From positions 930,001 through 994,000 of the forward strand of contig OZ025805.1 of the NCBI GenBank assembly GCA_964019425.1: a DNA stretch of 64,000 nucleotides, read 5' to 3'. The position numbers and the translations under genes are program-made. Positions within the stretch are counted from its first letter, which is position 1; each line of letters begins with the position of its first letter. The DNA is from Flectonema sp. DT1601 (lineage: Eukaryota). The notes beneath the pieces are model-generated. The model was given only the letters and a program-made list of their open reading frames with translations. It made no database searches and was not told where the DNA came from. Shown piece by piece: positions 1 to 64,000 of this stretch.

Positions 1-2
1 GT

Positions 3-1958
3 ACTTGCAACAAGGATCCAAGAACCTGTTCCGACATCTCAACTCAAGCTGTTTGTCAAAGCTCTAATTGCCCAGACCAGGATGATCGTCAATGCATCTG
101 GATTAATAACGGATGTACTTGCAACAAGGATCCAAGAACCTGTTCTGACATCTCAACTCAAGCTGCTTGTCAAAGCTCTAATTGCCCAGACCAGGATGAT
201 CGTCAATGCATCTGGATTAATAACGGATGTACTTGCAACAAGGATCCGAGAACCTGTTCCGACATCTCAACTCAAGCTGTTTGTCAAAGCTCTAATTGCC
301 CAGACCAGGATGATCGTCAATGCATCTGGATTAATAACGGATGTACTTGCAACAAGGATCCAAGAACCTGTTCCGACATCTCAACTCAAGCTGCTTGTCA
401 AAGCTCTAATTGCCCAGACCAGGATGATCGTCAATGCATCTGGATTAATAACGGATGTACTTGCAACAAGGATCCAAGAACCTGTTCTGACATCTCAACT
501 CAAGCTGTTTGTCAAAGCTCTAATTGCCCAGACCAGGATGATCGTCAATGCATCTGGATTAATAACGGATGTACTTGCAACAAGGATCCAAGAACCTGTT
601 CCGACATCTCAACTCAAGCTGTTTGTCAAAGCTCTAATTGCCCAGACCAGGATGATCGTCAATGCATCTGGATTAATAACGGATGTACTTGCAACAAGGA
701 TCCGAGAACCTGTTCCGACATCTCAACTCAAGCTGTTTGTCAAAGCTCTAATTGCCCAGACCAGGATGATCGTCAATGCATCTGGATTAATAACGGATGT
801 ACTTGCAACAAGGATCCAAGAACCTGTTCCGACATCTCAACTCAAGCTGTTTGTCAAAGCTCTAATTGCCCAGACCAGGATGATCGTCAATGCATCTGGA
901 TTAATAACGGATGTACTTGCAACAAGGATCCAAGAACCTGTTCTGACATCTCAACTCAAGCTGTTTGTCAAAGCTCTAATTGCCCAGACCAGGATGATCG
1001 TCAATGCATCTGGATTAATAACGGATGTACTTGCAACAAGGATCCGAGAACCTGTTCCGACATCTCAACTCAAGCTGTTTGTCAAAGCTCTAATTGCCCA
1101 GACCAGGATGATCGTCAATGCATCTGGATTAATAACGGATGTACTTGCAACAAGGATCCAAGAACCTGTTCTGACATCTCAACTCAAGCTGTTTGTCAAA
1201 GCTCTAATTGCCCAGACCAGGATGATCGTCAATGTATCTGGATTAATAACGGATGTACTTGCAACAAGGATCCGAGAACCTGTTCCGACATCTCAACTCA
1301 AGCTGTTTGTCAAAGCTCTAATTGCCCAGACCAGGATGATCGTCAATGCATCTGGATTAATAACGGATGTACTTGCAACAAGGATCCAAGAACCTGTTCT
1401 GACATCTCAACTCAAGCTGTTTGTCAAAGCTCTAATTGCCCAGACCAGGATGATCGTCAATGTATCTGGATTAATAACGGATGTACTTGCAACAAGGATC
1501 CGAGAACCTGTTCCGACATCTCAACTCAAGCTGTTTGTCAAAGCTCTAATTGCCCAGACCAGGATGATCGTCAATGTATCTGGATTAATAACGGATGTAC
1601 TTGCAACAAGGATCCAAGAACCTGTTCTGACATCTCAACTCAAGCTGTTTGTCAAAGCTCTAATTGCCCAGACCAGGATGATCGTCAATGCATCTGGATT
1701 AATAACGGATGTACTTGCAACAAGGATCCAAGAACCTGTTCTGACATCTCAACTCAAGCTGTTTGTCAAAGCTCTAATTGCCCAGACCAGGATGATCGTC
1801 AATGCATCTGGATTAATAACGGATGTACTTGCAACAAGGATCCAAGAACCTGTTCCGACATCTCAACTCAAGCTGTTTGTCAGAGCTCTAATTGCCCAGA
1901 CCAGGATGATCGTCGGTGTGTCTGGAGTGAAGTTGGGTGTACTTGCCGATTGATTTAG
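3..1958 (+). CDS. Cys-rich 38-aa tandem-repeat protein, copy 1 (5'-truncated by window edge)
   Basis: Frame from nt 3 reads TCNKDPRTCSDISTQAVCQSSNCPDQDDRQCIWINNGC for about 17 units and ends RRCVWSEVGCTCRLI-TAG (1956-1958), like copies 2 and 3. Not in the ORF track because its start lies outside the window. Confidence 0.9.
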   Translation, partial: TCNKDPRTCSDISTQAVCQSSNCPDQDDRQCIWINNGCTCNKDPRTCSDISTQAACQSSNCPDQDDRQCIWINNGCTCNKDPRTCSDISTQAVCQSSNCPDQDDRQCIWINNGCTCNKDPRTCSDISTQAACQSSNCPDQDDRQCIWINNGCTCNKDPRTCSDISTQAVCQSSNCPDQDDRQCIWINNGCTCNKDPRTCSDISTQAVCQSSNCPDQDDRQCIWINNGCTCNKDPRTCSDISTQAVCQSSNCPDQDDRQCIWINNGCTCNKDPRTCSDISTQAVCQSSNCPDQDDRQCIWINNGCTCNKDPRTCSDISTQAVCQSSNCPDQDDRQCIWINNGCTCNKDPRTCSDISTQAVCQSSNCPDQDDRQCIWINNGCTCNKDPRTCSDISTQAVCQSSNCPDQDDRQCIWINNGCTCNKDPRTCSDISTQAVCQSSNCPDQDDRQCIWINNGCTCNKDPRTCSDISTQAVCQSSNCPDQDDRQCIWINNGCTCNKDPRTCSDISTQAVCQSSNCPDQDDRQCIWINNGCTCNKDPRTCSDISTQAVCQSSNCPDQDDRQCIWINNGCTCNKDPRTCSDISTQAVCQSSNCPDQDDRQCIWINNGCTCNKDPRTCSDISTQAVCQSSNCPDQDDRRCVWSEVGCTCRLI

Positions 1959-2843
1959 TCAGCGGTATATTGTTCGTCGTTTTAGCAAATTATGATTTAA
2001 AAAGAATACTCTTGAAGATTGTAAAGTAGATGAAGATGTTTCTCTTTGTATACTTCAATGAGTGTTTCAGGTAGTTATGCGAAGCTGTTCATGCTATATT
2101 TCTGTTGTCTTTATTTTCAAGATATTTTTATTCGCTCAAATGATTTAAGTAGTGATGAATGCACTCTGTAAGGCTTGTGTTCATGGCTCTTCATTTTACT
2201 CTCTCACAGCGGTGTCTTATTGTATTACATTTAGACTCATGTTTTTACTTACAATTTAGGAATAGTACCTTTTTCCTTCCCTCTCTGATTTTTTTTGTCG
2301 GTAGCTAACAATAGCTTTTTTTAGGGGAGTGAAATACTGCAGTGAGCATTGTAATTGTTTGAGTATCGGTAGCAATGGAGTGAAGTTAATTCATCCGAAG
2401 CTACTGAGTTACCTGCTTATACTTCTCATGTTATACTGCAATGTTGGATACATTCTGACGCATTTTTTCCTCGAGATTGTCGTTGAACGCTGCTGTCTTT
2501 TTTCTCTTTTCCTCTCTCTGTTTAGACTGTTATATGTCTATGAAAGAATTGTTTTAGGTGGAGGAAATTTTGTCGCTGTGTCTCTCTTGTAGCCAAGCTT
2601 GCTACGTTGATTTTGTTAATTTTGAAACTAAGATTAACGAAATCTCGATTCCAATATGAGCAGTGAAAGGTTTAGTTATTTAATCATTGTAATTCATTAT
2701 AACTTAAGTATCATACAAAATATGTTCCGTGGTTTCTGTCCAAATGAACGATCAAATTAGAGGGTGTCGTTGAACACTGATATTTCTTACTTCGTGATTC
2801 TCGCTACTTAATATTACTCTTAATAGTTTATCTAACATCAAAT
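1959..2843 (+). repeat. Duplicated intergenic spacer, copy 1 (paralogous to 6195-6987 and 17065-17870)
   Basis: Near-identical blocks, e.g. ttattcgctcaaatgatttaagtagtgatgaatgcactctgtaaggcttgtgttcatggct, occur in all three spacers. Copy 2 lacks a block of roughly 100 bp. Confidence 0.9.
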
Positions 2844-5800
2844 ATGATGTATTCAATCGCTGTTATCCTCACATTGGCTCTTTCTCAAAGGCCGTGTGAT
2901 TCGTACGGGAATCTGAGAAGCTGCAGAAGAGCAGTGTGTCCTGATCTTTCTACTCAACAATGTACTTGGATTAGAACTACGAGGGAGTGTAAATGTGTGA
3001 AACCTTCTTGTGATGACTTCTCGACTCCAACTACTTGTCAAACATCTAATTGCCCAGACCAGGATGATCGTCAATGCATCTGGATTAATAACGGATGTAC
3101 TTGCAACAAGGATCCAAGAACCTGTTCTGACATCTCAACTCAAGCTGTTTGTCAAAGCTCTAATTGCCCAGACCAGGATGATCGTCAATGCATCTGGATT
3201 AACAACGGATGTACTTGCAACAAGGATCCAAGAACCTGTTCTGACATCTCAACTCAAGCTGTTTGTCAGAGCTCTAATTGCCCAGACCAGGATGATCGTC
3301 AATGCATCTGGATTAATAACGGATGTACTTGCAACAAGGATCCAAGAACCTGTTCTGACATCTCAACTCAAGCTGTTTGTCAAAGCTCTAATTGCCCAGA
3401 CCAGGATGATCGTCAATGCATCTGGATTAACAACGGATGTACTTGCAACAAGGATCCAAGAACCTGTTCTGACATCTCAACTCAAGCTGCTTGTCAAAGC
3501 TCTAATTGCCCAGACCAGGATGATCGTCAATGCATCTGGATTAACAACGGATGTACTTGCAACAAGGATCCAAGAACCTGTTCTGACATCTCAACTCAAG
3601 CTGTTTGTCAAAGCTCTAATTGCCCAGACCAGGATGATCGTCAATGCATCTGGATTAATAACGGATGTACTTGCAACAAGGATCCAAGAACCTGTTCTGA
3701 CATCTCAACTCAAGCTGTTTGTCAAAGCTCTAATTGCCCAGACCAGGATGATCGTCAATGCATCTGGATTAACAACGGATGTACTTGCAACAAGGATCCA
3801 AGAACCTGTTCTGACATCTCAACTCAAGCTGTTTGTCAAAGCTCTAATTGCCCAGACCAGGATGATCGTCAATGCATCTGGATTAATAACGGATGTACTT
3901 GCAACAAGGATCCAAGAACCTGTTCTGACATCTCAACTCAAGCTGTTTGTCAAAGCTCTAATTGCCCAGACCAGGATGATCGTCAATGCATCTGGATTAA
4001 TAACGGATGTACTTGCAACAAGGATCCAAGAACCTGTTCTGACATCTCAACTCAAGCTGTTTGTCAAAGCTCTAATTGCCCAGACCAGGATGATCGTCAA
4101 TGCATCTGGATTAACAACGGATGTACTTGCAACAAGGATCCAAGAACCTGTTCTGACATCTCAACTCAAGCTGTTTGTCAAAGCTCTAATTGCCCAGACC
4201 AGGATGATCGTCAATGCATCTGGATTAATAACGGATGTACTTGCAACAAGGATCCAAGAACCTGTTCTGACATCTCAACTCAAGCTGTTTGTCAAAGCTC
4301 TAATTGCCCAGACCAGGATGATCGTCAATGCATCTGGATTAATAACGGATGTACTTGCAACAAGGATCCAAGAACCTGTTCTGACATCTCAACTCAAGCT
4401 GTTTGTCAAAGCTCTAATTGCCCAGACCAGGATGATCGTCAATGCATCTGGATTAATAACGGATGTACTTGCAACAAGGATCCAAGAACCTGTTCTGACA
4501 TCTCAACTCAAGCTGTTTGTCAGAGCTCTAATTGCCCAGACCAGGATGATCGTCAATGCATCTGGATTAATAACGGATGTACTTGCAACAAGGATCCAAG
4601 AACCTGTTCTGACATCTCAACTCAAGCTGTTTGTCAAAGCTCTAATTGCCCAGACCAGGATGATCGTCAATGCATCTGGATTAATAACGGATGTACTTGC
4701 AACAAGGATCCAAGAAGCTGTTCTGACATCTCAACTCAAGCTGTTTGTCAAAGCTCTAATTGCCCAGACCAGGAAGATCGTCAATGCATCTGGATTAATA
4801 ACGGATGTACTTGCAACAAGGATCCAAGAACCTGTTCTGACATCTCAACTCAAGCTGTTTGTCAAAGCTCTAATTGCCCAGACCAGGATGATCGTCAATG
4901 CATCTGGATTAACAACGGATGTACTTGCAACAAGGATCCAAGAACCTGTTCTGACATCTCAACTCAAGCTGTTTGTCAAAGCTCTAATTGCCCAGACCAG
5001 GATGATCGTCAATGCATCTGGATTAATAACGGATGTACTTGCAACAAGGATCCAAGAACCTGTTCTGACATCTCAACTCAAGCTGTTTGTCAAAGCTCTA
5101 ATTGCCCAGACCAGGATGATCGTCAATGCATCTGGATTAATAACGGATGTACTTGCAACACTGATCCGAGAACCTGTTCCGAAATTTCTACTCGTGCAGC
5201 TTGTCAGACATCACATTGCCCAGACCAGGATGATCGTCAATGCATCTGGATTAATAACGGATGTAGTTGCAACACTGATCCAAGAACCTGTTCCGAAATT
5301 TCAACTCGTGCAACTTGTCAGACATCTCATTGCCCAGACCAGGATGATCGTCAATGCATCTGGATTAATAACGGATGTAGTTGCAACACTGATTCAAGAA
5401 CCTGTTCCGAAATTTCAACTCGTGCAACTTGTCAGACATCTCATTGCCCAGACCAGGATGATCGTCAATGCATCTGGATTAATAACGGATGTACTTGCAA
5501 CACTGATCCAAGAACCTGTTCCGAAATTTCAACTCGTGCAACTTGTCAGACATCTCATTGCCCAGACCAGGATGATCGTCAATGCATCTGGATTAATAAC
5601 GGATGTACTTGCAACACTGATCCGAGAACCTGTTCCGAAATTTCGACTCGTGCAGCTTGTCAGACATCTCATTGCCCAGACCAGGATGATCGTCAATGCA
5701 TCTGGATTAATAACGGATGTACTTGCAACACTGATCCAAGAACCTGTTCCGAAATTTCAACTCAAGCTGTTTGTCAAAGCTCTAATTGCCCAGACCAGGA

Positions 5801-6194
5801 TGATCGTCAATGCATCTGGATTAATAACGGATGTACTTGCAACACTGATCCGAGAACCTGTTCCGAAATTTCGACTCGTGCAGCTTGTCAGACATCTCAT
5901 TGCCCAGACCAGGATGATCGTCAATGCATCTGGATTAATAACGGATGTACTTGCAACACTGATCCAAGAACCTGTTCCGAAATTTCAACTCAAGCTGCTT
6001 GTCAAAGCTCTAATTGCCCAGACCAAGATGATCGTCAATGCATCTGGATTAATAACGGATGTACTTGCAACACTGATCCGAGAACCTGTTCCGAAATCTC
6101 AACTCAAGCTGCTTGTCAAAACTCTAATTGCCCAGACCAGGATGATCGTCGGTGTGTCTGGAGTGAAGTTGGGTGTTCTTGCCGATTGATTTAG
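2844..6194 (+). CDS. Secreted Cys-rich tandem-repeat protein, copy 2 (1116 aa, about 28 units)
   Basis: Hydrophobic signal peptide MMYSIAVILTLALS-Q, six Cys per 38-aa unit with a CxW motif, and no C-terminal TM or GPI signal. Confidence 0.9.
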   Translation: MMYSIAVILTLALSQRPCDSYGNLRSCRRAVCPDLSTQQCTWIRTTRECKCVKPSCDDFSTPTTCQTSNCPDQDDRQCIWINNGCTCNKDPRTCSDISTQAVCQSSNCPDQDDRQCIWINNGCTCNKDPRTCSDISTQAVCQSSNCPDQDDRQCIWINNGCTCNKDPRTCSDISTQAVCQSSNCPDQDDRQCIWINNGCTCNKDPRTCSDISTQAACQSSNCPDQDDRQCIWINNGCTCNKDPRTCSDISTQAVCQSSNCPDQDDRQCIWINNGCTCNKDPRTCSDISTQAVCQSSNCPDQDDRQCIWINNGCTCNKDPRTCSDISTQAVCQSSNCPDQDDRQCIWINNGCTCNKDPRTCSDISTQAVCQSSNCPDQDDRQCIWINNGCTCNKDPRTCSDISTQAVCQSSNCPDQDDRQCIWINNGCTCNKDPRTCSDISTQAVCQSSNCPDQDDRQCIWINNGCTCNKDPRTCSDISTQAVCQSSNCPDQDDRQCIWINNGCTCNKDPRTCSDISTQAVCQSSNCPDQDDRQCIWINNGCTCNKDPRTCSDISTQAVCQSSNCPDQDDRQCIWINNGCTCNKDPRTCSDISTQAVCQSSNCPDQDDRQCIWINNGCTCNKDPRSCSDISTQAVCQSSNCPDQEDRQCIWINNGCTCNKDPRTCSDISTQAVCQSSNCPDQDDRQCIWINNGCTCNKDPRTCSDISTQAVCQSSNCPDQDDRQCIWINNGCTCNKDPRTCSDISTQAVCQSSNCPDQDDRQCIWINNGCTCNTDPRTCSEISTRAACQTSHCPDQDDRQCIWINNGCSCNTDPRTCSEISTRATCQTSHCPDQDDRQCIWINNGCSCNTDSRTCSEISTRATCQTSHCPDQDDRQCIWINNGCTCNTDPRTCSEISTRATCQTSHCPDQDDRQCIWINNGCTCNTDPRTCSEISTRAACQTSHCPDQDDRQCIWINNGCTCNTDPRTCSEISTQAVCQSSNCPDQDDRQCIWINNGCTCNTDPRTCSEISTRAACQTSHCPDQDDRQCIWINNGCTCNTDPRTCSEISTQAACQSSNCPDQDDRQCIWINNGCTCNTDPRTCSEISTQAACQNSNCPDQDDRRCVWSEVGCSCRLI

Positions 6195-6987
6195 TCAGCG
6201 TTATATTGTACTTCTTTTTAACAAATTATGATTTAAAAAGAAGACTCTTGAAGATTGTAAAGTAGATGAAAATGTTTCTCTTTGTAAGCTTCAATGAGTG
6301 TTTCATATAGTTATTAGAAACTGTTCATGCTATATTTCTGTTGTGTTTGATTTCAAAATTTTTTTATTCGCTCAAATGATTTAAGTAGTGATGAATGCAC
6401 TCTGTAAGGCTTGTGTTCATGGCTATTCGTTTTACTCTCTCATACGATAGTGTCTTTTTGTTTTGCATTAAGACTCATCATGTTTTTACTAACAATATAA
6501 GAACTGACTTTTTCATAGTTCCCTTTTCCTGCCCTCTCAGATTTTTTAAGTCGGCGTCTAACAGTTGCCTTTTTCAAGTGAAATACTGCAGTGAGCATTG
6601 TAATTGTTTGAGCATCGGTAGCATTGGAGTGAAGTTAATTTATTCCAACCTACTGAGTTACCTGCTTATACTTTTCATGTTATACTGCAATGTTGGATAC
6701 ATTCTGACGAATTTCTTCCTCGAGATTGTCGTTGAACGCTGCTGTCTTTTTTCTCTTTTCCTCTCTCTGTTTAGACTGTTATATGTCTATAAAAGAAATG
6801 TGAGCAGTGAAAGGTTTAGTTATTTAATTATTCTAATTCATTATAACTAAAGCATCATACAAAGTATGTTCCGTGGTTTCTCTCGAAATCAACGATCAAA
6901 TTAGAGGGTGTCGTTGAAAACTGATATTTCTTACTTCGTGATTCTCGCTACTTCATATTATTATTAATAGTTTATCTAACATCAAAT

Positions 6988-9900
6988 ATGATTTATTCAA
7001 TCGCTGTTATCCTCACATTTGCTCTTTCTCAAAGGCCGTGTGATTCGTACGGGAACCTGAGAAGCTGCAGAAGAGCAGTGTGTCCTGATCTTCGTACTCA
7101 ACAATGTACTTGGATTAGAACTACGAGGGAGTGTAAATGTGTGAAACCTTCTTGTGATGACTTCTCGACTCCAACTACTTGTCACACATCTAATTGCCCT
7201 GACCAGGATGATCGTCAATGCATCTGGATTAATAACGGATGTACTTGCAACACTGATCCGAGAACCTGTTCAGAAATCTCAACTCAAGCTTCTTGTCAAA
7301 GCTCTAATTGCCCAGACCAGGATGATCGTCAATGCATCTGGATTAATAACGGATGTACTTGCAACACTGCTCCAAGAACCTGTTCCGAAATTTCAACTCG
7401 TGCAACTTGTCAGACATCACATTGCCCAGACCAGGATGATCGTCAATGCATCTGGATTAATAACGGATGTACTTGCAACACTGCTCCAAGAACCTGTTCC
7501 GAAATTTCAACTCGTGCAACTTGTCAGACATCTCATTGCCCAGACCAGGATGATCGTCAATGCATCTGGATTAATAACGGATGTACTTGCAACACTGATC
7601 CGAGAACCTGTTCAGAAATTTCGACTCGTGCAGCTTGTCAGACATCTCATTGCCCAGATCAGGATGATCGTCAATGCATCTGGATTAATAACGGATGTAC
7701 TTGCAACACTGATCCAAGAACCTGTTCCGAAATTTCAACTCGTGCAACTTGTCAGACATCTCATTGCCCAGACCAGGATGATCGTCAATGCATCTGGATT
7801 AATAACGGATGTACTTGCAACACTGATCCAAGAACCTGTTCCGAAATTTTAACTCGTGCAACTTGTCAGACATCTCATTGCCCAGACCAGGATGATCGTC
7901 AATGCATCTGGATTAATAACGGATGTACTTGCAACACTGCTCCAAGAACCTGTTCCGAAATTTCAACTCGTGCAACTTGTCAGACATCTCATTGCCCAGA
8001 CCAGGATGATCGTCAATGCATCTGGATTAATAACGGATGTACTTGCAACACTGATCCAAGAACCTGTTCCGAAATTTCAACTCGTGCAACTTGTCAGACA
8101 TCTCATTGCCCAGACCAGGATGATCGTCAATGCATCTGGATTAATAACGGATGTACTTGCAACACTGATCCAAGAACCTGTTCCGAAATTTCAACTCGTG
8201 CAACTTGTCAGACATCTCATTGCCCAGACCAGGATGATCGTCAATGCATCTGGATTAATAACGGATGTACTTGCAACACTGCTCCAAGAACCTGTTCCGA
8301 AATTTCAACTCGTGCAACTTGTCAGACATCTCATTGCCCAGACCAGGATGATCGTCAATGCATCTGGATTAATAACGGATGTACTTGCAACACTGATCCA
8401 AGAACCTGTTCCGAAATTTCAACTCGTGCAACTTGTCAGACATCTCATTGCCCAGACCAGGATGATCGTCAATGCATCTGGATTAATAACGGATGTACTT
8501 GCAACACTGCTCCAAGAACCTGTTCCGAAATTTCAACTCGTGCAACTTGTCAGACATCTCATTGCCCAGACCAGGATGATCGTCAATGCATCTGGATTAA
8601 TAACGGATGTACTTGCAACACTGATCCAAGAACCTGTTCCGAAATTTCAACTCGTGCAACTTGTCAGACATCACATTGCCCAGACCAGGATGATCGTCAA
8701 TGCATCTGGATTAATAACGGATGTACTTGCAACACTGCTCCAAGAACCTGTTCCGAAATTTCAACTCGTGCAACTTGTCAGACATCTCATTGCCCAGACC
8801 AGGATGATCGTCAATGCATCTGGATTAATAACGGATGTACTTGCAACACTGATCCAAGAACCTGTTCCGAAATTTCAACTCGTGCAACTTGTCAGACATC
8901 TCATTGCCCAGACCAGGATGATCGTCAATGCATCTGGATTAATAACGGATGTACTTGCAACACTGCTCCAAGAACCTGTTCCGAAATTTCAACTCGTGCA
9001 ACTTGTCAGACATCTCATTGCCCAGACCAGGATGATCGTCAATGCATCTGGATTAATAACGGATGTACTTGCAACACTGCTCCAAGAACCTGTTCCGAAA
9101 TTTCAACTCGTGCAACTTGTCAGACATCTCATTGCCCAGACCAGGATGATCGTCAATGCATCTGGATTAATAACGGATGTACTTGCAACACTGATCCAAG
9201 AACCTGTTCCGAAATTTCAACTCGTGCAACTTGTCAGACATCACATTGCCCAGACCAGGATGATCGTCAATGCATCTGGATTAATAACGGATGTACTTGC
9301 AACACTGCTCCAAGAACCTGTTCCGAAATTTCAACTCGTGCAACTTGTCAGACATCTCATTGCCCAGACCAGGATGATCGTCAATGCATCTGGATTAATA
9401 ACGGATGTACTTGCAACACTGATCCAAGAACCTGTTCCGAAATTTCAACTCGTGCAACTTGTCAGACATCTCATTGCCCAGACCAGGATGATCGTCAATG
9501 CATCTGGATTAATAACGGATGTACTTGCAACACTGATCCAAGAACCTGTTCCGAAATTTCAACTCGTGTAACTTGTCAGACATCTCATTGCCCAGACCAG
9601 GATGATCGTCAATGCATCTGGATTCATAACGGATGTACTTGCAACACTGATCCAAGAACCTGTTCCGAAATTTCAACTCGTGCAACTTGTCAGACATCTC
9701 ATTGCCCAGACCAGGATGATCGTCAATGCATCTGGATTAATAACGGATGTACTTGCAACACTGATCCAAGAACCTGTTCCGAAATTTCAACTCGTGCAAC
9801 TTGTCAGACATCTCATTGCCCAGACCAGGATGATCGTCAATGCATCTGGATTAATAACGGATGTACTTGCAACACTGATCCAAGAACCTGTTCCGAAATT

Positions 9901-12900
9901 TCAACTCGTGCAACTTGTCAGACATCTCATTGCCCAGACCAGGATGATCGTCAATGCATCTGGATTAATAACGGATGTACTTGCAACACTGATCCAAGAA
10001 CCTGTTCCGAAATTTCAACTCGTGTAACTTGTCAGACATCTCATTGCCCAGACCAGGATGATCGTCAATGCATCTGGATTCATAACGGATGTACTTGCAA
10101 CACTGATCCAAGAACCTGTTCCGAAATTTCAACTCGTGCAACTTGTCAGACATCTCATTGCCCAGACCAGGATGATCGTCAATGCATCTGGATTAATAAC
10201 GGATGTACTTGCAACACTGATCCAAGAACTTGTTCCGAAATTTCAACTCGTGCAACTTGTCAGACATTTCATTGCCCAGACCAGGATGATCGTCAATGCA
10301 TCTGGATTAATAACGGATGTACTTGCAACACTGATCCAAGAACCTGTTCCGATATCTCAACTCAAGCTCTTTGTCAGAGCTCTAATTGCCCAGACCAGGA
10401 TGATCGTCAATGCATCTGGATTAATAACGGATGTACTTGCAACACTGATCCAAGAACCTGTTCCGAAATTTCAACTCGTGTAACTTGTCAGACATCTCAT
10501 TGCCCAGACCAGGATGATCGTCAATGCATCTGGATTCATAACGGATGTACTTGCAACACTGATCCAAGAACCTGTTCCGAAATTTCAACTCGTGCAACTT
10601 GTCAGACATCTCATTGCCCAGACCAGGATGATCGTCAATGCATCTGGATTAATAACGGATGTACTTGCAACACTGATCCAAGAACTTGTTCCGAAATTTC
10701 AACTCGTGCAACTTGTCAGACATTTCATTGCCCAGACCAGGATGATCGTCAATGCATCTGGATTAATAACGGATGTACTTGCAACACTGATCCAAGAACC
10801 TGTTCCGATATCTCAACTCAAGCTCTTTGTCAGAGCTCTAATTGCCCAGACCAGGATGATCGTCAATGCATCTGGATTAATAACGGATGTACTTGCAACA
10901 CTGATCCAAGAACCTGTTCCGATATCTCAGCTCAAGCTGTTTGTCAGAGCTCTAATTGCCCAGACCAGGATGATCGTCAATGCATCTGGATTAATAACGG
11001 ATGTACTTGCAACACTGATCCGAGAACCTGTTCCGAAATTTCGACTCGTGCAGCTTGTCAGACATCACATTGCCCAGACCAGGATGATCGTCAATGCATC
11101 TGGATTAATAACGGATGTACTTGCAACACTGATCCAAGAACCTGTTCCGAAATTTCAACTCGTGCAACTTGTCAGAAATCTCATTGCCCAGACCAGGATG
11201 ATCGTCAATGCATCTGGATTAATAACGGATGTACTTGCAACACTGATCCAAGAACCTGTTCGGAAATTTCGACTCGTGCATCTTGTCAGACATCTAATTG
11301 CCCAGACCAGGATGATCGTCAATGCATCTGGATTAATAACGGATGTACTTGCAACACTGATCCAAGAACCTGTTCCGATATCTCAACTCAAGCTGTTTGT
11401 CTGAGCTCTAATTGCCCAGACCAGGATGATCGTCAATGCATCTGGATTAATAACGGATGTACTTGCAACACTGATCCAAGAACCTGTTCCGATATCTCAA
11501 CTCAAGCTGTTTGTCAGAGCTCTAATTGCCCAGACCAGGATGATCGTCAATGCATCTGGATTAATAACGGATGTACTTGCAACACTGATCCGAGAACCTG
11601 TTCCGAAATTTCGACTCGTGCAGCTTGTCAGACATCACATTGCCCAGACCAGGATGATCGTCAATGCATCTGGATTAATAACGGATGTACTTGCAACACT
11701 GATCCAAGAACCTGTTCTGAAATTTCAACTCGTGCAACTTGTCAGACATCTCATTGCCCAGACCAAGATGATCGTCCATGCATCTGGATTAATAACGGAT
11801 GTACTTGCAACACTGCTCCAAGAACCTGTTCCGAAATTTCAACTCGTGCAACTTGTCAGACATCTCATTGCCCAGACCAGGATGATCGTCAATGCATCTG
11901 GATTAATAACGGATGTACTTGCAACACTGATCCAAGAACCTGTTCTGAAATTTCAACTCGTGCAACTTGTCAGACATCTCATTGCCCAGACCAGGATGAT
12001 CGTCAATGCATCTGGATTAATAACGGATGTACTTGCAACACTGATCCAAGAACCTGTTCTGAAATTTCAACTCGTGCAACTTGTCAGACATCTCATTGCC
12101 CAGACCAAGATGATCGTCCATGCATCTGGATTAATAACGGATGTACTTGCAACACTGCTCCAAGAACCTGTTCCGAAATTTCAACTCGTGCAACTTGTCA
12201 GACATCTCATTGCCCAGACCAGGATGATCGTCAATGCATCTGGATTAATAACGGATGTACTTGCAACACTGATCCAAGAACCTGTTCCGATATCTCAACT
12301 CAAGCTCTTTGTCAGAGCTCTAATTGCCCAGACCAGGATGATCGTCAATGCATCTGGATTAATAACGGATGTACTTGCAACACTGATCCAAGAACCTGTT
12401 CCGATATCTCAGCTCAAGCTGTTTGTCAGAGCTCTAATTGCCCAGACCAGGATGATCGTCAATGCATCTGGATTAATAACGGATGTACTTGCAACACTGA
12501 TCCGAGAACCTGTTCCGAAATTTCGACTCGTGCAGCTTGTCAGACATCACATTGCCCAGACCAGGATGATCGTCAATGCATCTGGATTAATAACGGATGT
12601 ACTTGCAACACTGATCCAAGAACCTGTTCTGAAATTTCAACTCGTGCAACTTGTCAGACATCTCATTGCCCAGACCAAGATGATCGTCAATGCATCTGGA
12701 TTAATAACGGATGTACTTGCAACACTGCTCCAAGAACCTGTTCCGAAATTTCAACTCGTGCAACTTGTCAGACATCTCATTGCCCAGACCAGGATGATCG
12801 TCAATGCATCTGGATTAATAACGGATGTACTTGCAACACTGATCCGAGAACCTGTTCCGAAATTTCGACTCGTGCAGCTTGTCAGACATCACATTGCCCA

Positions 12901-15900
12901 GACCAGGATGATCGTCAATGCATCTGGATTAATAACGGATGTACTTGCAACACTGATCCAAGAACCTGTTCCGAAATTTCAACTCGTGCAACTTGTCAGA
13001 AATCTCATTGCCCAGACCAGGATGATCGTCAATGCATCTGGATTAATAACGGATGTACTTGCAACACTGATCCGAGAACCTGTTCCGAAATTTCGACTCG
13101 TGCAGCTTGTCAGACATCACATTGCCCAGACCAGGATGATCGTCAATGCATCTGGATTAATAACGGATGTACTTGCAACACTGATCCAAGAACCTGTTCG
13201 GAAATTTCGACTCGTGCATCTTGTCAGACATCTAATTGCCCAGACCAGGATGATCGTCAATGCATCTGGATTAATAACGGATGTACTTGCAACACTGATC
13301 CAAGAACCTGTTCCGATATCTCAACTCAAGCTGTTTGTCAGAGCTCTAATTGCCCAGACCAGGATGATCGTCAATGCATCTGGATTAATAACGGATGTAC
13401 TTGCAACACTGATCCAAGAACCTGTTCCGATATCTCAACTCAAGCTGTTTGTCAGAGCTCTAATTGCCCAGACCAGGATGATCGTCAATGCATCTGGATT
13501 AATAACGGATGTACTTGCAACACTGATCCGAGAACCTGTTCCGAAATTTCGACTCGTGCAGCTTGTCAGACATCACATTGCCCAGACCAGGATGATCGTC
13601 AATGCATCTGGATTAATAACGGATGTACTTGCAACACTGATCCAAGAACCTGTTCTGAAATTTCAACTCGTGCAACTTGTCAGACATCTCATTGCCCAGA
13701 CCAAGATGATCGTCAATGCATCTGGATTAATAACGGATGTACTTGCAACACTGCACCAAGAACCTGTTCCGAAATTTCAACTCGTGCAACTTGTCAGACA
13801 TCTCATTGCCCAGACCAGGATGATCGTCAATGCATCTGGATTAATAACGGATGTACTTGCAACACTGATCCAAGAACCTGTTCCGAAATTTCAACTCGTG
13901 CAACTTGTCAGACATCTCATTGCCCAGACCAGGATGATCGTCAATGCATCTGGATTAATAACGGATGTACTTGCAACACTGATCCAAGAACCTGTTCCGA
14001 TATCTCAACTCAAGCTCTTTGTCAGAGCTCTAATTGCCCAGACCAGGATGATCGTCAATGCATCTGGATTAATAACGGATGTACTTGCAACACTGATCCA
14101 AGAACCTGTTCCGATATCTCAACTCAAGCTGTTTGTCAGAGCTCTAATTGCCCAGACCAGGATGATCGTCAATGCATCTGGATTAATAACGGATGTACTT
14201 GCAACACTGATCCGAGAACCTGTTCCGAAATTTCGACTCGTGCAGCTTGTCAGACATCACATTGCCCAGACCAGGATGATCGTCAATGCATCTGGATTAA
14301 TAACGGATGTACTTGCAACACTGATCCAAGAACCTGTTCTGAAATTTCAACTCGTGCAACTTGTCAGACATCTCATTGCCCAGACCAAGATGATCGTCAA
14401 TGCATCTGGATTAATAACGGATGTACTTGCAACACTGCACCAAGAACCTGTTCCGAAATTTCAACTCGTGCAACTTGTCAGACATCTCATTGCCCAGACC
14501 AGGATGATCGTCAATGCATCTGGATTAATAACGGATGTACTTGCAACACTGATCCGAGAACCTGTTCCGAAATTTCGACTCGTGCAGCTTGTCAGACATC
14601 ACATTGCCCAGACCAGGATGATCGTCAATGCATCTGGATTAATAACGGATGTACTTGCAACACTGATCCAAGAACCTGTTCCGAAATTTCAACTCGTGCA
14701 ACTTGTCAGAAATCTCATTGCCCAGACCAGGATGATCGTCAATGCATCTGGATTAATAACGGATGTACTTGCAACACTGATCCAAGAACCTGTTCGGAAA
14801 TTTCGACTCGTGCATCTTGTCAGACATCTAATTGCCCAGACCAGGATGATCGTCAATGCATCTGGATTAATAACGGATGTACTTGCAACACTGATCCAAG
14901 AACCTGTTCCGATATCTCAACTCAAGCTGTTTGTCAGAGCTCTAATTGCCCAGACCAGGATGATCGTCAATGCATCTGGATTAATAACGGATGTACTTGC
15001 AACACTGATCCAAGAACCTGTTCCGATATCTCAACTCAAGCTGTTTGTCTGAGCTCTAATTGCCCAGACCAGGATGATCGTCAATGCATCTGGATTAATA
15101 ACGGATGTACTTGCAACACTGATCCAAGAACCTGTTCCGATATCTCAACTCAAGCTGTTTGTCTGAGCTCTAATTGCCCAGACCAGGATGATCGTCAATG
15201 CATCTGGATTAATAACGGATGTACTTGCAACACTGATCCAAGAACCTGTTCCGATATCTCAACTCAAGCTGTTTGTCAGAGCTCTAATTGCCCAGACCAG
15301 GATGATCGTCAATGCATCTGGATTAATAACGGATGTACTTGCAACACTGATCCGAGAACCTGTTCCGAAATTTCGACTCGTGCAGCTTGTCAGACATCAC
15401 ATTGCCCAGACCAGGATGATCGTCAATGCATCTGGATTAATAACGGATGTACTTGCAACACTGATCCAAGAACCTGTTCTGAAATTTCAACTCGTGCAAC
15501 TTGTCAGACATCTCATTGCCCAGACCAAGATGATCGTCAATGCATCTGGATTAATAACGGATGTACTTGCAACACTGCTCCAAGAACCTGTTCCGAAATT
15601 TCAACTCGTGCAACTTGTCAGACATCTCATTGCCCAGACCAGGATGATCGTCAATGCATCTGGATTAATAACGGATGTACTTGCAACACTGATCCGAGAA
15701 CCTGTTCCGAAATTTCAACTCGTGCAACTTGTCAGACATCTCATTGCCCAGACCAGGATGATCGTCAATGCATCTGGATTAATAACGGATGTACTTGCAA
15801 CACTGATCCAAGAACCTGTTCCGAAATTTCAACTCGTGCAACTTGTCAGACATCTCATTGCCCAGACCAGGATGATCGTCAATGCATCTGGATTAATAAC

Positions 15901-17064
15901 GGATGTACTTGCAACACTGATCCAAGAACCTGTTCCGATATCTCAACTCAAGCTCTTTGTCAGAGCTCTAATTGCCCAGACCAGGATGATCGTCAATGCA
16001 TCTGGATTAATAACGGATGTACTTGCAACACTGATCCAAGAACCTGTTCCGATATCTCAGCTCAAGCTGTTTGTCAGAGCTCTAATTGCCCAGACCAGGA
16101 TGATCGTCAATGCATCTGGATTAATAACGGATGTACTTGCAACACTGATCCGAGAACCTGTTCCGAAATTTCGACTCGTGCAGCTTGTCAGACATCACAT
16201 TGCCCAGACCAGGATGATCGTCAATGCATCTGGATTAATAACGGATGTACTTGCAACACTGATCCAAGAACCTGTTCTGAAATTTCAACTCGTGCAACTT
16301 GTCAGACATCTCATTGCCCAGACCAAGATGATCGTCAATGCATCTGGATTAATAACGGATGTACTTGCAACACTGCTCCAAGAACCTGTTCCGAAATTTC
16401 AACTCGTGCAACTTGTCAGACATCTCATTGCCCAGACCAGGATGATCGTCAATGCATCTGGATTAATAACGGATGTACTTGCAACACTGATCCGAGAACC
16501 TGTTCCGAAATTTCGACTCGTGCAGCTTGTCAGACATCACATTGCCCAGACCAGGATGATCGTCAATGCATCTGGATTAATAACGGATGTACTTGCAACA
16601 CTGATCCAAGAACCTGTTCCGAAATTTCAACTCGTGCAACTTGTCAGAAATCTCATTGCCCAGACCAGGATGATCGTCAATGCATCTGGATTAATAACGG
16701 ATGTACTTGCAACACTGATCCAAGAACCTGTTCGGAAATTTCGACTCGTGCATCTTGTCAGACATCTAATTGCCCAGACCAGGATGATCGTCAATGCATC
16801 TGGATTAATAACGGATGTACTTGCAACACTGATCCAAGAACCTGTTCCGATATCTCAACTCAAGCTGTTTGTCTGAGCTCTAATTGCCCAGACCAGGATG
16901 ATCGTCAATGCATCTGGATTAATAACGGATGTACTTGCAACACTGATCCAAGAACCTGTTCCGATATCTCAACTCAAGCTGTTTGTCAGAGCTCTAATTG
17001 CCCAGACCAGGATGATCGTCAGTGTGTCTGGAGTGAAGTTGGGTGTACTTGCCGATTGATTTAG
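6988..17064 (+). CDS. Giant secreted Cys-rich tandem-repeat protein, copy 3 (3358 aa, about 87 units)
   Basis: Same signal peptide and terminal sequence as copy 2. The frame is open for 10 kb and Cys/Trp positions are invariant among variant units. Confidence 0.88.
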   Translation: MIYSIAVILTFALSQRPCDSYGNLRSCRRAVCPDLRTQQCTWIRTTRECKCVKPSCDDFSTPTTCHTSNCPDQDDRQCIWINNGCTCNTDPRTCSEISTQASCQSSNCPDQDDRQCIWINNGCTCNTAPRTCSEISTRATCQTSHCPDQDDRQCIWINNGCTCNTAPRTCSEISTRATCQTSHCPDQDDRQCIWINNGCTCNTDPRTCSEISTRAACQTSHCPDQDDRQCIWINNGCTCNTDPRTCSEISTRATCQTSHCPDQDDRQCIWINNGCTCNTDPRTCSEILTRATCQTSHCPDQDDRQCIWINNGCTCNTAPRTCSEISTRATCQTSHCPDQDDRQCIWINNGCTCNTDPRTCSEISTRATCQTSHCPDQDDRQCIWINNGCTCNTDPRTCSEISTRATCQTSHCPDQDDRQCIWINNGCTCNTAPRTCSEISTRATCQTSHCPDQDDRQCIWINNGCTCNTDPRTCSEISTRATCQTSHCPDQDDRQCIWINNGCTCNTAPRTCSEISTRATCQTSHCPDQDDRQCIWINNGCTCNTDPRTCSEISTRATCQTSHCPDQDDRQCIWINNGCTCNTAPRTCSEISTRATCQTSHCPDQDDRQCIWINNGCTCNTDPRTCSEISTRATCQTSHCPDQDDRQCIWINNGCTCNTAPRTCSEISTRATCQTSHCPDQDDRQCIWINNGCTCNTAPRTCSEISTRATCQTSHCPDQDDRQCIWINNGCTCNTDPRTCSEISTRATCQTSHCPDQDDRQCIWINNGCTCNTAPRTCSEISTRATCQTSHCPDQDDRQCIWINNGCTCNTDPRTCSEISTRATCQTSHCPDQDDRQCIWINNGCTCNTDPRTCSEISTRVTCQTSHCPDQDDRQCIWIHNGCTCNTDPRTCSEISTRATCQTSHCPDQDDRQCIWINNGCTCNTDPRTCSEISTRATCQTSHCPDQDDRQCIWINNGCTCNTDPRTCSEISTRATCQTSHCPDQDDRQCIWINNGCTCNTDPRTCSEISTRVTCQTSHCPDQDDRQCIWIHNGCTCNTDPRTCSEISTRATCQTSHCPDQDDRQCIWINNGCTCNTDPRTCSEISTRATCQTFHCPDQDDRQCIWINNGCTCNTDPRTCSDISTQALCQSSNCPDQDDRQCIWINNGCTCNTDPRTCSEISTRVTCQTSHCPDQDDRQCIWIHNGCTCNTDPRTCSEISTRATCQTSHCPDQDDRQCIWINNGCTCNTDPRTCSEISTRATCQTFHCPDQDDRQCIWINNGCTCNTDPRTCSDISTQALCQSSNCPDQDDRQCIWINNGCTCNTDPRTCSDISAQAVCQSSNCPDQDDRQCIWINNGCTCNTDPRTCSEISTRAACQTSHCPDQDDRQCIWINNGCTCNTDPRTCSEISTRATCQKSHCPDQDDRQCIWINNGCTCNTDPRTCSEISTRASCQTSNCPDQDDRQCIWINNGCTCNTDPRTCSDISTQAVCLSSNCPDQDDRQCIWINNGCTCNTDPRTCSDISTQAVCQSSNCPDQDDRQCIWINNGCTCNTDPRTCSEISTRAACQTSHCPDQDDRQCIWINNGCTCNTDPRTCSEISTRATCQTSHCPDQDDRPCIWINNGCTCNTAPRTCSEISTRATCQTSHCPDQDDRQCIWINNGCTCNTDPRTCSEISTRATCQTSHCPDQDDRQCIWINNGCTCNTDPRTCSEISTRATCQTSHCPDQDDRPCIWINNGCTCNTAPRTCSEISTRATCQTSHCPDQDDRQCIWINNGCTCNTDPRTCSDISTQALCQSSNCPDQDDRQCIWINNGCTCNTDPRTCSDISAQAVCQSSNCPDQDDRQCIWINNGCTCNTDPRTCSEISTRAACQTSHCPDQDDRQCIWINNGCTCNTDPRTCSEISTRATCQTSHCPDQDDRQCIWINNGCTCNTAPRTCSEISTRATCQTSHCPDQDDRQCIWINNGCTCNTDPRTCSEISTRAACQTSHCPDQDDRQCIWINNGCTCNTDPRTCSEISTRATCQKSHCPDQDDRQCIWINNGCTCNTDPRTCSEISTRAACQTSHCPDQDDRQCIWINNGCTCNTDPRTCSEISTRASCQTSNCPDQDDRQCIWINNGCTCNTDPRTCSDISTQAVCQSSNCPDQDDRQCIWINNGCTCNTDPRTCSDISTQAVCQSSNCPDQDDRQCIWINNGCTCNTDPRTCSEISTRAACQTSHCPDQDDRQCIWINNGCTCNTDPRTCSEISTRATCQTSHCPDQDDRQCIWINNGCTCNTAPRTCSEISTRATCQTSHCPDQDDRQCIWINNGCTCNTDPRTCSEISTRATCQTSHCPDQDDRQCIWINNGCTCNTDPRTCSDISTQALCQSSNCPDQDDRQCIWINNGCTCNTDPRTCSDISTQAVCQSSNCPDQDDRQCIWINNGCTCNTDPRTCSEISTRAACQTSHCPDQDDRQCIWINNGCTCNTDPRTCSEISTRATCQTSHCPDQDDRQCIWINNGCTCNTAPRTCSEISTRATCQTSHCPDQDDRQCIWINNGCTCNTDPRTCSEISTRAACQTSHCPDQDDRQCIWINNGCTCNTDPRTCSEISTRATCQKSHCPDQDDRQCIWINNGCTCNTDPRTCSEISTRASCQTSNCPDQDDRQCIWINNGCTCNTDPRTCSDISTQAVCQSSNCPDQDDRQCIWINNGCTCNTDPRTCSDISTQAVCLSSNCPDQDDRQCIWINNGCTCNTDPRTCSDISTQAVCLSSNCPDQDDRQCIWINNGCTCNTDPRTCSDISTQAVCQSSNCPDQDDRQCIWINNGCTCNTDPRTCSEISTRAACQTSHCPDQDDRQCIWINNGCTCNTDPRTCSEISTRATCQTSHCPDQDDRQCIWINNGCTCNTAPRTCSEISTRATCQTSHCPDQDDRQCIWINNGCTCNTDPRTCSEISTRATCQTSHCPDQDDRQCIWINNGCTCNTDPRTCSEISTRATCQTSHCPDQDDRQCIWINNGCTCNTDPRTCSDISTQALCQSSNCPDQDDRQCIWINNGCTCNTDPRTCSDISAQAVCQSSNCPDQDDRQCIWINNGCTCNTDPRTCSEISTRAACQTSHCPDQDDRQCIWINNGCTCNTDPRTCSEISTRATCQTSHCPDQDDRQCIWINNGCTCNTAPRTCSEISTRATCQTSHCPDQDDRQCIWINNGCTCNTDPRTCSEISTRAACQTSHCPDQDDRQCIWINNGCTCNTDPRTCSEISTRATCQKSHCPDQDDRQCIWINNGCTCNTDPRTCSEISTRASCQTSNCPDQDDRQCIWINNGCTCNTDPRTCSDISTQAVCLSSNCPDQDDRQCIWINNGCTCNTDPRTCSDISTQAVCQSSNCPDQDDRQCVWSEVGCTCRLI

Positions 17065-17841
17065 TCAGCGGTATATTGTTCGTCGTTTTAACAAATTATG
17101 ATTAAAAAAAAAACTCTGGATGATTGTAAAGTAGATGAAGATGTTTCTCTTTGTAAGCTTCAATGAGTGTTTCATATAGTTATGCGAAGCTGTTCATGCT
17201 ATATTTCTGTTGTCTTTATTCTCAAGATATTTTTATTCGCTCAAATGATTTAAGTAGTGATGAATGCACTCTGTAAGGCTTGTGTTCATGGCTATTCGTT
17301 TTGCTCTCTCACACGATAGTGTCTTTTTGTTTTGCATTAAGACTCATCATGTTTTTACTAACAATATAAGAACTGATTTTTTCATAGTTCGCTTTTCCTG
17401 CCATATCAGATTTTTTTAGTCGGCGTCTAACAATTGCCTTTTTCAAGTGAAATGCTGCAGTGAGCATTGTTATTGTTTGAGCATCGGTAGCAATGGAGTG
17501 AAGTTAATTCATCCGAAGCTACTGAGTTACCTGCTTATACTTCTCATGTTATACTGCAATGTTGGATACATTCTGACGCATTTCTTCCTCGAGATTGTCG
17601 TTGAACGCTGCTGTCTTTTTTCTAGTTTCCTCTCTCTGTTTAGACTGTTATATGTCTATGATAGAATTGTTTTAGGTGGAGAGAATTTTGTCGCTGTGTC
17701 TCTCTTGTAGCCAAGCTTGCTACGTTGATTTTGATGGATTTGAAACTGGGGTTTGTGAAATCTCGATTCCATTATGAGCAGTAAATTTTTATTGTAATTT
17801 AATCATTGTAATTCATTATAACTAAAAGATTCATATAAAAT

Positions 17842-18738
17842 ATGTCGCGTGGTATTTCTCCTAATCGACTTCATAAGCGAATCCCTATTGAGTATGTGTC
17901 TCCTCATCACGTGCGAGCTGTTGATTCGATGATGAGAATACGACACTTAGAAAACTCAATTGAAGGAATTTTTATTGAAGAAACATATCAAAGAGTTCCG
18001 CTGTCGCCGTCGACACCCAACGGATACGTATCTCAATATGTGAGATCACCCGGTGGAATTAATAGAATATCACAAAGTATAGACAGTCCTGTGTATGACT
18101 TTCAAAGTCAAGATCACAGTCCTGTTAGGTCACCTTATGGATCTCCAAAAATGCAAACACCCGGTAGCCCTGTTGGTGGGAGTGTTGACGGAAATATCAT
18201 TCCAAGAAAATTCGAAGCCATGGTCGGAGAATGGAAAGCCAGGGCAAGTGAATTGAATTCGAACATTCAAAGACATAAACATGAAATTGTTAAAAGTAGA
18301 CCTTTACCAGGACGAATTGGGAGTAGTTCTGTAGAAGCAGTTGATGCACCACCTTCTGTTGCAGTATCGGTACCTCCATCTGTTCATACTGATGATATAG
18401 AAGGGATGGTTGGAATGGATCATTTGCAAAAACAAATTATATCGCTAATCGATTCAAATCGTCCAGAGAATCCAATTAGATTTGACTACCTCTGCAGTCA
18501 TACCGCTACTGTTGCAGCAACAGCACTGAATTCAGGTGGTAGTACACCTACCGTTGAAGGTCTGGTTACTTTTGTTCATAAAGGATCGGTTGAATCACTT
18601 TCAAGTCAACTTCCTCCACAACTTCTCCAGTCATCAGTTACTCACGTCGGGGCTGCACATTATAATCAGGGGATCATAATTTGTTATACTCATACTGGCA
18701 TTCCCTCTAATGAGAATAATGTAGATCCGGACAAGTAG
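17842..18738 (+). CDS. Hypothetical Ser/Pro-rich protein (298 aa)
   Basis: Long ATG-initiated ORF with protein-like composition; no family recognised. Confidence 0.7.
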   Translation: MSRGISPNRLHKRIPIEYVSPHHVRAVDSMMRIRHLENSIEGIFIEETYQRVPLSPSTPNGYVSQYVRSPGGINRISQSIDSPVYDFQSQDHSPVRSPYGSPKMQTPGSPVGGSVDGNIIPRKFEAMVGEWKARASELNSNIQRHKHEIVKSRPLPGRIGSSSVEAVDAPPSVAVSVPPSVHTDDIEGMVGMDHLQKQIISLIDSNRPENPIRFDYLCSHTATVAATALNSGGSTPTVEGLVTFVHKGSVESLSSQLPPQLLQSSVTHVGAAHYNQGIIICYTHTGIPSNENNVDPDK

Positions 18739-18935
18739 TTATCATGTCCTGTTGATAGTTGTTACCTTTTACAAGGGAATGAATTGAGGGCGGGTTATTA
18801 CACTCCTCAAGCATGTTTTTTTTTTTCTTCTTTTTCAAATAATTATATTGTTAAGGTTTAGTTATAATAATAGCATCGTTTTCCTGAACTGACGACTTCT
18901 TCGGATGATTATTCTGACGTTACTTTTGTTATGCA

Positions 18936-19187
18936 ACGAGGGTATTCTACGTTCATCCCAATTTTTTTCTTTCTTTTTTTTTTTTTTTTTTTGAGGGAGG
19001 TGAGAGGCAAGTATGCCTCTCACCTCCCTCCTTTCTTTTGCTAATTCCCATATTTACAGCAACAGTACTTTCCGAATATGATGTATTTGAAAAAAAAAAA
19101 AAAAAAACGTGTTATATTTATTTATTTGTTTTTGTTATATATTTTTTTTCTTGCATCCCCTTGACGAGGGTATTCTACGTTCATCCC
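18936..19187 (-). mobile_element. Putative short retroposed insertion with 24-bp direct repeats, poly(A) tail and terminal hairpin
   Basis: acgagggtattctacgttcatccc at 18936-18959 and 19164-19187. A T-run (poly(A) on the minus strand) follows the first copy. Perfect 17-bp stem at 18993-19009/19014-19030. Confidence 0.45.
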
Positions 19188-19500
19188 CTTTTTTTTTTGT
19201 ATCCCGAAAAAAAAAAAAAAAAAAAAAAAATAGAAACGAAACCATAGACAACTATCTTATTTGACTGGCTGTTTTTCTTAGTTATATTTGTTCGACGGCG
19301 TGAGGTGGCCTCTCCGCTGTCGGTGTATTCAGTGCGCTTGTTGTCTTCCTACAATTAATCTTTAATTAAGTTACGTTACGTTTGACAGAATACGAGTTTC
19401 AGATATGTGTTGGTTAAATATAAAGAGACACGAAGTGTAACTTGCATGCTGTTCTTGAAAGTTTCTTGTTTATTTACTTTCCTGTAAAAACAGTCACAAG

Positions 19501-20799
19501 ATGTTTGGGTCAGACGGATGGGTTCGAAAAAAGAGAGAGTTACGAGAGCAAAAATCATTTCGTTGGGGGGAAGTACTACGAGGCAGAGGGAGGGCAGACA
19601 CACCACCACCAGTTCGAAGAGCGTTATCAGTATCACAGTGTGAACCAAGAGCATTCGGTGATCCTCCAGAGATGAATAGAAGTAATTCACAAAGAAGATC
19701 TAAGGCTCAATTACTTTCAGACTTGGGAACACTTCGTAAAGTTGATATAATAAGAAGAGAGACAGTCAACGAAGAACAACTCAACGTGTTGGGTAATCCA
19801 AATAGAACATTAGAAAATAATTTCAAGCCAACAATTGGAGTTCGCAGCAAACTATTCGAAAACCACGAAATCCACGACATCCCCAGAAGTAGACACTCAA
19901 TTATGAATGATAAAAGTACATTACCGAAGTTTAATGAACTTCGTAGTGTTGATTTCAATAGAAAAGAAGATGCTCGCAGTCGTATTGTTCACCTCCACGA
20001 TCCCGTCAAAGACAGAGAGTCTCGTTGGATAAGTTCACCAACTCCGATCGATAGATTTCCTGATCCACTTGAGCTAAGCGATCTTCACGGTAGAAGAAAA
20101 GGAGCTGTCCGAGCGAAGGTTTTTGACTGGCAAGTTGACCAGCAGCAGAGACTCATTCGAGAGAAGGAAGCTAAAGCAGCAAAACTGATGGAAATGCAAC
20201 CTAGGTCACCCTCGATTGTGAGGAGAGGATCGGCAGCAGGAGCGTCACCTCACACTCCGAGAAAGCAAAAAATTCCTCCAAAGGTCGAGGATGAACTCCG
20301 AAAATTACAAGAAGAAAATACAACACTTCGTAAAACTGTTGAACAAGTTCAAATGAGATCTCCCTCAGCTGATAGAGTTGCTCATAGATTTACTGAAAGA
20401 AGTCAACCACATTCATCTCTCGAACCCACTCCAATTGATATGTTAGAATACGTTTGGATACCTCGACGACAGATAGAAGAATGGCAACAGCTATTCACTG
20501 GCAACTCATTCTATAACAAAGTTGTTAATTCATCAGTCAGATATGTAGGAACACAAGGAACATATAAAGTTGGAATCATAACGGACATTCTTAATGAGAA
20601 ATATTTAGTGATTGACACCTCTCATGAGATTGAATTGGTTCAGGTTCAAAATGTATCTAATTCTTGTTTTTCTCAAAGTGAAGTTCAAGATGATCTCCTA
20701 CGACACGCATCTACATCACATGCTTCTCCGGAACGACAGCCTATTCCTAAAGAGGAAAATGTGTTTGCGCATTCATTTGCTGTTGATTCAACAGTTTAA
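19501..20799 (+). CDS. Hypothetical protein with coiled coil and C-terminal Plus3-like domain
   Basis: C-terminal IPRRQIEEW..FYNKVVNSSVRY..YKVGII..YLVI..VSNSCFSQSE follows the Rtf1 Plus3 pattern. The start may be the later Met at 19672. Confidence 0.65.
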   Translation: MFGSDGWVRKKRELREQKSFRWGEVLRGRGRADTPPPVRRALSVSQCEPRAFGDPPEMNRSNSQRRSKAQLLSDLGTLRKVDIIRRETVNEEQLNVLGNPNRTLENNFKPTIGVRSKLFENHEIHDIPRSRHSIMNDKSTLPKFNELRSVDFNRKEDARSRIVHLHDPVKDRESRWISSPTPIDRFPDPLELSDLHGRRKGAVRAKVFDWQVDQQQRLIREKEAKAAKLMEMQPRSPSIVRRGSAAGASPHTPRKQKIPPKVEDELRKLQEENTTLRKTVEQVQMRSPSADRVAHRFTERSQPHSSLEPTPIDMLEYVWIPRRQIEEWQQLFTGNSFYNKVVNSSVRYVGTQGTYKVGIITDILNEKYLVIDTSHEIELVQVQNVSNSCFSQSEVQDDLLRHASTSHASPERQPIPKEENVFAHSFAVDSTV

Positions 20800-21372
20800 A
20801 ATATTACTGTCTACTTCTGACGTATTCTTTGATGTGTTTTTTCGACTGGTGACACCATCAATGCATTTTAGAAGTCTGTTTGATTATATTAGAGAGGTCC
20901 AGAGGAAGGAATGAATTCACCTTGTCTGTACATTCTTTCTAGAATGAACGATTTCATTACTACAGTAAAAAGGCTGATTTCACGTGAGATGATCAAAAAA
21001 AAATATTAGTTTGTTTAGACGGGCATCTCATATTTTAATTATATTTGTATTTCTTCAACCCTCTTTGTCTCTACAACCCCCCTTTTCCTCCATATGCGTT
21101 TTGTTCAGACGATTTTTTTTTATATCGAAAGAGAAATTTACTTCGCAATTTAATGACCGCGACTAATTAACTACTAACCTCATAGAAGCAATTCATTCTG
21201 ATGCTCTCATGGTAGGGTGATTAATTCCATTATTTCGTTTGTTGGGGGGGGGGTGGCAATGTTTTGGATTTTTTTTTTTTGGAGTTTGACACAGGGAGTC
21301 TACTTTACAAGCGGAATGCTTCCAATCGTTAGCTTTTACCTGACGTGACCTATTTCAAAATGTTTAGGTAAG

Positions 21373-21407
<35 letters not shown>

Positions 21408-22015
21408 TCAATTTGTACACTATAGTGTGTGCATAACCATATGGGTAATCAACGTTCACATTTTTGTCATTATCGTGGAACTCTGCAAAGACCATGTGCA
21501 CGATATACGTTTCCTTAGAATTTTAGTTTGACTTGTATGTTTCCTTTTGTTTTAGAGACGTCTATTAGGCACTACGATCAAGAAATGAAAAAAAAAAAAA
21601 AAAAAAAAAAAAAACGATATTGTTACCATCGTAGTCTGGTAAGTATCTCGCATATCCTATTCTCTCTCCCATCCCTTTTGTGTGTTTTATTATTATTAGT
21701 TTTTTAAAAAAAAAAGAAATAATTGTAAAAAAAAAAAAAAAAAAAAAGAAAAGTAGTAACCTGTAACCGCTTAATAAATAGTAAGTAACATGATTATCTG
21801 CGTGTTAGTAATTTATTTTGTTTTTCTCCCACTCAGATGAACATAAAGCGAGACGAAAGGATCGTTAGGCCATGCTTTCACACCGTGAATCGGTACTGAA
21901 AATCGCATATCGAGCAAGCTTTTACCCTTATGCTCTACGTGAGATTTCTGTTTAGATTCACAGGACTGACATATATTTCTTTTTTTTTTCAATAATTTCA
22001 TTCATACATAACAGA

Positions 22016-23062
22016 ATGATGGAGCAGTCACCCTGCTCTACTTCGATGAATATAAAAGTAAAGATTAGCGGGGGTAAAGTTGTCGTGTTAGAAGGTTTAA
22101 CAGGAAGTGAACAAGTTGGAGATCTAGTAATAAAGGTTGCGGCACAGGTAGGTGTCCAAGGAGAAGAATGGACATGGGTTAAAGACAGAGTTGAGCTAAG
22201 CAGTAGCGGTAGTATTATCCAATGTGGACTTATGAATGGTGATATTGTCCGGATGATTACTCAGGAAACGTTAAGAAAAAGAAGACTTCGCCGTCGAAAT
22301 GGTACTCGAGTGGGAAGATCAGCATCGGTGAGTAGCACCTCAGAAGAAAATTCTCCAAAACACCTCCAAATTCGTATTAAGAGCAGCACGTCAAAGGTTC
22401 TTCGAATAAACGCAAACAGCTCAGATACAATGAATACTTTATTGAAGAAAGTAAAAGTAAAATGGACACTAACATCATCTGAAAGCTGTCTGGCTATTTT
22501 AAAGAGAGATGACGCACCACAATTAGTAACAATACCAGCCAACGACACTGTTGAGGATCGTCGGTTGACATCAAAGTCACTTTTGGTATTGGTATCCAGT
22601 AGTAAAAGTGTTCCTCCTTATCCAGCTGCTCTAACAGAAGTCTTTGAGGAAATATCTCTTCCTCCTCACCCAGGAAACGTCGATAAAGAACGCGGTGTAA
22701 AAATTAGGCTACTCGATGGAAAGACAATTAGACTCAGGAACATGACGTTTTCAAAGCATACTGCATCGTGTTTGTTTGAGGTGTTGAAAATGAAAACAGG
22801 TCATCCCCACTACAATGAACAACTAGCTTACTTAGGGGTTCCCTTAAAGAGTACTGCTACCCTTGAGGCTAATGGTGTTCCTTTTAATGAGACGATATCC
22901 TTACAAAGTACAGAACCTGAATCTCCAGAAATGGAGCGTCTTCCTTCAGTACTGTTGTCGAGGACTACATCTTCTAGTCCACTTTGTCAGTTTACACTTT
23001 GTTCTTTGTCTCCTATTTTCGGACCAATCATCCCTCCTACTGTCTCGTTACCTGCCTGCTGA
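22016..23062 (+). CDS. Protein with about three divergent ubiquitin-like domains
   Basis: Three beta-grasp-like segments: MNIKVKISGGKVVVL, LQIRIKSSTSKVLRI and VKIRLLDGKTIRL..EQLAYLGVPLKSTATLEANGV. Confidence 0.7.
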   Translation: MMEQSPCSTSMNIKVKISGGKVVVLEGLTGSEQVGDLVIKVAAQVGVQGEEWTWVKDRVELSSSGSIIQCGLMNGDIVRMITQETLRKRRLRRRNGTRVGRSASVSSTSEENSPKHLQIRIKSSTSKVLRINANSSDTMNTLLKKVKVKWTLTSSESCLAILKRDDAPQLVTIPANDTVEDRRLTSKSLLVLVSSSKSVPPYPAALTEVFEEISLPPHPGNVDKERGVKIRLLDGKTIRLRNMTFSKHTASCLFEVLKMKTGHPHYNEQLAYLGVPLKSTATLEANGVPFNETISLQSTEPESPEMERLPSVLLSRTTSSSPLCQFTLCSLSPIFGPIIPPTVSLPAC

Positions 23063-23115
23063 TCTTTTTTTTTTTTCTTCTTCTTTTTCCTTTTAATTCT
23101 CTCGACAAACTCTTG

Positions 23116-23150
<35 letters not shown>

Positions 23151-23575
23151 ACCGACAAAGTCGGAGAAGAAACACATTCAGATTAAGAGCCCTCGTTTAT
23201 TTTATTATTGTCATGTTATCTATTTCCCTGTGCTTCAGTAAAACTAGCTGCGGTCAACAATATATATAAGGCTTATCTGAATGGTTTTTTGAATGGTTTT
23301 TTTTATATTTTTTTTTTTTTTTTTGCCCGTACTTGAATAGATATGTATTATTTTTTTTTATTTTTTTATTCAAACAATAATTCATCCCTTTTGGTACCCC
23401 CACATGGGTTGTGAAGTTGTTGGCGCATCATTGATGTAGGTTTGCCCCTTGTTCGTGCATCGCTTTTTTTTTTCTTCTTTTTCTTTTGCTTATTTTGTAG
23501 TTTGGTCTTGACACTGGGAGTCTCTTAGGGTTTTAAACACCATCTAAGATTCCTTGCCTTTACTTTTTTTGTTCT

Positions 23576-23606
<31 letters not shown>

Positions 23607-23779
23607 CTTTCTCAGTGGGTCCTCACTGAGTCCAGTAGTAGCATCGCATTCTTTGGCTTCATAATGTTATTTTTTTCTTTCTGTTTGCTACATTTTTGTA
23701 GTATAATTGAATGTTATTTATTCTTTTGAAAAATCTTTTGACTGACTGCGTATTCATAAGGTATTATGATGCTGTTGAT

Positions 23780-23814
<35 letters not shown>

Positions 23815-24953
23815 CACTCTTTTTTGACAAATAACATTTGGATAAATGGATAAAAACAGAAAAAATATGTTTGAAATTACTCAAATTAGTTTTTTTTTAA
23901 AAAAAAAAAAATAAAAATAAAAATAAAATAAAATAAACAAGAAGAAGAAGTGCGCCTGTCGTAATAAATACGAAAAGAGGCAACTTGGATCCAGCTTTTT
24001 TGCATTTTATAAAGGCCATCGGTTTTTTTCTCAGATGGGGTTGCAACTGACGGGAACCAATAGCAACATATAACCATGTGTTTTCTTCCCGCAGCGAGAA
24101 AAGAGAAAAGTAGCAAGTTGGTTTTTTATTTTTACGAATTTAACTTAAGTTAGAAATCAGTCATTTTTATTTTATTTTTGAAGTTTCACTGAAGAGGGTT
24201 CGAGTGTAAACGGCTAAATTACTAAATTATTTATGTGTGTTTTGCAAGGGTTTTTGTTTCGTTTTTTGTTACAATCAAACAAACAATAATAGAAATATTT
24301 TTTTTGGAACGAAAAAAACTAATAAATTGCAATGACCCGCCAGTTCCCACCTGAAGATAGAGCTGGTAGGTGTCTACGAGTAGGGAACCCATTTACATGT
24401 ACGGTTTTTTATTTATATTTTTTTTTTTTTTTTTGGAATTCACAGAAAGAGTCGCGTCTGAGAGGATGTTATTACAAATACTACAATTCTTTTAATTTAT
24501 ATTACTTTTTTTTTTTTTGTCGCACTTTCCTTCAACCTTTCACTTTTTTTTTTTTTTTAAACCACAGAAAAACGAAGCTTGAGGGAGGGAAAAAAAATAA
24601 CTTAATAAAAAGCCTCTGATTCACAAGAGTGAGGCGGTTTTTTCAGTGCAAAAAAAAATAAATTAATAAAAAAAGTTGTTTTTTTTTCCCCTCTTCAAGC
24701 GATTCCTATCTAGCATATATATGGTCCCGAAAGGGTTCCCAGAGTTTTACAAAAAAAAAAAGGAAAGTATTTTTTTTATCGTCTTTTGTTCTGCAGATTT
24801 CTACAGGTCGGCATCGGTTCTTTTAAACAGAGTTAGTTGTAAGGTTTTTATAATAATAATTTAAATAATTTATTATTCTATAGCAAAGAGACGAGCCGAT
24901 TTTTTTTTTTTTTTTTTTTTTTTAGTAGTTTTTTTTTTTTTTTTAGTTATCAT

Positions 24954-25723
24954 CATAGATGGAAGTGCCCTACAATTTGGAGGGCGTGTAGGGCGCTTGT
25001 AGGGCGCTTTTAATATAAATATTATTTTGGAGGGCGCTTTTTTTTACCTTTTTTATTACTATAAGACAGCTAAATTGACGTCGACTTACACTGACGCACA
25101 AGTATTTTGACGCAGAATCCAAAAAAAAATTTTGACATGCTTGTCAGTCTTTCGAAAAAGAGAAAAAAGGGTGTCACGGGGTTCGAACCTGAGACCTCCA
25201 GGTCATGGTTCGGAGGTCAACAATGGCAAAAACAATGGGCTACTCCTTGAGAGCTTCCGGAGCCTGCTGCAATCCCTGAAGCTGAAACTCATTTCAGTGG
25301 ACGATGCATCCCAGATCTACAAGGAGCTGATTAGCCCGCAGAATGCACCGAGTCGAATATAGAGGGTTTCGAGGAGGGAGAGTGCGTTCTTACTAACCTG
25401 TTAATAGGCCGGTCTTCACGGTACCTTGTGAGAAAAAAAAGAAGTTTACTGGTGGCAAGTAAATTGATACCCCAGAGACGCATTTGATCGGGCGAACCGG
25501 AGAAAAGTCAAATAAGATGCGATTCGACCCTCGCTGAGGGCAGGGGTGTGTCAAAATGAGCTCGGCATTATATTAAATTTAATTAAAAAAGCGCCCTACG
25601 CGCCCTCCAGCGCCCTATTTTGGCCCTATTTTGGCCCTACAATGGCCCTATTTTGGCCCTACAAATTTTTGTGGCTGATTTTCACCAGGCGCCCTCCAAA
25701 TTTGGAGGGCACTTCCATCTATG
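24954..25723. mobile_element. Non-autonomous DNA transposon (MITE), 770 bp, with terminal inverted repeats and 6-bp target-site duplication
   Basis: Left TIR catagatggaagtgccctacaatttggagggcg, right TIR cgccctccaaatttggagggcacttccatctatg. TATCAT on both flanks (24948-24953, 25724-25729). Subterminal AGGGCG/CGCCCT arrays. No transposase ORF. Confidence 0.88.
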
Positions 25724-27373
25724 TATCATTATTATTTTTTTTTTTTTTTTTTAGTTATATCTTCCCTTGTTCGTAATTTCTTGCGTCTGACAGCGCCCAC
25801 ACAGTGATTCTTGTTGGTAGTGAGGAGTCGTCTAGGTGGATTTCTTGCGTACCTCTGTTGACGTCATTCAAAGTCGTGTCCAGTTGGTAGTCCGCTCAGA
25901 GGGCAGCTGTTCGATTCCGAATATTTCGGAAGTTAAGTTAAACCCCATGAAGAATAGGGATTGTCCTCTGCGATACAAAGCGAGGTTTCCCCGACTTCGA
26001 TAAAAATACATAAATTTGGTAGGATGCACTTTTTTTTTTTTTTTTTTCCTCTTCCCTCTGTGACCTCCGGGTGTCAGAGGTTGCGTTCTGTCAATCATTC
26101 ATTTCAGTTTTCTATCACATCCCTATATGTTTTGTTAAAGGCTTGAAAAAAGCCAAACCATATTGACTATGCGGCGTAAAGGGAGACGCTGGCATCGAAT
26201 TATTTTAGTAACCAGAGAGAGCTGGTGAAGGTATCAGCGCAGAGTTTCTCGTTCGTTTTTCGATCTATTTTGAATTTTTGTTGTTTTTTTTTTATTGTAA
26301 TTTGTTGATATATCTTCGCCAGATTCTTTGCTTGCTTCTTGATCAGATACTTGCTTTTCCCTTGATGCGTTTTTTTCTTTTTTCCCCCTCCTCTAGTTCT
26401 ATCGACAAGGAGAATGCTTTGTCTGCCCTAATTCAAACTCATTCTGTCTGCAGAAGTTTCACGGAAGACCACTGCAAGCGTCTCAATCAGGGAGGTTTTC
26501 ATTCTTTTTTTTTTTTTATTTATTTTTCTTCAAAAGTCTGATGAGATTTATCGTTGTGGATGTTTTTACCCAACCGTGTCCAATTGTTATAATAATGGGA
26601 TGAATCGTTGTTGTTTTTTTTTCTCTCTTTTCCCCTCCTTTGACTCTAAGTTTGAGACTTTCAGAGCAATTCTACCCTTTTATACATCTCTATCATTCCT
26701 TCCTTTACGTCCACTGCGTTGAAAAACGTGGTGCTTATGCTATGTGCTGTTTAGTTGTTTTTTTTCCCTTCTTTTTTATTTTTTTATTTTTCTTTTTTGA
26801 ATGTTTTATTTTGTTCTCACCTCTCCCTTTGCTAATGACTCGGCACTCTTGGTAACGTTGACTAAAGTGTGTCTGTGTGTGTGTGTGTTGTGTGTATGTG
26901 TAAGCTAGGGACAGAAAAATTGGACTGGCGCTGCAGACTTAGAATAGCTCCGCACTAAATGAAAGAAATATCTAAATTAAAACTTTCTGTCGATTTTTTT
27001 GCAAAATCACTTTTTCCGCCAAGACTAAGGAAAGAAGGATCCGCAATTATTGTGTTTGAGAGTTCGAAGGAATAAAATGAAAGAAAAAAAAAATAAAAAA
27101 AAAAACAAAAAACAAAAAAAATTCTTTCTTTTTTTTTCCCCTGGTGCTTGCGTTTGTTATTCTTGTAGTGTGTCAGTCAAATTACTGTCTTCCATAGTCC
27201 TTATTAAGTTGCGTTGATTTGGTATTTTTTAACTTTTTCAAGAAAGGCACAAGTTAATTATTTCACACAGGTCATCATCCAAAACACAAAATCAAGTATC
27301 CCGTCATAGTCTTCTGTTTTTTTTGTTATTTATCTTTCTTAGCCCCCGTCTAGTCTCACCAAACGATGTGACG

Positions 27374-29137
27374 ATGTCGAACGTACAACAACATTTAATG
27401 AAAACACTATTTTTGTTAGCGCTGTTGGTTGATGAATGTAATGCTGCTGGAGGAGTCAGCATATTTAAATTGGGAACGAGAATAGATGCGAAAGCGTGGA
27501 CTGTAATGGGAATGTACTTCGCTGTATTTTTAATTACAATCGTACTTGAGCTGACTGTTCATTATATGCATCACGCTGTGAGCTCATCTTCAGGACAGGC
27601 GATTGTTCATCACGTTACTACTGAAGTAATGATTCTCGGAGGCATTAGTGCTGTTTTAGTTGTTTTTGAAAACATGGGAGGAGGAGCGCTAATCGACGCG
27701 GCTCTATTCCATTACGTTCATTTCGTAATATTTTTAATGGCAATCATATTCATTACCACCGTGAGTTCTCTTTTTATTTTCGTAGAGAAATCTTGGGCTC
27801 GTTGGGTTCGATTTGAGAATGGTCTTCAGGCTATCGAAACAGATCCAACGTTACCACCTGCATGCAAGTCCGCATTTATGTTGAAATATGTGAAATCGAC
27901 TTCTTCGGGTGAGAGAATGACCTCTGCAATAATTTATTTCAAGGCTAGTCTGCCAGAAAAAATTAGAGATGTTTCATTTTCTCGTTATATGATGAAACAA
28001 CAGAGAAGGTTTATGATTCACTTTCTCGATTTGCATGTGAGTTCGTGGTCGTTGTTGGGATTGTTATGTCTGGCTTCTGCTGTTGTGACCGGAGTGGTGA
28101 ATGAAATTAGTGATAACCCTCTTGCCGTTATCGCTATGTGGGTCTTGATAGTCGGCTTTGGTTGTCTTCTTCTTATTATCGTTTTGTACTTTAAAATTAG
28201 AAAAGAGTTTGCTGACTTTGCTTTAATGGTTCAGGCTGTTCAAATTCACGGAGAAGCCCCTCGCCGTCAATCAAAACACTTTTGGATATCACCCCAAGTG
28301 ATGACAAAAATAATGCAAACAGTTTTTCTCTACCAAGTATTCTTCTTAGCAACTGCCATTAGTAATTTTATGTACCGTTTGGCACAAGAAGGTGGTGGTG
28401 AAGGAATCTCTCTGATGGTTCTTTGTATTATACCATATCTCTTAATATTCTACGTCATCGTCCCTAGGTTACTTCCTGACTTCACTGTGCTTGCTTCACT
28501 TGGTGAATACTTAGACCATGATACCTGTTTCTTTATTATGCAAGCAGACAAGGCCTCAGGAAAGTACCGTCGTCATTGGAATCGAGAAGCTCAAATGAGA
28601 AGACCCTCAAAATTTCTGGGAGCATCGTCAGGTGTTTTAATCGCTAAGGAAAAACAACCACCGTACCCAAGGTTATCAGAAGAAGAAGAGGAAAGTACAT
28701 TGTGTTTAGAATGTGCAATTACAACGGCAGCGGTATTATGTCAAGATTGTGGATACCTCTGCGCGGAATGTGATAATGACTATCACAGACTTAAGAAATG
28801 CCACACTCACACACGTGAATTTATTGGACAAGCAGCCGTTGATATAATAGCCAACGAACAGGGTGAAAAACCAAAATCGACTTTCCAACGTCTTCTCGAA
28901 CTCCGCGAGAACAAAGAACGAATCCGACTTGGTATCGCAAAAGCAGAAGATGTCGACATCCCTGAAGTACTGGTACCGAAAAAGGAAGAAGAGCCTGAGG
29001 AAGACACTCCAAAAAAAAGAAATCGTTCAGAGGAACGTAGAAAACGTAAAGAACGTCACCGCCGTAAGAAAATGGCTGCCAGTTCTGATGAGACGACGGA
29101 GATGACTAGTTTAGTTGGTTCTGAAAGTAGAGATTAA
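27374..29137 (+). CDS. MLO-family multi-pass membrane protein with C-terminal B-box zinc finger
   Basis: MLO-like motifs ITIVLELTVHY, TEVMILGGISAVL, HYVHFVIFLMA and FSRYM, about 7 TM helices, then CLEC..AAVLCQDC..LCAECDNDYH..H.R (B-box). First ATG at 27374. Confidence 0.75.
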   Translation: MSNVQQHLMKTLFLLALLVDECNAAGGVSIFKLGTRIDAKAWTVMGMYFAVFLITIVLELTVHYMHHAVSSSSGQAIVHHVTTEVMILGGISAVLVVFENMGGGALIDAALFHYVHFVIFLMAIIFITTVSSLFIFVEKSWARWVRFENGLQAIETDPTLPPACKSAFMLKYVKSTSSGERMTSAIIYFKASLPEKIRDVSFSRYMMKQQRRFMIHFLDLHVSSWSLLGLLCLASAVVTGVVNEISDNPLAVIAMWVLIVGFGCLLLIIVLYFKIRKEFADFALMVQAVQIHGEAPRRQSKHFWISPQVMTKIMQTVFLYQVFFLATAISNFMYRLAQEGGGEGISLMVLCIIPYLLIFYVIVPRLLPDFTVLASLGEYLDHDTCFFIMQADKASGKYRRHWNREAQMRRPSKFLGASSGVLIAKEKQPPYPRLSEEEEESTLCLECAITTAAVLCQDCGYLCAECDNDYHRLKKCHTHTREFIGQAAVDIIANEQGEKPKSTFQRLLELRENKERIRLGIAKAEDVDIPEVLVPKKEEEPEEDTPKKRNRSEERRKRKERHRRKKMAASSDETTEMTSLVGSESRD

Positions 29138-29472
29138 TACCTTTCTTCAATTCACTGGCCAACCGTTTCGTGAAGATTAGTAAGGGATCCTTGTTTTATG
29201 ATCGATTTGCGGACTATGTAGGTTCTCACTTTAATAAGACGAGCGTTTAGGCACATCTTCCAGACAACAAGTAAATTAGATTTACAGGCGGCAGATTCAC
29301 TGATGGTGGTGATCTTACAAAACGCAAGAATCTTGCGAATTTTCCCATTCTCTCCATTTTCTTATGCGCAGCACACTTGTCATTTGCTTGAGAGAGTGTC
29401 ATAATTTTTTCTTTTCCATATTTTGTCCACAGTTGTGGACTGCAGATAAATGAGGTGGAAAATAGTAAAAAA

Positions 29473-29578
29473 AAAAAGGTGATACTTTCTCGATTAATGC
29501 GTGTCATCCTTGCGCAGGGACCATGCTAATCTTCTCTGTATCGATCCAATTTTAACGGATGTCCCATTGCTGGGCTCC
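29473..29578 (-). ncRNA. U6: U6 spliceosomal snRNA
   Basis: Minus strand reads GGAGCCCAGCAATGGGACATCCGTTAAAATTGGATCGATACAGAGAAGATTAGCATGGTCCCTGCGCAAGGATGACACGCATTAATCGAGAAAGTATCACC-TTTTT, with the ACAGAGA box, AGC triad, internal stem-loop and Pol III T-run. Confidence 0.97.
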
Positions 29579-29645
29579 AAATAACATGCGAGTGACCACC
29601 AAGTGGGCCCGAAAATCGGATCCGACAGAAAAAATGACCCGGGTC

Positions 29646-29655
29646 GGAATCGAAC
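29646..29655 (-). promoter_or_regulatory. Pol III B-box upstream of U6
   Basis: GTTCGATTCC on the minus strand, about 68 nt upstream of the U6 5' end. Confidence 0.55.
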
Positions 29656-30025
29656 TGGACGGTTTCGTTTTTTTATAAAAAAAATATTAAAGAAAACATT
29701 AAAAAAAAACCCCCATACAAAAACCCTTGTTCAAGTGGAAGTGTGTTTGGTTGTGACACAGCTGAAAAGTGTGACACATCATCTTTTGTCGCATTGTTCA
29801 AAAGGAAGTGAGAAACAAAGTCAGCAAAAATCATGTTTGTTTTAGTAATTCGGTTTTTCTCGTCTTTCCCGTTTTTCTTTCCCCCTCAACGACTCCCACA
29901 AGCTTCGTTTCTAGTTACCTACGTTTATGAAGAAGTGCAGTTTTTTTTTTTGTGCATCTGTGAAGGTAGTTGGTTGCTTTCGGGATAACGTTTTATGCTC
30001 TTCAATCACTTCAGGTACTCTCAAT

Positions 30026-32389
30026 ATGCCAATTCCGACGGGTATAACAAGCCCCGAGCGGTGGGAAAATCTGAGAGCGATTCAGGCAAAGCAAACCACG
30101 CCGATAAATGCTTATACTCCAATACCACACGCAGCGATCCCTCCTCTGCCACTTCCTGTTCTTGTTGGCACTCCCACTGCTGCTGCTGTGCGAGCATCGA
30201 AGATGGTGACAATGTCTCCTCCCGTGAAGGGGTTTAGAAGAGTTGCAACACCACTAAGTGTTCTTATTGCTGTAGAGAAGTCAACTATCAGAGGAATGCT
30301 ACAGAGGTTTTGGTTTACATGGAAAAGTTATAAATACCTGAAGAACTCTCGCAGGACTGTAGATCAACAGCAACTCTTAGCGACAGTTGAACGAAGTGGA
30401 GAGGAGATGAGTGCTCTGCAAAATCGACTGGGGAAGGCTATCGCTAGAGAAATTGAACTTGAGAGGTTGTTAGAAAAACAAACATCAACACACACTCAAG
30501 AAACGAGTACTATGGAAGTTAACTACAATCAACTGCAACAGGAACTTACCCAGTTGAAGGAAACCCTTTCGACTGCTACCACAAGTTTTGGAGAACTTGA
30601 AGAAGATTTGGCATCGATGGAATCTGCAAAGTCAAAAGTTGATAATCACAACACTCAACTTACTTCTGAGATTATTTCTTTACGAACTGAATTAGAGACA
30701 AAGGAACAGAACTTAGCAGCTGTATGTGATTCCACTGAGAAGTCTGAACAACGAGCTGAAGCTCTCAACTCTGAATTAACAAACATGCGATCACAACTTG
30801 AAACAATCTCAAATGATCATCACAACCTTCAAGTTTCAGAAAATAGTCTTCGAAGAGAACACGAAACAGTCAAGTCTCAACATAGCGCAATTACGACTGT
30901 AATGGAAAGACTTAGTGAGGGTGAACAGTCTCTTAAAGATCAGGTCTCAGCTCTACTACAAGAGGTAACTTTATTAAAAAATCAACACTCATCGGAAATA
31001 AACAATTTAGAAACAACAATATCAGACCTAAGACGAAGTAGAGACCAACAAGAAGAGATGCATAAAGCACGAATGCAATTCAAAGATCAAGAAGCAACTC
31101 AACAAGTACAAACATTGACGCTTGTCAGTGATAGAGAAGCCAGTTTGTTAGGACAAGTATCAGAATTAAAACAATGCATCAACACCTTAGAACATGAAAG
31201 GAGAGACTTGATTTCTAACCAGGCGATAGAATTATCAAAAGCAGCGTCGTCAACTACCGATAATGTCTTAAAATTACAGAAACGTCTTGGAGAGGCTACT
31301 GCTGACATTGCTGAAGGAAGTGCCACCCACAAACGAGAAATTCTTCACTTAAATAAGTCAAATCAGATCACTGAAGAGTCCCTGCAGAGGTTAATAATTT
31401 CGAAACAAGAGTCTAGCGAGTTAGATGTTATAAAAAATAATTTAATGTCTCAGCTTCCAATTTCAAAAGAACCATCGGCTGAAACTCAATTCGCTGATGA
31501 ATTATTTCCTTCAGATACTGCTGTTAGTGTTGTAGCAGCTCCAGTATTAGCGAGTCCTCCAGGGTTTTATGAAGGAATTGAACACCATTTAAGTGTTGCT
31601 GTTGGTGGAGTTCCTCCTCCACATGCTGTTGAGTACTTATTGTCACCTCATTCAGGTATCTCATCTCCAGTTCCTGTTCCTCCGTTTCGTGACGTTATTT
31701 CAGTTACTCCGGAACCTGTTAGGTCTGCAGCACCAGCACCGATACTGTTTGATAATTTGTTTGATAATGTGAGGGAATATGTTCCTCCCCTACCTGCTGT
31801 TGTTCCACCTGTTCAGATGTTACCAGTTGTGTACCAATCGACTGAACTTCCAATGTTATCATCGACACAGCAGCTGTCACATGCCATCGGCACACAGTTG
31901 GTGTCAGAAGGTATATCGTCACCAATGTCACAAGTTGGTTCTGTTATTCCACTACCAGTTCCTATTCAAGCTGTTGAAAGTTCCATTCAAAACCACGTCA
32001 GAGTTCCTTCACACCTCACAGATCATCGAAGTGTTCCGATGGAATTAAAAATTAGCACACCTGCAGTACCAAGTGCTTCTGGAAGTTATGTTTTGTCGGG
32101 AGTTGAATGTCCTCTTCGTGGACTTCCTGTTTGGACTTGTGGTGAAAAAAGATTATTTGCAGGTACTGGAGGTCGGTGGTTAATTGGAGCCTGCCAAGCA
32201 TCAGTTGATAAAAACAGAGGTTGTATCAGAAGTACATCTCTTCATAGTAATCGTCTTCCTCATCATATCGAAGGTTGGGAAACAGCTGATGGAAAAGGTG
32301 GCTGGACTCCTACTTTCATTCAAGTCGTCTCCAGAGGAGCCTTAGAACTCACCTCTTTATGGGCACCTGCTTCATTAAGCTTGCCGTAA
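30026..32389 (+). CDS. Long coiled-coil protein with Pro-rich region and small Trp/Gly-rich C-terminal domain
   Basis: Heptad-rich central region and C-terminal GSYVL..GLPVW..RLF..GRWLIG..RLPH..W. Start taken at MPIPTG after a cag acceptor-like site; the ORF-track start is 29927. Confidence 0.8.
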   Translation: MPIPTGITSPERWENLRAIQAKQTTPINAYTPIPHAAIPPLPLPVLVGTPTAAAVRASKMVTMSPPVKGFRRVATPLSVLIAVEKSTIRGMLQRFWFTWKSYKYLKNSRRTVDQQQLLATVERSGEEMSALQNRLGKAIAREIELERLLEKQTSTHTQETSTMEVNYNQLQQELTQLKETLSTATTSFGELEEDLASMESAKSKVDNHNTQLTSEIISLRTELETKEQNLAAVCDSTEKSEQRAEALNSELTNMRSQLETISNDHHNLQVSENSLRREHETVKSQHSAITTVMERLSEGEQSLKDQVSALLQEVTLLKNQHSSEINNLETTISDLRRSRDQQEEMHKARMQFKDQEATQQVQTLTLVSDREASLLGQVSELKQCINTLEHERRDLISNQAIELSKAASSTTDNVLKLQKRLGEATADIAEGSATHKREILHLNKSNQITEESLQRLIISKQESSELDVIKNNLMSQLPISKEPSAETQFADELFPSDTAVSVVAAPVLASPPGFYEGIEHHLSVAVGGVPPPHAVEYLLSPHSGISSPVPVPPFRDVISVTPEPVRSAAPAPILFDNLFDNVREYVPPLPAVVPPVQMLPVVYQSTELPMLSSTQQLSHAIGTQLVSEGISSPMSQVGSVIPLPVPIQAVESSIQNHVRVPSHLTDHRSVPMELKISTPAVPSASGSYVLSGVECPLRGLPVWTCGEKRLFAGTGGRWLIGACQASVDKNRGCIRSTSLHSNRLPHHIEGWETADGKGGWTPTFIQVVSRGALELTSLWAPASLSLP

Positions 32390-32951
32390 GTTTGTTTGTT
32401 TCACGCAAAATAGAAAGCTGTTTTTTAGATATTTCTGTTTGTTTTGGTTTTGTTACCCAGTATTGTTCATCAAGAGCATGTCCATTATTATAAAAAATCT
32501 TTCCTGTACCTGTTTATTTTCTTTTTTTTTGCATTTAACAAATATTGTAAGAGCTAAAAAAAGAATGTTGGGGGCAGCACACGTAAACCTCCTTTAGCTT
32601 TATCAGTTTAAATCGGCTCACGGGTTTCGTGACACAAAACACAAACACAAAATGTACCGACTGTTCGAAAGGATCGCCTGTTACGAGTAGACTAACGATG
32701 TGTTTCCGATGGAGCAAAGAAAGAGAAGAACCGTCTCACCCGACGAGACCATTCCCCTGTCCAGATGGTTACCTGACACAGGGATCTAATAATCACTTTT
32801 TCCTTAACAGCGAGGATGACATTATCAGAACTCCCCTCAGTGGGCGTTAATCTCAATAAATTAGAAATAAATTCTCTGTTTAGATAAAACTTATTTTGCA
32901 CGTTAATCTAATCATACTCCACTCCAAGCCATTTTTATCAGGCGAGGTAAA

Positions 32952-34127
32952 ATGCAACTCTCGATCGCGTTTCCAGACACAGGATTTCCCGACGTTATTT
33001 TCATAGCTACGGGAGATTCGCTCGTGAAGGCTGCATTGCAGATTGCAGCCGATGAGTGGGGTACCGATACTGACTTTCTTGAGCTTTCTCTCGCAGGAGC
33101 ACGGCTTTCAGCAGGTGATCGATTAGTGTCGTACGGAGTGGAGGACGGCTCACTGTTGGATGCATCGGTGGTGCGCTTGTTTGGATTGGAATGGTTCACA
33201 GATGCTGCAAAGAGAGCGAAGGCATTCCTACGAGGAGAACGGGATCAGGACGGGTTTTTGTGCCTTGATACTCCCACATTCGCTGTGGATGGCTGTCTTC
33301 AGTTTAGTAACAGTGAGTGGTTTTCGGATGATGTTACGAACATCTCATTCAGCAACTCTGAACCCTCAGTCACGACCGTTTCGGATGATTTCTTATCCTC
33401 ATCTCGTAAGGTTAAAAAGGTCAGTCTTCCTGGTCTTCAATACGTCACATCTGTTGGTAATGATTTCCTCAGAAATTGCTGTTCACTTACATCCGTAGAC
33501 TTGTCAAGCCTCAGCAATGTTTCAGCTGTTGGAAATGATTTTCTCTCTTATTGTGTATCCCTCACATCCGTAGACTTGTCATGCCTGAGCAATGTTTCAG
33601 CTGTTGGAACTTATTTTCTCGCTTCTTGTTCATCCCTCACGTCCCTGGACTTGTCATGCTTCAGCAATGTTTCAACTGTTGAAACTTGTTTGCTAAGTCA
33701 TTGTTCGTCCCTCACATTAGTGGACTTATCGAGTCTCAGCAATGTTTCAGCTGTTAGAAATTGTTTTCTAAGTCGCTGTTCATCCCTCACATCTCTGGAC
33801 TTGTCATGCCTCAGCAATGTTTCAGTTATTGGAAGTTATTTTCTAAGTCATTGTTCGTCCCTCACGTCCCTGGACTTGTCAGGTCTCAGCAATGTTTCAA
33901 CTGTTGGAAGTTATTTTCTAAGTCATTGTTCATCCCTCACCTCCCTGGACTTATCGAGTTTCAGTAATGTTTTAATGATTGAAGTGCATTTTCTGAATTA
34001 TTGTACATCTCTAACGTCTCTGGACTTGATCCTCATGGATGTGAAATGTGTTGGAAACAGTTTCCTCAAAGGTTGTTCATCTATTAACAGAGACGAACTG
34101 CATACGAGCATAAGGAACTTTAAATGA
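32952..34127 (+). CDS. Ubiquitin-like domain plus 25-aa leucine-rich repeat (BspA-like) protein, copy 1
   Basis: N-terminal UBL-like LELSLAGARLSAGDRLVSYGVEDGS, then repeats CSSLTSLDLSxLSNVSxVGxxFLxx. Confidence 0.85.
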   Translation: MQLSIAFPDTGFPDVIFIATGDSLVKAALQIAADEWGTDTDFLELSLAGARLSAGDRLVSYGVEDGSLLDASVVRLFGLEWFTDAAKRAKAFLRGERDQDGFLCLDTPTFAVDGCLQFSNSEWFSDDVTNISFSNSEPSVTTVSDDFLSSSRKVKKVSLPGLQYVTSVGNDFLRNCCSLTSVDLSSLSNVSAVGNDFLSYCVSLTSVDLSCLSNVSAVGTYFLASCSSLTSLDLSCFSNVSTVETCLLSHCSSLTLVDLSSLSNVSAVRNCFLSRCSSLTSLDLSCLSNVSVIGSYFLSHCSSLTSLDLSGLSNVSTVGSYFLSHCSSLTSLDLSSFSNVLMIEVHFLNYCTSLTSLDLILMDVKCVGNSFLKGCSSINRDELHTSIRNFK

Positions 34128-34454
34128 CATCAATCAATCAATATAACCAAACTGGTTAATATCAGAACAAGGTAAGTCTCATTGATTACTTCTCACATAT
34201 TTGATGGGTTGTAACTTATGGAAATTAAGAAGGACCTAAGAGTGACAAGTAGTATAAGATTATGGCTCCTGAAACTACGTATTCCACAAGTGTATTATGG
34301 AACAGCAGAACAATTGTGTTTTTATAACATTTTTGTCTGTGTCTTTTAAGTAGTTATTGTTGTTTTTGCGTTTAATTAATTTAAAGCAGAAAAAAAAAAA
34401 GGTGTTATTTTATTTTATCTAAATAAAGAAATCCACAACAATGAATTATATTAC

Positions 34455-34733
34455 ATGTCATTTAATGTAATCCGTGATCAGTTGGAGTCATTTAATGATG
34501 AAGTTTTAATTAAGACGAGGGGGGTTGAGTTAGCGAGACTCCGCGTGTTACAATCTGATAAACGAACAGTTGATGTTGTGACTGAGAGATGGCGTCAACA
34601 AGCTTCGTTGGATATCTTTGTTGTGAATAATATAATCTGCAGTCGTAGCTCAACTGTCATAAAATTGCCATACAGATATTCACCTAGTAATACACCGAGA
34701 GGAAGGTTATCACCTGAACCACCTCCAGGGTGA
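34455..34733 (+). CDS. Small hypothetical protein (92 aa)
   Basis: ATG-initiated, non-low-complexity ORF between two genes; no family recognised. Confidence 0.35.
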   Translation: MSFNVIRDQLESFNDEVLIKTRGVELARLRVLQSDKRTVDVVTERWRQQASLDIFVVNNIICSRSSTVIKLPYRYSPSNTPRGRLSPEPPPG

Positions 34734-34850
34734 CAAACACTTCTATTCAATATCTCACCTGTTGTAATGTATCTTTTTTATATTTCTGTTTTATTTTTTG
34801 AATTGTTCACCTCTTATTTTTCATCAGGGATTCAACACGACGCTTTAGCC

Positions 34851-36317
34851 ATGTCTTCGTTGAGTTCGTTGTTTGCATCGATTCCAATTTTTGAATTCTG
34901 GTTTAATATTTCAGAGATGAGAACATTGAAATGTGTCTGTAAAGAATTGTTTGTAGAAATGGAATATCTCATTCAAAGAAGACATAGTTGTGTTTTAACA
35001 GAGAAATATTGTAATTGGAGCCGACTTGAACAGGTTGTGACTCTGAGAGATGGATGGGAACCCGACCAAGACTCCTCAATAGAAATGATAAATTTATTAA
35101 AAGATTTTATTTTCGCGCAATGGCCGTACTCAACAGAAATGAGACACGACTACCAACTATTAGCATATGAATTCCAGATATTAAGCGACAATCATGCGAG
35201 TCCAATATATCAAGGTGCTAGAGGGTTATCAGGTGGAGCAATCAAAAAAGATACTCTGTTTGATCTATGGCCGTGTCAACCATCTTTACAAGTATACTAC
35301 ACACTGAATTGTTTAGGAGAGAGAAATCAATATTCGAGTAGGAGTTTTGATCCTCCTCCTGGAGTATTGGAGTGCTTTAAAATACTATTTCAATCAAGTG
35401 TTCAAACATCAGACATCATTAGAGACTATTGTGGTTGGGATGAAGCTGAGTATCTACTCAGCGCAACGATTCTAAGCTGTAAGATACCCGAACCGGGTCG
35501 GGTTGGTGAAAGTCATTCCAGATTTAACTATGAAGCCCAATGTGATCTTCATCCGTCGTTTATGAATCCAGGAAATACTTGTGTTTATAATTTTATGTAT
35601 GATCTTTTTGAATACATTGCAACATGTAAACATTCAAGAGAGTGGCAACTGTTAAATTTTATTTCAGTATTGAAGTACGTTTCTAATCGAAAACAAGTAG
35701 ATCTAAACAGCTACAGAGACAGCATCGCAATACCAATCGACGTTATAATAATCCAACGAAAAGTTGTGTCGGTTTACTGCTATGCTTTACGAAACCATAC
35801 TCTAGAGGACAGTTACCAACTTAGAAACTTATCTGTTGGATTGAAACACTTAATTTCAAAAAACAGAACAGATATATTAACCATTATATTTGAAGAATGG
35901 TTTTCTTTTATCGACGTTCCTCCAACATATTTCATAACACCTTTTCTATGTTGTAAACAGAGTAGGGTTATTTTGATTTCTTGTTTGTGGAATTGTCCAA
36001 TTCCTTTTATTGTTAATTTCTTTTTTGAATTATTGAAAAGACGTGAACGAGTACCAATCGAGTCATTGTGGTTATTAAAAAAAGATATTCTCATCAACGC
36101 TGTTGACGAAGACGGGAACGACGCTATTCTGACAATCTCAGGAGTGAGAGGACGGGTTGAGAGGATAGCTGAATTTCTTATTCAAAACGGAGCAGCTGTT
36201 GATTCGAAAAATAATTTTGGTCAAACAGCACTTGACCGAGCGGCAGCAATCCGCAACAAGACCATGATGGGACTCCTATCTGAACATATCAATGAAAGTA
36301 TTCTTATAACTTACTGA
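34851..36317 (+). CDS. Protein with possible N-terminal F-box-like segment and C-terminal ankyrin repeats
   Basis: IFEFWFNISEMRTLKCVCKEL resembles an F-box end. INAVDEDGNDAI..IAEFLIQNGAAVDSKNNFGQTALDRAA are ankyrin repeats. Start at 34851 or 34767. Confidence 0.75.
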   Translation: MSSLSSLFASIPIFEFWFNISEMRTLKCVCKELFVEMEYLIQRRHSCVLTEKYCNWSRLEQVVTLRDGWEPDQDSSIEMINLLKDFIFAQWPYSTEMRHDYQLLAYEFQILSDNHASPIYQGARGLSGGAIKKDTLFDLWPCQPSLQVYYTLNCLGERNQYSSRSFDPPPGVLECFKILFQSSVQTSDIIRDYCGWDEAEYLLSATILSCKIPEPGRVGESHSRFNYEAQCDLHPSFMNPGNTCVYNFMYDLFEYIATCKHSREWQLLNFISVLKYVSNRKQVDLNSYRDSIAIPIDVIIIQRKVVSVYCYALRNHTLEDSYQLRNLSVGLKHLISKNRTDILTIIFEEWFSFIDVPPTYFITPFLCCKQSRVILISCLWNCPIPFIVNFFFELLKRRERVPIESLWLLKKDILINAVDEDGNDAILTISGVRGRVERIAEFLIQNGAAVDSKNNFGQTALDRAAAIRNKTMMGLLSEHINESILITY

Positions 36318-36650
36318 TGAAGATTTTCTTTTACATTTTGATTTAGTCTCCTTGTCACTGTGACTGTTATTTCTTGTTCTTGTGATTCGCATTGCACAGC
36401 AGACAGTATTTATTGTCTGAATGCATTTCCATTTAATCTGTTTTTGTTTTGCAGCGATTCCTATCCTTTACGCAGCAGATCAACTCTCTTCTCTCATTTA
36501 ACTTTTTCGAGGTTGGCAGATAATTCCTCCTTTCGTAGCATTCATTCTGCGGGAAAAAAAAAAAAATCAAAATTATTTTTTTTTTGTGTGAATTTTTTTT
36601 TCAATTTCTTAAAATTACAGTCCAAGTTGAACAAAAAAAAAAAAAAAAAA

Positions 36651-38483
36651 ATGTCTCGTTTTCGACAAAAAACGGTTGCAGCGACGACGTCTTTTGAAGA
36701 AGAAAAGGCAAAAGGAGTTAACGAAGTCATCACCCTACTAGTTGAAGGGGGGTACTTTAGGGCGAGGATCTCAGCAATTGATGTTTTCGATAAGATCGCA
36801 GGAGGATTAGCATGGGCGATATTGAGCAGCAGAGAATCAATTGACGTTGATTTCAAAGAAAATTCCAACATTGGACACAAACTTAGAGTCGGTGAAAACA
36901 TAGAAAACGCACTTGTATCTATGGAATGTCCATTCGAATTACAGGCATTTCAAATTCAAGGTATGGACACCCCCAAACTAATTCCTGTGTTAAAATGGCT
37001 GCTAAAGAGAGTAGCTATTGTTAGACGTGAACAAGAAGCTTCTCTTTATCGTCATGGTGAATTACTTTTTGATAGATGTTTTAATATTAAAGACTCACCA
37101 TTTTATGAAAAAAAGATCCTGTCAGTACCAACTCCACATCGCCGTTACAAACGAAAAGACGACGAAGACCTGTCAAATGAACTCAGTCATGTGTCAAGTG
37201 TTTTACTTGAGTATGGTCACACCTATAGAGTAAATAACGAATTGGACATCGATGCGTTGAAAGAAGATGAGACTGATCAACGCGCCAAAGAAGAAGCCCG
37301 TCGCGCCCATGAAGAACAAGAACGAGAACTTAGAGCAATGGAAGAAATGTTAGCACAGATGCCTTCCATTAAAGAGCGCAGTAAATTATCAACATCGGCA
37401 GTGGGTGGTATCGTTGCTCAACAATCAAGTGAAATAGCACAGTTCTCCGCAGAGTATGAATCGAGAATGGCAGAGCTTCGTGCCGATGCTCTCAAAGACG
37501 ATAATGAAATGGCCAATCTTCACAAAAAGAAAACTCAACTTGAAAAGCGTCAAGCAGCTCTTAAAGAAGAACAAGAAAAGTATGCTGAACTTGTAGAGTC
37601 ACAGAGACTTGCACAACAACAGGCAGACAAATTATCGAAAGACTGCGGAAAGAAGGAACGTCGACTGAACAGAATTATTGAAGAGATCCGGAATATAGAA
37701 ACCCAACTAGCAGAAAATCCAAAGAAAAAATCTTTGTTTAAAAAACTCTTAAAAGCATTGGAAAAGATAGAACAAATAGAAAAAGACTCTGATGCTTTCA
37801 GAAAGAAATGTAGTGAACAGCAATCTAGTTGGAAGAAGAAGACTCAAAAGGCTGCTGACAGACTCCAAAAGGCTATCGAATACGGTGAAGACGAAGATGA
37901 ACTGTCAGCATTACGTCTCCAGTTAGAAAAGGTTAAGAGTAGAATGCAGCCTATTGTCAAAGAAGTAGCAGCGAAAGATAGACAAATTGCGACTCACCAA
38001 AGAACTATTGATCGGATCCCTACTCGTGCGGAATTAACGCAGTATGAGAAACGATTTCATGAACTTTACGAACAAGTTGCTTGGAAATTTGAAGAGACCA
38101 AACAAAACTACAATCGCTACAACGTGTTAACTGAAACAGCTGGATATTTGTCTAAAGAAACTGAACTTATGAAATCTCTTGAGTCTCAGATACAAGAAGT
38201 AATGGGAGCATCAAAAGATAATGACATGAAGGAAGCACTGGCTGACGGTATAAATGAAATCGTTGCAAAGATTGAAATTAACAACAAACGAGTCGATGAA
38301 GAAATCGATTCAAGCAAATCAAAATACCTCTCAAAGGAAGAGGAATACTCTTCTCTCATTGCTGTACAACGTTCATACCTCCAGGGTGTTAAAGAGCTTA
38401 AGGAAGCGTTTTCTAAAAATGAACAACTTCAAGCAAAACATGAAAGTATGACTGCTGCCATAGCAGATGCGAAGAACGGATAG
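36651..38483 (+). CDS. CCDC93: Coiled-coil domain-containing protein 93 (CCC/Commander complex)
   Basis: LLVEGGYFRARI..FDKIAGGLAW..CPFELQAFQIQGMD..WLLKR and IPTRAELTQYEKRFHELY signatures. Confidence 0.93.
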   Translation: MSRFRQKTVAATTSFEEEKAKGVNEVITLLVEGGYFRARISAIDVFDKIAGGLAWAILSSRESIDVDFKENSNIGHKLRVGENIENALVSMECPFELQAFQIQGMDTPKLIPVLKWLLKRVAIVRREQEASLYRHGELLFDRCFNIKDSPFYEKKILSVPTPHRRYKRKDDEDLSNELSHVSSVLLEYGHTYRVNNELDIDALKEDETDQRAKEEARRAHEEQERELRAMEEMLAQMPSIKERSKLSTSAVGGIVAQQSSEIAQFSAEYESRMAELRADALKDDNEMANLHKKKTQLEKRQAALKEEQEKYAELVESQRLAQQQADKLSKDCGKKERRLNRIIEEIRNIETQLAENPKKKSLFKKLLKALEKIEQIEKDSDAFRKKCSEQQSSWKKKTQKAADRLQKAIEYGEDEDELSALRLQLEKVKSRMQPIVKEVAAKDRQIATHQRTIDRIPTRAELTQYEKRFHELYEQVAWKFEETKQNYNRYNVLTETAGYLSKETELMKSLESQIQEVMGASKDNDMKEALADGINEIVAKIEINNKRVDEEIDSSKSKYLSKEEEYSSLIAVQRSYLQGVKELKEAFSKNEQLQAKHESMTAAIADAKNG

Positions 38484-38880
38484 AAAGGACAAAACAGTCA
38501 GTTTGAGTATTCGACCGAATTTATGTACAATACGGGAAGACGACCAGTTTGACTTTTTTTTTTAATGTTGATTTTGTTAATTTTTGAGTCGAGGGGGGAA
38601 AAAAAAAATAACGAAAAAAAAAAAAAAAAAAAGACGACAGAAAGTAATACTATCGTCCACCATGTAGCGATGTGCATTCCAGTCCGTGTGTCTCAGTTCC
38701 TTGCGCTAGCATATAATGGGGAGGAGAACAAATTTTTCCATTTTTTTTTTTTTTTTTTTTTTTTTTCCCCTATTCTGTTGTCTTCTCTTTTATTATGCGT
38801 CGGAATGTCTGAGTGATGTGTTCTTGTGATTATTCATAATCGTGTGGATATTGATTAAAGAGAAAAAAAAAAAAAAGAAA

Positions 38881-38911
<31 letters not shown>

Positions 38912-39118
38912 ATTAAAAACCTCACGTGTGTGAGGAAGGCAATGTTTCGTTATGCAGGTAAGTATAAAACACACTATTTCAGCAAAAAAAAAATGAATTA
39001 TTTTTATTTTACAGGTTGAAAAAAAAGTTATCTCTTTTGTTTTGATACCAAGTAAGGAGGTATAGTCGAAAGCCTTATAACTGATTTCTTCTATCAGAAG
39101 GAAGTGACACAAAACAAC

Positions 39119-39370
39119 ATGTCATCAACAGGATCTGGTGCAGCAGGAAGCGATCCCATGCCACTAAAACATATGATAACAGTGTTCGGAGTTGATAGTT
39201 GTAAAAATACAGTATCTGAGAAGCAAGCATTATCAAAAAAGAAAGTCGATTGGGGGTTTGTCGATTGCAATAAAGATCCAAAGCAATGTGCTCGTTTTGG
39301 AGCTTCTGTTGTTCACCCGGTGACTGTAGTAGTCGGTTGGGACAAGGGATTGTTTAAGGGAATCCCATAA
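39119..39370 (+). CDS. Small glutaredoxin/thioredoxin-fold-like protein
   Basis: ITVFGVDSCKNT..VDWGFVDC..HPVTVVVGWDK resembles a NrdH/glutaredoxin fold with only one active-site Cys. Confidence 0.5.
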   Translation: MSSTGSGAAGSDPMPLKHMITVFGVDSCKNTVSEKQALSKKKVDWGFVDCNKDPKQCARFGASVVHPVTVVVGWDKGLFKGIP

Positions 39371-39813
39371 AAAAAAATATAAATAACCCAAATTCTGATT
39401 GGTGTGTTTACAACGTGTCGATACTCCTCTTTTTGTGTGATTTTTTTTAATTTTTTTTATCGTTTTTTTAATTACACCGAAACGGATACCTTTCCCTACA
39501 CGCACGGTTTTCTTTTTTTTTTCAAAGAGAAGGTAAAACCTTCTAGTCTTCTAAAAAAAGTAAAAAAAAACCGACCCTAACTACAATTACCAAACACCAG
39601 ATAACCAACACACATAAATATGAATTCATTCCCTGACAACTGAAGGAAGCGTTTTTGAGTACTCTAATTGAGTGTTGTTAACTTTATTATAAACGAACTT
39701 TTGCGTTCGATTGAATTTTCCCACCCCTCTCTTCCCCTTCTTTTGACTGATAACCATTAATACTAACTTTATTATAATTCATTTATATTCAGGTTGGGTT
39801 TTAATATTATCAA

Positions 39814-40824
39814 ATGATTCCAGCTGACCAGTTCTACACAGCGCTCCCTGGAATGTTACCTATGGGAAGCACCGCTGTATTGGTTGAAGTACAGAGGGCA
39901 GATGAAAAACGAAAGCAAATGGAGGAAATGGTGAAGGAGAAGGATAGAGAAGTGGAAGGCAGGAAGAAAAGTCAACGAGAATGTTTGACGAAGTTGGATG
40001 CTTTGAAAATTACAGTTGACGGTAATGTTAAGAGAGAACAAGAAGCCTTATCAAAAGTTGATGAGATAAAAACTGCTACAACTTCTCTAATGAACACACT
40101 CGATGACTTAACAAGACAGACCAACTCATCTGAAGCGCGCAGACACGGAATTCTATCAAAAGTAGAAAGAGCTGCTCGAGAAACAAAAGAAGCCCAAGAG
40201 CGTGAGCGACAGGCACGTGAAGAACTCCTTAAAGAAGAATCATCTCTTCAGATACTTCGTTCTAAAGTTATAAATATCAGACAAGACGCATCTCAAAGAC
40301 AACGTTGGCAAGACACTGCGGAAATTGAACTTGAAAGAGCGAAAGCAGAAGTCGCAAAAAGTATTCTTCTTCACAGCGAACAACTAAAAAATCTTCAAGA
40401 AGCTGAAAACGAAGCAACCAAAACTGAACAAGACAGAGAACGTTGTTCACAAGACTTGGACGAAGTTAAGAGATCACAAGCTGTGATTAGAATGAACCTT
40501 ATTGGATCTCAGAAACATGATGTGAAACAACTAACAGATTCTGTCTTAAGTAGTTGTACTGCTGCTCGGAGTGGTATCGCAGGAATTGCAATTGGTACCC
40601 ACAAAGAAAGAGCTGAAGAGATTCTAAACAATTCTCGTCTCGACTCTTCTCTGCTCGAACTGAAGGCCGACTCAACTGAACAGATGCGACGAATTGCTGC
40701 TGACCGTTTGGACACACTCCGCAGGACTATTGATTTCACATATTCTTATGAACCGAGTTCTGCTATTCCTATACCAACAGCAGTACCTGCAGCAGCTCAA
40801 CACAAAGTATTATCTCTAGGGTAA
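39814..40824 (+). CDS. Hypothetical coiled-coil protein (336 aa)
   Basis: Long E/K/R/Q-rich heptad ORF. Confidence 0.8.
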   Translation: MIPADQFYTALPGMLPMGSTAVLVEVQRADEKRKQMEEMVKEKDREVEGRKKSQRECLTKLDALKITVDGNVKREQEALSKVDEIKTATTSLMNTLDDLTRQTNSSEARRHGILSKVERAARETKEAQERERQAREELLKEESSLQILRSKVINIRQDASQRQRWQDTAEIELERAKAEVAKSILLHSEQLKNLQEAENEATKTEQDRERCSQDLDEVKRSQAVIRMNLIGSQKHDVKQLTDSVLSSCTAARSGIAGIAIGTHKERAEEILNNSRLDSSLLELKADSTEQMRRIAADRLDTLRRTIDFTYSYEPSSAIPIPTAVPAAAQHKVLSLG

Positions 40825-41246
40825 TGAACTGACAACAAAGAGAGATGTCATTCTCTAATGATGTGCTCTACACTGAAAGGCGTGTTCTTTTCTTGTTTAA
40901 GTAATCTCTTGTAACAACTTTCCAAACAAAGAAAACTTCTTTTTACTTGTAGAAACTGTTTTATTGTGAAAAAATAGACCTGTCTGTAACTGTGCGTCTC
41001 GCACTATTTTTGTATTGTAGTAACTTGTACTGCTATGGGTATCGTGTTGTATCTTTTTTTTTGTATTTTTTTTTTTTTCTGTTCTTTTTGTGTGTAGATC
41101 TTTGCAGATAGCAAGGAAAAAAAAAACACAAGAAAAAAAAAAGCAAAGAAACAAAGGCATATCCCTTTCTGTATCGTACACTTTTTTTGTTGACGAATGT
41201 TACTTTAACTAATATTGTGTTTATTTTTTCTAAAGTAAGGAACCAC

Positions 41247-43358
41247 ATGGATGTTCAAGGTGGGCACCCCGATGTACTGCGTGGCGCGGCTGCGGCTGCA
41301 GAGGCGGCAGGACTACTAGCGCTGGGTGATGCAGAAGGGGCTGTCAGTGCATTAAAAGCTGCTGCACGAGCGACGCAGGACGCTCAAGACACGAATGGAA
41401 TAAATAAAGAACAACACTCTGAATTAATTAATAGCAACAAACGACTATTAGAATTAGCTGAGAGAGCTCTCCTGGAACAAAGTCCTCAATATTGTGACGC
41501 CTCTACTCAAACTGATGATCAAAACTTTGACGTAGAACAGGTCGATCAATTTAATATTTCAAACACATCTTTTCATCAACAAAGTAACAAAGACGTTGCT
41601 CAAGAAGCATCTGCAGCCCTTCGACGTGTAGAAGATGAAAAGGAGTGGCTAACCGCACGTGTTAAAGAACTTGAAAACAAAGTTTCAGCAAGTGAAGCAC
41701 TTGACACTTGGGCATTAGAATCAAAATTATCTGGCACTGCATCAACACAGGAATCACAAGCAGTGGCAATGCTACAAACACAACTTGATACTTTGAAATC
41801 TGAAATGGAAACACACATTGAACAGCGTCAGAGAGCATCCAGTGAAAAGAAAGGAATGGAAGAAAAAATTCAAACTCTTGAAACAGAATTGACTGCTAAA
41901 GATACAAAGCAACAAGTACCTAGAATTGATCTCGGGAAATTAAATGTTGCTAATCAAAATGGATCGAAAAGATTGGAAACTGTGAGTTTGCCTTCGAGAT
42001 CGTTGCCGTCATCTCCGCTGTCTTCGCCTAGAAAAAAGCAAGGTGGGCTTTTGAGGGCTTTTCGAAACAGGAAGAATACCACCATCGTACATGAGCCAGC
42101 TCCTCTACCTCCACCCGCACCGCTTACGGCGAGAGTGCTACAAGAAGACGACGACCTACTCACGTTGGGTAGTCCGGCAATTTCACCGACATCGCCAACC
42201 TTTGGGCAAGATAATGATCTGCCTTCAACAATTACTGATTTATTCAGTGATTTTCCGTCATCAATAAATTCACATTTCAGCTCCATCTCAACTCTAACAT
42301 CCTCTGGAAAAGTACTCCAAACAACAACAATACAAGGTTCACTAGAGATGGTGTGTGATACCATGTTAAGTGATACTTTTTGTTCACAATATCACTGTGC
42401 TCATGGTGAATACACTAAAGGTAATGGCAATGAATTAGGATGCAAGTATAGCAAGTGGCAATCACATGCAGTCCATCCAAAAAATGCTGGACATCGAACG
42501 TTAGACTGCACAACTATAGTACAGGCACCGTGGTCTCAACATACACAGTTTATTGAAAGGCAGCGATATTGTAAGACAACAAAGAAAGTTATTCTTCAAG
42601 TGTCATCTATGACTCCAGGAGTTATGTGCGGAGAATGTTTTCGTTGTGAAGTTGCAGTGGTGTTAACAAGCAATAAAGATAATGTAACTGCTACTGTCAC
42701 TGGATATGTTCACTTCATGAAATCACCTTTCATGGGATTGAAATCTAAAATAACATCGACAGCAACATCAGAACTTAAGGATTCATTTCAATTATTTCTA
42801 ACGATGCTTGCTAGTAAGATGAGTAGTCCTACGACGCCAAGTCGACTACCGAAATTTGACACTAAGGATAATCCGACAAAAACATTCAAATCTGAAGCAC
42901 CCATTATCACCACCGACAGCAGCAATCTATCGAGTGAGTCGGTTGAAAGTGATAACAGTTTTGTATTCGCATCGGGGATCGTATATTTATTTGCTTCGTG
43001 TATGTTGTCTGGGATATGTCATCGCATTGCTGTTGTTACTTCTGAAGCGACGGCAAATTTTCAAAATTCAGCGTCTGCAGCTAAGTGTTTAGCCTCATCA
43101 GCGCAAGCTTCTTTCTTGTCAGATATTCCTTTACCGATTGTTGAATGTGATGTTGATGTTGCTTCTTCAATTTTGTCTTCTGTCTTGGACTCTGGTCCTG
43201 AAGTATTCCGTGCTTTGCAACCTCTTCAAAGTCAACTGTTCTTTGTTATGTCTTCTTTGTATAACGTGGCTTATGTTGTTTGTATTATTTTATCACTTAT
43301 TACATTGTTCTTGTTGGTTCATATTTACAATAATCCAAGACGAATTGCTTCGGGGTAG
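41247..43358 (+). CDS. VASt (StART-like) lipid-transfer domain protein with coiled coil and C-terminal TM
   Basis: SSMTPGVMCGECFRCEV..VHFMKS..LKSKI matches the VASt T-x-xVP-x-G-x-x-F..VxFxKS..KxxI pattern. Hydrophobic C-terminal helices. Confidence 0.7.
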   Translation: MDVQGGHPDVLRGAAAAAEAAGLLALGDAEGAVSALKAAARATQDAQDTNGINKEQHSELINSNKRLLELAERALLEQSPQYCDASTQTDDQNFDVEQVDQFNISNTSFHQQSNKDVAQEASAALRRVEDEKEWLTARVKELENKVSASEALDTWALESKLSGTASTQESQAVAMLQTQLDTLKSEMETHIEQRQRASSEKKGMEEKIQTLETELTAKDTKQQVPRIDLGKLNVANQNGSKRLETVSLPSRSLPSSPLSSPRKKQGGLLRAFRNRKNTTIVHEPAPLPPPAPLTARVLQEDDDLLTLGSPAISPTSPTFGQDNDLPSTITDLFSDFPSSINSHFSSISTLTSSGKVLQTTTIQGSLEMVCDTMLSDTFCSQYHCAHGEYTKGNGNELGCKYSKWQSHAVHPKNAGHRTLDCTTIVQAPWSQHTQFIERQRYCKTTKKVILQVSSMTPGVMCGECFRCEVAVVLTSNKDNVTATVTGYVHFMKSPFMGLKSKITSTATSELKDSFQLFLTMLASKMSSPTTPSRLPKFDTKDNPTKTFKSEAPIITTDSSNLSSESVESDNSFVFASGIVYLFASCMLSGICHRIAVVTSEATANFQNSASAAKCLASSAQASFLSDIPLPIVECDVDVASSILSSVLDSGPEVFRALQPLQSQLFFVMSSLYNVAYVVCIILSLITLFLLVHIYNNPRRIASG

Positions 43359-43979
43359 CTTATTTGTTATTATTTTTTTCTTTCTTTCACTTTGACAGCT
43401 ATTTCTTCATCGCTTCTTTTATTTGGGAAACGCCTCTGAATCTTTCACTGGTCAGTATGATTTTTCAATGTGTGGTGTTGTGTTAAAGAGTAACCTCCGA
43501 TACGATTGTTTATTTTTCTCATTAAAAAAAAAAAAATAACTAAAAATAATATTTTATTGAAAAAAGAAGATACGAGTTGCTCTCTCTTTATATATATAAA
43601 CAAAGAGTGCCTTCACGATACAAGACGAAACCAGGTACGGTGTTAGGTTTATCTGTTTGAAGGAAAACTAATTTGTAATCTTCCTCTTGTACTACCCTTG
43701 TCGACGTATACCATCTCGAAGGGGTCTCTCCCCATCAGTAACCTGTTCATGTTGCCTGTTTGTCTGTTTATGTTGCTCGTTGGAATCACTCATTCAGCTG
43801 CATGTGCAGCGTCTTTTTTTGACCTTGTCTGAAAAATAATACTTATTCTTGTTGAAATCAATCTTTTTCCCATCTTTTGTTGTTGTATGTTATGATGTTA
43901 ATATTCTTTATGTTATTTTATTTTATTTTATTTTATTTTTTTTTTTTTGTGTTGCATCCGCTGTGCTGTCTCTTTGTCA

Positions 43980-44013
<34 letters not shown>

Positions 44014-45075
44014 GGTAAATTTATATATTTTAATGAGAAGTTTTTTTCAAATTGTAGATCTCACATTACTTCTGATTCGACGTGCTTCGTATTTAAATCT
44101 AGACACTTGCACGAATGGATGAATGAGATGTTCTAAAATTTAATGAAACTCCTTCCGAGGGATGAAGTCTCTGTTTTGTTTCGCTCTATATAACATGATC
44201 TATCAGTCTCTCGTTTATTAATAAAATGGTGAGTCTGTTGGTGTTCTTAAACCAGATCTTGCCTTGCTAGCTAATCATTATGATTGAGTTTGTTTGTTTG
44301 TTTGTTTGTCTGCTGTTTCCGTTTCTTTTTAAATAATCTTCTTATTACCATTTCCTTCGATGTACAGCATGCGAAGTCTTCACAGAATGTTACAACAACT
44401 CAGTCTCACTGGATTTACTTTCCCGTGGGATCGAAGACTTTCACAAACGTGCACCAATACAGAACTTTGCCCTCGTGCACATATGTATCCTACACAGTCT
44501 GCAGAACCAGGGCCTGAGCAAGCTCACCCATCTCGAGTGCAATAAAATAGTTACTCTCTTTTTGTTGGATAGCCATTTACTTCTGGTTAATTCCAATTCA
44601 CTGTCTGAGGGTCTCACGGTTGTGTCCCGTTTCCTTTTGTATCTTCGAAAAAATAGAATAAATTAATATTCCAATTTATGTTTTGGCAATGTTATAAAAT
44701 TCCCGTGTAAGATTACATTCTTCGTTATTATTATTTTAATCCTTGCTCCCTGTGGGCTGGAGATTTGAACGAGATTCTACGTCGCTTTGTGAGCGCATTA
44801 TTTGTTTTGTCATTTTTTTTTATGGTTGGTGAGTGAATCCGTCCCTATCTTTTTTGTTTTATTTTTTTGTATGCTTATCGCAGTTTTGCAAACCTGCAAA
44901 AAAAAAAGTGATTCATGTCATTAGATTTCAGAAATTATATCTCATTCTACATAAACAGGTCCTCGAGTTCAGTCTCTCTCTCCAACAGAAGGTGTGAGAT
45001 TGAGTTAGATAGTTTTATGATAAGTCTCGTTTTGTTTTAATGTTACGTTCCAATGATAGGAAACATTCAAATCAA

Positions 45076-45390
45076 ATGGATGATGTTATGAAAAAGTTTG
45101 TAACCCTAAAATCTGCCTCTCCACAAGAAATGTATGAATTTCTGAGCGAGAATCCAGACTTTGTGACAGCTGCTCAAGTTGACATCGTTGATGCAAAAAT
45201 AACTGCCATGCGAAATGCCAATGACAAGAATGCCACTAGCTTGACGGCTAAAAATGTCATCCTGCAATACGCGGTTCAGGAGGGGATTGAAATATTTTTT
45301 GACTCACTGTGCTCCAACCCACCAAATGAAATCTGCTTGCGATTTCAGGCAACGATGAAGCAAAAAATGTCTTGTAGTCACTCACACTAA
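45076..45390 (+). CDS. Small protein resembling the Cdc37 Hsp90-binding middle domain
   Basis: MKKFVTL..EMYEFLSENPDFV..ILQYA..FFDSL recalls Cdc37 IKHFGML..YLSDNVHLV..VMQFI..FFTKI. A possible upstream exon ends ..gaag|gtgtgag near 44992. Confidence 0.4.
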   Translation: MDDVMKKFVTLKSASPQEMYEFLSENPDFVTAAQVDIVDAKITAMRNANDKNATSLTAKNVILQYAVQEGIEIFFDSLCSNPPNEICLRFQATMKQKMSCSHSH

Positions 45391-45599
45391 CAATATAATT
45401 AGCAGGTTTTTTACTAATTGTTTTTTTTTTTTTTTCTTTTTTTTTTTCTTCAATTTTCAATGTTATTCTTATTTTAGTTATGTCGCTCGTATATTTTATT
45501 CGCTGATTTTTTGTGACACGTACGTATGATACAAATTACTTAACATATTTTTTATTCAAAACAAACAAACAAAAGAAGTTGAACGCCCCTCTTAATAAA

Positions 45600-46061
45600 A
45601 TGGCGCAGAATGAGATGGACCAATTAGCAACAGTGTATGAGGGAGAATCATTCTATAGCACATTGAGAACAAAGTGTTGGGTATGTAATTTAATTCCCTG
45701 ACACAAAAAATATATAACAAACCTCCCCAAAAAAAAAAAAAAAAAAAAATAGGACACCTGCATCCACGCAAGCTTTGACATGGATACAGCGGTGGCTGCT
45801 ACTTATAAAAAAGGAAGGTGTGTTGTGCAGTCGATTTTTTTTTTTTTTTTTTTTTTAAATGTAAAATTGTTACAAAACTTATCAAAAACAACAACAAACA
45901 GAGATCGTCTCGTACCATACGACGCATGTCTGAGGAGGTGTATGGGAAGAATGAATTCATCTCATGATGAAATAAGTGAAGATTTCATGAAACAAATTGA
46001 ACTTATGGCTGCAAAACAAAAGGAAATGGAAGCCATGCAAGGTCCACCAGGTATGATGTAA
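45600..46061 (+). CDS. Small Tim (Tim8/9/10/13 family) chaperone, three exons: 45600-45680, 45753-45817, 45902-46061
   Basis: Splicing GT-AG introns 45681-45752 and 45818-45901 gives a 101-aa ORF with twin CX3C motifs (KCW|DTC and ACLRRC). The first motif is created only by splicing. Confidence 0.85.
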
Positions 46062-46406
46062 ACACGACTGTAGTACTCTCGGAATTCATTCTTACCATCC
46101 TGAGTAGATGGTGATCTGGTTTACTAACACTGACTGCAGTGTAGGAGAGGTCTCTGAAAGCATCAAAGCCTGACCCGTTACATATTATTACTTTATATAT
46201 ATCTGTTGATATTTAAAGTGAGGGATGATTGTTGTCCCTCCTCCTCCTCCTCCCCTCCGTCTGTTATGTTATCATCAAGGATACATTGTCGTTGGATTTG
46301 TTATCTCACTAAAGAAAATACAAGTTTGATAAAATCAATTACTTTTTAACTTAATATTTTTTTCAACCCCCTCCCACCCCTCTCAAAGGTTATATTATCT
46401 CATAGT

Positions 46407-47876
46407 ATGAGTATTTCACAACATAATGAATCACCTGTTGGCGGTAAGACTGTTGTAGTCATAGGAGGAGGAATTTCTGGACTAGCAGCAGCATACGAGC
46501 TAGTAAAAGATAATAACAACATCAATGTGGTGGTGTTGGAGGGTTCTGGAAGATTTACTGGATGGTTGGAAACTACCAGAAAACCAAACGGAGATTTAAT
46601 CGAAGGAGGTCCCAGGTCATTCAGATCCGCGGCTGCCGGAGGGTACACTTTATCATTATGCGAAGAATTAGGTATTCTTGGTGAGCTTCAACCAGCTGAT
46701 AAGGCAGCTGCAAAGAAATTCGTTTTTCTCAACGGAAAAATGAACCAAGTAACCCTTTGGTTTGCAATAAAAACTGTGGGTATATTTAACTTGATTGGGG
46801 AGTTTTTTAATTTTGGAAAAAGACGTCAAATTCCGGAAGGTGATGAAACTGTAACTGAATTCTTCGTTCGTCGTTTTCAAACAGATCGAATCATTCCCCT
46901 CATCAGATGCATCGTCAGAGGTGTCTTTTCTGGAGATCCTGACACGTTAAGCGTAGCATCGGCATTCCCAATTTTTAAAGAGTTGGAACAGTCTTCTGGA
47001 TCTTTGATTTGGGGTGGGATTAAATCGCTTTTTTACATAGAAGTGTCCAAACCTGTGTACTCAAGATCACTTATAAGTGGTGCGGTACGAGAATTACAAA
47101 ACAACTCGACGATGTATAATTTTAAAAAGGGAATGCAGACATTACCAGATATACTCTCAGGAACGTTGAAGAAGAATCCAAGAGTCCAGCTTAGAATTAA
47201 TTCGTTAGTTGGAAAAATTAGAACTGACGGAAAGTCAACACTCAGCGTTGGTCTTGTTACTGGAGAAGACGTTAGTTGCGATGCGATCATTAGTACGGTC
47301 AGTCCTTATTATTTATCACCAATGATATCTTCACTGTCATCATGTGTTCCCAATAATATAGAAATAGCGAAGACTCCCAGGATATTATCTTCAATTCCAA
47401 TGAATGGATTGGTGTTGGTCACAATAAGTGGGCCGAGTAGTAGATTTGATATTCCTCAAAAGCTAAGAAGTTTCGGATTCTTAACACCTGAAGGACCGCT
47501 ACTAGGATGCACTTTTGACAGTTATGCGTTCCCTCACTCAGCAGCTCCGGGTAGGACTCGACTGACTTGTATGATTAAACAAGTCAACACGGATATCATT
47601 GAGTTGGCTCTCAAATCCTTAAAAGAGCTCGCAGACATTATCATTAATGATGATCCATCTGCTTCAGATTGTTGTTCTTATTTAGTACAACCTCGAGAAC
47701 GTTGCATTCCCCAGTACGTCGTTGACCATAAAAAGGCAATAACAACAATAAGATCTTCCCTCATTCAATATAACATTACCATGGCTGGTGTTGCTGTTAG
47801 AGGTCCTGGGGTAAACGACTGCTTGTTATCTGGTAAAAATGCTGCTGAAGAAATTAAAACACTGCTATCAGCATGA
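46407..47876 (+). CDS. PPOX: Protoporphyrinogen oxidase (HemY type)
   Basis: VVVIGGGISGLAAAY FAD motif, EGGPRSF, GVFSGDP..LS, FGFL..LLGCTFDS, IPQY and GPGVNDC. Confidence 0.92.
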   Translation: MSISQHNESPVGGKTVVVIGGGISGLAAAYELVKDNNNINVVVLEGSGRFTGWLETTRKPNGDLIEGGPRSFRSAAAGGYTLSLCEELGILGELQPADKAAAKKFVFLNGKMNQVTLWFAIKTVGIFNLIGEFFNFGKRRQIPEGDETVTEFFVRRFQTDRIIPLIRCIVRGVFSGDPDTLSVASAFPIFKELEQSSGSLIWGGIKSLFYIEVSKPVYSRSLISGAVRELQNNSTMYNFKKGMQTLPDILSGTLKKNPRVQLRINSLVGKIRTDGKSTLSVGLVTGEDVSCDAIISTVSPYYLSPMISSLSSCVPNNIEIAKTPRILSSIPMNGLVLVTISGPSSRFDIPQKLRSFGFLTPEGPLLGCTFDSYAFPHSAAPGRTRLTCMIKQVNTDIIELALKSLKELADIIINDDPSASDCCSYLVQPRERCIPQYVVDHKKAITTIRSSLIQYNITMAGVAVRGPGVNDCLLSGKNAAEEIKTLLSA

Positions 47877-48467
47877 AGAATACCAATAAGTTTCTTTATT
47901 TTTTTTTTTTAAATTTTTTTGTTGTTGACATTTCATTAGTTGAGATTCTATCCTTCTCAGCGATGGTTGAATGTCGATATCCAATATAGTCCGCCCTCAT
48001 GGGTGATTAAGTGGCTCTATGATACATGAAACCTTTTTTTAACTTGCGTCGTGATGAAGATCTTAGTAGGCGCAAGTCATGAGAAGTTTTTTTTTTTTTT
48101 TTTTTTTTTAAAGTTTTACACTGCACAGACTGACCTATTAAATTGTATTTTCCTGAACCGCATACAACTCGTTGAAAAAAAAAAAGAGATTGAAGGTGCT
48201 TGTGTCGTTCCTAACAACAAGCTAAATGTCTAGCAATATAGGAAGAAAGGGGAGAAAAAAAAAAAAAAAAACTAACAAACAAACAATTAAAACAACGAAA
48301 AAGAAATTATAGCTGTCATATCACGGTATTATTCCTCCTTTAAAAAAAGAAGTGTGGATCCGAGTTCGCTAAAAAGAGGCAGCAAGCATTAGCGATTAAG
48401 CTATGTAAACGTCAAAGAGGTAATCGTTGATATGTTTATTTTTTTTTTGAACAGCCTCCTTCCCCGA

Positions 48468-51400
48468 ATGGGTTCGGGGTCGTCAAAGGGAAAACAAAAG
48501 ATAGTTAGTGAGAATAAATATGTCTTTAATGAGGACACTAGAGTTGACGGTACGAGTAAACTAACATTAGATCAGCTGTTGGAGGTAGTCGTCGAGAGGC
48601 TGTCAAATCACAGAAAACACGGAATGAAATTGACTGTCTGCGAGCAAAAACACGTCGACAGACTACTTCGAGTTTTGGAAATCGACTGCGATGAATTGAG
48701 ACGAATTAAACTGACTCGTAATAAAAGTAAACCAGGACTAGTAATCGAGAACTCACAACTCACAGAGAGAAAGCTTAATACAAATGTCAGCACTCAGACT
48801 GATCTAACTTCAGACCAAGAACCTGATAGTTCAGAATCAACAATCTCAACTGATGTTGAGAGTATGAAATCTCAAAGTACTGCAAATAGCGATGGGTCAG
48901 CAAAGGCAATCGTACCCCTCGGAAAGAGGAGGGTTAACAGTCACATATCAAAACTTCAGAAAGTTGCTCAAATAGAGAGCTCTGATGTTGAGCAGGATGT
49001 GCTCCGTTCTGTCCAACCAAAGAGAACTCCTCGAACACATAAACTTCAACGGTCTTCGATAGACTCTAATTTGACTTGTTCTTCTATGCGTAGCTCTGCG
49101 AGTGGCCTCGGATTGAGTGTTCGACTTGTCGGTAATCGAAGGGGAGGTCCAGCATCCCCAGCATCCCCAGTATCCCCAACACCAGGCTCTAATGTTTCTG
49201 ACAAGTTTCTTCCGAAGACTCATTCAGCTTATAATAATTTCAGACCTGAATTAATGTGTTCTCTGTTAGCTGAATTGAGTAGTAATTTAATGACAAAGTC
49301 AGCATCTCTTCAAGGAATAGCACGAGTTGCTGCAGAATTGACTCAAGCTTCAAACGTATCAATTTGGTTAAAGGATCCCACAAAGGGAATCTACTTAGCA
49401 GCTGAGACAGAAGTCCCGGGATCGGAATCACCCAGAGCTGGCACTGTTGAATATGATTTAGTTAAAAATGTTGTTAATAATTGTTTTGAAAGTGGAGAGG
49501 ACTGCAGGTGTGACAACGACCTTCCAGACAGCGTTTCAAACTTATATTGCCATCCAATGCTGAGCGCCTATTCGGAAGACCCTTCTTCTGTGTTAGTAGT
49601 TCAGAATCACTGTATTGATTTTACATTTACATCAGTTGGATTTATGTCTGTTTTCGGACATGCGTTTGACATAATAGAACGAGTTGAGAATTTATTTCAC
49701 AAGGCTGTTCAGCAACAGCAAAAAAGTAACGTTATGTTGATGTTGGCAAGTCATTTGAGTGTTTTCGAACTCGACAGCAATGCTTTTGTTGAGATAATTG
49801 GATTAGCGAGAGACGTGATCCATGCGGAGAGAAGTGCGGTGTATTTAGTGTCGGATGACAGGTCAGAGTTTACAGCTCATTTTCAAAAGTCTGGAGAAGC
49901 TTCAATTCAACAAATGCAAATGACCATCACCGCTGATATCGCAGGTGAGGTTGCTTCAACTGGAGAAGTTCTCATACGGAACAATATCGACGACCCTGTA
50001 GTCACAGCTGTTGATCGCCAAACAGGATTTAAAACGAATTCTCTAATAGCAATACCCATCACGTACGAATCAAACGTCCAAGCAGTTGCAGTCGTTTCCA
50101 ATAAAATTGACGGAAACTTCACACAAGAAGACGTCGAACTCCTGACATCATTTTCTCTTTTTACAGCAGTTACCCTAAGAAACAGCTTGTACTACAGAGA
50201 AATGGTAAGACAAAAAGCAACCACTGATATGGTACTAAGCACTGTTAAAAAAGTATCTGAATCAGACATCAGAGATATTGATGCCGTAAATAGAAAAGTT
50301 ATTGAAGGAGCTAAGGAACTGTGTAATGCTGATCGATGTGCTTTATTCATGGTTGATGAAGAGTACCATCAGTTGGTGGCGGAATTGCAAAACGGATCAA
50401 CAATAAAAATACCTCTGGGATCAGGTATTGCTGGGACAGTTGGAACAACTGGAATTCAAGAAAATATCATTGACGCTTATTCTGATGTTCGGTTTAACGC
50501 GGGAGTAGACCGCGCTACTGGTTACAGAACTCAGTCAATCCTCTGTTATCCAATTCATTGTGATGGTAAGGTAGTGGCTGTTGCTCAACTTATCAACAAA
50601 AATGATGCCATCCAGAGAGTCGTCTCGTTTAACAAAGAAGATGAAAACCTATTAAAATCATTCGCGGCTTTCGCTGGTATCACCATAGGAAATGCGAGAC
50701 TTTATAAATTTGTTGTTGAGGCTGGGAATGATGCGATGAATCTATTTCAGATGCAATCTGGTCAAGTTAATTCAAAAAATACATCAAAAAAGATTAGAAT
50801 TGCAGCCCATGAAGTTATTCAATCTTACAAGGATCTACCAATCGATGCTGAAGCGGAGAGCCTCCTGGGTAAGGATACGTTTCCAATACATAGCTACGAT
50901 TATCGTCAGAAAGAACTGATCCCACTAATGATCAGAGTCTTTGAGAAACTCAATTTAATAGAAATGTATAATATTGATCGACACAAACTTTTCGCGTTTT
51001 TTGCAACGATCGCAGACATGTACAGACCTGTTCCTTATCATAATATTTCACATGCTTTTGACGTGATGCAAACTTTATTCATATTTATTAACAAACCTTT
51101 CATATCAGAAAGACTCCGTTCTCTTGATATTCTAAGTCTCATAATCATTGGAGCCCTTCACGACATAGATCACATGGGGCTAAACAATTCGTTTCATTTA
51201 AAAGCTGAGACTCCTTTGGGTATTCTAAATGCAGCATCTGGAAGCAGCAGTGTCCTAGAAGTTCATCACTGCACATTAGCTATTGAATTGCTACAGGAAG
51301 ATAGGACGAATATTCTGGATGGATTGACGCCTGGTGATTTGAAAAAAGTTTTGAAAAACCTAACACATGTGATTCTGTGTACTGACATGGCACGTCATTC

Positions 51401-51968
51401 TCAAGTTGCAAAAGATTTCAATAATATCAACGACTATGATTGTAATAATGACGAACACCGATTGCAGTTGATGACTTTATTAACCATTGCCTCTGATGTC
51501 TCTAATGCTTTTAAGCCTTTTGACATCTCTCGTAGATGGGGATGTAAAATTATGAAGGAATTCAATTCACAAGGGGAGGCAGAGAGGAATAATAACCTCC
51601 CGCAGACGTTCAAAGAAGACGATATGATATACCACAGGTTAATTTCATTTTGCCGATGTCAAGTTGGTTTTATGAGAGCAATTGTTCTCCCTCTCATCCA
51701 AATTCTTTCTAATAAAATACCACAACTAACATACTTAGTGACCTGCTTAGAACAGAATATGACAACGTGGAGAAAGATTCATGAAGAATGTATCTTTTCA
51801 TACACGATTTGTTGTGATTTCGATAAAGGACTTTATTTTAGGTATTATCATAAGCTGCATGGGTTTATTTCATCTAAACGAACTAATATCAAGGATAAAG
51901 AAGGAAAGAAAAAGATGGCCAAAAATTCCCTCGCGTGGGTAAGTAAGTCCCCAGCTGACATTGGGTGA
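48468..51968 (+). CDS. Class I cyclic nucleotide phosphodiesterase with tandem GAF domains, probably N-myristoylated
   Basis: Starts MGSGSSK. GAF motifs GIAG.V..DAYSDVRFN..VD..TGYRT..INK..F..EDE. Catalytic YHNISH, HDIDHMGLNN, LEVHH, TDM and SDVSN. Confidence 0.93.
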   Translation: MGSGSSKGKQKIVSENKYVFNEDTRVDGTSKLTLDQLLEVVVERLSNHRKHGMKLTVCEQKHVDRLLRVLEIDCDELRRIKLTRNKSKPGLVIENSQLTERKLNTNVSTQTDLTSDQEPDSSESTISTDVESMKSQSTANSDGSAKAIVPLGKRRVNSHISKLQKVAQIESSDVEQDVLRSVQPKRTPRTHKLQRSSIDSNLTCSSMRSSASGLGLSVRLVGNRRGGPASPASPVSPTPGSNVSDKFLPKTHSAYNNFRPELMCSLLAELSSNLMTKSASLQGIARVAAELTQASNVSIWLKDPTKGIYLAAETEVPGSESPRAGTVEYDLVKNVVNNCFESGEDCRCDNDLPDSVSNLYCHPMLSAYSEDPSSVLVVQNHCIDFTFTSVGFMSVFGHAFDIIERVENLFHKAVQQQQKSNVMLMLASHLSVFELDSNAFVEIIGLARDVIHAERSAVYLVSDDRSEFTAHFQKSGEASIQQMQMTITADIAGEVASTGEVLIRNNIDDPVVTAVDRQTGFKTNSLIAIPITYESNVQAVAVVSNKIDGNFTQEDVELLTSFSLFTAVTLRNSLYYREMVRQKATTDMVLSTVKKVSESDIRDIDAVNRKVIEGAKELCNADRCALFMVDEEYHQLVAELQNGSTIKIPLGSGIAGTVGTTGIQENIIDAYSDVRFNAGVDRATGYRTQSILCYPIHCDGKVVAVAQLINKNDAIQRVVSFNKEDENLLKSFAAFAGITIGNARLYKFVVEAGNDAMNLFQMQSGQVNSKNTSKKIRIAAHEVIQSYKDLPIDAEAESLLGKDTFPIHSYDYRQKELIPLMIRVFEKLNLIEMYNIDRHKLFAFFATIADMYRPVPYHNISHAFDVMQTLFIFINKPFISERLRSLDILSLIIIGALHDIDHMGLNNSFHLKAETPLGILNAASGSSSVLEVHHCTLAIELLQEDRTNILDGLTPGDLKKVLKNLTHVILCTDMARHSQVAKDFNNINDYDCNNDEHRLQLMTLLTIASDVSNAFKPFDISRRWGCKIMKEFNSQGEAERNNNLPQTFKEDDMIYHRLISFCRCQVGFMRAIVLPLIQILSNKIPQLTYLVTCLEQNMTTWRKIHEECIFSYTICCDFDKGLYFRYYHKLHGFISSKRTNIKDKEGKKKMAKNSLAWVSKSPADIG

Positions 51969-53049
51969 TGACAGTTTGAGTTATTGAGTGAACTTTTACA
52001 GGTTCAAATCAAGTGAATTAAGCAGCCTCTCTGTGTGCTAAGGTAAACGCTATTCCATATGTTATTTTTTTTTGTTTGTTTTTTTTTGTGATTTAAATCA
52101 CCCAGCTTACGCTATGTATTTCTTTATGTATCAATTTGAATGTGTTTTTTGATAAGCTTTTTCAAGCCACGTCAGCATACGTTTTTGCTTTTTCTTAATA
52201 TTATTTTTTTTACACCACCTTGAGTGAGTCTCTTAAGGTGTTATTGTTGGTTTCGGTTTACATTTTTTTTTTTTTTTTTTATTATTCAGGTTTTTACCAT
52301 GGTGAGTGTGAATACCTACCAGGCAAGCCTTAGAAAGTAAAACATCCAGTTGGTGGTTTGAAGCACTTTTTTCTTTATGAAATCTTATTTTTTTTTCCTT
52401 TTTATATTCGTTTGCAAATAATTTAAAAAGCTATGACGGGCTTCAGGTTACAACACGGTTGTAGACTTTACGAAATCGAACATACATTCCCCCGGAATCT
52501 CCATATTCGACAGCACTGGGATTTTATTGATGCCAACTGTTGAGCCTTTTTACGTGGCAACTTGTTTTAGATGGTTTCTTGTTTTGGTTTTTGCCAGTTT
52601 CAAGTTACCTCGTACCTTTTTTTTTTTTTTTTTTGAAAAAATTGCCTAAGTGTGTCTTGCTTTTCTATTTATTAGCACGTTATCCTTTACTTTAAATTGA
52701 TTCCAGATGCGAACAAAAACAAAATTATTTATCCCATCAAACCAAAATTTTTTTTTTCATTAAAGTCTCTGTTTCTACAGATGATTTTTTTTCTTTTTTT
52801 TTTTTTTTTTTTTTGAGCTTGTTGTTGTTTTCGTTCTCTTTCTTCTGCCCGCCTTTTCCCCGATGGTTCGACTGATTTATTTATAAAAAAAACTACTTCA
52901 TTTTTATAACTCATCCTTATAATATCAGTCTACATTCGAGTCAGAGAAGTATCGGAATACGCACTGGTCAGGGATGCCTGATTTTATGTATTTTCCACAG
53001 GTAGCAATTCCCCCTCCCCGGCGAAAATAAAATAAAATAAAATAAGGAA

Positions 53050-54135
53050 ATGCCTTCTCCATCAAAAGCAAGACCTGTCCCGATATATCACTCTTTCTAT
53101 ACACAAAGATGGTTGTTAGTTGAAAGTAAGGGATTGGGATTGTTGTATTGGGGAGCCATGGCTTCGATGGTTTTTTGGGTGTTTCTTCAGTTACTAATAA
53201 GCAATGGATTCGTTGATAGGTACACTCCGTTTATTTCTGTGAATTTTTGGCAAGACAGGGCCATCGATGGACATTGGTGGTACAAAGCAACTAAAGGATC
53301 AGAACCGGAATATTGTGGTCACAAATACTATTGGGGAGATGGAACTGACTGGGGATCAGAATCTGTGAAATGTATTAATCCTGAAGAGTTACCTAATTCA
53401 ACTTTTTTTTACCAAGACGATGATGGTTTTTCAATAGCCACTTCAATAGCAAGGGGTACTGAATGGACCTCCGACGATGTCAGGCTTTACAGAGACATTG
53501 AACATGCGACAGTTGTGTTCCAGCCATCACTTTGGACAGAAAGAGAAACTTCTGACATCTCTGGTTGCACGATTTACGGATCCGATGGTAAGAAAATAAA
53601 CTCCAGAGTACTGGAATTATATCCGAATAGAAATAAAACCAGCGATATTTGGCAAGAGAGAGAAGAATACATTCTCATATCACTGAAAGATATTTTATCT
53701 GCTGTCAACAAGACGTGGGATGATATCGGAGGTGAGAACGCCCGTCTTCGTCTTCAGGGAATCGAACTTGTCGCTCATGTCGATGTTCGTAATTTTCACA
53801 AAGCATTCAGTCCTAGCAGTGATTTAGAGTGCACTATTAGATTTGCTGTTCTGAGAGACCAGTTTACTCTCGTAAAACGTTTTTATGATAAAGATAGCGT
53901 TGTGGCTGTCCAACACGGGCTTAAGATGAGGGTTGTTACCACGGGATCAATAGGCTACCCCAGTACCAGGGCATTCTTTGAAACACTTGTCGTAGGCCTT
54001 GGGATGCTATCACTCTCACAGACTATTGCTGATTTCGTAGCCCAGTTTCTTCATCCGAAAAAAACAGTTATAAACAGAGCATGCGTCGATTCCTTGAACT
54101 TAGAAGAAAAGATAGCTGTTGGAAAGCAAGACTAA
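53050..54135 (+). CDS. P2X-like ATP-gated ion channel
   Basis: Y-T..LGLLY before TM1, R..GIEL, HGLKM..TGSIG, and TM2 LVVGLGMLSLSQTIADFVA: two-TM P2X topology. Confidence 0.8.
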   Translation: MPSPSKARPVPIYHSFYTQRWLLVESKGLGLLYWGAMASMVFWVFLQLLISNGFVDRYTPFISVNFWQDRAIDGHWWYKATKGSEPEYCGHKYYWGDGTDWGSESVKCINPEELPNSTFFYQDDDGFSIATSIARGTEWTSDDVRLYRDIEHATVVFQPSLWTERETSDISGCTIYGSDGKKINSRVLELYPNRNKTSDIWQEREEYILISLKDILSAVNKTWDDIGGENARLRLQGIELVAHVDVRNFHKAFSPSSDLECTIRFAVLRDQFTLVKRFYDKDSVVAVQHGLKMRVVTTGSIGYPSTRAFFETLVVGLGMLSLSQTIADFVAQFLHPKKTVINRACVDSLNLEEKIAVGKQD

Positions 54136-54162
54136 TTTAATTAAAGTCTTTGGTTTTATTAG

Positions 54163-54198
<36 letters not shown>

Positions 54199-54364
54199 TG
54201 CCAAAAAGAGCTTATTGGCGTTTTTTTAAGTTATTCTGCACATTGCCGCCTACCATACCCAAAAATATTTTGTATCGATGATATTTTGTTATTTTAAAAA
54301 AAAATTATTTTTTTAATTCTCTCTCTCAAAAAAAAAAAAAAAAGTAAATTTTAATAAAATAAAT

Positions 54365-54892
54365 ATGTTAACAAATCTAATCAAAGATTCTAATGCGAGA
54401 TATATTAGTACATCAAGAAGGTGGTTTTCTTCTCCAAAGAAAAAGAAAAAGGTTGGATTATACACCAAACCTATTATCGTCGAAGTTAAACCAGATGCTG
54501 ATGAGAGAACGCATAATAGATGGAAACGAATGTCCAAATCATATGAAAAAGTAGAAACAGAAGCGTACAACAGAGGGAGTAGATCGATACTCGCGATGTC
54601 GTTATCTTTTGGTGTTTGGCTTAGTGTTTATATTATCGGAAGAATGATTGTTTATTTTACACGTATCGATGAATATATTCGCGTTAACATACGTAGTCAA
54701 CAGAATTGTGATTTGCCCATATCGATTCGTCGTGTAGAGAGGGAACGTTTATCCATGGAAGACTTCTTTAATAGAGGTTGTGTATCCGCTGAAAAAGCTC
54801 AATACCCAGAAACGTATATACTAAAACAAAAAATGAGTGAGGATATCGACACCGCTGAATTCATTGATAATTTGAAAACATCGGCAGTCTGA
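54365..54892 (+). CDS. Hypothetical single-TM protein, possibly mitochondrial
   Basis: Arg/Ser-rich N-terminus (..ISTSRRWFSS) and one hydrophobic helix. Confidence 0.65.
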   Translation: MLTNLIKDSNARYISTSRRWFSSPKKKKKVGLYTKPIIVEVKPDADERTHNRWKRMSKSYEKVETEAYNRGSRSILAMSLSFGVWLSVYIIGRMIVYFTRIDEYIRVNIRSQQNCDLPISIRRVERERLSMEDFFNRGCVSAEKAQYPETYILKQKMSEDIDTAEFIDNLKTSAV

Positions 54893-55150
54893 AAAAAAAA
54901 AAAACTTTCGCCCTCGCTCACGACATACAGCTTGTATTTTGAAATATTTTTTTTTTCAAAAAAAAAAAAAAAAACAACAACTGACATTCACCGTATCCAT
55001 CAGACATCGGTATTGAAAAAAATGTAGCAAGAAGCACATCGTAGATGCTTTTTTACTACACAAGAATACTACAGTAGGTTGTGTTGGTTAGTAATTATTT
55101 TCTCAACAGGACACGATGACACAAACAACATAGTGGATTTGGGAAAGAGT

Positions 55151-56782
55151 ATGTCGTTCTTTTCAGCGACTACTTGCAGTAACTATGATTCGACGGAGTA
55201 CCTCAGACAGTCGTGGGATCAAAGTATGAGTTTTGGAGGTATGTCACCTGTTACACCCATTGAGAAGGAATCACGAGTAAGCTCAAAAATCCAAGCAATG
55301 CTCTTTGCAGAATTTGACAACATAAACGGTCCGGTTGTAGCCCACCAATGGCCAACGGATTTCATTGGCTCGTTAGAAGAAGCAAAAGAAATGGGTCTGT
55401 ACGGAACTTATTTAATACCACATGAAGCACTCTCTGGTCATATTTGTACCTGGGCACATGGTCAGAGAACGTTCTTAACATATCCAGTGACGTACGAGAA
55501 TCCCAAGTATTTCAGAAATCAATACAGAACTAATTTAATTTTCGTGTTTGAAGTAGGTATTGATATAAAACCATACAAGAATGTGATAAAGAGGATATCA
55601 CAGGCATTGCAAACGTTGGAAAAAGACTGTGAGTGGGTGTCTAGGCAATCTAGATCAACAGTGCTTTCTAACGGAAAGAACGACAAAGACACCAACGCCA
55701 TCCCTCACACAGATTCTGATTCATCTACTGCTGTCTCGTCAACGACCATCAAATCAGAACAAATGCATATGTTACGACTCTTCCAATTAATAGTTGAAGG
55801 ACTTAATACTCGAAATCAAGCAGTTGTTAAGATAAATCCTGGTTGTATTCTTGCGTTTAAATATTTTCCACAAGTACCTGATCCTCCGAAGGTAAATGCC
55901 TGGGATGTTCCGATGATTGTTTCTTTGCCTTGCGTAGTTGAAATGGAAGCATGGGACTTAGCCTTACAAATGATTGTACCGTTAGTCGATAATAGGTCTA
56001 CTGTGGCATCGTATGCGTCTGCTCTTGATATTCCGATAGAGAGATGTTGTTTAGCTGTGAGGCATCTTGTTTATGTAGGATTTGTTATTCTTGTCGACGT
56101 ATTCCAATACAGTAACCTATACACGTTGGTTCCAGACGTGTTTGCGCAGTATTGTAACAGCGTTTCTCAAACAGATAAACCTGATAACGTTCTTTCACTT
56201 AAATATGTTTCAAGACAATCAGAAGACCCAATCTCTATGTCAGCTTTAATAAGATTTTATCAAGGATTCGCTGTAGACGTATCAAATAATAATCATCATG
56301 ATGCTCAAGTTGGTATTGTTGGAGCCAGGGGATTGCATCTGTACAGACAACCAGAAGTTCCTGCGCCATTCAAACGGGTAGATGTCATATTAAAATCGAT
56401 AGAAAATCAATTAACAATAAGACAATCGATGACTCAAGAACGTTCGGAAAGAAAACTTCAAAAATGGAGAAGTGATTGGCGTGAAGAAGTCCAACGTCGT
56501 CTCTATCCACGTCACGCTATTGCTTATGGAATTCTTCAGGGATTTCTTAAAAGGGTTCACGAGATTCCAATTTATGATTCTCAGAAAGCTACTCGCCATC
56601 CAAACGAAAAGTCTCGCCTTCAAGATACCAAAGAATGCCAACCTCTCTACAACATACTTGCTGCAGCTAAGGGGAGATGTATAGATGATATTTGTGTTAC
56701 GCTGACTCATTCAACGGGAAGGCCATGGTGCAGAGCAGACGTCATGGCGTTCAAAAACTGTTGCAACATTCTCCTCAAATAA
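55151..56782 (+). CDS. NPRL2: GATOR1 subunit NPRL2/Npr2
   Basis: FAEFDNINGPVVAHQWP, YLIP..L, ENPKYFRN, WDVP, WDLALQMIVPLVD, RHLVY and DVFQYSNLY. Confidence 0.9.
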   Translation: MSFFSATTCSNYDSTEYLRQSWDQSMSFGGMSPVTPIEKESRVSSKIQAMLFAEFDNINGPVVAHQWPTDFIGSLEEAKEMGLYGTYLIPHEALSGHICTWAHGQRTFLTYPVTYENPKYFRNQYRTNLIFVFEVGIDIKPYKNVIKRISQALQTLEKDCEWVSRQSRSTVLSNGKNDKDTNAIPHTDSDSSTAVSSTTIKSEQMHMLRLFQLIVEGLNTRNQAVVKINPGCILAFKYFPQVPDPPKVNAWDVPMIVSLPCVVEMEAWDLALQMIVPLVDNRSTVASYASALDIPIERCCLAVRHLVYVGFVILVDVFQYSNLYTLVPDVFAQYCNSVSQTDKPDNVLSLKYVSRQSEDPISMSALIRFYQGFAVDVSNNNHHDAQVGIVGARGLHLYRQPEVPAPFKRVDVILKSIENQLTIRQSMTQERSERKLQKWRSDWREEVQRRLYPRHAIAYGILQGFLKRVHEIPIYDSQKATRHPNEKSRLQDTKECQPLYNILAAAKGRCIDDICVTLTHSTGRPWCRADVMAFKNCCNILLK

Positions 56783-57325
56783 CTGCTAATAATGACAATT
56801 ATCAGAATAGCTTTTCCCCCTCTTTTTTTTTTTTTAATTTTTTTTTTTTATATTCTTTTTTTTAGCGATTAGTAAAAGTGTCTTGAAATCGCATAAAAAA
56901 AACCCTAAAATATCTCATGAGAGGGTTGGTTAATTCCAAACAGAAGTTTAATGAAACACAAACCGGTTTCAATACTTAACAATGCAGCCTAGATTCGACA
57001 GGCAATGTCCTACATGAAAAGATAATTACAACTACTGAATGATTAAAGCAAGGATGAGGCAGATCAATACTCGGTTTCATTCTTTCAGGAATCTGAAATG
57101 AGCTGTGATGTGTCTGATTTTTTGTTTTTTTTAGAGCGAAACCTAATTATCACTTTTTCCTTAACAGCGAAGATGACATTATCAGAACTCCCCTCAGTGG
57201 GCGTTAATTTCAATAAATTAGAAATAAATTCTGCAAAAAAAAAGGAAATCTGTTTAGAAGATATTTATTTTGCACGTTAATCTAATCATACTCCACTCCA
57301 AGCTATTTATATCAGGCGAGGTAAA

Positions 57326-58351
57326 ATGCAACTCTCGATCGCGTTCCCAGACACAGGATTTCCCGACGTTATTTTCACAGCTTCTGGAGATTCGCTCGTG
57401 AAGGATGCATTGCAGATTGCAGCCGATGAGTGGGGTACCGATACTGACTTTCTTGAGCTTTCTCTCGCAGGAGCACGGCTTTCGGCAGGTGATCGATTAG
57501 TGTCGTACGGAGTGGAGGACGGCTCACTGTTGGATGCATCGGTGGTGCGCTTGTTTGGATTGGAATGGTTCACAGATGCTGCAAAGAGAGCGAAGGCATT
57601 CCTACGAGGAGAACGGGATCAGGATGGGTTTTTCTGCCTTGATACTCCCACATTCGCTGTGGATGGCTGTCTTCAGTTTAGTAACAGTGAGTGGTACTCG
57701 GATGATGTTACGAACATCTCATTCAGCAACTCTGAACCCTCAGTCACGACCGTTTCGGATGATTTCTTATCCTCATCTCGTAAGGTTAAAAAGGTCAGTC
57801 TGCCTGGTCTTCAATACGTCACATCTGTTGGTAATGATTTCCTCAGAAATTGCTATTCACTTACATCCGTAGACTTGTCAAGCCTCAGCAATGTTTCAGC
57901 TGTTGGAAATGATTTTCTCTCTTCTTGTGCATCCCTCACATCCGTAGACTTGTCATGCCTGAGCAATGTTTCAGCTGTTGGAACTTATTTTCTCGCTTCT
58001 TGTTCATCCCTCACATCTCTGGACTTGTCATGCCTCAGCAATGTTTCAGTTATTGGAAGTTGCTTTCTAAGTCATTGTTCGTCCCTCACGTCCCTGGACT
58101 TGTCAGGTCTCAGCAATGTTTCAACTGTTGGAAGTTATTTTCTAAGTAGTTGTATATCCCTCACCTCCCTGGACTTATCGTGTCTCAGTAATGTTTTAAT
58201 GATTGAAGGGTATTTTCTGAATTATTGTACATCTCTAACGTCCCTGGACTTGACCCTCATGGATGTGAAATGTGTTGGAAACAGTTTCCTCAAAGGTTGT
58301 TCATCTATTAACAGAGACGAACTGCATACGAGCATAAGGAACTTTAAATGA
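57326..58351 (+). CDS. Ubiquitin-like domain plus LRR protein, copy 2 (two LRR units shorter)
   Basis: Near-identical to 32952-34127 but 50 aa shorter. Flanks are also duplicated (about 57143-58439 vs 32785-34215). Confidence 0.85.
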   Translation: MQLSIAFPDTGFPDVIFTASGDSLVKDALQIAADEWGTDTDFLELSLAGARLSAGDRLVSYGVEDGSLLDASVVRLFGLEWFTDAAKRAKAFLRGERDQDGFFCLDTPTFAVDGCLQFSNSEWYSDDVTNISFSNSEPSVTTVSDDFLSSSRKVKKVSLPGLQYVTSVGNDFLRNCYSLTSVDLSSLSNVSAVGNDFLSSCASLTSVDLSCLSNVSAVGTYFLASCSSLTSLDLSCLSNVSVIGSCFLSHCSSLTSLDLSGLSNVSTVGSYFLSSCISLTSLDLSCLSNVLMIEGYFLNYCTSLTSLDLTLMDVKCVGNSFLKGCSSINRDELHTSIRNFK

Positions 58352-58893
58352 CACCAATCAATCAATATAACCAAACTGGTTAATATCAGAACAAGGTAAG
58401 TCTCATTGATTACTTCTCACATATTTGATGAGTTGTAACCGTTTTAGTGTTCTACAGTGTTTAATGAAACAGAAAAAATAATTTTTTTTTTAATAATATG
58501 AAGTATACTTCATTTTTATGTTTACCTTCGCACTTTTATATGAAAGGAAATGTAAATAATGTTTTTCTCCTTTTTTTTTTCTTTTTTCTCTGGTTGCGTC
58601 TCTGAAACTAAGCCAACCCAACTACTTACTTTTGGATTCGATAAATCACAGCGTGCGAAGAAATTAAAAAAAAAAAAACGTTTTGTGTGTACGTAAAAAG
58701 TTTCTCTTGATTTGTGACTAGCAACGCCAAGCCCTGTGCACATTATACTTCGCCCCCCCCTCAGCATTTTTTTCAAAGAATTGTTGATTTTAAGCAAGTA
58801 ATTTGTAGGTGAAACCTACACTCTGCCGTATTACATTATACCCTGGTTTTGGTTTCCCAGGGCTCACGATTAATTCAAAATTGAATAACTCGA

Positions 58894-58956
58894 TTCCGTA
58901 CTGCACTGAATGACAACACGGAAAAAGAGACATGTATGCAAATAAGTTAGAAACAT
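58894..58956 (+). ncRNA. Variant or degenerate permuted hammerhead ribozyme, module 1
   Basis: UUCCGU-ac-UGCA-CUGAAUGA-cAAC-ACGGAA..AUGU-A^UGCA-aauaa-GUUa-GAAA-CAU. Same element order as module 2; the core has one extra nt and stem II is weak. Confidence 0.6.
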
Positions 58957-59015
58957 TGATTATAATGTAAAGTATTTACGTCAATCGCAGAGTGTATACT
59001 ACACTAACTTTACCT

Positions 59016-59623
59016 TTAGTCACTGTATCTCAGAACTAATGTTAAATTATCGTTATGTTGTTTATGATACAAAACATTTGTATTTTACGTACAAACTCGA
59101 ACAGTTAACCCCCCCTCAGGATTTATAATGATTCATGTCTAATTTGTTGCGTGTTAGCCTTGATTTATTTATCCAAGTCCCCCCTCAGGAACTTTTTTTT
59201 TTATTTATGAACATGAAACACAAAGTAACTACATTCCAGTCCTGCAAACTGGAATGACTCAGTCTCAACATTTGACTGACTTACTTCTACACCATACTGA
59301 TGAGAGAGAATAGAGGTAAGAGGTATATGGATTACTCTCGAAACCTATAGTTACTTTAATATGCTAAGTTGCGCATCACCCTTAGTCACTGTATTTAAAA
59401 CTAATGTTAAATTATCTTTATGTTTTTATGATACAACACAGTTGTAATTTTTACAAAATCGAACATACATCCCCCCTCAGGAACCGAACAAGATTAAAGG
59501 ATCAGTTATCCCCTTAGTCACTGTATCTAAAATTAATGTTAATTATTCCTGGCTTTTGGCTTCCTAGGCTTCGTAAATAAATAAAATAAATAATTATCGT
59601 ACGTTACATCCCCCCCCCCCTCA
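59016..59623 (+). repeat. Three ~100-nt leader repeats (59016-59120, 59382-59481, 59514-59623)
   Basis: Each starts ttagtcactgtat..taatgttaa(a)ttat and ends in C6-11-TCA(G). Copies 1 and 2 align throughout; copy 3 diverges in the middle. Confidence 0.85.
59280..59346 (+). ncRNA. Hammerhead ribozyme with non-circularly permuted topology, module 2; predicted cleavage after A59325
   Basis: CUGAUGA (59297-59303), stem II GAGAG/CUCUC, GAAA (59340-59343), stem I CCAUA/UAUGG, stem III ACCU/AGGU and GUA triplet at 59323-59325. Confidence 0.85.
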
Positions 59624-59631
59624 CCCCCAAG

Positions 59632-62600
59632 ATGTTATTATCGAGAGGTGCTAGATATAGACTCTTTGAGGATCCGAAAACTGTCACGGAGGAAGTAATG
59701 TACGCTATAGATGAATACATCATGCATTACTTCCCAGATGAGAAATACGAACCTCTATGTATTTTTTTAAAAAAAGCGGCAAAAAATCAAATCGGAAAGC
59801 TACCGCAGATGGATGTTATTGATGAATTCAAACAAGTACAGAAGGAACTGAAGGAAATTAAAAAACATTTGATTTTTACCAGAATCGACAAAACGACACA
59901 CGATCTGGCAGTATGTTGTAAGAAATACTACAACACAAAACTAAACGAGCACATCGGTAACAGAATTGTGTACGCAGAGGTTCCGAAAGATCAGATAAAT
60001 CCAACGATGAAAAGGATCGAAGACATCAACAAGAAACATGGTTTCAGAAATACGGAAAATTTGCCATATTTATATGGAAATCCGAAGATGCATAAAGACC
60101 CTCCGAAGTTTAGATTCATAGCTGGAACTTCGAACAAAACACTGGATGTCAAATACATCAACTCTAAGGTAATGCCTGCGCCCTTCACAGCCACAACAGA
60201 CATGTCAAAGGAAATGTCTGGGATACTTAAGACTTTCATGGAAATAGTTAAAAAAGCTGAAAAAGTGGAATACGAAACAACGAATATAAGAAAGTATTTT
60301 ATAATTCAGAATGTAGATGAAGTTGCACAGTACATCAAAAGCAACTACTCAACTCTCCAACAAATGAAGGTAAAGACATATGATTTCTCAGATATGTACA
60401 CGAACCTCCCCCATGATAAGATTAAAAAAGTTATCAACGAATTAATCAGCAAGTACATGGACGGGCAGATAATGGTTAGAGACAAAAGAAGTGGAATTGG
60501 TAAAGACTTTTACCTTGACAAAAGCTACGATAAAGATGTTCAAGTAGCATACGAAGAGAGCAAAGTTAAAGAACTACTCAGCACGATTCTATCTAATGCT
60601 TACATTAAGAATGGAGAACTTATGCTCAAACAAAGCCATGGTATACCGATGGGTTCTCAATGCTCACCACATATTGCGAACTTATACTGCTTTGGCATTG
60701 AAAAACAATGGGTGGAAAACGTCATTTCACAGAAAGGTATTGGGGCAGCGATAAATAACAAAATCATATTCAGATACATTGATGATTTTTTAATTTTCAG
60801 CCACAATGACCCAAGCCCACCACCGAGTGAGATGTATAAAATGTCATATACAGATACATCAATGGGCAACAACGATGTAGTATTCCTTGGGATGAGAATC
60901 CGGTTGGAAGAAAGGCCGAGAGGACACCCGTTCGTACGACTTTCAATATGGGATAAAGAAAATCTGTTTAATTTCCAACCCATTAAGTATACCAGTTCGG
61001 AATCCAACGCACCGAAAAGCCTAGGACCAGGTATTCTAAAAGGTGCCATGTACAGAGCCGCTACTAATATCAATAACGATTTCGACTTATACCTTGAAAT
61101 TGAGAAAGTGCTATACCGTCTGAGAAGTCGCGGATACTCGAAAAACAGTCTGTTCCCCCAATATAAAGACTTTGTACTGGGTACATACTGGGATTTCCCA
61201 AAACAAAGGGAAAGTCTTCATCATCATTTCTTTGAAATCAATCGGAAATATGACAACGGAAGACCAGTATCGAAAGAAAAACAGACAATCCAACAACATT
61301 ATAAAGTCAATGGAAGGGATGACATTTATAATATGCTGTTGGACAAGAGAATTGGATATGCGAAATTAAGGAGGAATGACAACACATTGGTGACATCATT
61401 TAAAATTGCCAGTCAAGCGATTATTAAAAACAAGAAGGAATGTCAGCAATGCAAAGCTATAATCTCTGACGACACTGAATCACTGGTCAATGATATCAAC
61501 ATTAAATATCACACTGGAATATTCAAAACAGCAAAATTCTACAAGGAATTTAAAGAGATATTGCCTATCAATGTCAGTATCCTTTCATACAAAAAGGGTA
61601 TAACAACTCGAGTAGTAGTCAACAAAGATAACAATCACGAATGTCACATGTTGATCGGATGTACGGAAGGTGGATTTTTCTTTCCAATTACAGCAAGATA
61701 CACGGAAAAGGAAATTCAAAGTCAGCTACTCGAAAAGAAGGATCCAGAAAAATCCGATATCGCTGACAACACGTCGAAAGACTTGAAAGTAGTACAAAAG
61801 GAGCAGAAGTCAGAAGAGTCTGGAAAAACTGAAGTACCAAACGATGATTATTGGTCCACCTTCATTGATAATAAATTCCCTATTACGATGCACACGCAAC
61901 CAGCAGAAGGACTTCGTAGTGGGGAATGTGGCTGGGCAACTGTTAACTTCATAGCAGATCACCTCAAAACTGAAAGAATCAGAATATCGAAGATGTTTAA
62001 GATTCAATTCCGACTCGCAGAGCAAGAGCTTAAGTTAATTGGAGAGAACTTGATGTTCTCATTTAACCCAGATGGTTGGTTTCATCAGATAGTTATTTAT
62101 GAAACAATAAGAATATATCTGGGACTAGAAGTAACACATGTGACAACCCATGAACAGCTGAAAACAATCACAGTAGGTCCAACAGAACAAGAAACTATTG
62201 TCATTCCATACATCATAGTGTCACGTAGAGCAGCCTACACACATTACATCGTCTTTATTGATATAAATTCTAAATACAAGGGATTTGATATAATCAATCC
62301 AACTCCAGATTGTAATGGGATAGAAGATATCATGACGAAGTATCCGTTGAAGGAATACGAATACCACGTTGTAATGAAAACAACGAAAGATATTCCTCCA
62401 ATAGACTTGTCTGCACTGGCAATAACAGAGTCACCAGCAAAGGATAATTCCACAACAAAAACTACAGAAGTGGAAATTAAAAAATTCACGGACGAGGAGG
62501 ATGTAACAGATCTTGAGACAATGATTTCGGCAATCGAAAAAGCGGACAAAATGAAGCCCAAATCGACACCGGGAAAAGTCAATAAGATAGAGATAAGGGC

Positions 62601-64000
62601 CGTATCACCACCAAAGATATGCCAGGATAATATACCGACCCTGTACATATCGCCGATGGTGAAGATACCACCATTACCAGTACTACTATCACCAGTGTTA
62701 CCAAGACCATCAATAATTCCAATGACAATACCAATAACGATACCGAAGATAATAAAAATGGAACCTTCGGTAATGCAAAAAATTATATCGCTACCATCAA
62801 ATAGTTTTCAGAAGACGCTAGTCACTGTAAATAATGCACTTACGGTAGCCCCACCAGCAATCCCGACATTGATGCCAGCAACGATTTCAAAGGTATCACA
62901 ATTGGCACCGCCGACTGTACTTCAAAAGAAGACACAAGTCATTGCAAATGATGAACTCACACAGGTCCCGCCGATAATTCCAACAATGATACCAACACCA
63001 ATTACAAATTTATCACAATCGACACCGTCAATTGTACTTCAAAAGAATACACAAGTCAGTGCGAGTGATGCACTTACACAGGCCCCGCCGATAATTCCAA
63101 CGCTGATGCCAGCAAGGATTTCAAAAATATCACAATTAGCACCGCCGACTGTAATTCAGAAGAAGACACAAGTTATTGCAAATGAGACACCTACAATGGC
63201 CCCACCTGCAATCCCAACGTTGATGCCAGCAACGATCTCAAAGGTATCACAATTGGAACCTCCAACTGTACATCAAAGTGTGATTCAATCTATGAAAACG
63301 ATACAATTACCGATTGTATCACCATTGGATCTGGATCATAATGATGTGGATATGATCGATATGCCGTCACCAGCAACAGTACAACTGGATACGGACACTG
63401 ACATGGTAATGGAAACTATGTCACCAGAGACGCAGGAATCACCGGAGCATAGATATGCTGGCGTAATGACTCCATCCAAAGACAGGATGGAGTCACCACC
63501 AATAACTCCGATTAAGATTAAGACTCCACTGAAAATAAAGACGCCTCTGAAGATCGAAACTCCGACTAAAATAATTCCACAAACCCAACAAGCATGTTGG
63601 GATGGAAAGAACCTCGAATTAATACGAAGTTTGTCAAAAGAAAGACAGTTGGAGAAAATAGTCACCACATACAGACTAAGATCAACTACACCACAAACAG
63701 TAGCCAGGAAGATGGAAACACCACCTACTGTAAGCAGTAAAGCCACGAATTCCGGAACAACAATACCGATTACACCACAAAAGGTATCAAGAGTACTAAC
63801 ATACACAGATACAGAGAATATCGGTAAAACTTGCAAATATTGCAATAAATCCTGGAAGTCATTTATTGACCATATCAATAAATGTGGAATATTCAGAGCA
63901 TCAAAAGAATATCCAACATATGTTGATGAAGATGATAACACTTCATTTACGGTCACTGAATACAAAACGGATCCTCGAAATAGTATTGTAACTGTTACAA
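59632..64000 (+). CDS. Penelope-like reverse transcriptase polyprotein (RT, Josephin-like protease, Pro/Thr repeats, CCHC knuckle); 3'-incomplete
   Basis: Manual translation finds no stop to 64000. Motifs: LLSRGARYR, IDK (59884), LPYLYGNPKMHKDPPKFRFIAG (60061), TYDFSDMYTNLPH (60376), QSHGIPMGSQCSPHIANLY (60631), FRYIDD (60769-60786), FLG, WDK and RGY. In-frame stop upstream at 59587-59589. Confidence 0.95.
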   Translation, partial: MLLSRGARYRLFEDPKTVTEEVMYAIDEYIMHYFPDEKYEPLCIFLKKAAKNQIGKLPQMDVIDEFKQVQKELKEIKKHLIFTRIDKTTHDLAVCCKKYYNTKLNEHIGNRIVYAEVPKDQINPTMKRIEDINKKHGFRNTENLPYLYGNPKMHKDPPKFRFIAGTSNKTLDVKYINSKVMPAPFTATTDMSKEMSGILKTFMEIVKKAEKVEYETTNIRKYFIIQNVDEVAQYIKSNYSTLQQMKVKTYDFSDMYTNLPHDKIKKVINELISKYMDGQIMVRDKRSGIGKDFYLDKSYDKDVQVAYEESKVKELLSTILSNAYIKNGELMLKQSHGIPMGSQCSPHIANLYCFGIEKQWVENVISQKGIGAAINNKIIFRYIDDFLIFSHNDPSPPPSEMYKMSYTDTSMGNNDVVFLGMRIRLEERPRGHPFVRLSIWDKENLFNFQPIKYTSSESNAPKSLGPGILKGAMYRAATNINNDFDLYLEIEKVLYRLRSRGYSKNSLFPQYKDFVLGTYWDFPKQRESLHHHFFEINRKYDNGRPVSKEKQTIQQHYKVNGRDDIYNMLLDKRIGYAKLRRNDNTLVTSFKIASQAIIKNKKECQQCKAIISDDTESLVNDINIKYHTGIFKTAKFYKEFKEILPINVSILSYKKGITTRVVVNKDNNHECHMLIGCTEGGFFFPITARYTEKEIQSQLLEKKDPEKSDIADNTSKDLKVVQKEQKSEESGKTEVPNDDYWSTFIDNKFPITMHTQPAEGLRSGECGWATVNFIADHLKTERIRISKMFKIQFRLAEQELKLIGENLMFSFNPDGWFHQIVIYETIRIYLGLEVTHVTTHEQLKTITVGPTEQETIVIPYIIVSRRAAYTHYIVFIDINSKYKGFDIINPTPDCNGIEDIMTKYPLKEYEYHVVMKTTKDIPPIDLSALAITESPAKDNSTTKTTEVEIKKFTDEEDVTDLETMISAIEKADKMKPKSTPGKVNKIEIRAVSPPKICQDNIPTLYISPMVKIPPLPVLLSPVLPRPSIIPMTIPITIPKIIKMEPSVMQKIISLPSNSFQKTLVTVNNALTVAPPAIPTLMPATISKVSQLAPPTVLQKKTQVIANDELTQVPPIIPTMIPTPITNLSQSTPSIVLQKNTQVSASDALTQAPPIIPTLMPARISKISQLAPPTVIQKKTQVIANETPTMAPPAIPTLMPATISKVSQLEPPTVHQSVIQSMKTIQLPIVSPLDLDHNDVDMIDMPSPATVQLDTDTDMVMETMSPETQESPEHRYAGVMTPSKDRMESPPITPIKIKTPLKIKTPLKIETPTKIIPQTQQACWDGKNLELIRSLSKERQLEKIVTTYRLRSTTPQTVARKMETPPTVSSKATNSGTTIPITPQKVSRVLTYTDTENIGKTCKYCNKSWKSFIDHINKCGIFRASKEYPTYVDEDDNTSFTVTEYKTDPRNSIVTVT
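62848..63275 (+). repeat. 117-bp (39-aa) coding tandem repeat, about 3.6 copies
   Basis: APPAIPTLMPATISKVSQLAPPTVLQKKTQVIANDELTQ-like units start at 62848, 62965, 63082 and 63199. Confidence 0.85.

What the first reader, a model, noticed from the sequence alone, without database searches (positions are those of the whole stretch)
58753..64000. Candidate new retroelement system: tandem permuted-hammerhead leader driving a PLE RT-protease polyprotein
Seen: two modules, each [C6-8-TCAG, T-run, outer helix, hairpin A, hairpin B, permuted hammerhead, outer helix, ~100-nt repeat, C6-7-TCAG] at about 58753-59120 and 59179-59481. A third repeat ends 8 nt before the ATG of an intact RT ORF of at least 1456 codons. 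Established: Penelope-like elements carry hammerheads in their terminal repeats, usually minimal type I. Inference: the ribozymes excise the element RNA from the host polycistron. Double cleavage (after 58936 and 59325) would release a 389-nt RNA with 5'-OH and cyclic-phosphate ends that could circularise, as retrozyme RNAs do. I do not recognise this combination of leader and domain order as a described family.
Basis: partly seen in the sequence, partly recalled or inferred. Interest (0 to 1): 0.92.

Follow-up and report, generated by a model that had tools for sequence, protein, structure and literature searches.

The report
Rare knotted hammerhead at Chlamys retroelement
A protist chromosome carries a likely self-cutting RNA in one of the rarest known wirings, which probably marks the tail ends of Penelope-type jumping genes stacked in front of a headless copy, rather than being a leader that drives a new kind of element.

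Summary
The anatomy is real; the interpretation needs turning round. [quoted passage not shown] None of 100 window shuffles gave one. Module 1 has the same layout but an extra core A and a stem II mismatch, so it is predicted slow or dead.

The ORF is open but not whole. A 68%-identical sister protein has 915 more N-terminal residues, including a GIY-YIG motif and CxC linker, and a near-identical copy runs on past this ATG. It is a 5'-truncated Chlamys-type Penelope-like element with a Josephin-fold protease, a layout already described (PMC8557442).

In 10 of 68 related loci, rearranged (S-G-C) cores sit just behind the ORF. The modules are therefore most likely 3' ends stacked at a poly-C target. 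A 389-nt retrozyme-like circle is unlikely.

New within my searches: a genomic home for type-CSG, in a group reported to lack canonical hammerheads. Cleavage, and the link to this family's own 3' end, are untested.

The parts
58753..58764 (+). C8-TCAG junction motif 1 (left border of the stack; likely target site or its duplicate)
58817..58996 (+). Module 1 structured region: outer helix 58817-58840/58961-58996 (interrupted), hairpin A 58841-58862, hairpin B 58873-58886
   Evidence: (z -3.48, 2 of 200 shuffles fold as well)
58894..58956 (+). Degenerate type-CSG hammerhead. Joining helix 58894-99/58918-23; stem I 58902-05/58937-40; 8-nt core 58906-13 (one extra A); stem II 58914-17/58946-49 with a C.A first pair; stem III 58932-35/58953-56; predicted cut after 58936
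   Evidence: an insertion after A6 gave low activity in PMC3088659 (passage)
59012..59108 (+). A/T-rich tail repeat R1 (72% AT), likely the element's 3' tail
59109..59121 (+). C7-TCAGGA junction motif 2
59122..59178 (+). Short spacer unit with no detected homology in the window
59179..59190 (+). C6-TCAGGA junction motif 3
59222..59357 (+). Module 2 structured region: outer helix 59222-31/59348-57, hairpin A 59232-59256, hairpin B 59259-59279
   Evidence: z -5.35, 0 of 200 shuffles; pair probabilities 0.96-0.99
59280..59346 (+). Complete type-CSG hammerhead. Joining helix 59280-89/59311-20; stem I 59292-96/59326-30; core CUGAUGA 59297-303; stem II 59304-08/59335-39; stem III 59321-24/59343-46; GAAA 59340-43; predicted cut after 59325 (GUA)
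   Evidence: same four-helix layout as Suppl. Fig. 10 of PMC10085705
59378..59470 (+). A/T-rich tail repeat R2 (76% AT; 84.5% identical to R1 over the aligned 110 nt)
59471..59482 (+). C6-TCAGGA junction motif 4
59483..59609 (+). Third unit: spacer, 37 nt of R (59511-59546), a small hairpin resembling hairpin A by eye, A-rich stretch; no hammerhead core
59610..59631 (+). C11-TCA-C5-AAG: 5'-truncation junction of the RT copy; also a pyrimidine tract ending in AG directly before the ATG
59632..61170 (+). 5'-truncated Chlamys-type RT region: GARYR at aa 6, DKT at 86-88, motif A D251, motif B Q334, YIDD 382-385, thumb
61900..62394 (+). Josephin-fold cysteine protease domain (aa ~757-921) with predicted triad C766, H871, D886
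62400..63831 (+). Low-complexity Pro/Thr/Ile region with 117-nt tandem repeats (62859-63277)
63832..63885 (+). CxxC-x9-H-x3-C motif, also in the sister family, whose ORF ends about 160 aa after the last aligned window residue with no nuclease match
52440..52498 (+). Lone, diverged copy of the 3' half of repeat R ending in a C5 run, 6.3 kb upstream
   Evidence: nhmmer E 2.4e-6

Best explanation
The stretch is a 5'-truncated Chlamys-type Penelope-like retroelement preceded by what are likely 3'-end pieces of such elements stacked at one poly-C site, one of which holds a complete, predicted-active type-CSG hammerhead.

Shown: the RT and Josephin-fold ORF is missing its front part; every unit border is a C-run+TCA; module 2 has all four helices and the full core of type-CSG; related elements keep a rearranged hammerhead core just behind their ORF, often followed by an A/T-rich tail and a simple repeat.

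Inferred: (1) The full element (about 2,800 aa: N-terminal extension, GIY-YIG, CxC, RT, Josephin, C/H finger) nicks C-run targets and copies RNA from the A/T-rich tail inwards. (2) Early stops, template jumps or repeated insertions into one site leave short [hairpins-hammerhead-tail] pieces head to tail, as pseudo-LTRs and non-autonomous Chlamys do. (3) The ribozyme would cut element RNA out of read-through transcript near the element's 3' end. (4) Modules 1 and 2 come from two different families or non-autonomous derivatives that share the tail, and module 1 has decayed. (5) This copy could not nick DNA by itself.
For: Truncation: window residue 2 aligns to residue 916 of P0291 (68% over 294 aa), which has a GIY-YIG motif at 585. 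P0018 and P0060 carry the CxC linker upstream. A 92%-identical copy (P0275) reads on upstream: 21 of 24 positions fit the linker off-frame, against a maximum of 13 in 300 shuffles.

Placement: the RT lies in a fully supported clade (100, FastTree, 85 rows; 100, IQ-TREE quick, 40 rows). All its rows with a typed endonuclease lack the Naiad CxxC (13 of 13; 9 of 9). It lies in a 95/97 subclade with Diplonema papillatum elements.

Protease: pLDDT 72 model; top hits are Josephins (Foldseek E 1.5e-4; VIA Z 10.6, rmsd 3.4, 131 aligned).

3' position: 11 S-G-C hits in non-coding sense-strand flanks of 10 of 68 related loci, against 0.32 expected. The cut lies 59-477 nt after a stop codon in the 8 of these with a stop in view. 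L002 and L033 are head-to-tail contigs. A simple repeat follows within 47-122 nt in 6 of 13 motifs examined; the window's C-runs follow 125 and 153 nt after the cores.

Target: (C)n targets, 5' truncation and head-to-tail non-autonomous copies are described for Chlamys (PMC8557442, sections 9, 10, 15). A truncated sister-family copy reads PPPPPQE at its junction (P0022), which fits the window's C-run motif better than 100 of 100 shuffles. A lone tail ending in C5 lies at 52440-52498.
Against: The 3' end of this RT copy is outside the window and no genome is held, so the modules were never seen behind this family's ORF. No strict CSG was found in any of the 68 related loci (0 of 68): relatives use S-G-C, mostly with stem II replaced by two other helices. 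Those 10 loci are about 7 independent families by eye. In 7 of 13 motifs no simple repeat lay within 130 nt. The tail pattern had 0 matches in metagenomes and the tail profile had no significant match in the loci. The rest of P0022's upstream part does not match the modules. The tree has no named Chlamys, Penelope, Neptune, Athena or Coprina reference. Pfam gave no match for P0291, so its GIY-YIG rests on the motif and on similarity to P0173. A profile built from two Josephin relatives did not detect the window domain by sequence (E 13).
Confidence: 0.64

Rival explanations
1. The modules are independent small ribozyme-bearing repeats (SINE- or retrozyme-like), not homologous to the RT family's own 3' end. 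They merely share the C-run target, and probably borrow a Chlamys RT.
For: The two modules differ almost completely outside the tail. Relatives use another block order. Run X1 holds two diverged module 1-like contigs, one lacking 58896-58942 and one with a different 3' continuation (151-nt contigs at depth 3-4). A lone tail copy lies elsewhere.
Against: The layout core - A/T-rich tail - simple repeat matches the 3' ends of related autonomous elements. [quoted passage not shown]
Confidence: 0.17
2. An accidental or co-opted gene: the truncation put a pyrimidine tract and AG directly before an in-frame ATG. In a trans-splicing host the copy would be translated as an endonuclease-less RT-Josephin protein, with the module 2 ribozyme cutting it free from the upstream transcript.
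For: C-rich tract + AG at 59610-59631 abuts the ATG. The ORF has no stop in 1456 codons. It lies on the same strand as 29 of the 30 long ORFs in the window.
Against: An open frame is expected of a young insertion: sister fragments are 92-100% identical. The Met is Ile in the sister copy. Eight such pyrimidine-AG sites lie in the stack. No expression data were available.
Confidence: 0.11
3. One reading: a new element family whose tandem ribozyme leader excises the RNA, drives an intact RT-protease ORF and releases a 389-nt circle.
For: Two hammerhead-like modules lie upstream of an open ORF on the same strand, 389 nt between predicted cuts. The fragment folds at -78.7 kcal/mol linear and -74.7 circular (no shuffle control).
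Against: The ORF is truncated by about 915 aa relative to the sister family, the architecture is described (PMC8557442), module 1 is defective, and a closed circle rebuilds no hammerhead (2/0/2 bp), unlike tandem retrozyme units, each of which carries a type I hammerhead (bioRxiv 10.64898/2026.07.22.740005, part 1).
Confidence: 0.05
4. The hammerhead match is chance in a structured, A/T-rich repeat.
For: One sequence only; no multi-sequence covariation; Rfam finds nothing. Module 1's joining helix alone is reached by 732 of 5000 random segment pairs.
Against: 0 of 100 window shuffles reach module 2's stems. Its joining helix is reached by 11 of 5000 random pairs and sits where the published CSG has it. 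A second core in the same order occupies the same slot in module 1 (0 of 2000 shuffles give two). Rfam models cannot represent this order.
Confidence: 0.03

Closest known systems
Type-CSG hammerhead ribozymes CSG-1 and CSG-2 (Eckert et al. 2023, PMC10085705; read parts 1 and 3-6 of 8 of the main text and supplement passages)
   Same: [quoted passage not shown]
   Different: The published ones are 2 unique sequences (5 in all) from soil metagenome DNA, with no linked element. This one is in a eukaryotic chromosome, has unrelated stem sequences, cuts at GUA rather than GUC, is nested in an outer helix with two hairpins, and lies beside a retroelement. Not assayed.
Chlamys Penelope-like elements, especially Chlamys-1_cBra (Craig et al. 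2021, PMC8557442; read sections 9, 10, 15, passages, and part of File S1)
   Same: N-terminal GIY-YIG without CCHH and CxC linker (in the sister family), DK-x motif, long ORF with Josephin-like domain and a C/H motif behind the RT, (C)n targets, 5' truncation, tandem repeats.
   Different: The host looks euglenozoan, a group not mentioned in that paper's main text. Full length is about 2,800 aa rather than about 1,800. There is a non-circularly permuted hammerhead where no canonical one was detected. Clade-mates carry UCH, Ulp1 or Josephin proteases in the same slot.
'HHR_half_core' Naiads (PMC8557442, section 20 passage; 8 entries in File S1)
   Same: The two halves of the hammerhead core lie 35-50 nt apart near the 3' end; here they are 36 nt apart in both modules.
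   Different: Those were left unexplained, are in animal Naiads, and their block order was not checked by me.
Non-LTR retrozymes (bioRxiv 10.64898/2026.07.22.740005; read part 1 of 5 and passages)
   Same: Short, non-coding, hammerhead-bearing units in head-to-tail order, tied to Penelope-like elements.
   Different: Retrozyme units are homologous tandem repeats, each with a type I hammerhead. These units are dissimilar, only one core is intact, and circularising would not rebuild a ribozyme.

Membership tests
Type-CSG hammerhead (module 2) | 5'-3' block order C, S, G | tested here: met
Type-CSG hammerhead (module 2) | Conserved core CUGAnGA, GAAA, UH with A15.1-U16.1 pair | tested here: met
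Type-CSG hammerhead (module 2) | [quoted passage not shown] | tested here: met
   5, 5, 4 and 9-10 bp; layout as
Type-CSG hammerhead (module 2) | Site-specific self-cleavage | not testable with these tools
   needs an in vitro assay or RNA end mapping
Type-CSG hammerhead (module 1) | Consensus 7-nt core and paired first position of stem II | tested here: not met
   8-nt core and C.A mismatch; filed as a degenerate copy
Chlamys PLE | N-terminal GIY-YIG lacking CCHH, in the closest full-length relatives | tested here: met
   motif in P0291 (68% identical family; below Pfam threshold); Pfam GIY-YIG in P0019, P0026, P0173, P0179
Chlamys PLE | N-terminal GIY-YIG in this copy's own family | tested here: inconclusive
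   absent from this truncated copy; the one own-family fragment reaching upstream (P0275) covers only about 25 codons
Chlamys PLE | CxC linker before the RT | tested here: met
   P0005, P0011, P0018, P0060; the own-family copy fits the linker off-frame
Chlamys PLE | DK motif without a fixed third residue | tested here: met
   DKT at aa 86-88; Hydra also has DKT but no CxC and a C-terminal EN
Chlamys PLE | Insertion-in-fingers domain | tested here: inconclusive
   83 aa from motif A Asp to motif B Gln; the shorter canonical spacing is recalled, not measured here
Chlamys PLE | (C)n or (CA)n insertion bias | tested here: met
   5 of the 6 sense-strand C runs of 6 or more in the window border the units; one locus only
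Chlamys PLE | Pseudo-LTR: the upstream piece repeats the element's 3' end | not testable with these tools
   3' end beyond the window; no genome held
Chlamys PLE | RT groups with named Chlamys | tested here: inconclusive
   groups with elements bearing a Chlamys-type EN and apart from Naiad-type ENs; no named references in the tree
Non-LTR retrozyme | Homologous tandem units, each with an intact type I hammerhead | tested here: not met
EN-minus PLE (Athena/Coprina) | Family lacks an endonuclease and sits at chromosome ends | tested here: not met
   sister family has a GIY-YIG motif; host genes lie directly upstream
Josephin-type cysteine protease | Papain-like Josephin fold with Cys-His-Asn/Asp triad | tested here: met
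   C766/H871/D886 invariant in 4 of 4 aligned rows; fold hits; sequence-only test negative; activity untested

The most novel reading that the evidence does not exclude
Penelope-like elements with an N-terminal endonuclease never lost their hammerheads but carry them in non-circular orders that descriptor searches miss. A euglenozoan branch switched from S-G-C to C-S-G, making these elements the natural home, and perhaps the origin, of type-CSG ribozymes. In this trans-splicing host the ribozyme and a poly-C/AG junction may also turn an endonuclease-less RT-deubiquitinase copy into an expressed gene.
Probability: 0.3. Interest if true: 0.85.

Novelty: new variant of a known kind. Interest (0 to 1): 0.62.

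Why it matters
Type-CSG hammerheads were judged 'likely valid' on two similar sequences with no biological context. A third, unrelated example in a chromosome, with all four helices, would strengthen the class and give it a role. Chlamys and Naiad elements were reported to lack canonical hammerheads, with unexplained split cores. This locus, plus 10 related loci with S-G-C cores, suggests the ribozymes are present but rewired, and that the wiring can switch within one clade. That makes the evolution of non-circular RNA permutation testable on a retroelement tree. It also points to Chlamys-type elements with captured deubiquitinase-type domains in Euglenozoa, where my searches found no report.

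Tried and rejected
No genome is held, so genomic copies and the 3' end could not be collected.

RNA searches. Rfam: only U6 at gathering level; 5 chance matches in the stack, no hammerhead. Tail pattern in metagenomes: 0. C6TCAG in loci: 0 of 68. Strict CSG in related loci: 0 of 68. The relaxed search gave 3 non-coding C-S-G hits with 8-nt cores and 0-1 bp stem II (L026, L033, L061; 0.18 expected), which I did not count as ribozymes.

Related loci. None in viral contigs or prokaryote genomes.

Sequencing runs. One holder with 8% of words; no RNA holder listed. Its contigs cover the element patchily and say nothing on copy number or expression. A closer lay on the modules was not obtained.

Protein searches. 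PDB sequence searches with the RT: nothing significant. Single-sequence fold of the protease: pLDDT 35, discarded. Protease homologue search among longer proteins: only the sister family. The ESM Atlas did not complete. A C-terminal nuclease was not found by Pfam in the sister-family ORFs and C-terminal fragments scanned (P0011, P0013, P0010, P0006).

Other. Bacterial promoter scan: irrelevant to a eukaryote. Telomere-type (Athena/Coprina) reading rejected. The trees dropped 15 rows as more than 85% identical and kept 85 of 261 qualifying rows; 40 of these were used.

Literature searches for prior reports. 'type-CSG' occurs in 1 paper only. Subscription journals are not covered, and bioRxiv supplements were not seen. 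PMC11167929, PMC13725137, PMC12278014 and PMC3088659 were seen as passages only.
Full report
Setting. Twenty-nine of the 30 ORFs of at least 150 aa lie on the + strand, and many match eukaryotic families such as NPR2, CCDC93, phosphodiesterase and BspA-type LRR. A U6 gene is at 29472-29575. This one-strand, apparently intron-free layout suggests a kinetoplastid-like euglenozoan (inference). No genome is held.

Observation. The five C-run+TCA motifs are the only ones in the window (0.16 expected). Both modules fold into an outer helix with two hairpins (z -3.5 and -5.4). The tail repeat is 84.5% identical over 110 nt, but the structured parts share little sequence: 12 of 300 shuffles reach their score. 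The third unit has only 37 nt of the repeat. A lone diverged tail ending in C5 lies at 52440-52498.

The ribozyme. A search for all six block orders finds one hit in 64 kb with stems of at least 4/4/4: module 2, order C-S-G, stems 5/5/4. None of 100 shuffles gives stems of at least 5/5/4, and 1 of 100 gives any C-S-G at the looser cut-off. A further helix of 9-10 bp (pair probability 0.98) joins the strand before stem I to the strand after stem II; 11 of 5000 random segment pairs reach it. This is the layout of type-CSG in Eckert et al. 2023 (PMC10085705), known from two unique soil-metagenome DNA sequences that cleaved at 0.004 and 0.03 per minute. Module 1 has the same four helices with different letters, but an 8-nt core and a C.A first pair in stem II. 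An insertion after A6 gave low activity in PMC3088659. Its joining helix alone is unremarkable (732 of 5000), yet two C-S-G cores in the leader arose in 0 of 2000 shuffles. Rfam has no match. Cleavage is untested.

The ORF is headless. The closest relatives form multicopy families on long ENA contigs (35-member and 14-member clusters). Window residue 2 aligns to residue 916 of P0291 (68% identity). P0291 carries a GIY-YIG motif without the Naiad cysteines at 585 and a CxC linker; Pfam did not call it, but it aligns to P0173, where Pfam does. Three fragments 92-100% identical to the window protein come from contigs of one length. One of them, P0275, has Ile for the window's Met and continues upstream in a shifted frame that fits the linker at 21 of 24 positions (maximum 13 in 300 shuffles). 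The window copy is therefore cut at the C11 run and its ATG is incidental. Sister-family ORFs end about 160 residues after the last aligned window residue, with no nuclease match.

Family. The RT has DKT and the Penelope-type motifs. In two trees it lies in a fully supported clade whose typed endonucleases all lack CxxC, within a 95/97 subclade with Diplonema papillatum elements; Naiad-type rows group apart. No named references were available. The second domain has invariant C766, H871 and D886, folds at pLDDT 72, and matches Josephins best (Foldseek E 1.5e-4; Z 10.6, rmsd 3.4, 131 aligned). A sequence-only test failed. Clade-mates hold UCH, Ulp1 or Josephin domains there. Craig et al. 2021 (PMC8557442) describe Chlamys with Josephin plus C/H extensions, (C)n targets, 5' truncation, and head-to-tail non-autonomous copies. 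The domain order is therefore not new.

Which end do the modules belong to? Among 68 metagenome loci with related RTs, none has a strict C-S-G. However, 10 have S-G-C cores on the sense strand outside ORFs: 11 hits against 0.32 expected, about 7 families by eye. Their cuts lie 59-477 nt behind a stop codon, or in the terminal overlap of head-to-tail contigs. In 6 of 13 motifs examined a simple repeat follows within 47-122 nt, and one family diverges from its flanks 92 nt after the core starts. The window modules show the same sequence of parts: core, 125-153 nt, C-run. A truncated sister copy reads PPPPPQE at its junction, fitting the same motif, though its further upstream part does not match the modules. 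I read the modules as 3' ends. This is inference: this family's own 3' end was not seen. Whether TCAG(GA) belongs to the target or to the element is open.

The circle. It needs module 1 to cut, and closing the 389-nt piece yields only 2/0/2 bp of stems, so it would not be a self-renewing retrozyme unit. No RNA data were available.

Novelty. 'type-CSG' occurs in one paper of the library. Searches for rearranged hammerheads in Penelope-like elements, or for such elements in Euglenozoa, found no report. Craig et al. noted unexplained half-cores 35-50 nt apart. Three earlier notes of this scan report S-G-C-like ribozymes in animal retroelements, two naming Naiads; these are leads, and my locus scan agrees in part.

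Verdict: not a new retroelement system, but a new variant: a Chlamys-type element tied to the rarest hammerhead wiring. Interest 0.62.

Noticed in passing
L001:4287-4420, L002:17-150, L011:5632-5775, L013:2300-2435, L004:3469-3575, L015:1840-1945, L006:4412-4510, L010:3806-3925, L005:5263-5395, L031:3076-3220, L026:3919-4030: Relatives carry S-G-C hammerhead cores in which stem II is replaced by two separate helices (5-10 bp after the core, 5-6 bp before GAAA) that pair with strands upstream of the cut site; an architecture beyond the published type-SGC.
   Followed up: partly
L033:245-335: Strong S-G-C core (stem I 8 bp, stem III 12 bp, stem II 2 bp) in the 3' region of a head-to-tail contig.
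   Followed up: partly
L053:1170-1257: A possible C-S-G core with an inverted 15.1-16.1 pair right at the ORF stop, followed by telomere-like C-rich units; the parse is ambiguous.
   Followed up: no
proteins P0019-P0047, P0173, P0179, P0316: This RT clade carries different cysteine proteases behind the RT (UCH, Josephin, Ulp1/C48), several in Diplonema papillatum gene models annotated as host ubiquitin hydrolases or fused to kinesin or V-ATPase.
   Followed up: partly
window 29472-29670: U6 snRNA on the - strand with a tRNA-like B-box stretch about 60-90 nt upstream, seen by eye; ARAGORN calls no tRNA.
   Followed up: no
window 1-17064: Three arrays of a 114-nt unit (about 17, 28 and 87 copies) encoding Cys-rich proteins up to 3358 aa; two ORFs match the Paramecium surface antigen domain.
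   Followed up: no
window 32952-34127 and 57326-58351: Two paralogous BspA-type LRR genes built from 75-nt repeats; the second lies 400 nt before the insertion stack.
   Followed up: no
run X1 laid on window 58811-58995: Two 151-nt contigs are diverged variants of module 1; one skips 58896-58942, which removes the core and the cut site (depth 3-4, single contigs).
   Followed up: partly
window 59547-59569: A hairpin in the third unit resembles hairpin A of module 1 by eye, suggesting the units are mosaics.
   Followed up: no

Follow-up and report, generated by a model that had tools for sequence, protein, structure and literature searches.

We consider it likely that the window (the whole 64,000-nucleotide stretch of DNA analyzed here) carries a type-CSG hammerhead ribozyme upstream of a truncated, Chlamys-like Penelope-type reverse transcriptase (RT) open reading frame (ORF), that this RNA would self-cleave after A59325 in monomeric form, and that it lies in the tail of the retroelement as part of a pseudo-LTR. 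The topology is not new. It is the non-circular type-CSG permutation of Eckert et al. (2023), who named six orders of the three hammerhead blocks C, G, and S (PMC10085705). The first-pass annotation of the window had called for a comparison with natural non-circular permutations. What is new in the literature that we searched is the genomic, retroelement setting of a very rare known ribozyme class.

Table 1. Features of the ribozyme, its surroundings, and comparable motifs in related elements (window positions unless a locus is named)
Feature	Position	Strand	Basis or remark
Structured cassette holding the ribozyme; predicted five-way junction (closing helix, hairpins A and B, helix J, stem III)	59222..59357	+	Pairings, fold
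Minimal type-CSG hammerhead, 67 nt	59280..59346	+	Descriptor scan; layout matches published CSG-1/CSG-2 alignment
Closing helix	59222-31/59348-57	+	10 Watson-Crick pairs
Hairpin A	59232-40/59248-56 (span 59232-56)	+	9 pairs
Hairpin B	59259-64/59274-79 (span 59259-79)	+	6 pairs
Helix J, joins stems I and II	59280-89/59311-20 (span 59280..59320)	+	9 Watson-Crick pairs, 1 G-U
Stem I	59292-96/59326-30	+	5 pairs
Core CUGAUGA	59297-303	+	Sequence
Stem II	59304-08/59335-39	+	5 pairs, with G10.1-C11.1
Stem III	59321-23/59344-46	+	3 pairs plus U16.1-A15.1
GAAA	59340-43	+	Sequence
Triplet GUA	59323-25	+	U16.1 = 59324, A17 = 59325
Predicted cut	59325/59326, after A59325	+	By analogy
Block C (stem I strand, CUGAUGA, stem II strand)	59292..59308	+	Sequence
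Block S (stem III strand, U16.1, A17, stem I strand)	59321..59330	+	Sequence
Block G (stem II strand, GAAA, stem III strand)	59335..59346	+	Sequence
Repeat unit 1, about 105 nt, C-run at end	59013..59119	+	84.5% identity to unit 2 over 110 nt
Repeat unit 2, C-run at end, 21 nt after cassette	59379..59482	+	Likely element 3' terminus
Repeat unit 3, diverged	59511..59631	+	C-run 59610-59628 abuts truncated ORF
5'-truncated Chlamys-like Penelope-type RT ORF	59632..63999	+	RVT_1 E 9.8e-8; open 1,456 codons to window end
Split-core locus L001	4280-4420		Relaxed descriptor
Split-core locus L003	3490-3570		Relaxed descriptor
Split-core locus L004	1-150		Relaxed descriptor
Split-core locus L005	4405-4505		Relaxed descriptor
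Split-core locus L009	3825-3925		Relaxed descriptor
Split-core locus L010	5625-5775		Relaxed descriptor
Split-core locus L014	1865-1945		Relaxed descriptor
Split-core locus L015	1525-1695		Relaxed descriptor
Further split-core candidate L013	near 2290-2430		By eye
Further split-core candidate L023	near 3105-3220		By eye
CSG-bearing nematode consensus sequences (File S5)	Naiad_Parc, Naiad-1_Nbra, Naiad-2_Nbra, Naiad-3_Nbra, Naiad_Hcon, Naiad_Hpol		By eye

The ribozyme and its fold

A sequence check placed all 16 strands named in the first-pass annotation at its coordinates and in its order, and coordinates and a descriptor scan agreed on its central claim, a perfect core laid out as C-S-G with the cleaved strand between the two strands of stem II. 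Every core element that type CSG requires is present (CUGAnGA, GAAA, UH, and the pairs G10.1-C11.1 and A15.1-U16.1), and stems I, II, and III consist of 5, 5, and 3(+1) Watson-Crick pairs, respectively. The ribozyme comprises two abutting hairpins, those of helix J and stem III, and complementarity between their loops (stems I and II) rebuilds the standard core. The second half of the core lies 36 nt away from the first. The extra 10-bp helix, the closing helix, and the two accessory hairpins are all as the annotation had described them. All seven helices of the cassette are intact, with one G-U among 49 pairs. In our judgment, the window RNA is very probably hammerhead derived and CSG folded.

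The fold of a 181-nt region has a z score of -3.5, and none of 200 shuffled sequences was as stable. Mean pair probabilities are 0.92 to 0.99 for the closing helix, hairpins A and B, helix J (0.985 over its 10 pairs), and stem III in the nested ensemble of ViennaRNA; stems I and II are loop-loop pseudoknots outside this model, and the fold figures cover the nested part alone. Competing pairs inside both loops are weak in the nested model (about -3.3 kcal/mol).

A descriptor covering all six block orders, run on both strands of the 64-kb window, found one site, in the order C-S-G, and there is no second ribozyme copy in the window. All-Watson-Crick matches of any order (stems I, II, and III of at least 5, 5, and 3 pairs) were absent from both strands of 2,264 dinucleotide shuffles of the window. 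When G-U pairs were allowed, the same shuffles yielded 33 matches over all orders, 3 of which were CSG, in a count that did not require helix J. A circular type I, II, or III reading (CGS, GSC, or SCG) was rejected, in agreement with the annotation: there is no Rfam match and no good partner set within 600 nt, the sole alternative for the window core being a poor one with a 1-bp stem III. The expectation that standard models would miss the ribozyme was borne out by an Rfam scan of positions 57000 to 62000, which returned four chance-level matches and no hammerhead at an E value of ≤5. A pattern built on the window ribozyme had no match in viral contigs.

Type CSG was described from two unique, similar sequences (5 hits) in soil metagenome DNA, with modest covariation and no host assigned; CSG-1 and CSG-2 cleave in vitro where predicted, with rates of 0.004 and 0.026 per min, and the evidence for the type was graded weaker than that for SGC (PMC10085705). 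As far as the published alignment goes, the window RNA has the same block order and the same kind of helix, one arm directly preceding stem I and the other directly following stem II, whereas (i) its helix J has 10 bp rather than about 8, and the helix sequences are unrelated, (ii) its stem III has 3 rather than 4 pairs beyond U16.1-A15.1, (iii) its cleavage triplet is GUA rather than GUC, (iv) its linker between J and stem III is 0 nt, and (v) its five-way junction with the closing helix and hairpins A and B has no counterpart in the 66 alignment columns. The published CSG RNAs have no host assigned to them; that of the window belongs to a nuclear contig of a eukaryote and has a retroelement next to it. 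The search pattern of Eckert et al. allowed a stem II-III linker of ≤10 nt and a stem III of ≥4 pairs (PMC10085705) and would miss the window RNA because of its 12-nt linker and 3-pair stem III. Type-SGC hammerheads (HRIMA-1), 583 predicted sequences of which occur with hairpin ribozymes in metatranscriptome RNAs, differ from the window RNA in their order, S-G-C. Of the RNAs in that study, one GCS candidate alone was stated to come from the genome of a known organism (PMC10085705).

The first-pass annotation held that the order requires a pseudoknot or a dimer. The pseudoknotted order stands; a dimer is probably not required, since single-copy constructs of the published CSG RNAs already cleaved while being transcribed. 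By analogy with them, we think there is a good chance, better than that of the full reading given at the outset, that the window RNA would cleave in vitro as a monomer. Cutting may be slow, because stem III has 3 pairs beyond U16.1-A15.1 versus 4 to 11 in the other CSG examples compared here. The 67-nt size makes the cleavage question testable within a day.

Host, repeat units, and the adjacent reverse transcriptase

The host is a diplonemid: the neighboring NPR2 gene shares 71% identity with a protein of Flectonema neradi, and four of the six NPR2 homologs at an E value of ≤1e-20 carry diplonemid labels. All 27 ORFs of more than 150 codons in the window are on the plus strand, as is the ribozyme; such one-strand gene order is expected of euglenozoan polycistronic clusters.

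The ribozyme lies among three diverged repeat units of about 105 to 120 nt, a C-run ending each, which we infer to be element 3' ends. In two small-share sequencing runs (X1 and X2), compared with positions 58500 to 62000, parts of the flanks are covered, and X1 additionally covers two short ORF pieces without differences; neither run covers the ribozyme core, nor X2 the ORF, so that they are uninformative there. One X2 contig equals 59360-59478 without differences and then continues into other sequence, and several match parts of 58766-59253 and 59360-59478 and diverge near C-runs. If the repeat units are read as introns, each has GT...AG ends; by eye, the 42 nt between units 2 and 3 are unlike the missing RT N terminus under this reading. 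A solo 45-nt piece of a repeat unit (52449-52493; 87% identical, with a C-run end) is found in a host intergenic region.

The RT ORF, which was absent from the first-pass annotation, begins 286 nt downstream of the ribozyme on the same (sense) strand. It has a DKT (DK-x) motif, and its best named relatives are Diplonema papillatum proteins (33 to 36% identity). An RT family 73 to 74% identical to it reaches further upstream through a CxC motif, which places the 5' truncation of the window ORF at about 59629, in a C-run. The window ORF is without the CxC motif and without the N-terminal GIY-YIG region of more distant relatives; full-length ones of the same clade have an N-terminal GIY-YIG without CxxC, plus CxC and DK-x. 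A tblastn search with 23 relatives found no remnants of the missing N terminus or of a C terminus upstream of the ORF. Two fragments from a 140,751-nt contig are 96% and 99% identical to the window ORF, indicating that further copies of the RT family exist. In two truncated relatives (P0265 and P0124), a poly-proline run directly precedes the matched part.

A quick tree of 49 RT rows places the window RT together with the D. papillatum proteins in a clade of 14 rows. This clade is sister to a 12-row clade of mostly metagenomic loci and stands apart from a mostly DKA-type group with a Pinctada protein; two green-algal rows have long branches and an unsure place. Two scans of viral contigs found no relatives of the RT. 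Because this RT tree holds no published Chlamys reference sequences, we use the label Chlamys-like. As far as the description of Naiad and Chlamys elements by Craig et al. (2021) goes, the window RT family resembles them in its DK-x RT, 5' truncation, and C-run junction, Chlamys insertion being reported at (C)n, and its relatives resemble them in the N-terminal GIY-YIG, CxC, and protease-type C-terminal extensions. Their GIY-YIG without CxxC corresponds to the description of Chlamys, whereas Naiads have CxxC (PMC8557442). The main text of that paper contains neither "diplonem" nor "euglen".

Two further features of the ORF may be recorded. Residues 750 to 930 (about 61880-62420), which follow the RT and are kept in the 73% family, form a Cys/His protease-like segment with no Pfam match and weak OTU-like leads (0.79 to 0.82); RT relatives carry UCH or Josephin domains, which suggests that these elements often carry deubiquitinase-type domains. 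Three in-frame 117-bp repeats (62810-63277) give rise to a proline-rich tract.

Rewired hammerheads in related elements

Craig et al. reported that Naiad and most Chlamys elements are without canonical hammerheads and listed eight "HHR_half_core" cases, unexplained, in which the second core half is 35 to 50 nt away (PMC8557442). The reported absence was taken to suggest that the ribozyme may be dispensable or parasitic. In the part of their supplement that we covered, the core (in four spellings) followed by G has at least 29 matches. Complete type-CSG ribozymes with helix J are present in at least six of the eight nematode Naiad consensus tails (Table 1), as read by eye and not computed; line breaks hide some core matches in the file, and one of them splits the sixth CSG. 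The last 600 characters of the Naiad_Ppac and Naiad_Asuum consensus sequences contain no CSG. In the six examples, J has about 9 to 16 pairs and stems I, II, and III have 5 to 6, 4 to 5, and 5 to 11, and the sequences of all four helices differ among the six and from the window RNA. Three of the six belong to the eight half-core cases; the CSG reading offers a direct explanation for some of the Naiad/Chlamys half-core motifs. In the Chlamys consensus file, none of the eight core-motif matches reads as CSG, and two resemble ordinary type I. Together, the window example and the six Naiad tails provide type CSG with hosts, a biological setting, and independent helix sequences, and the window ribozyme would supply what the Naiad/Chlamys group was reported to lack.

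A linker of 0 to 2 nt is seen in four cases, namely, the window RNA, Naiad_Hcon, Naiad_Hpol, and Naiad_Parc. In the first three, J is 7 to 9 pairs longer than stem III, as if J doubled back beside stems II and III; Naiad_Parc is the exception. The varied lengths of J and stem III bear on how their ends join via a very short linker.

Related RT loci were collected from a metagenome scan (32 loci) and from prokaryote genome contigs (1 locus). None of the 33 has a credible CSG or type I to III hammerhead, at least 200 nt being available after the stop of the matched frame in 23 of them, while the other 10 could not show a tail. This counts against CSG being general in this RT subclade. An Rfam gathering scan of 20 of the loci found no ribozyme, and the one match of the three-block descriptor among the first 32, a G-U-rich one inside an ORF, was rejected as poor. 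Split-core hammerheads, in contrast to these forms, take stem II from a separate strand: the order is S-G-C, with stem II supplied by an upstream strand. They were found in eight of the 33 loci (about five independent families), and each is sense oriented and lies outside the RT ORF; over 200 shuffled sets, matches averaged 0.005 per set and never exceeded 1. In L014, one element copy terminates in the motif, and the following ORF of the tandem starts some 740 nt later, the same arrangement of motif and following ORF copy as in the window. An apparent upstream ribozyme copy in L004 is a 127-nt terminal redundancy of the contig and was not counted. The locus from the prokaryote genomes (L033; CALKWN010000094.1) is a eukaryote-type Penelope RT contig with a (CA)n end in a bacterial WWE3 metagenome bin, where it was probably placed by binning contamination; it has no hammerhead match.

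On balance, we lean slightly toward the view that CSG is a regular ribozyme of Penelope-like elements with an N-terminal endonuclease, from diplonemids to nematodes, and that this clade has rewired the hammerhead repeatedly and uses it to free unit-length RNA from read-through transcripts. If this is true, the clade has not lost the hammerhead but has CSG here and in nematode Naiads and split-core forms elsewhere, and unit-length element RNA would here be released from a euglenozoan polycistronic message. The open-licence literature holds one account of type-CSG hammerheads, that of Eckert et al.; in it we found no report of a CSG hammerhead in a eukaryotic genome, of a tie between CSG and Penelope-like elements, or of a ribozyme-bearing Penelope-like element in a diplonemid. 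Among the Naiad/Chlamys ribozyme papers listed since 2021, none concerns permuted ribozymes by title. In the parts available to us, a 2026 retrozyme preprint deals with type I only, and a 2026 NAR paper cites Eckert et al. and adds no more on CSG.

A different conserved structured tail motif occurs in a sister RT family (at about 5890-5990 in L006 and just after the ORF in L007, L016, L019, and L028). There was no Rfam match for twister-sister on L006 at an E value of ≤10. The motif has no hammerhead core but has closing helices, internal hairpins, and compensatory-looking changes, and we take it to resemble the twister-sister ribozyme consensus.

Origin and activity of the window ribozyme

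The cassette is probably part of a Penelope-type tail and, with somewhat less confidence, of the tail of this very element. The element tail with its ribozyme would have been copied in front of the ORF as a pseudo-LTR. Transcription through the same-strand gene cluster of the host would pass the ribozyme, which would fold as a monomer, cut itself after A59325, and so cut the element RNA out of a long precursor; the closing helix may keep the two cut pieces together. A second ribozyme copy in the element's own 3' tail, which lies beyond the window, would give unit-length RNA with 5'-OH and cyclic-phosphate ends, which might be circularized and copied by the element RT into head-to-tail insertions.

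This proposed setting is the same as that described by Cervera and de la Peña (2014) and for an Anolis element, in which a sense-strand hammerhead in the terminal repeat of a Penelope-like element lies upstream of the ORF (PMC4209133, PMC11167929). Those hammerheads in pseudo-LTRs were proposed to cut a precursor into units, possibly circularized, that template tandem insertions (PMC4209133). They are of circular type I, often minimal and dimer or protein dependent, whereas the window RNA has three stems and a knotted order. The Anolis hammerhead, from the one Penelope element tested in vitro, needed a protein there and was dispensable for insertion, and no RNA-seq reads were reported to start at its cut site (PMC11167929); by analogy, this result speaks against the ribozyme being needed by the element.

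Among the alternatives, the one that survives best, though we find it unlikely, is that a real ribozyme belongs to a separate short, non-autonomous, retrozyme-like repeat or to another Penelope family's tail, and that the RT was inserted alongside at a shared C-rich site. It would accommodate the three diverged flanking units with their C-runs, the X2 contigs that match parts of these flanks and then pass into other sequence near C-runs, and the different wiring in the nearest RT relatives with readable tails. It accounts less well for the ribozyme being on the same strand as the ORF and 286 nt from the truncation junction, for partial tandems that form pseudo-LTRs being the usual insertion structure of the clade (PMC8557442), and for the equal layout of L014 within one family.

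It is more doubtful still that the window RNA is a true hammerhead active only as a dimer or with an element protein, block C pairing with the stem III loop of another RNA and multimers being cut. The published CSG RNAs, which share this layout, needed neither a second copy in the construct nor that protein to cleave (PMC10085705), and helix J, with its 0-nt linker, tethers block C beside block S in cis. These points are set against the short stem III, the slow, dimeric action of minimal Penelope hammerheads (PMC4209133), and the protein dependence of the Anolis hammerhead (PMC11167929). The nested co-fold of two RNAs, at -89.9 versus -82.2 kcal/mol for two monomers, also favors a dimer, in a pseudoknot-free model that says little on function.

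We consider it very improbable that the cassette is an inactive or functionless relic, a fold inherited with an old element tail and with no useful cutting rate, for which the short stem III and the weak competing pairs in the loops might speak; the seven intact helices with their single G-U and the 1,456 open codons of the ORF alongside both point to a copy that is young or has been maintained. It is scarcely credible that the ribozyme serves the host by cutting polycistronic pre-mRNA between genes, with no tie to transposition. The shared strand of the 27 ORFs would suit such a role, but this is a single hammerhead in 64 kb that lies in repeat DNA beside an RT, without others in intergenic regions.

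Elsewhere in the window, two paralogous genes (57326-58351 and 32952-34124) have near-identical N termini, the first of them with BspA-type leucine-rich repeats, and the 39 nt downstream of the two are 97% identical. A large coding region built of tandem repeats fills positions 1 to 17061; one of its ORFs has 3,358 codons, and all three plus-strand frames contain long open stretches.
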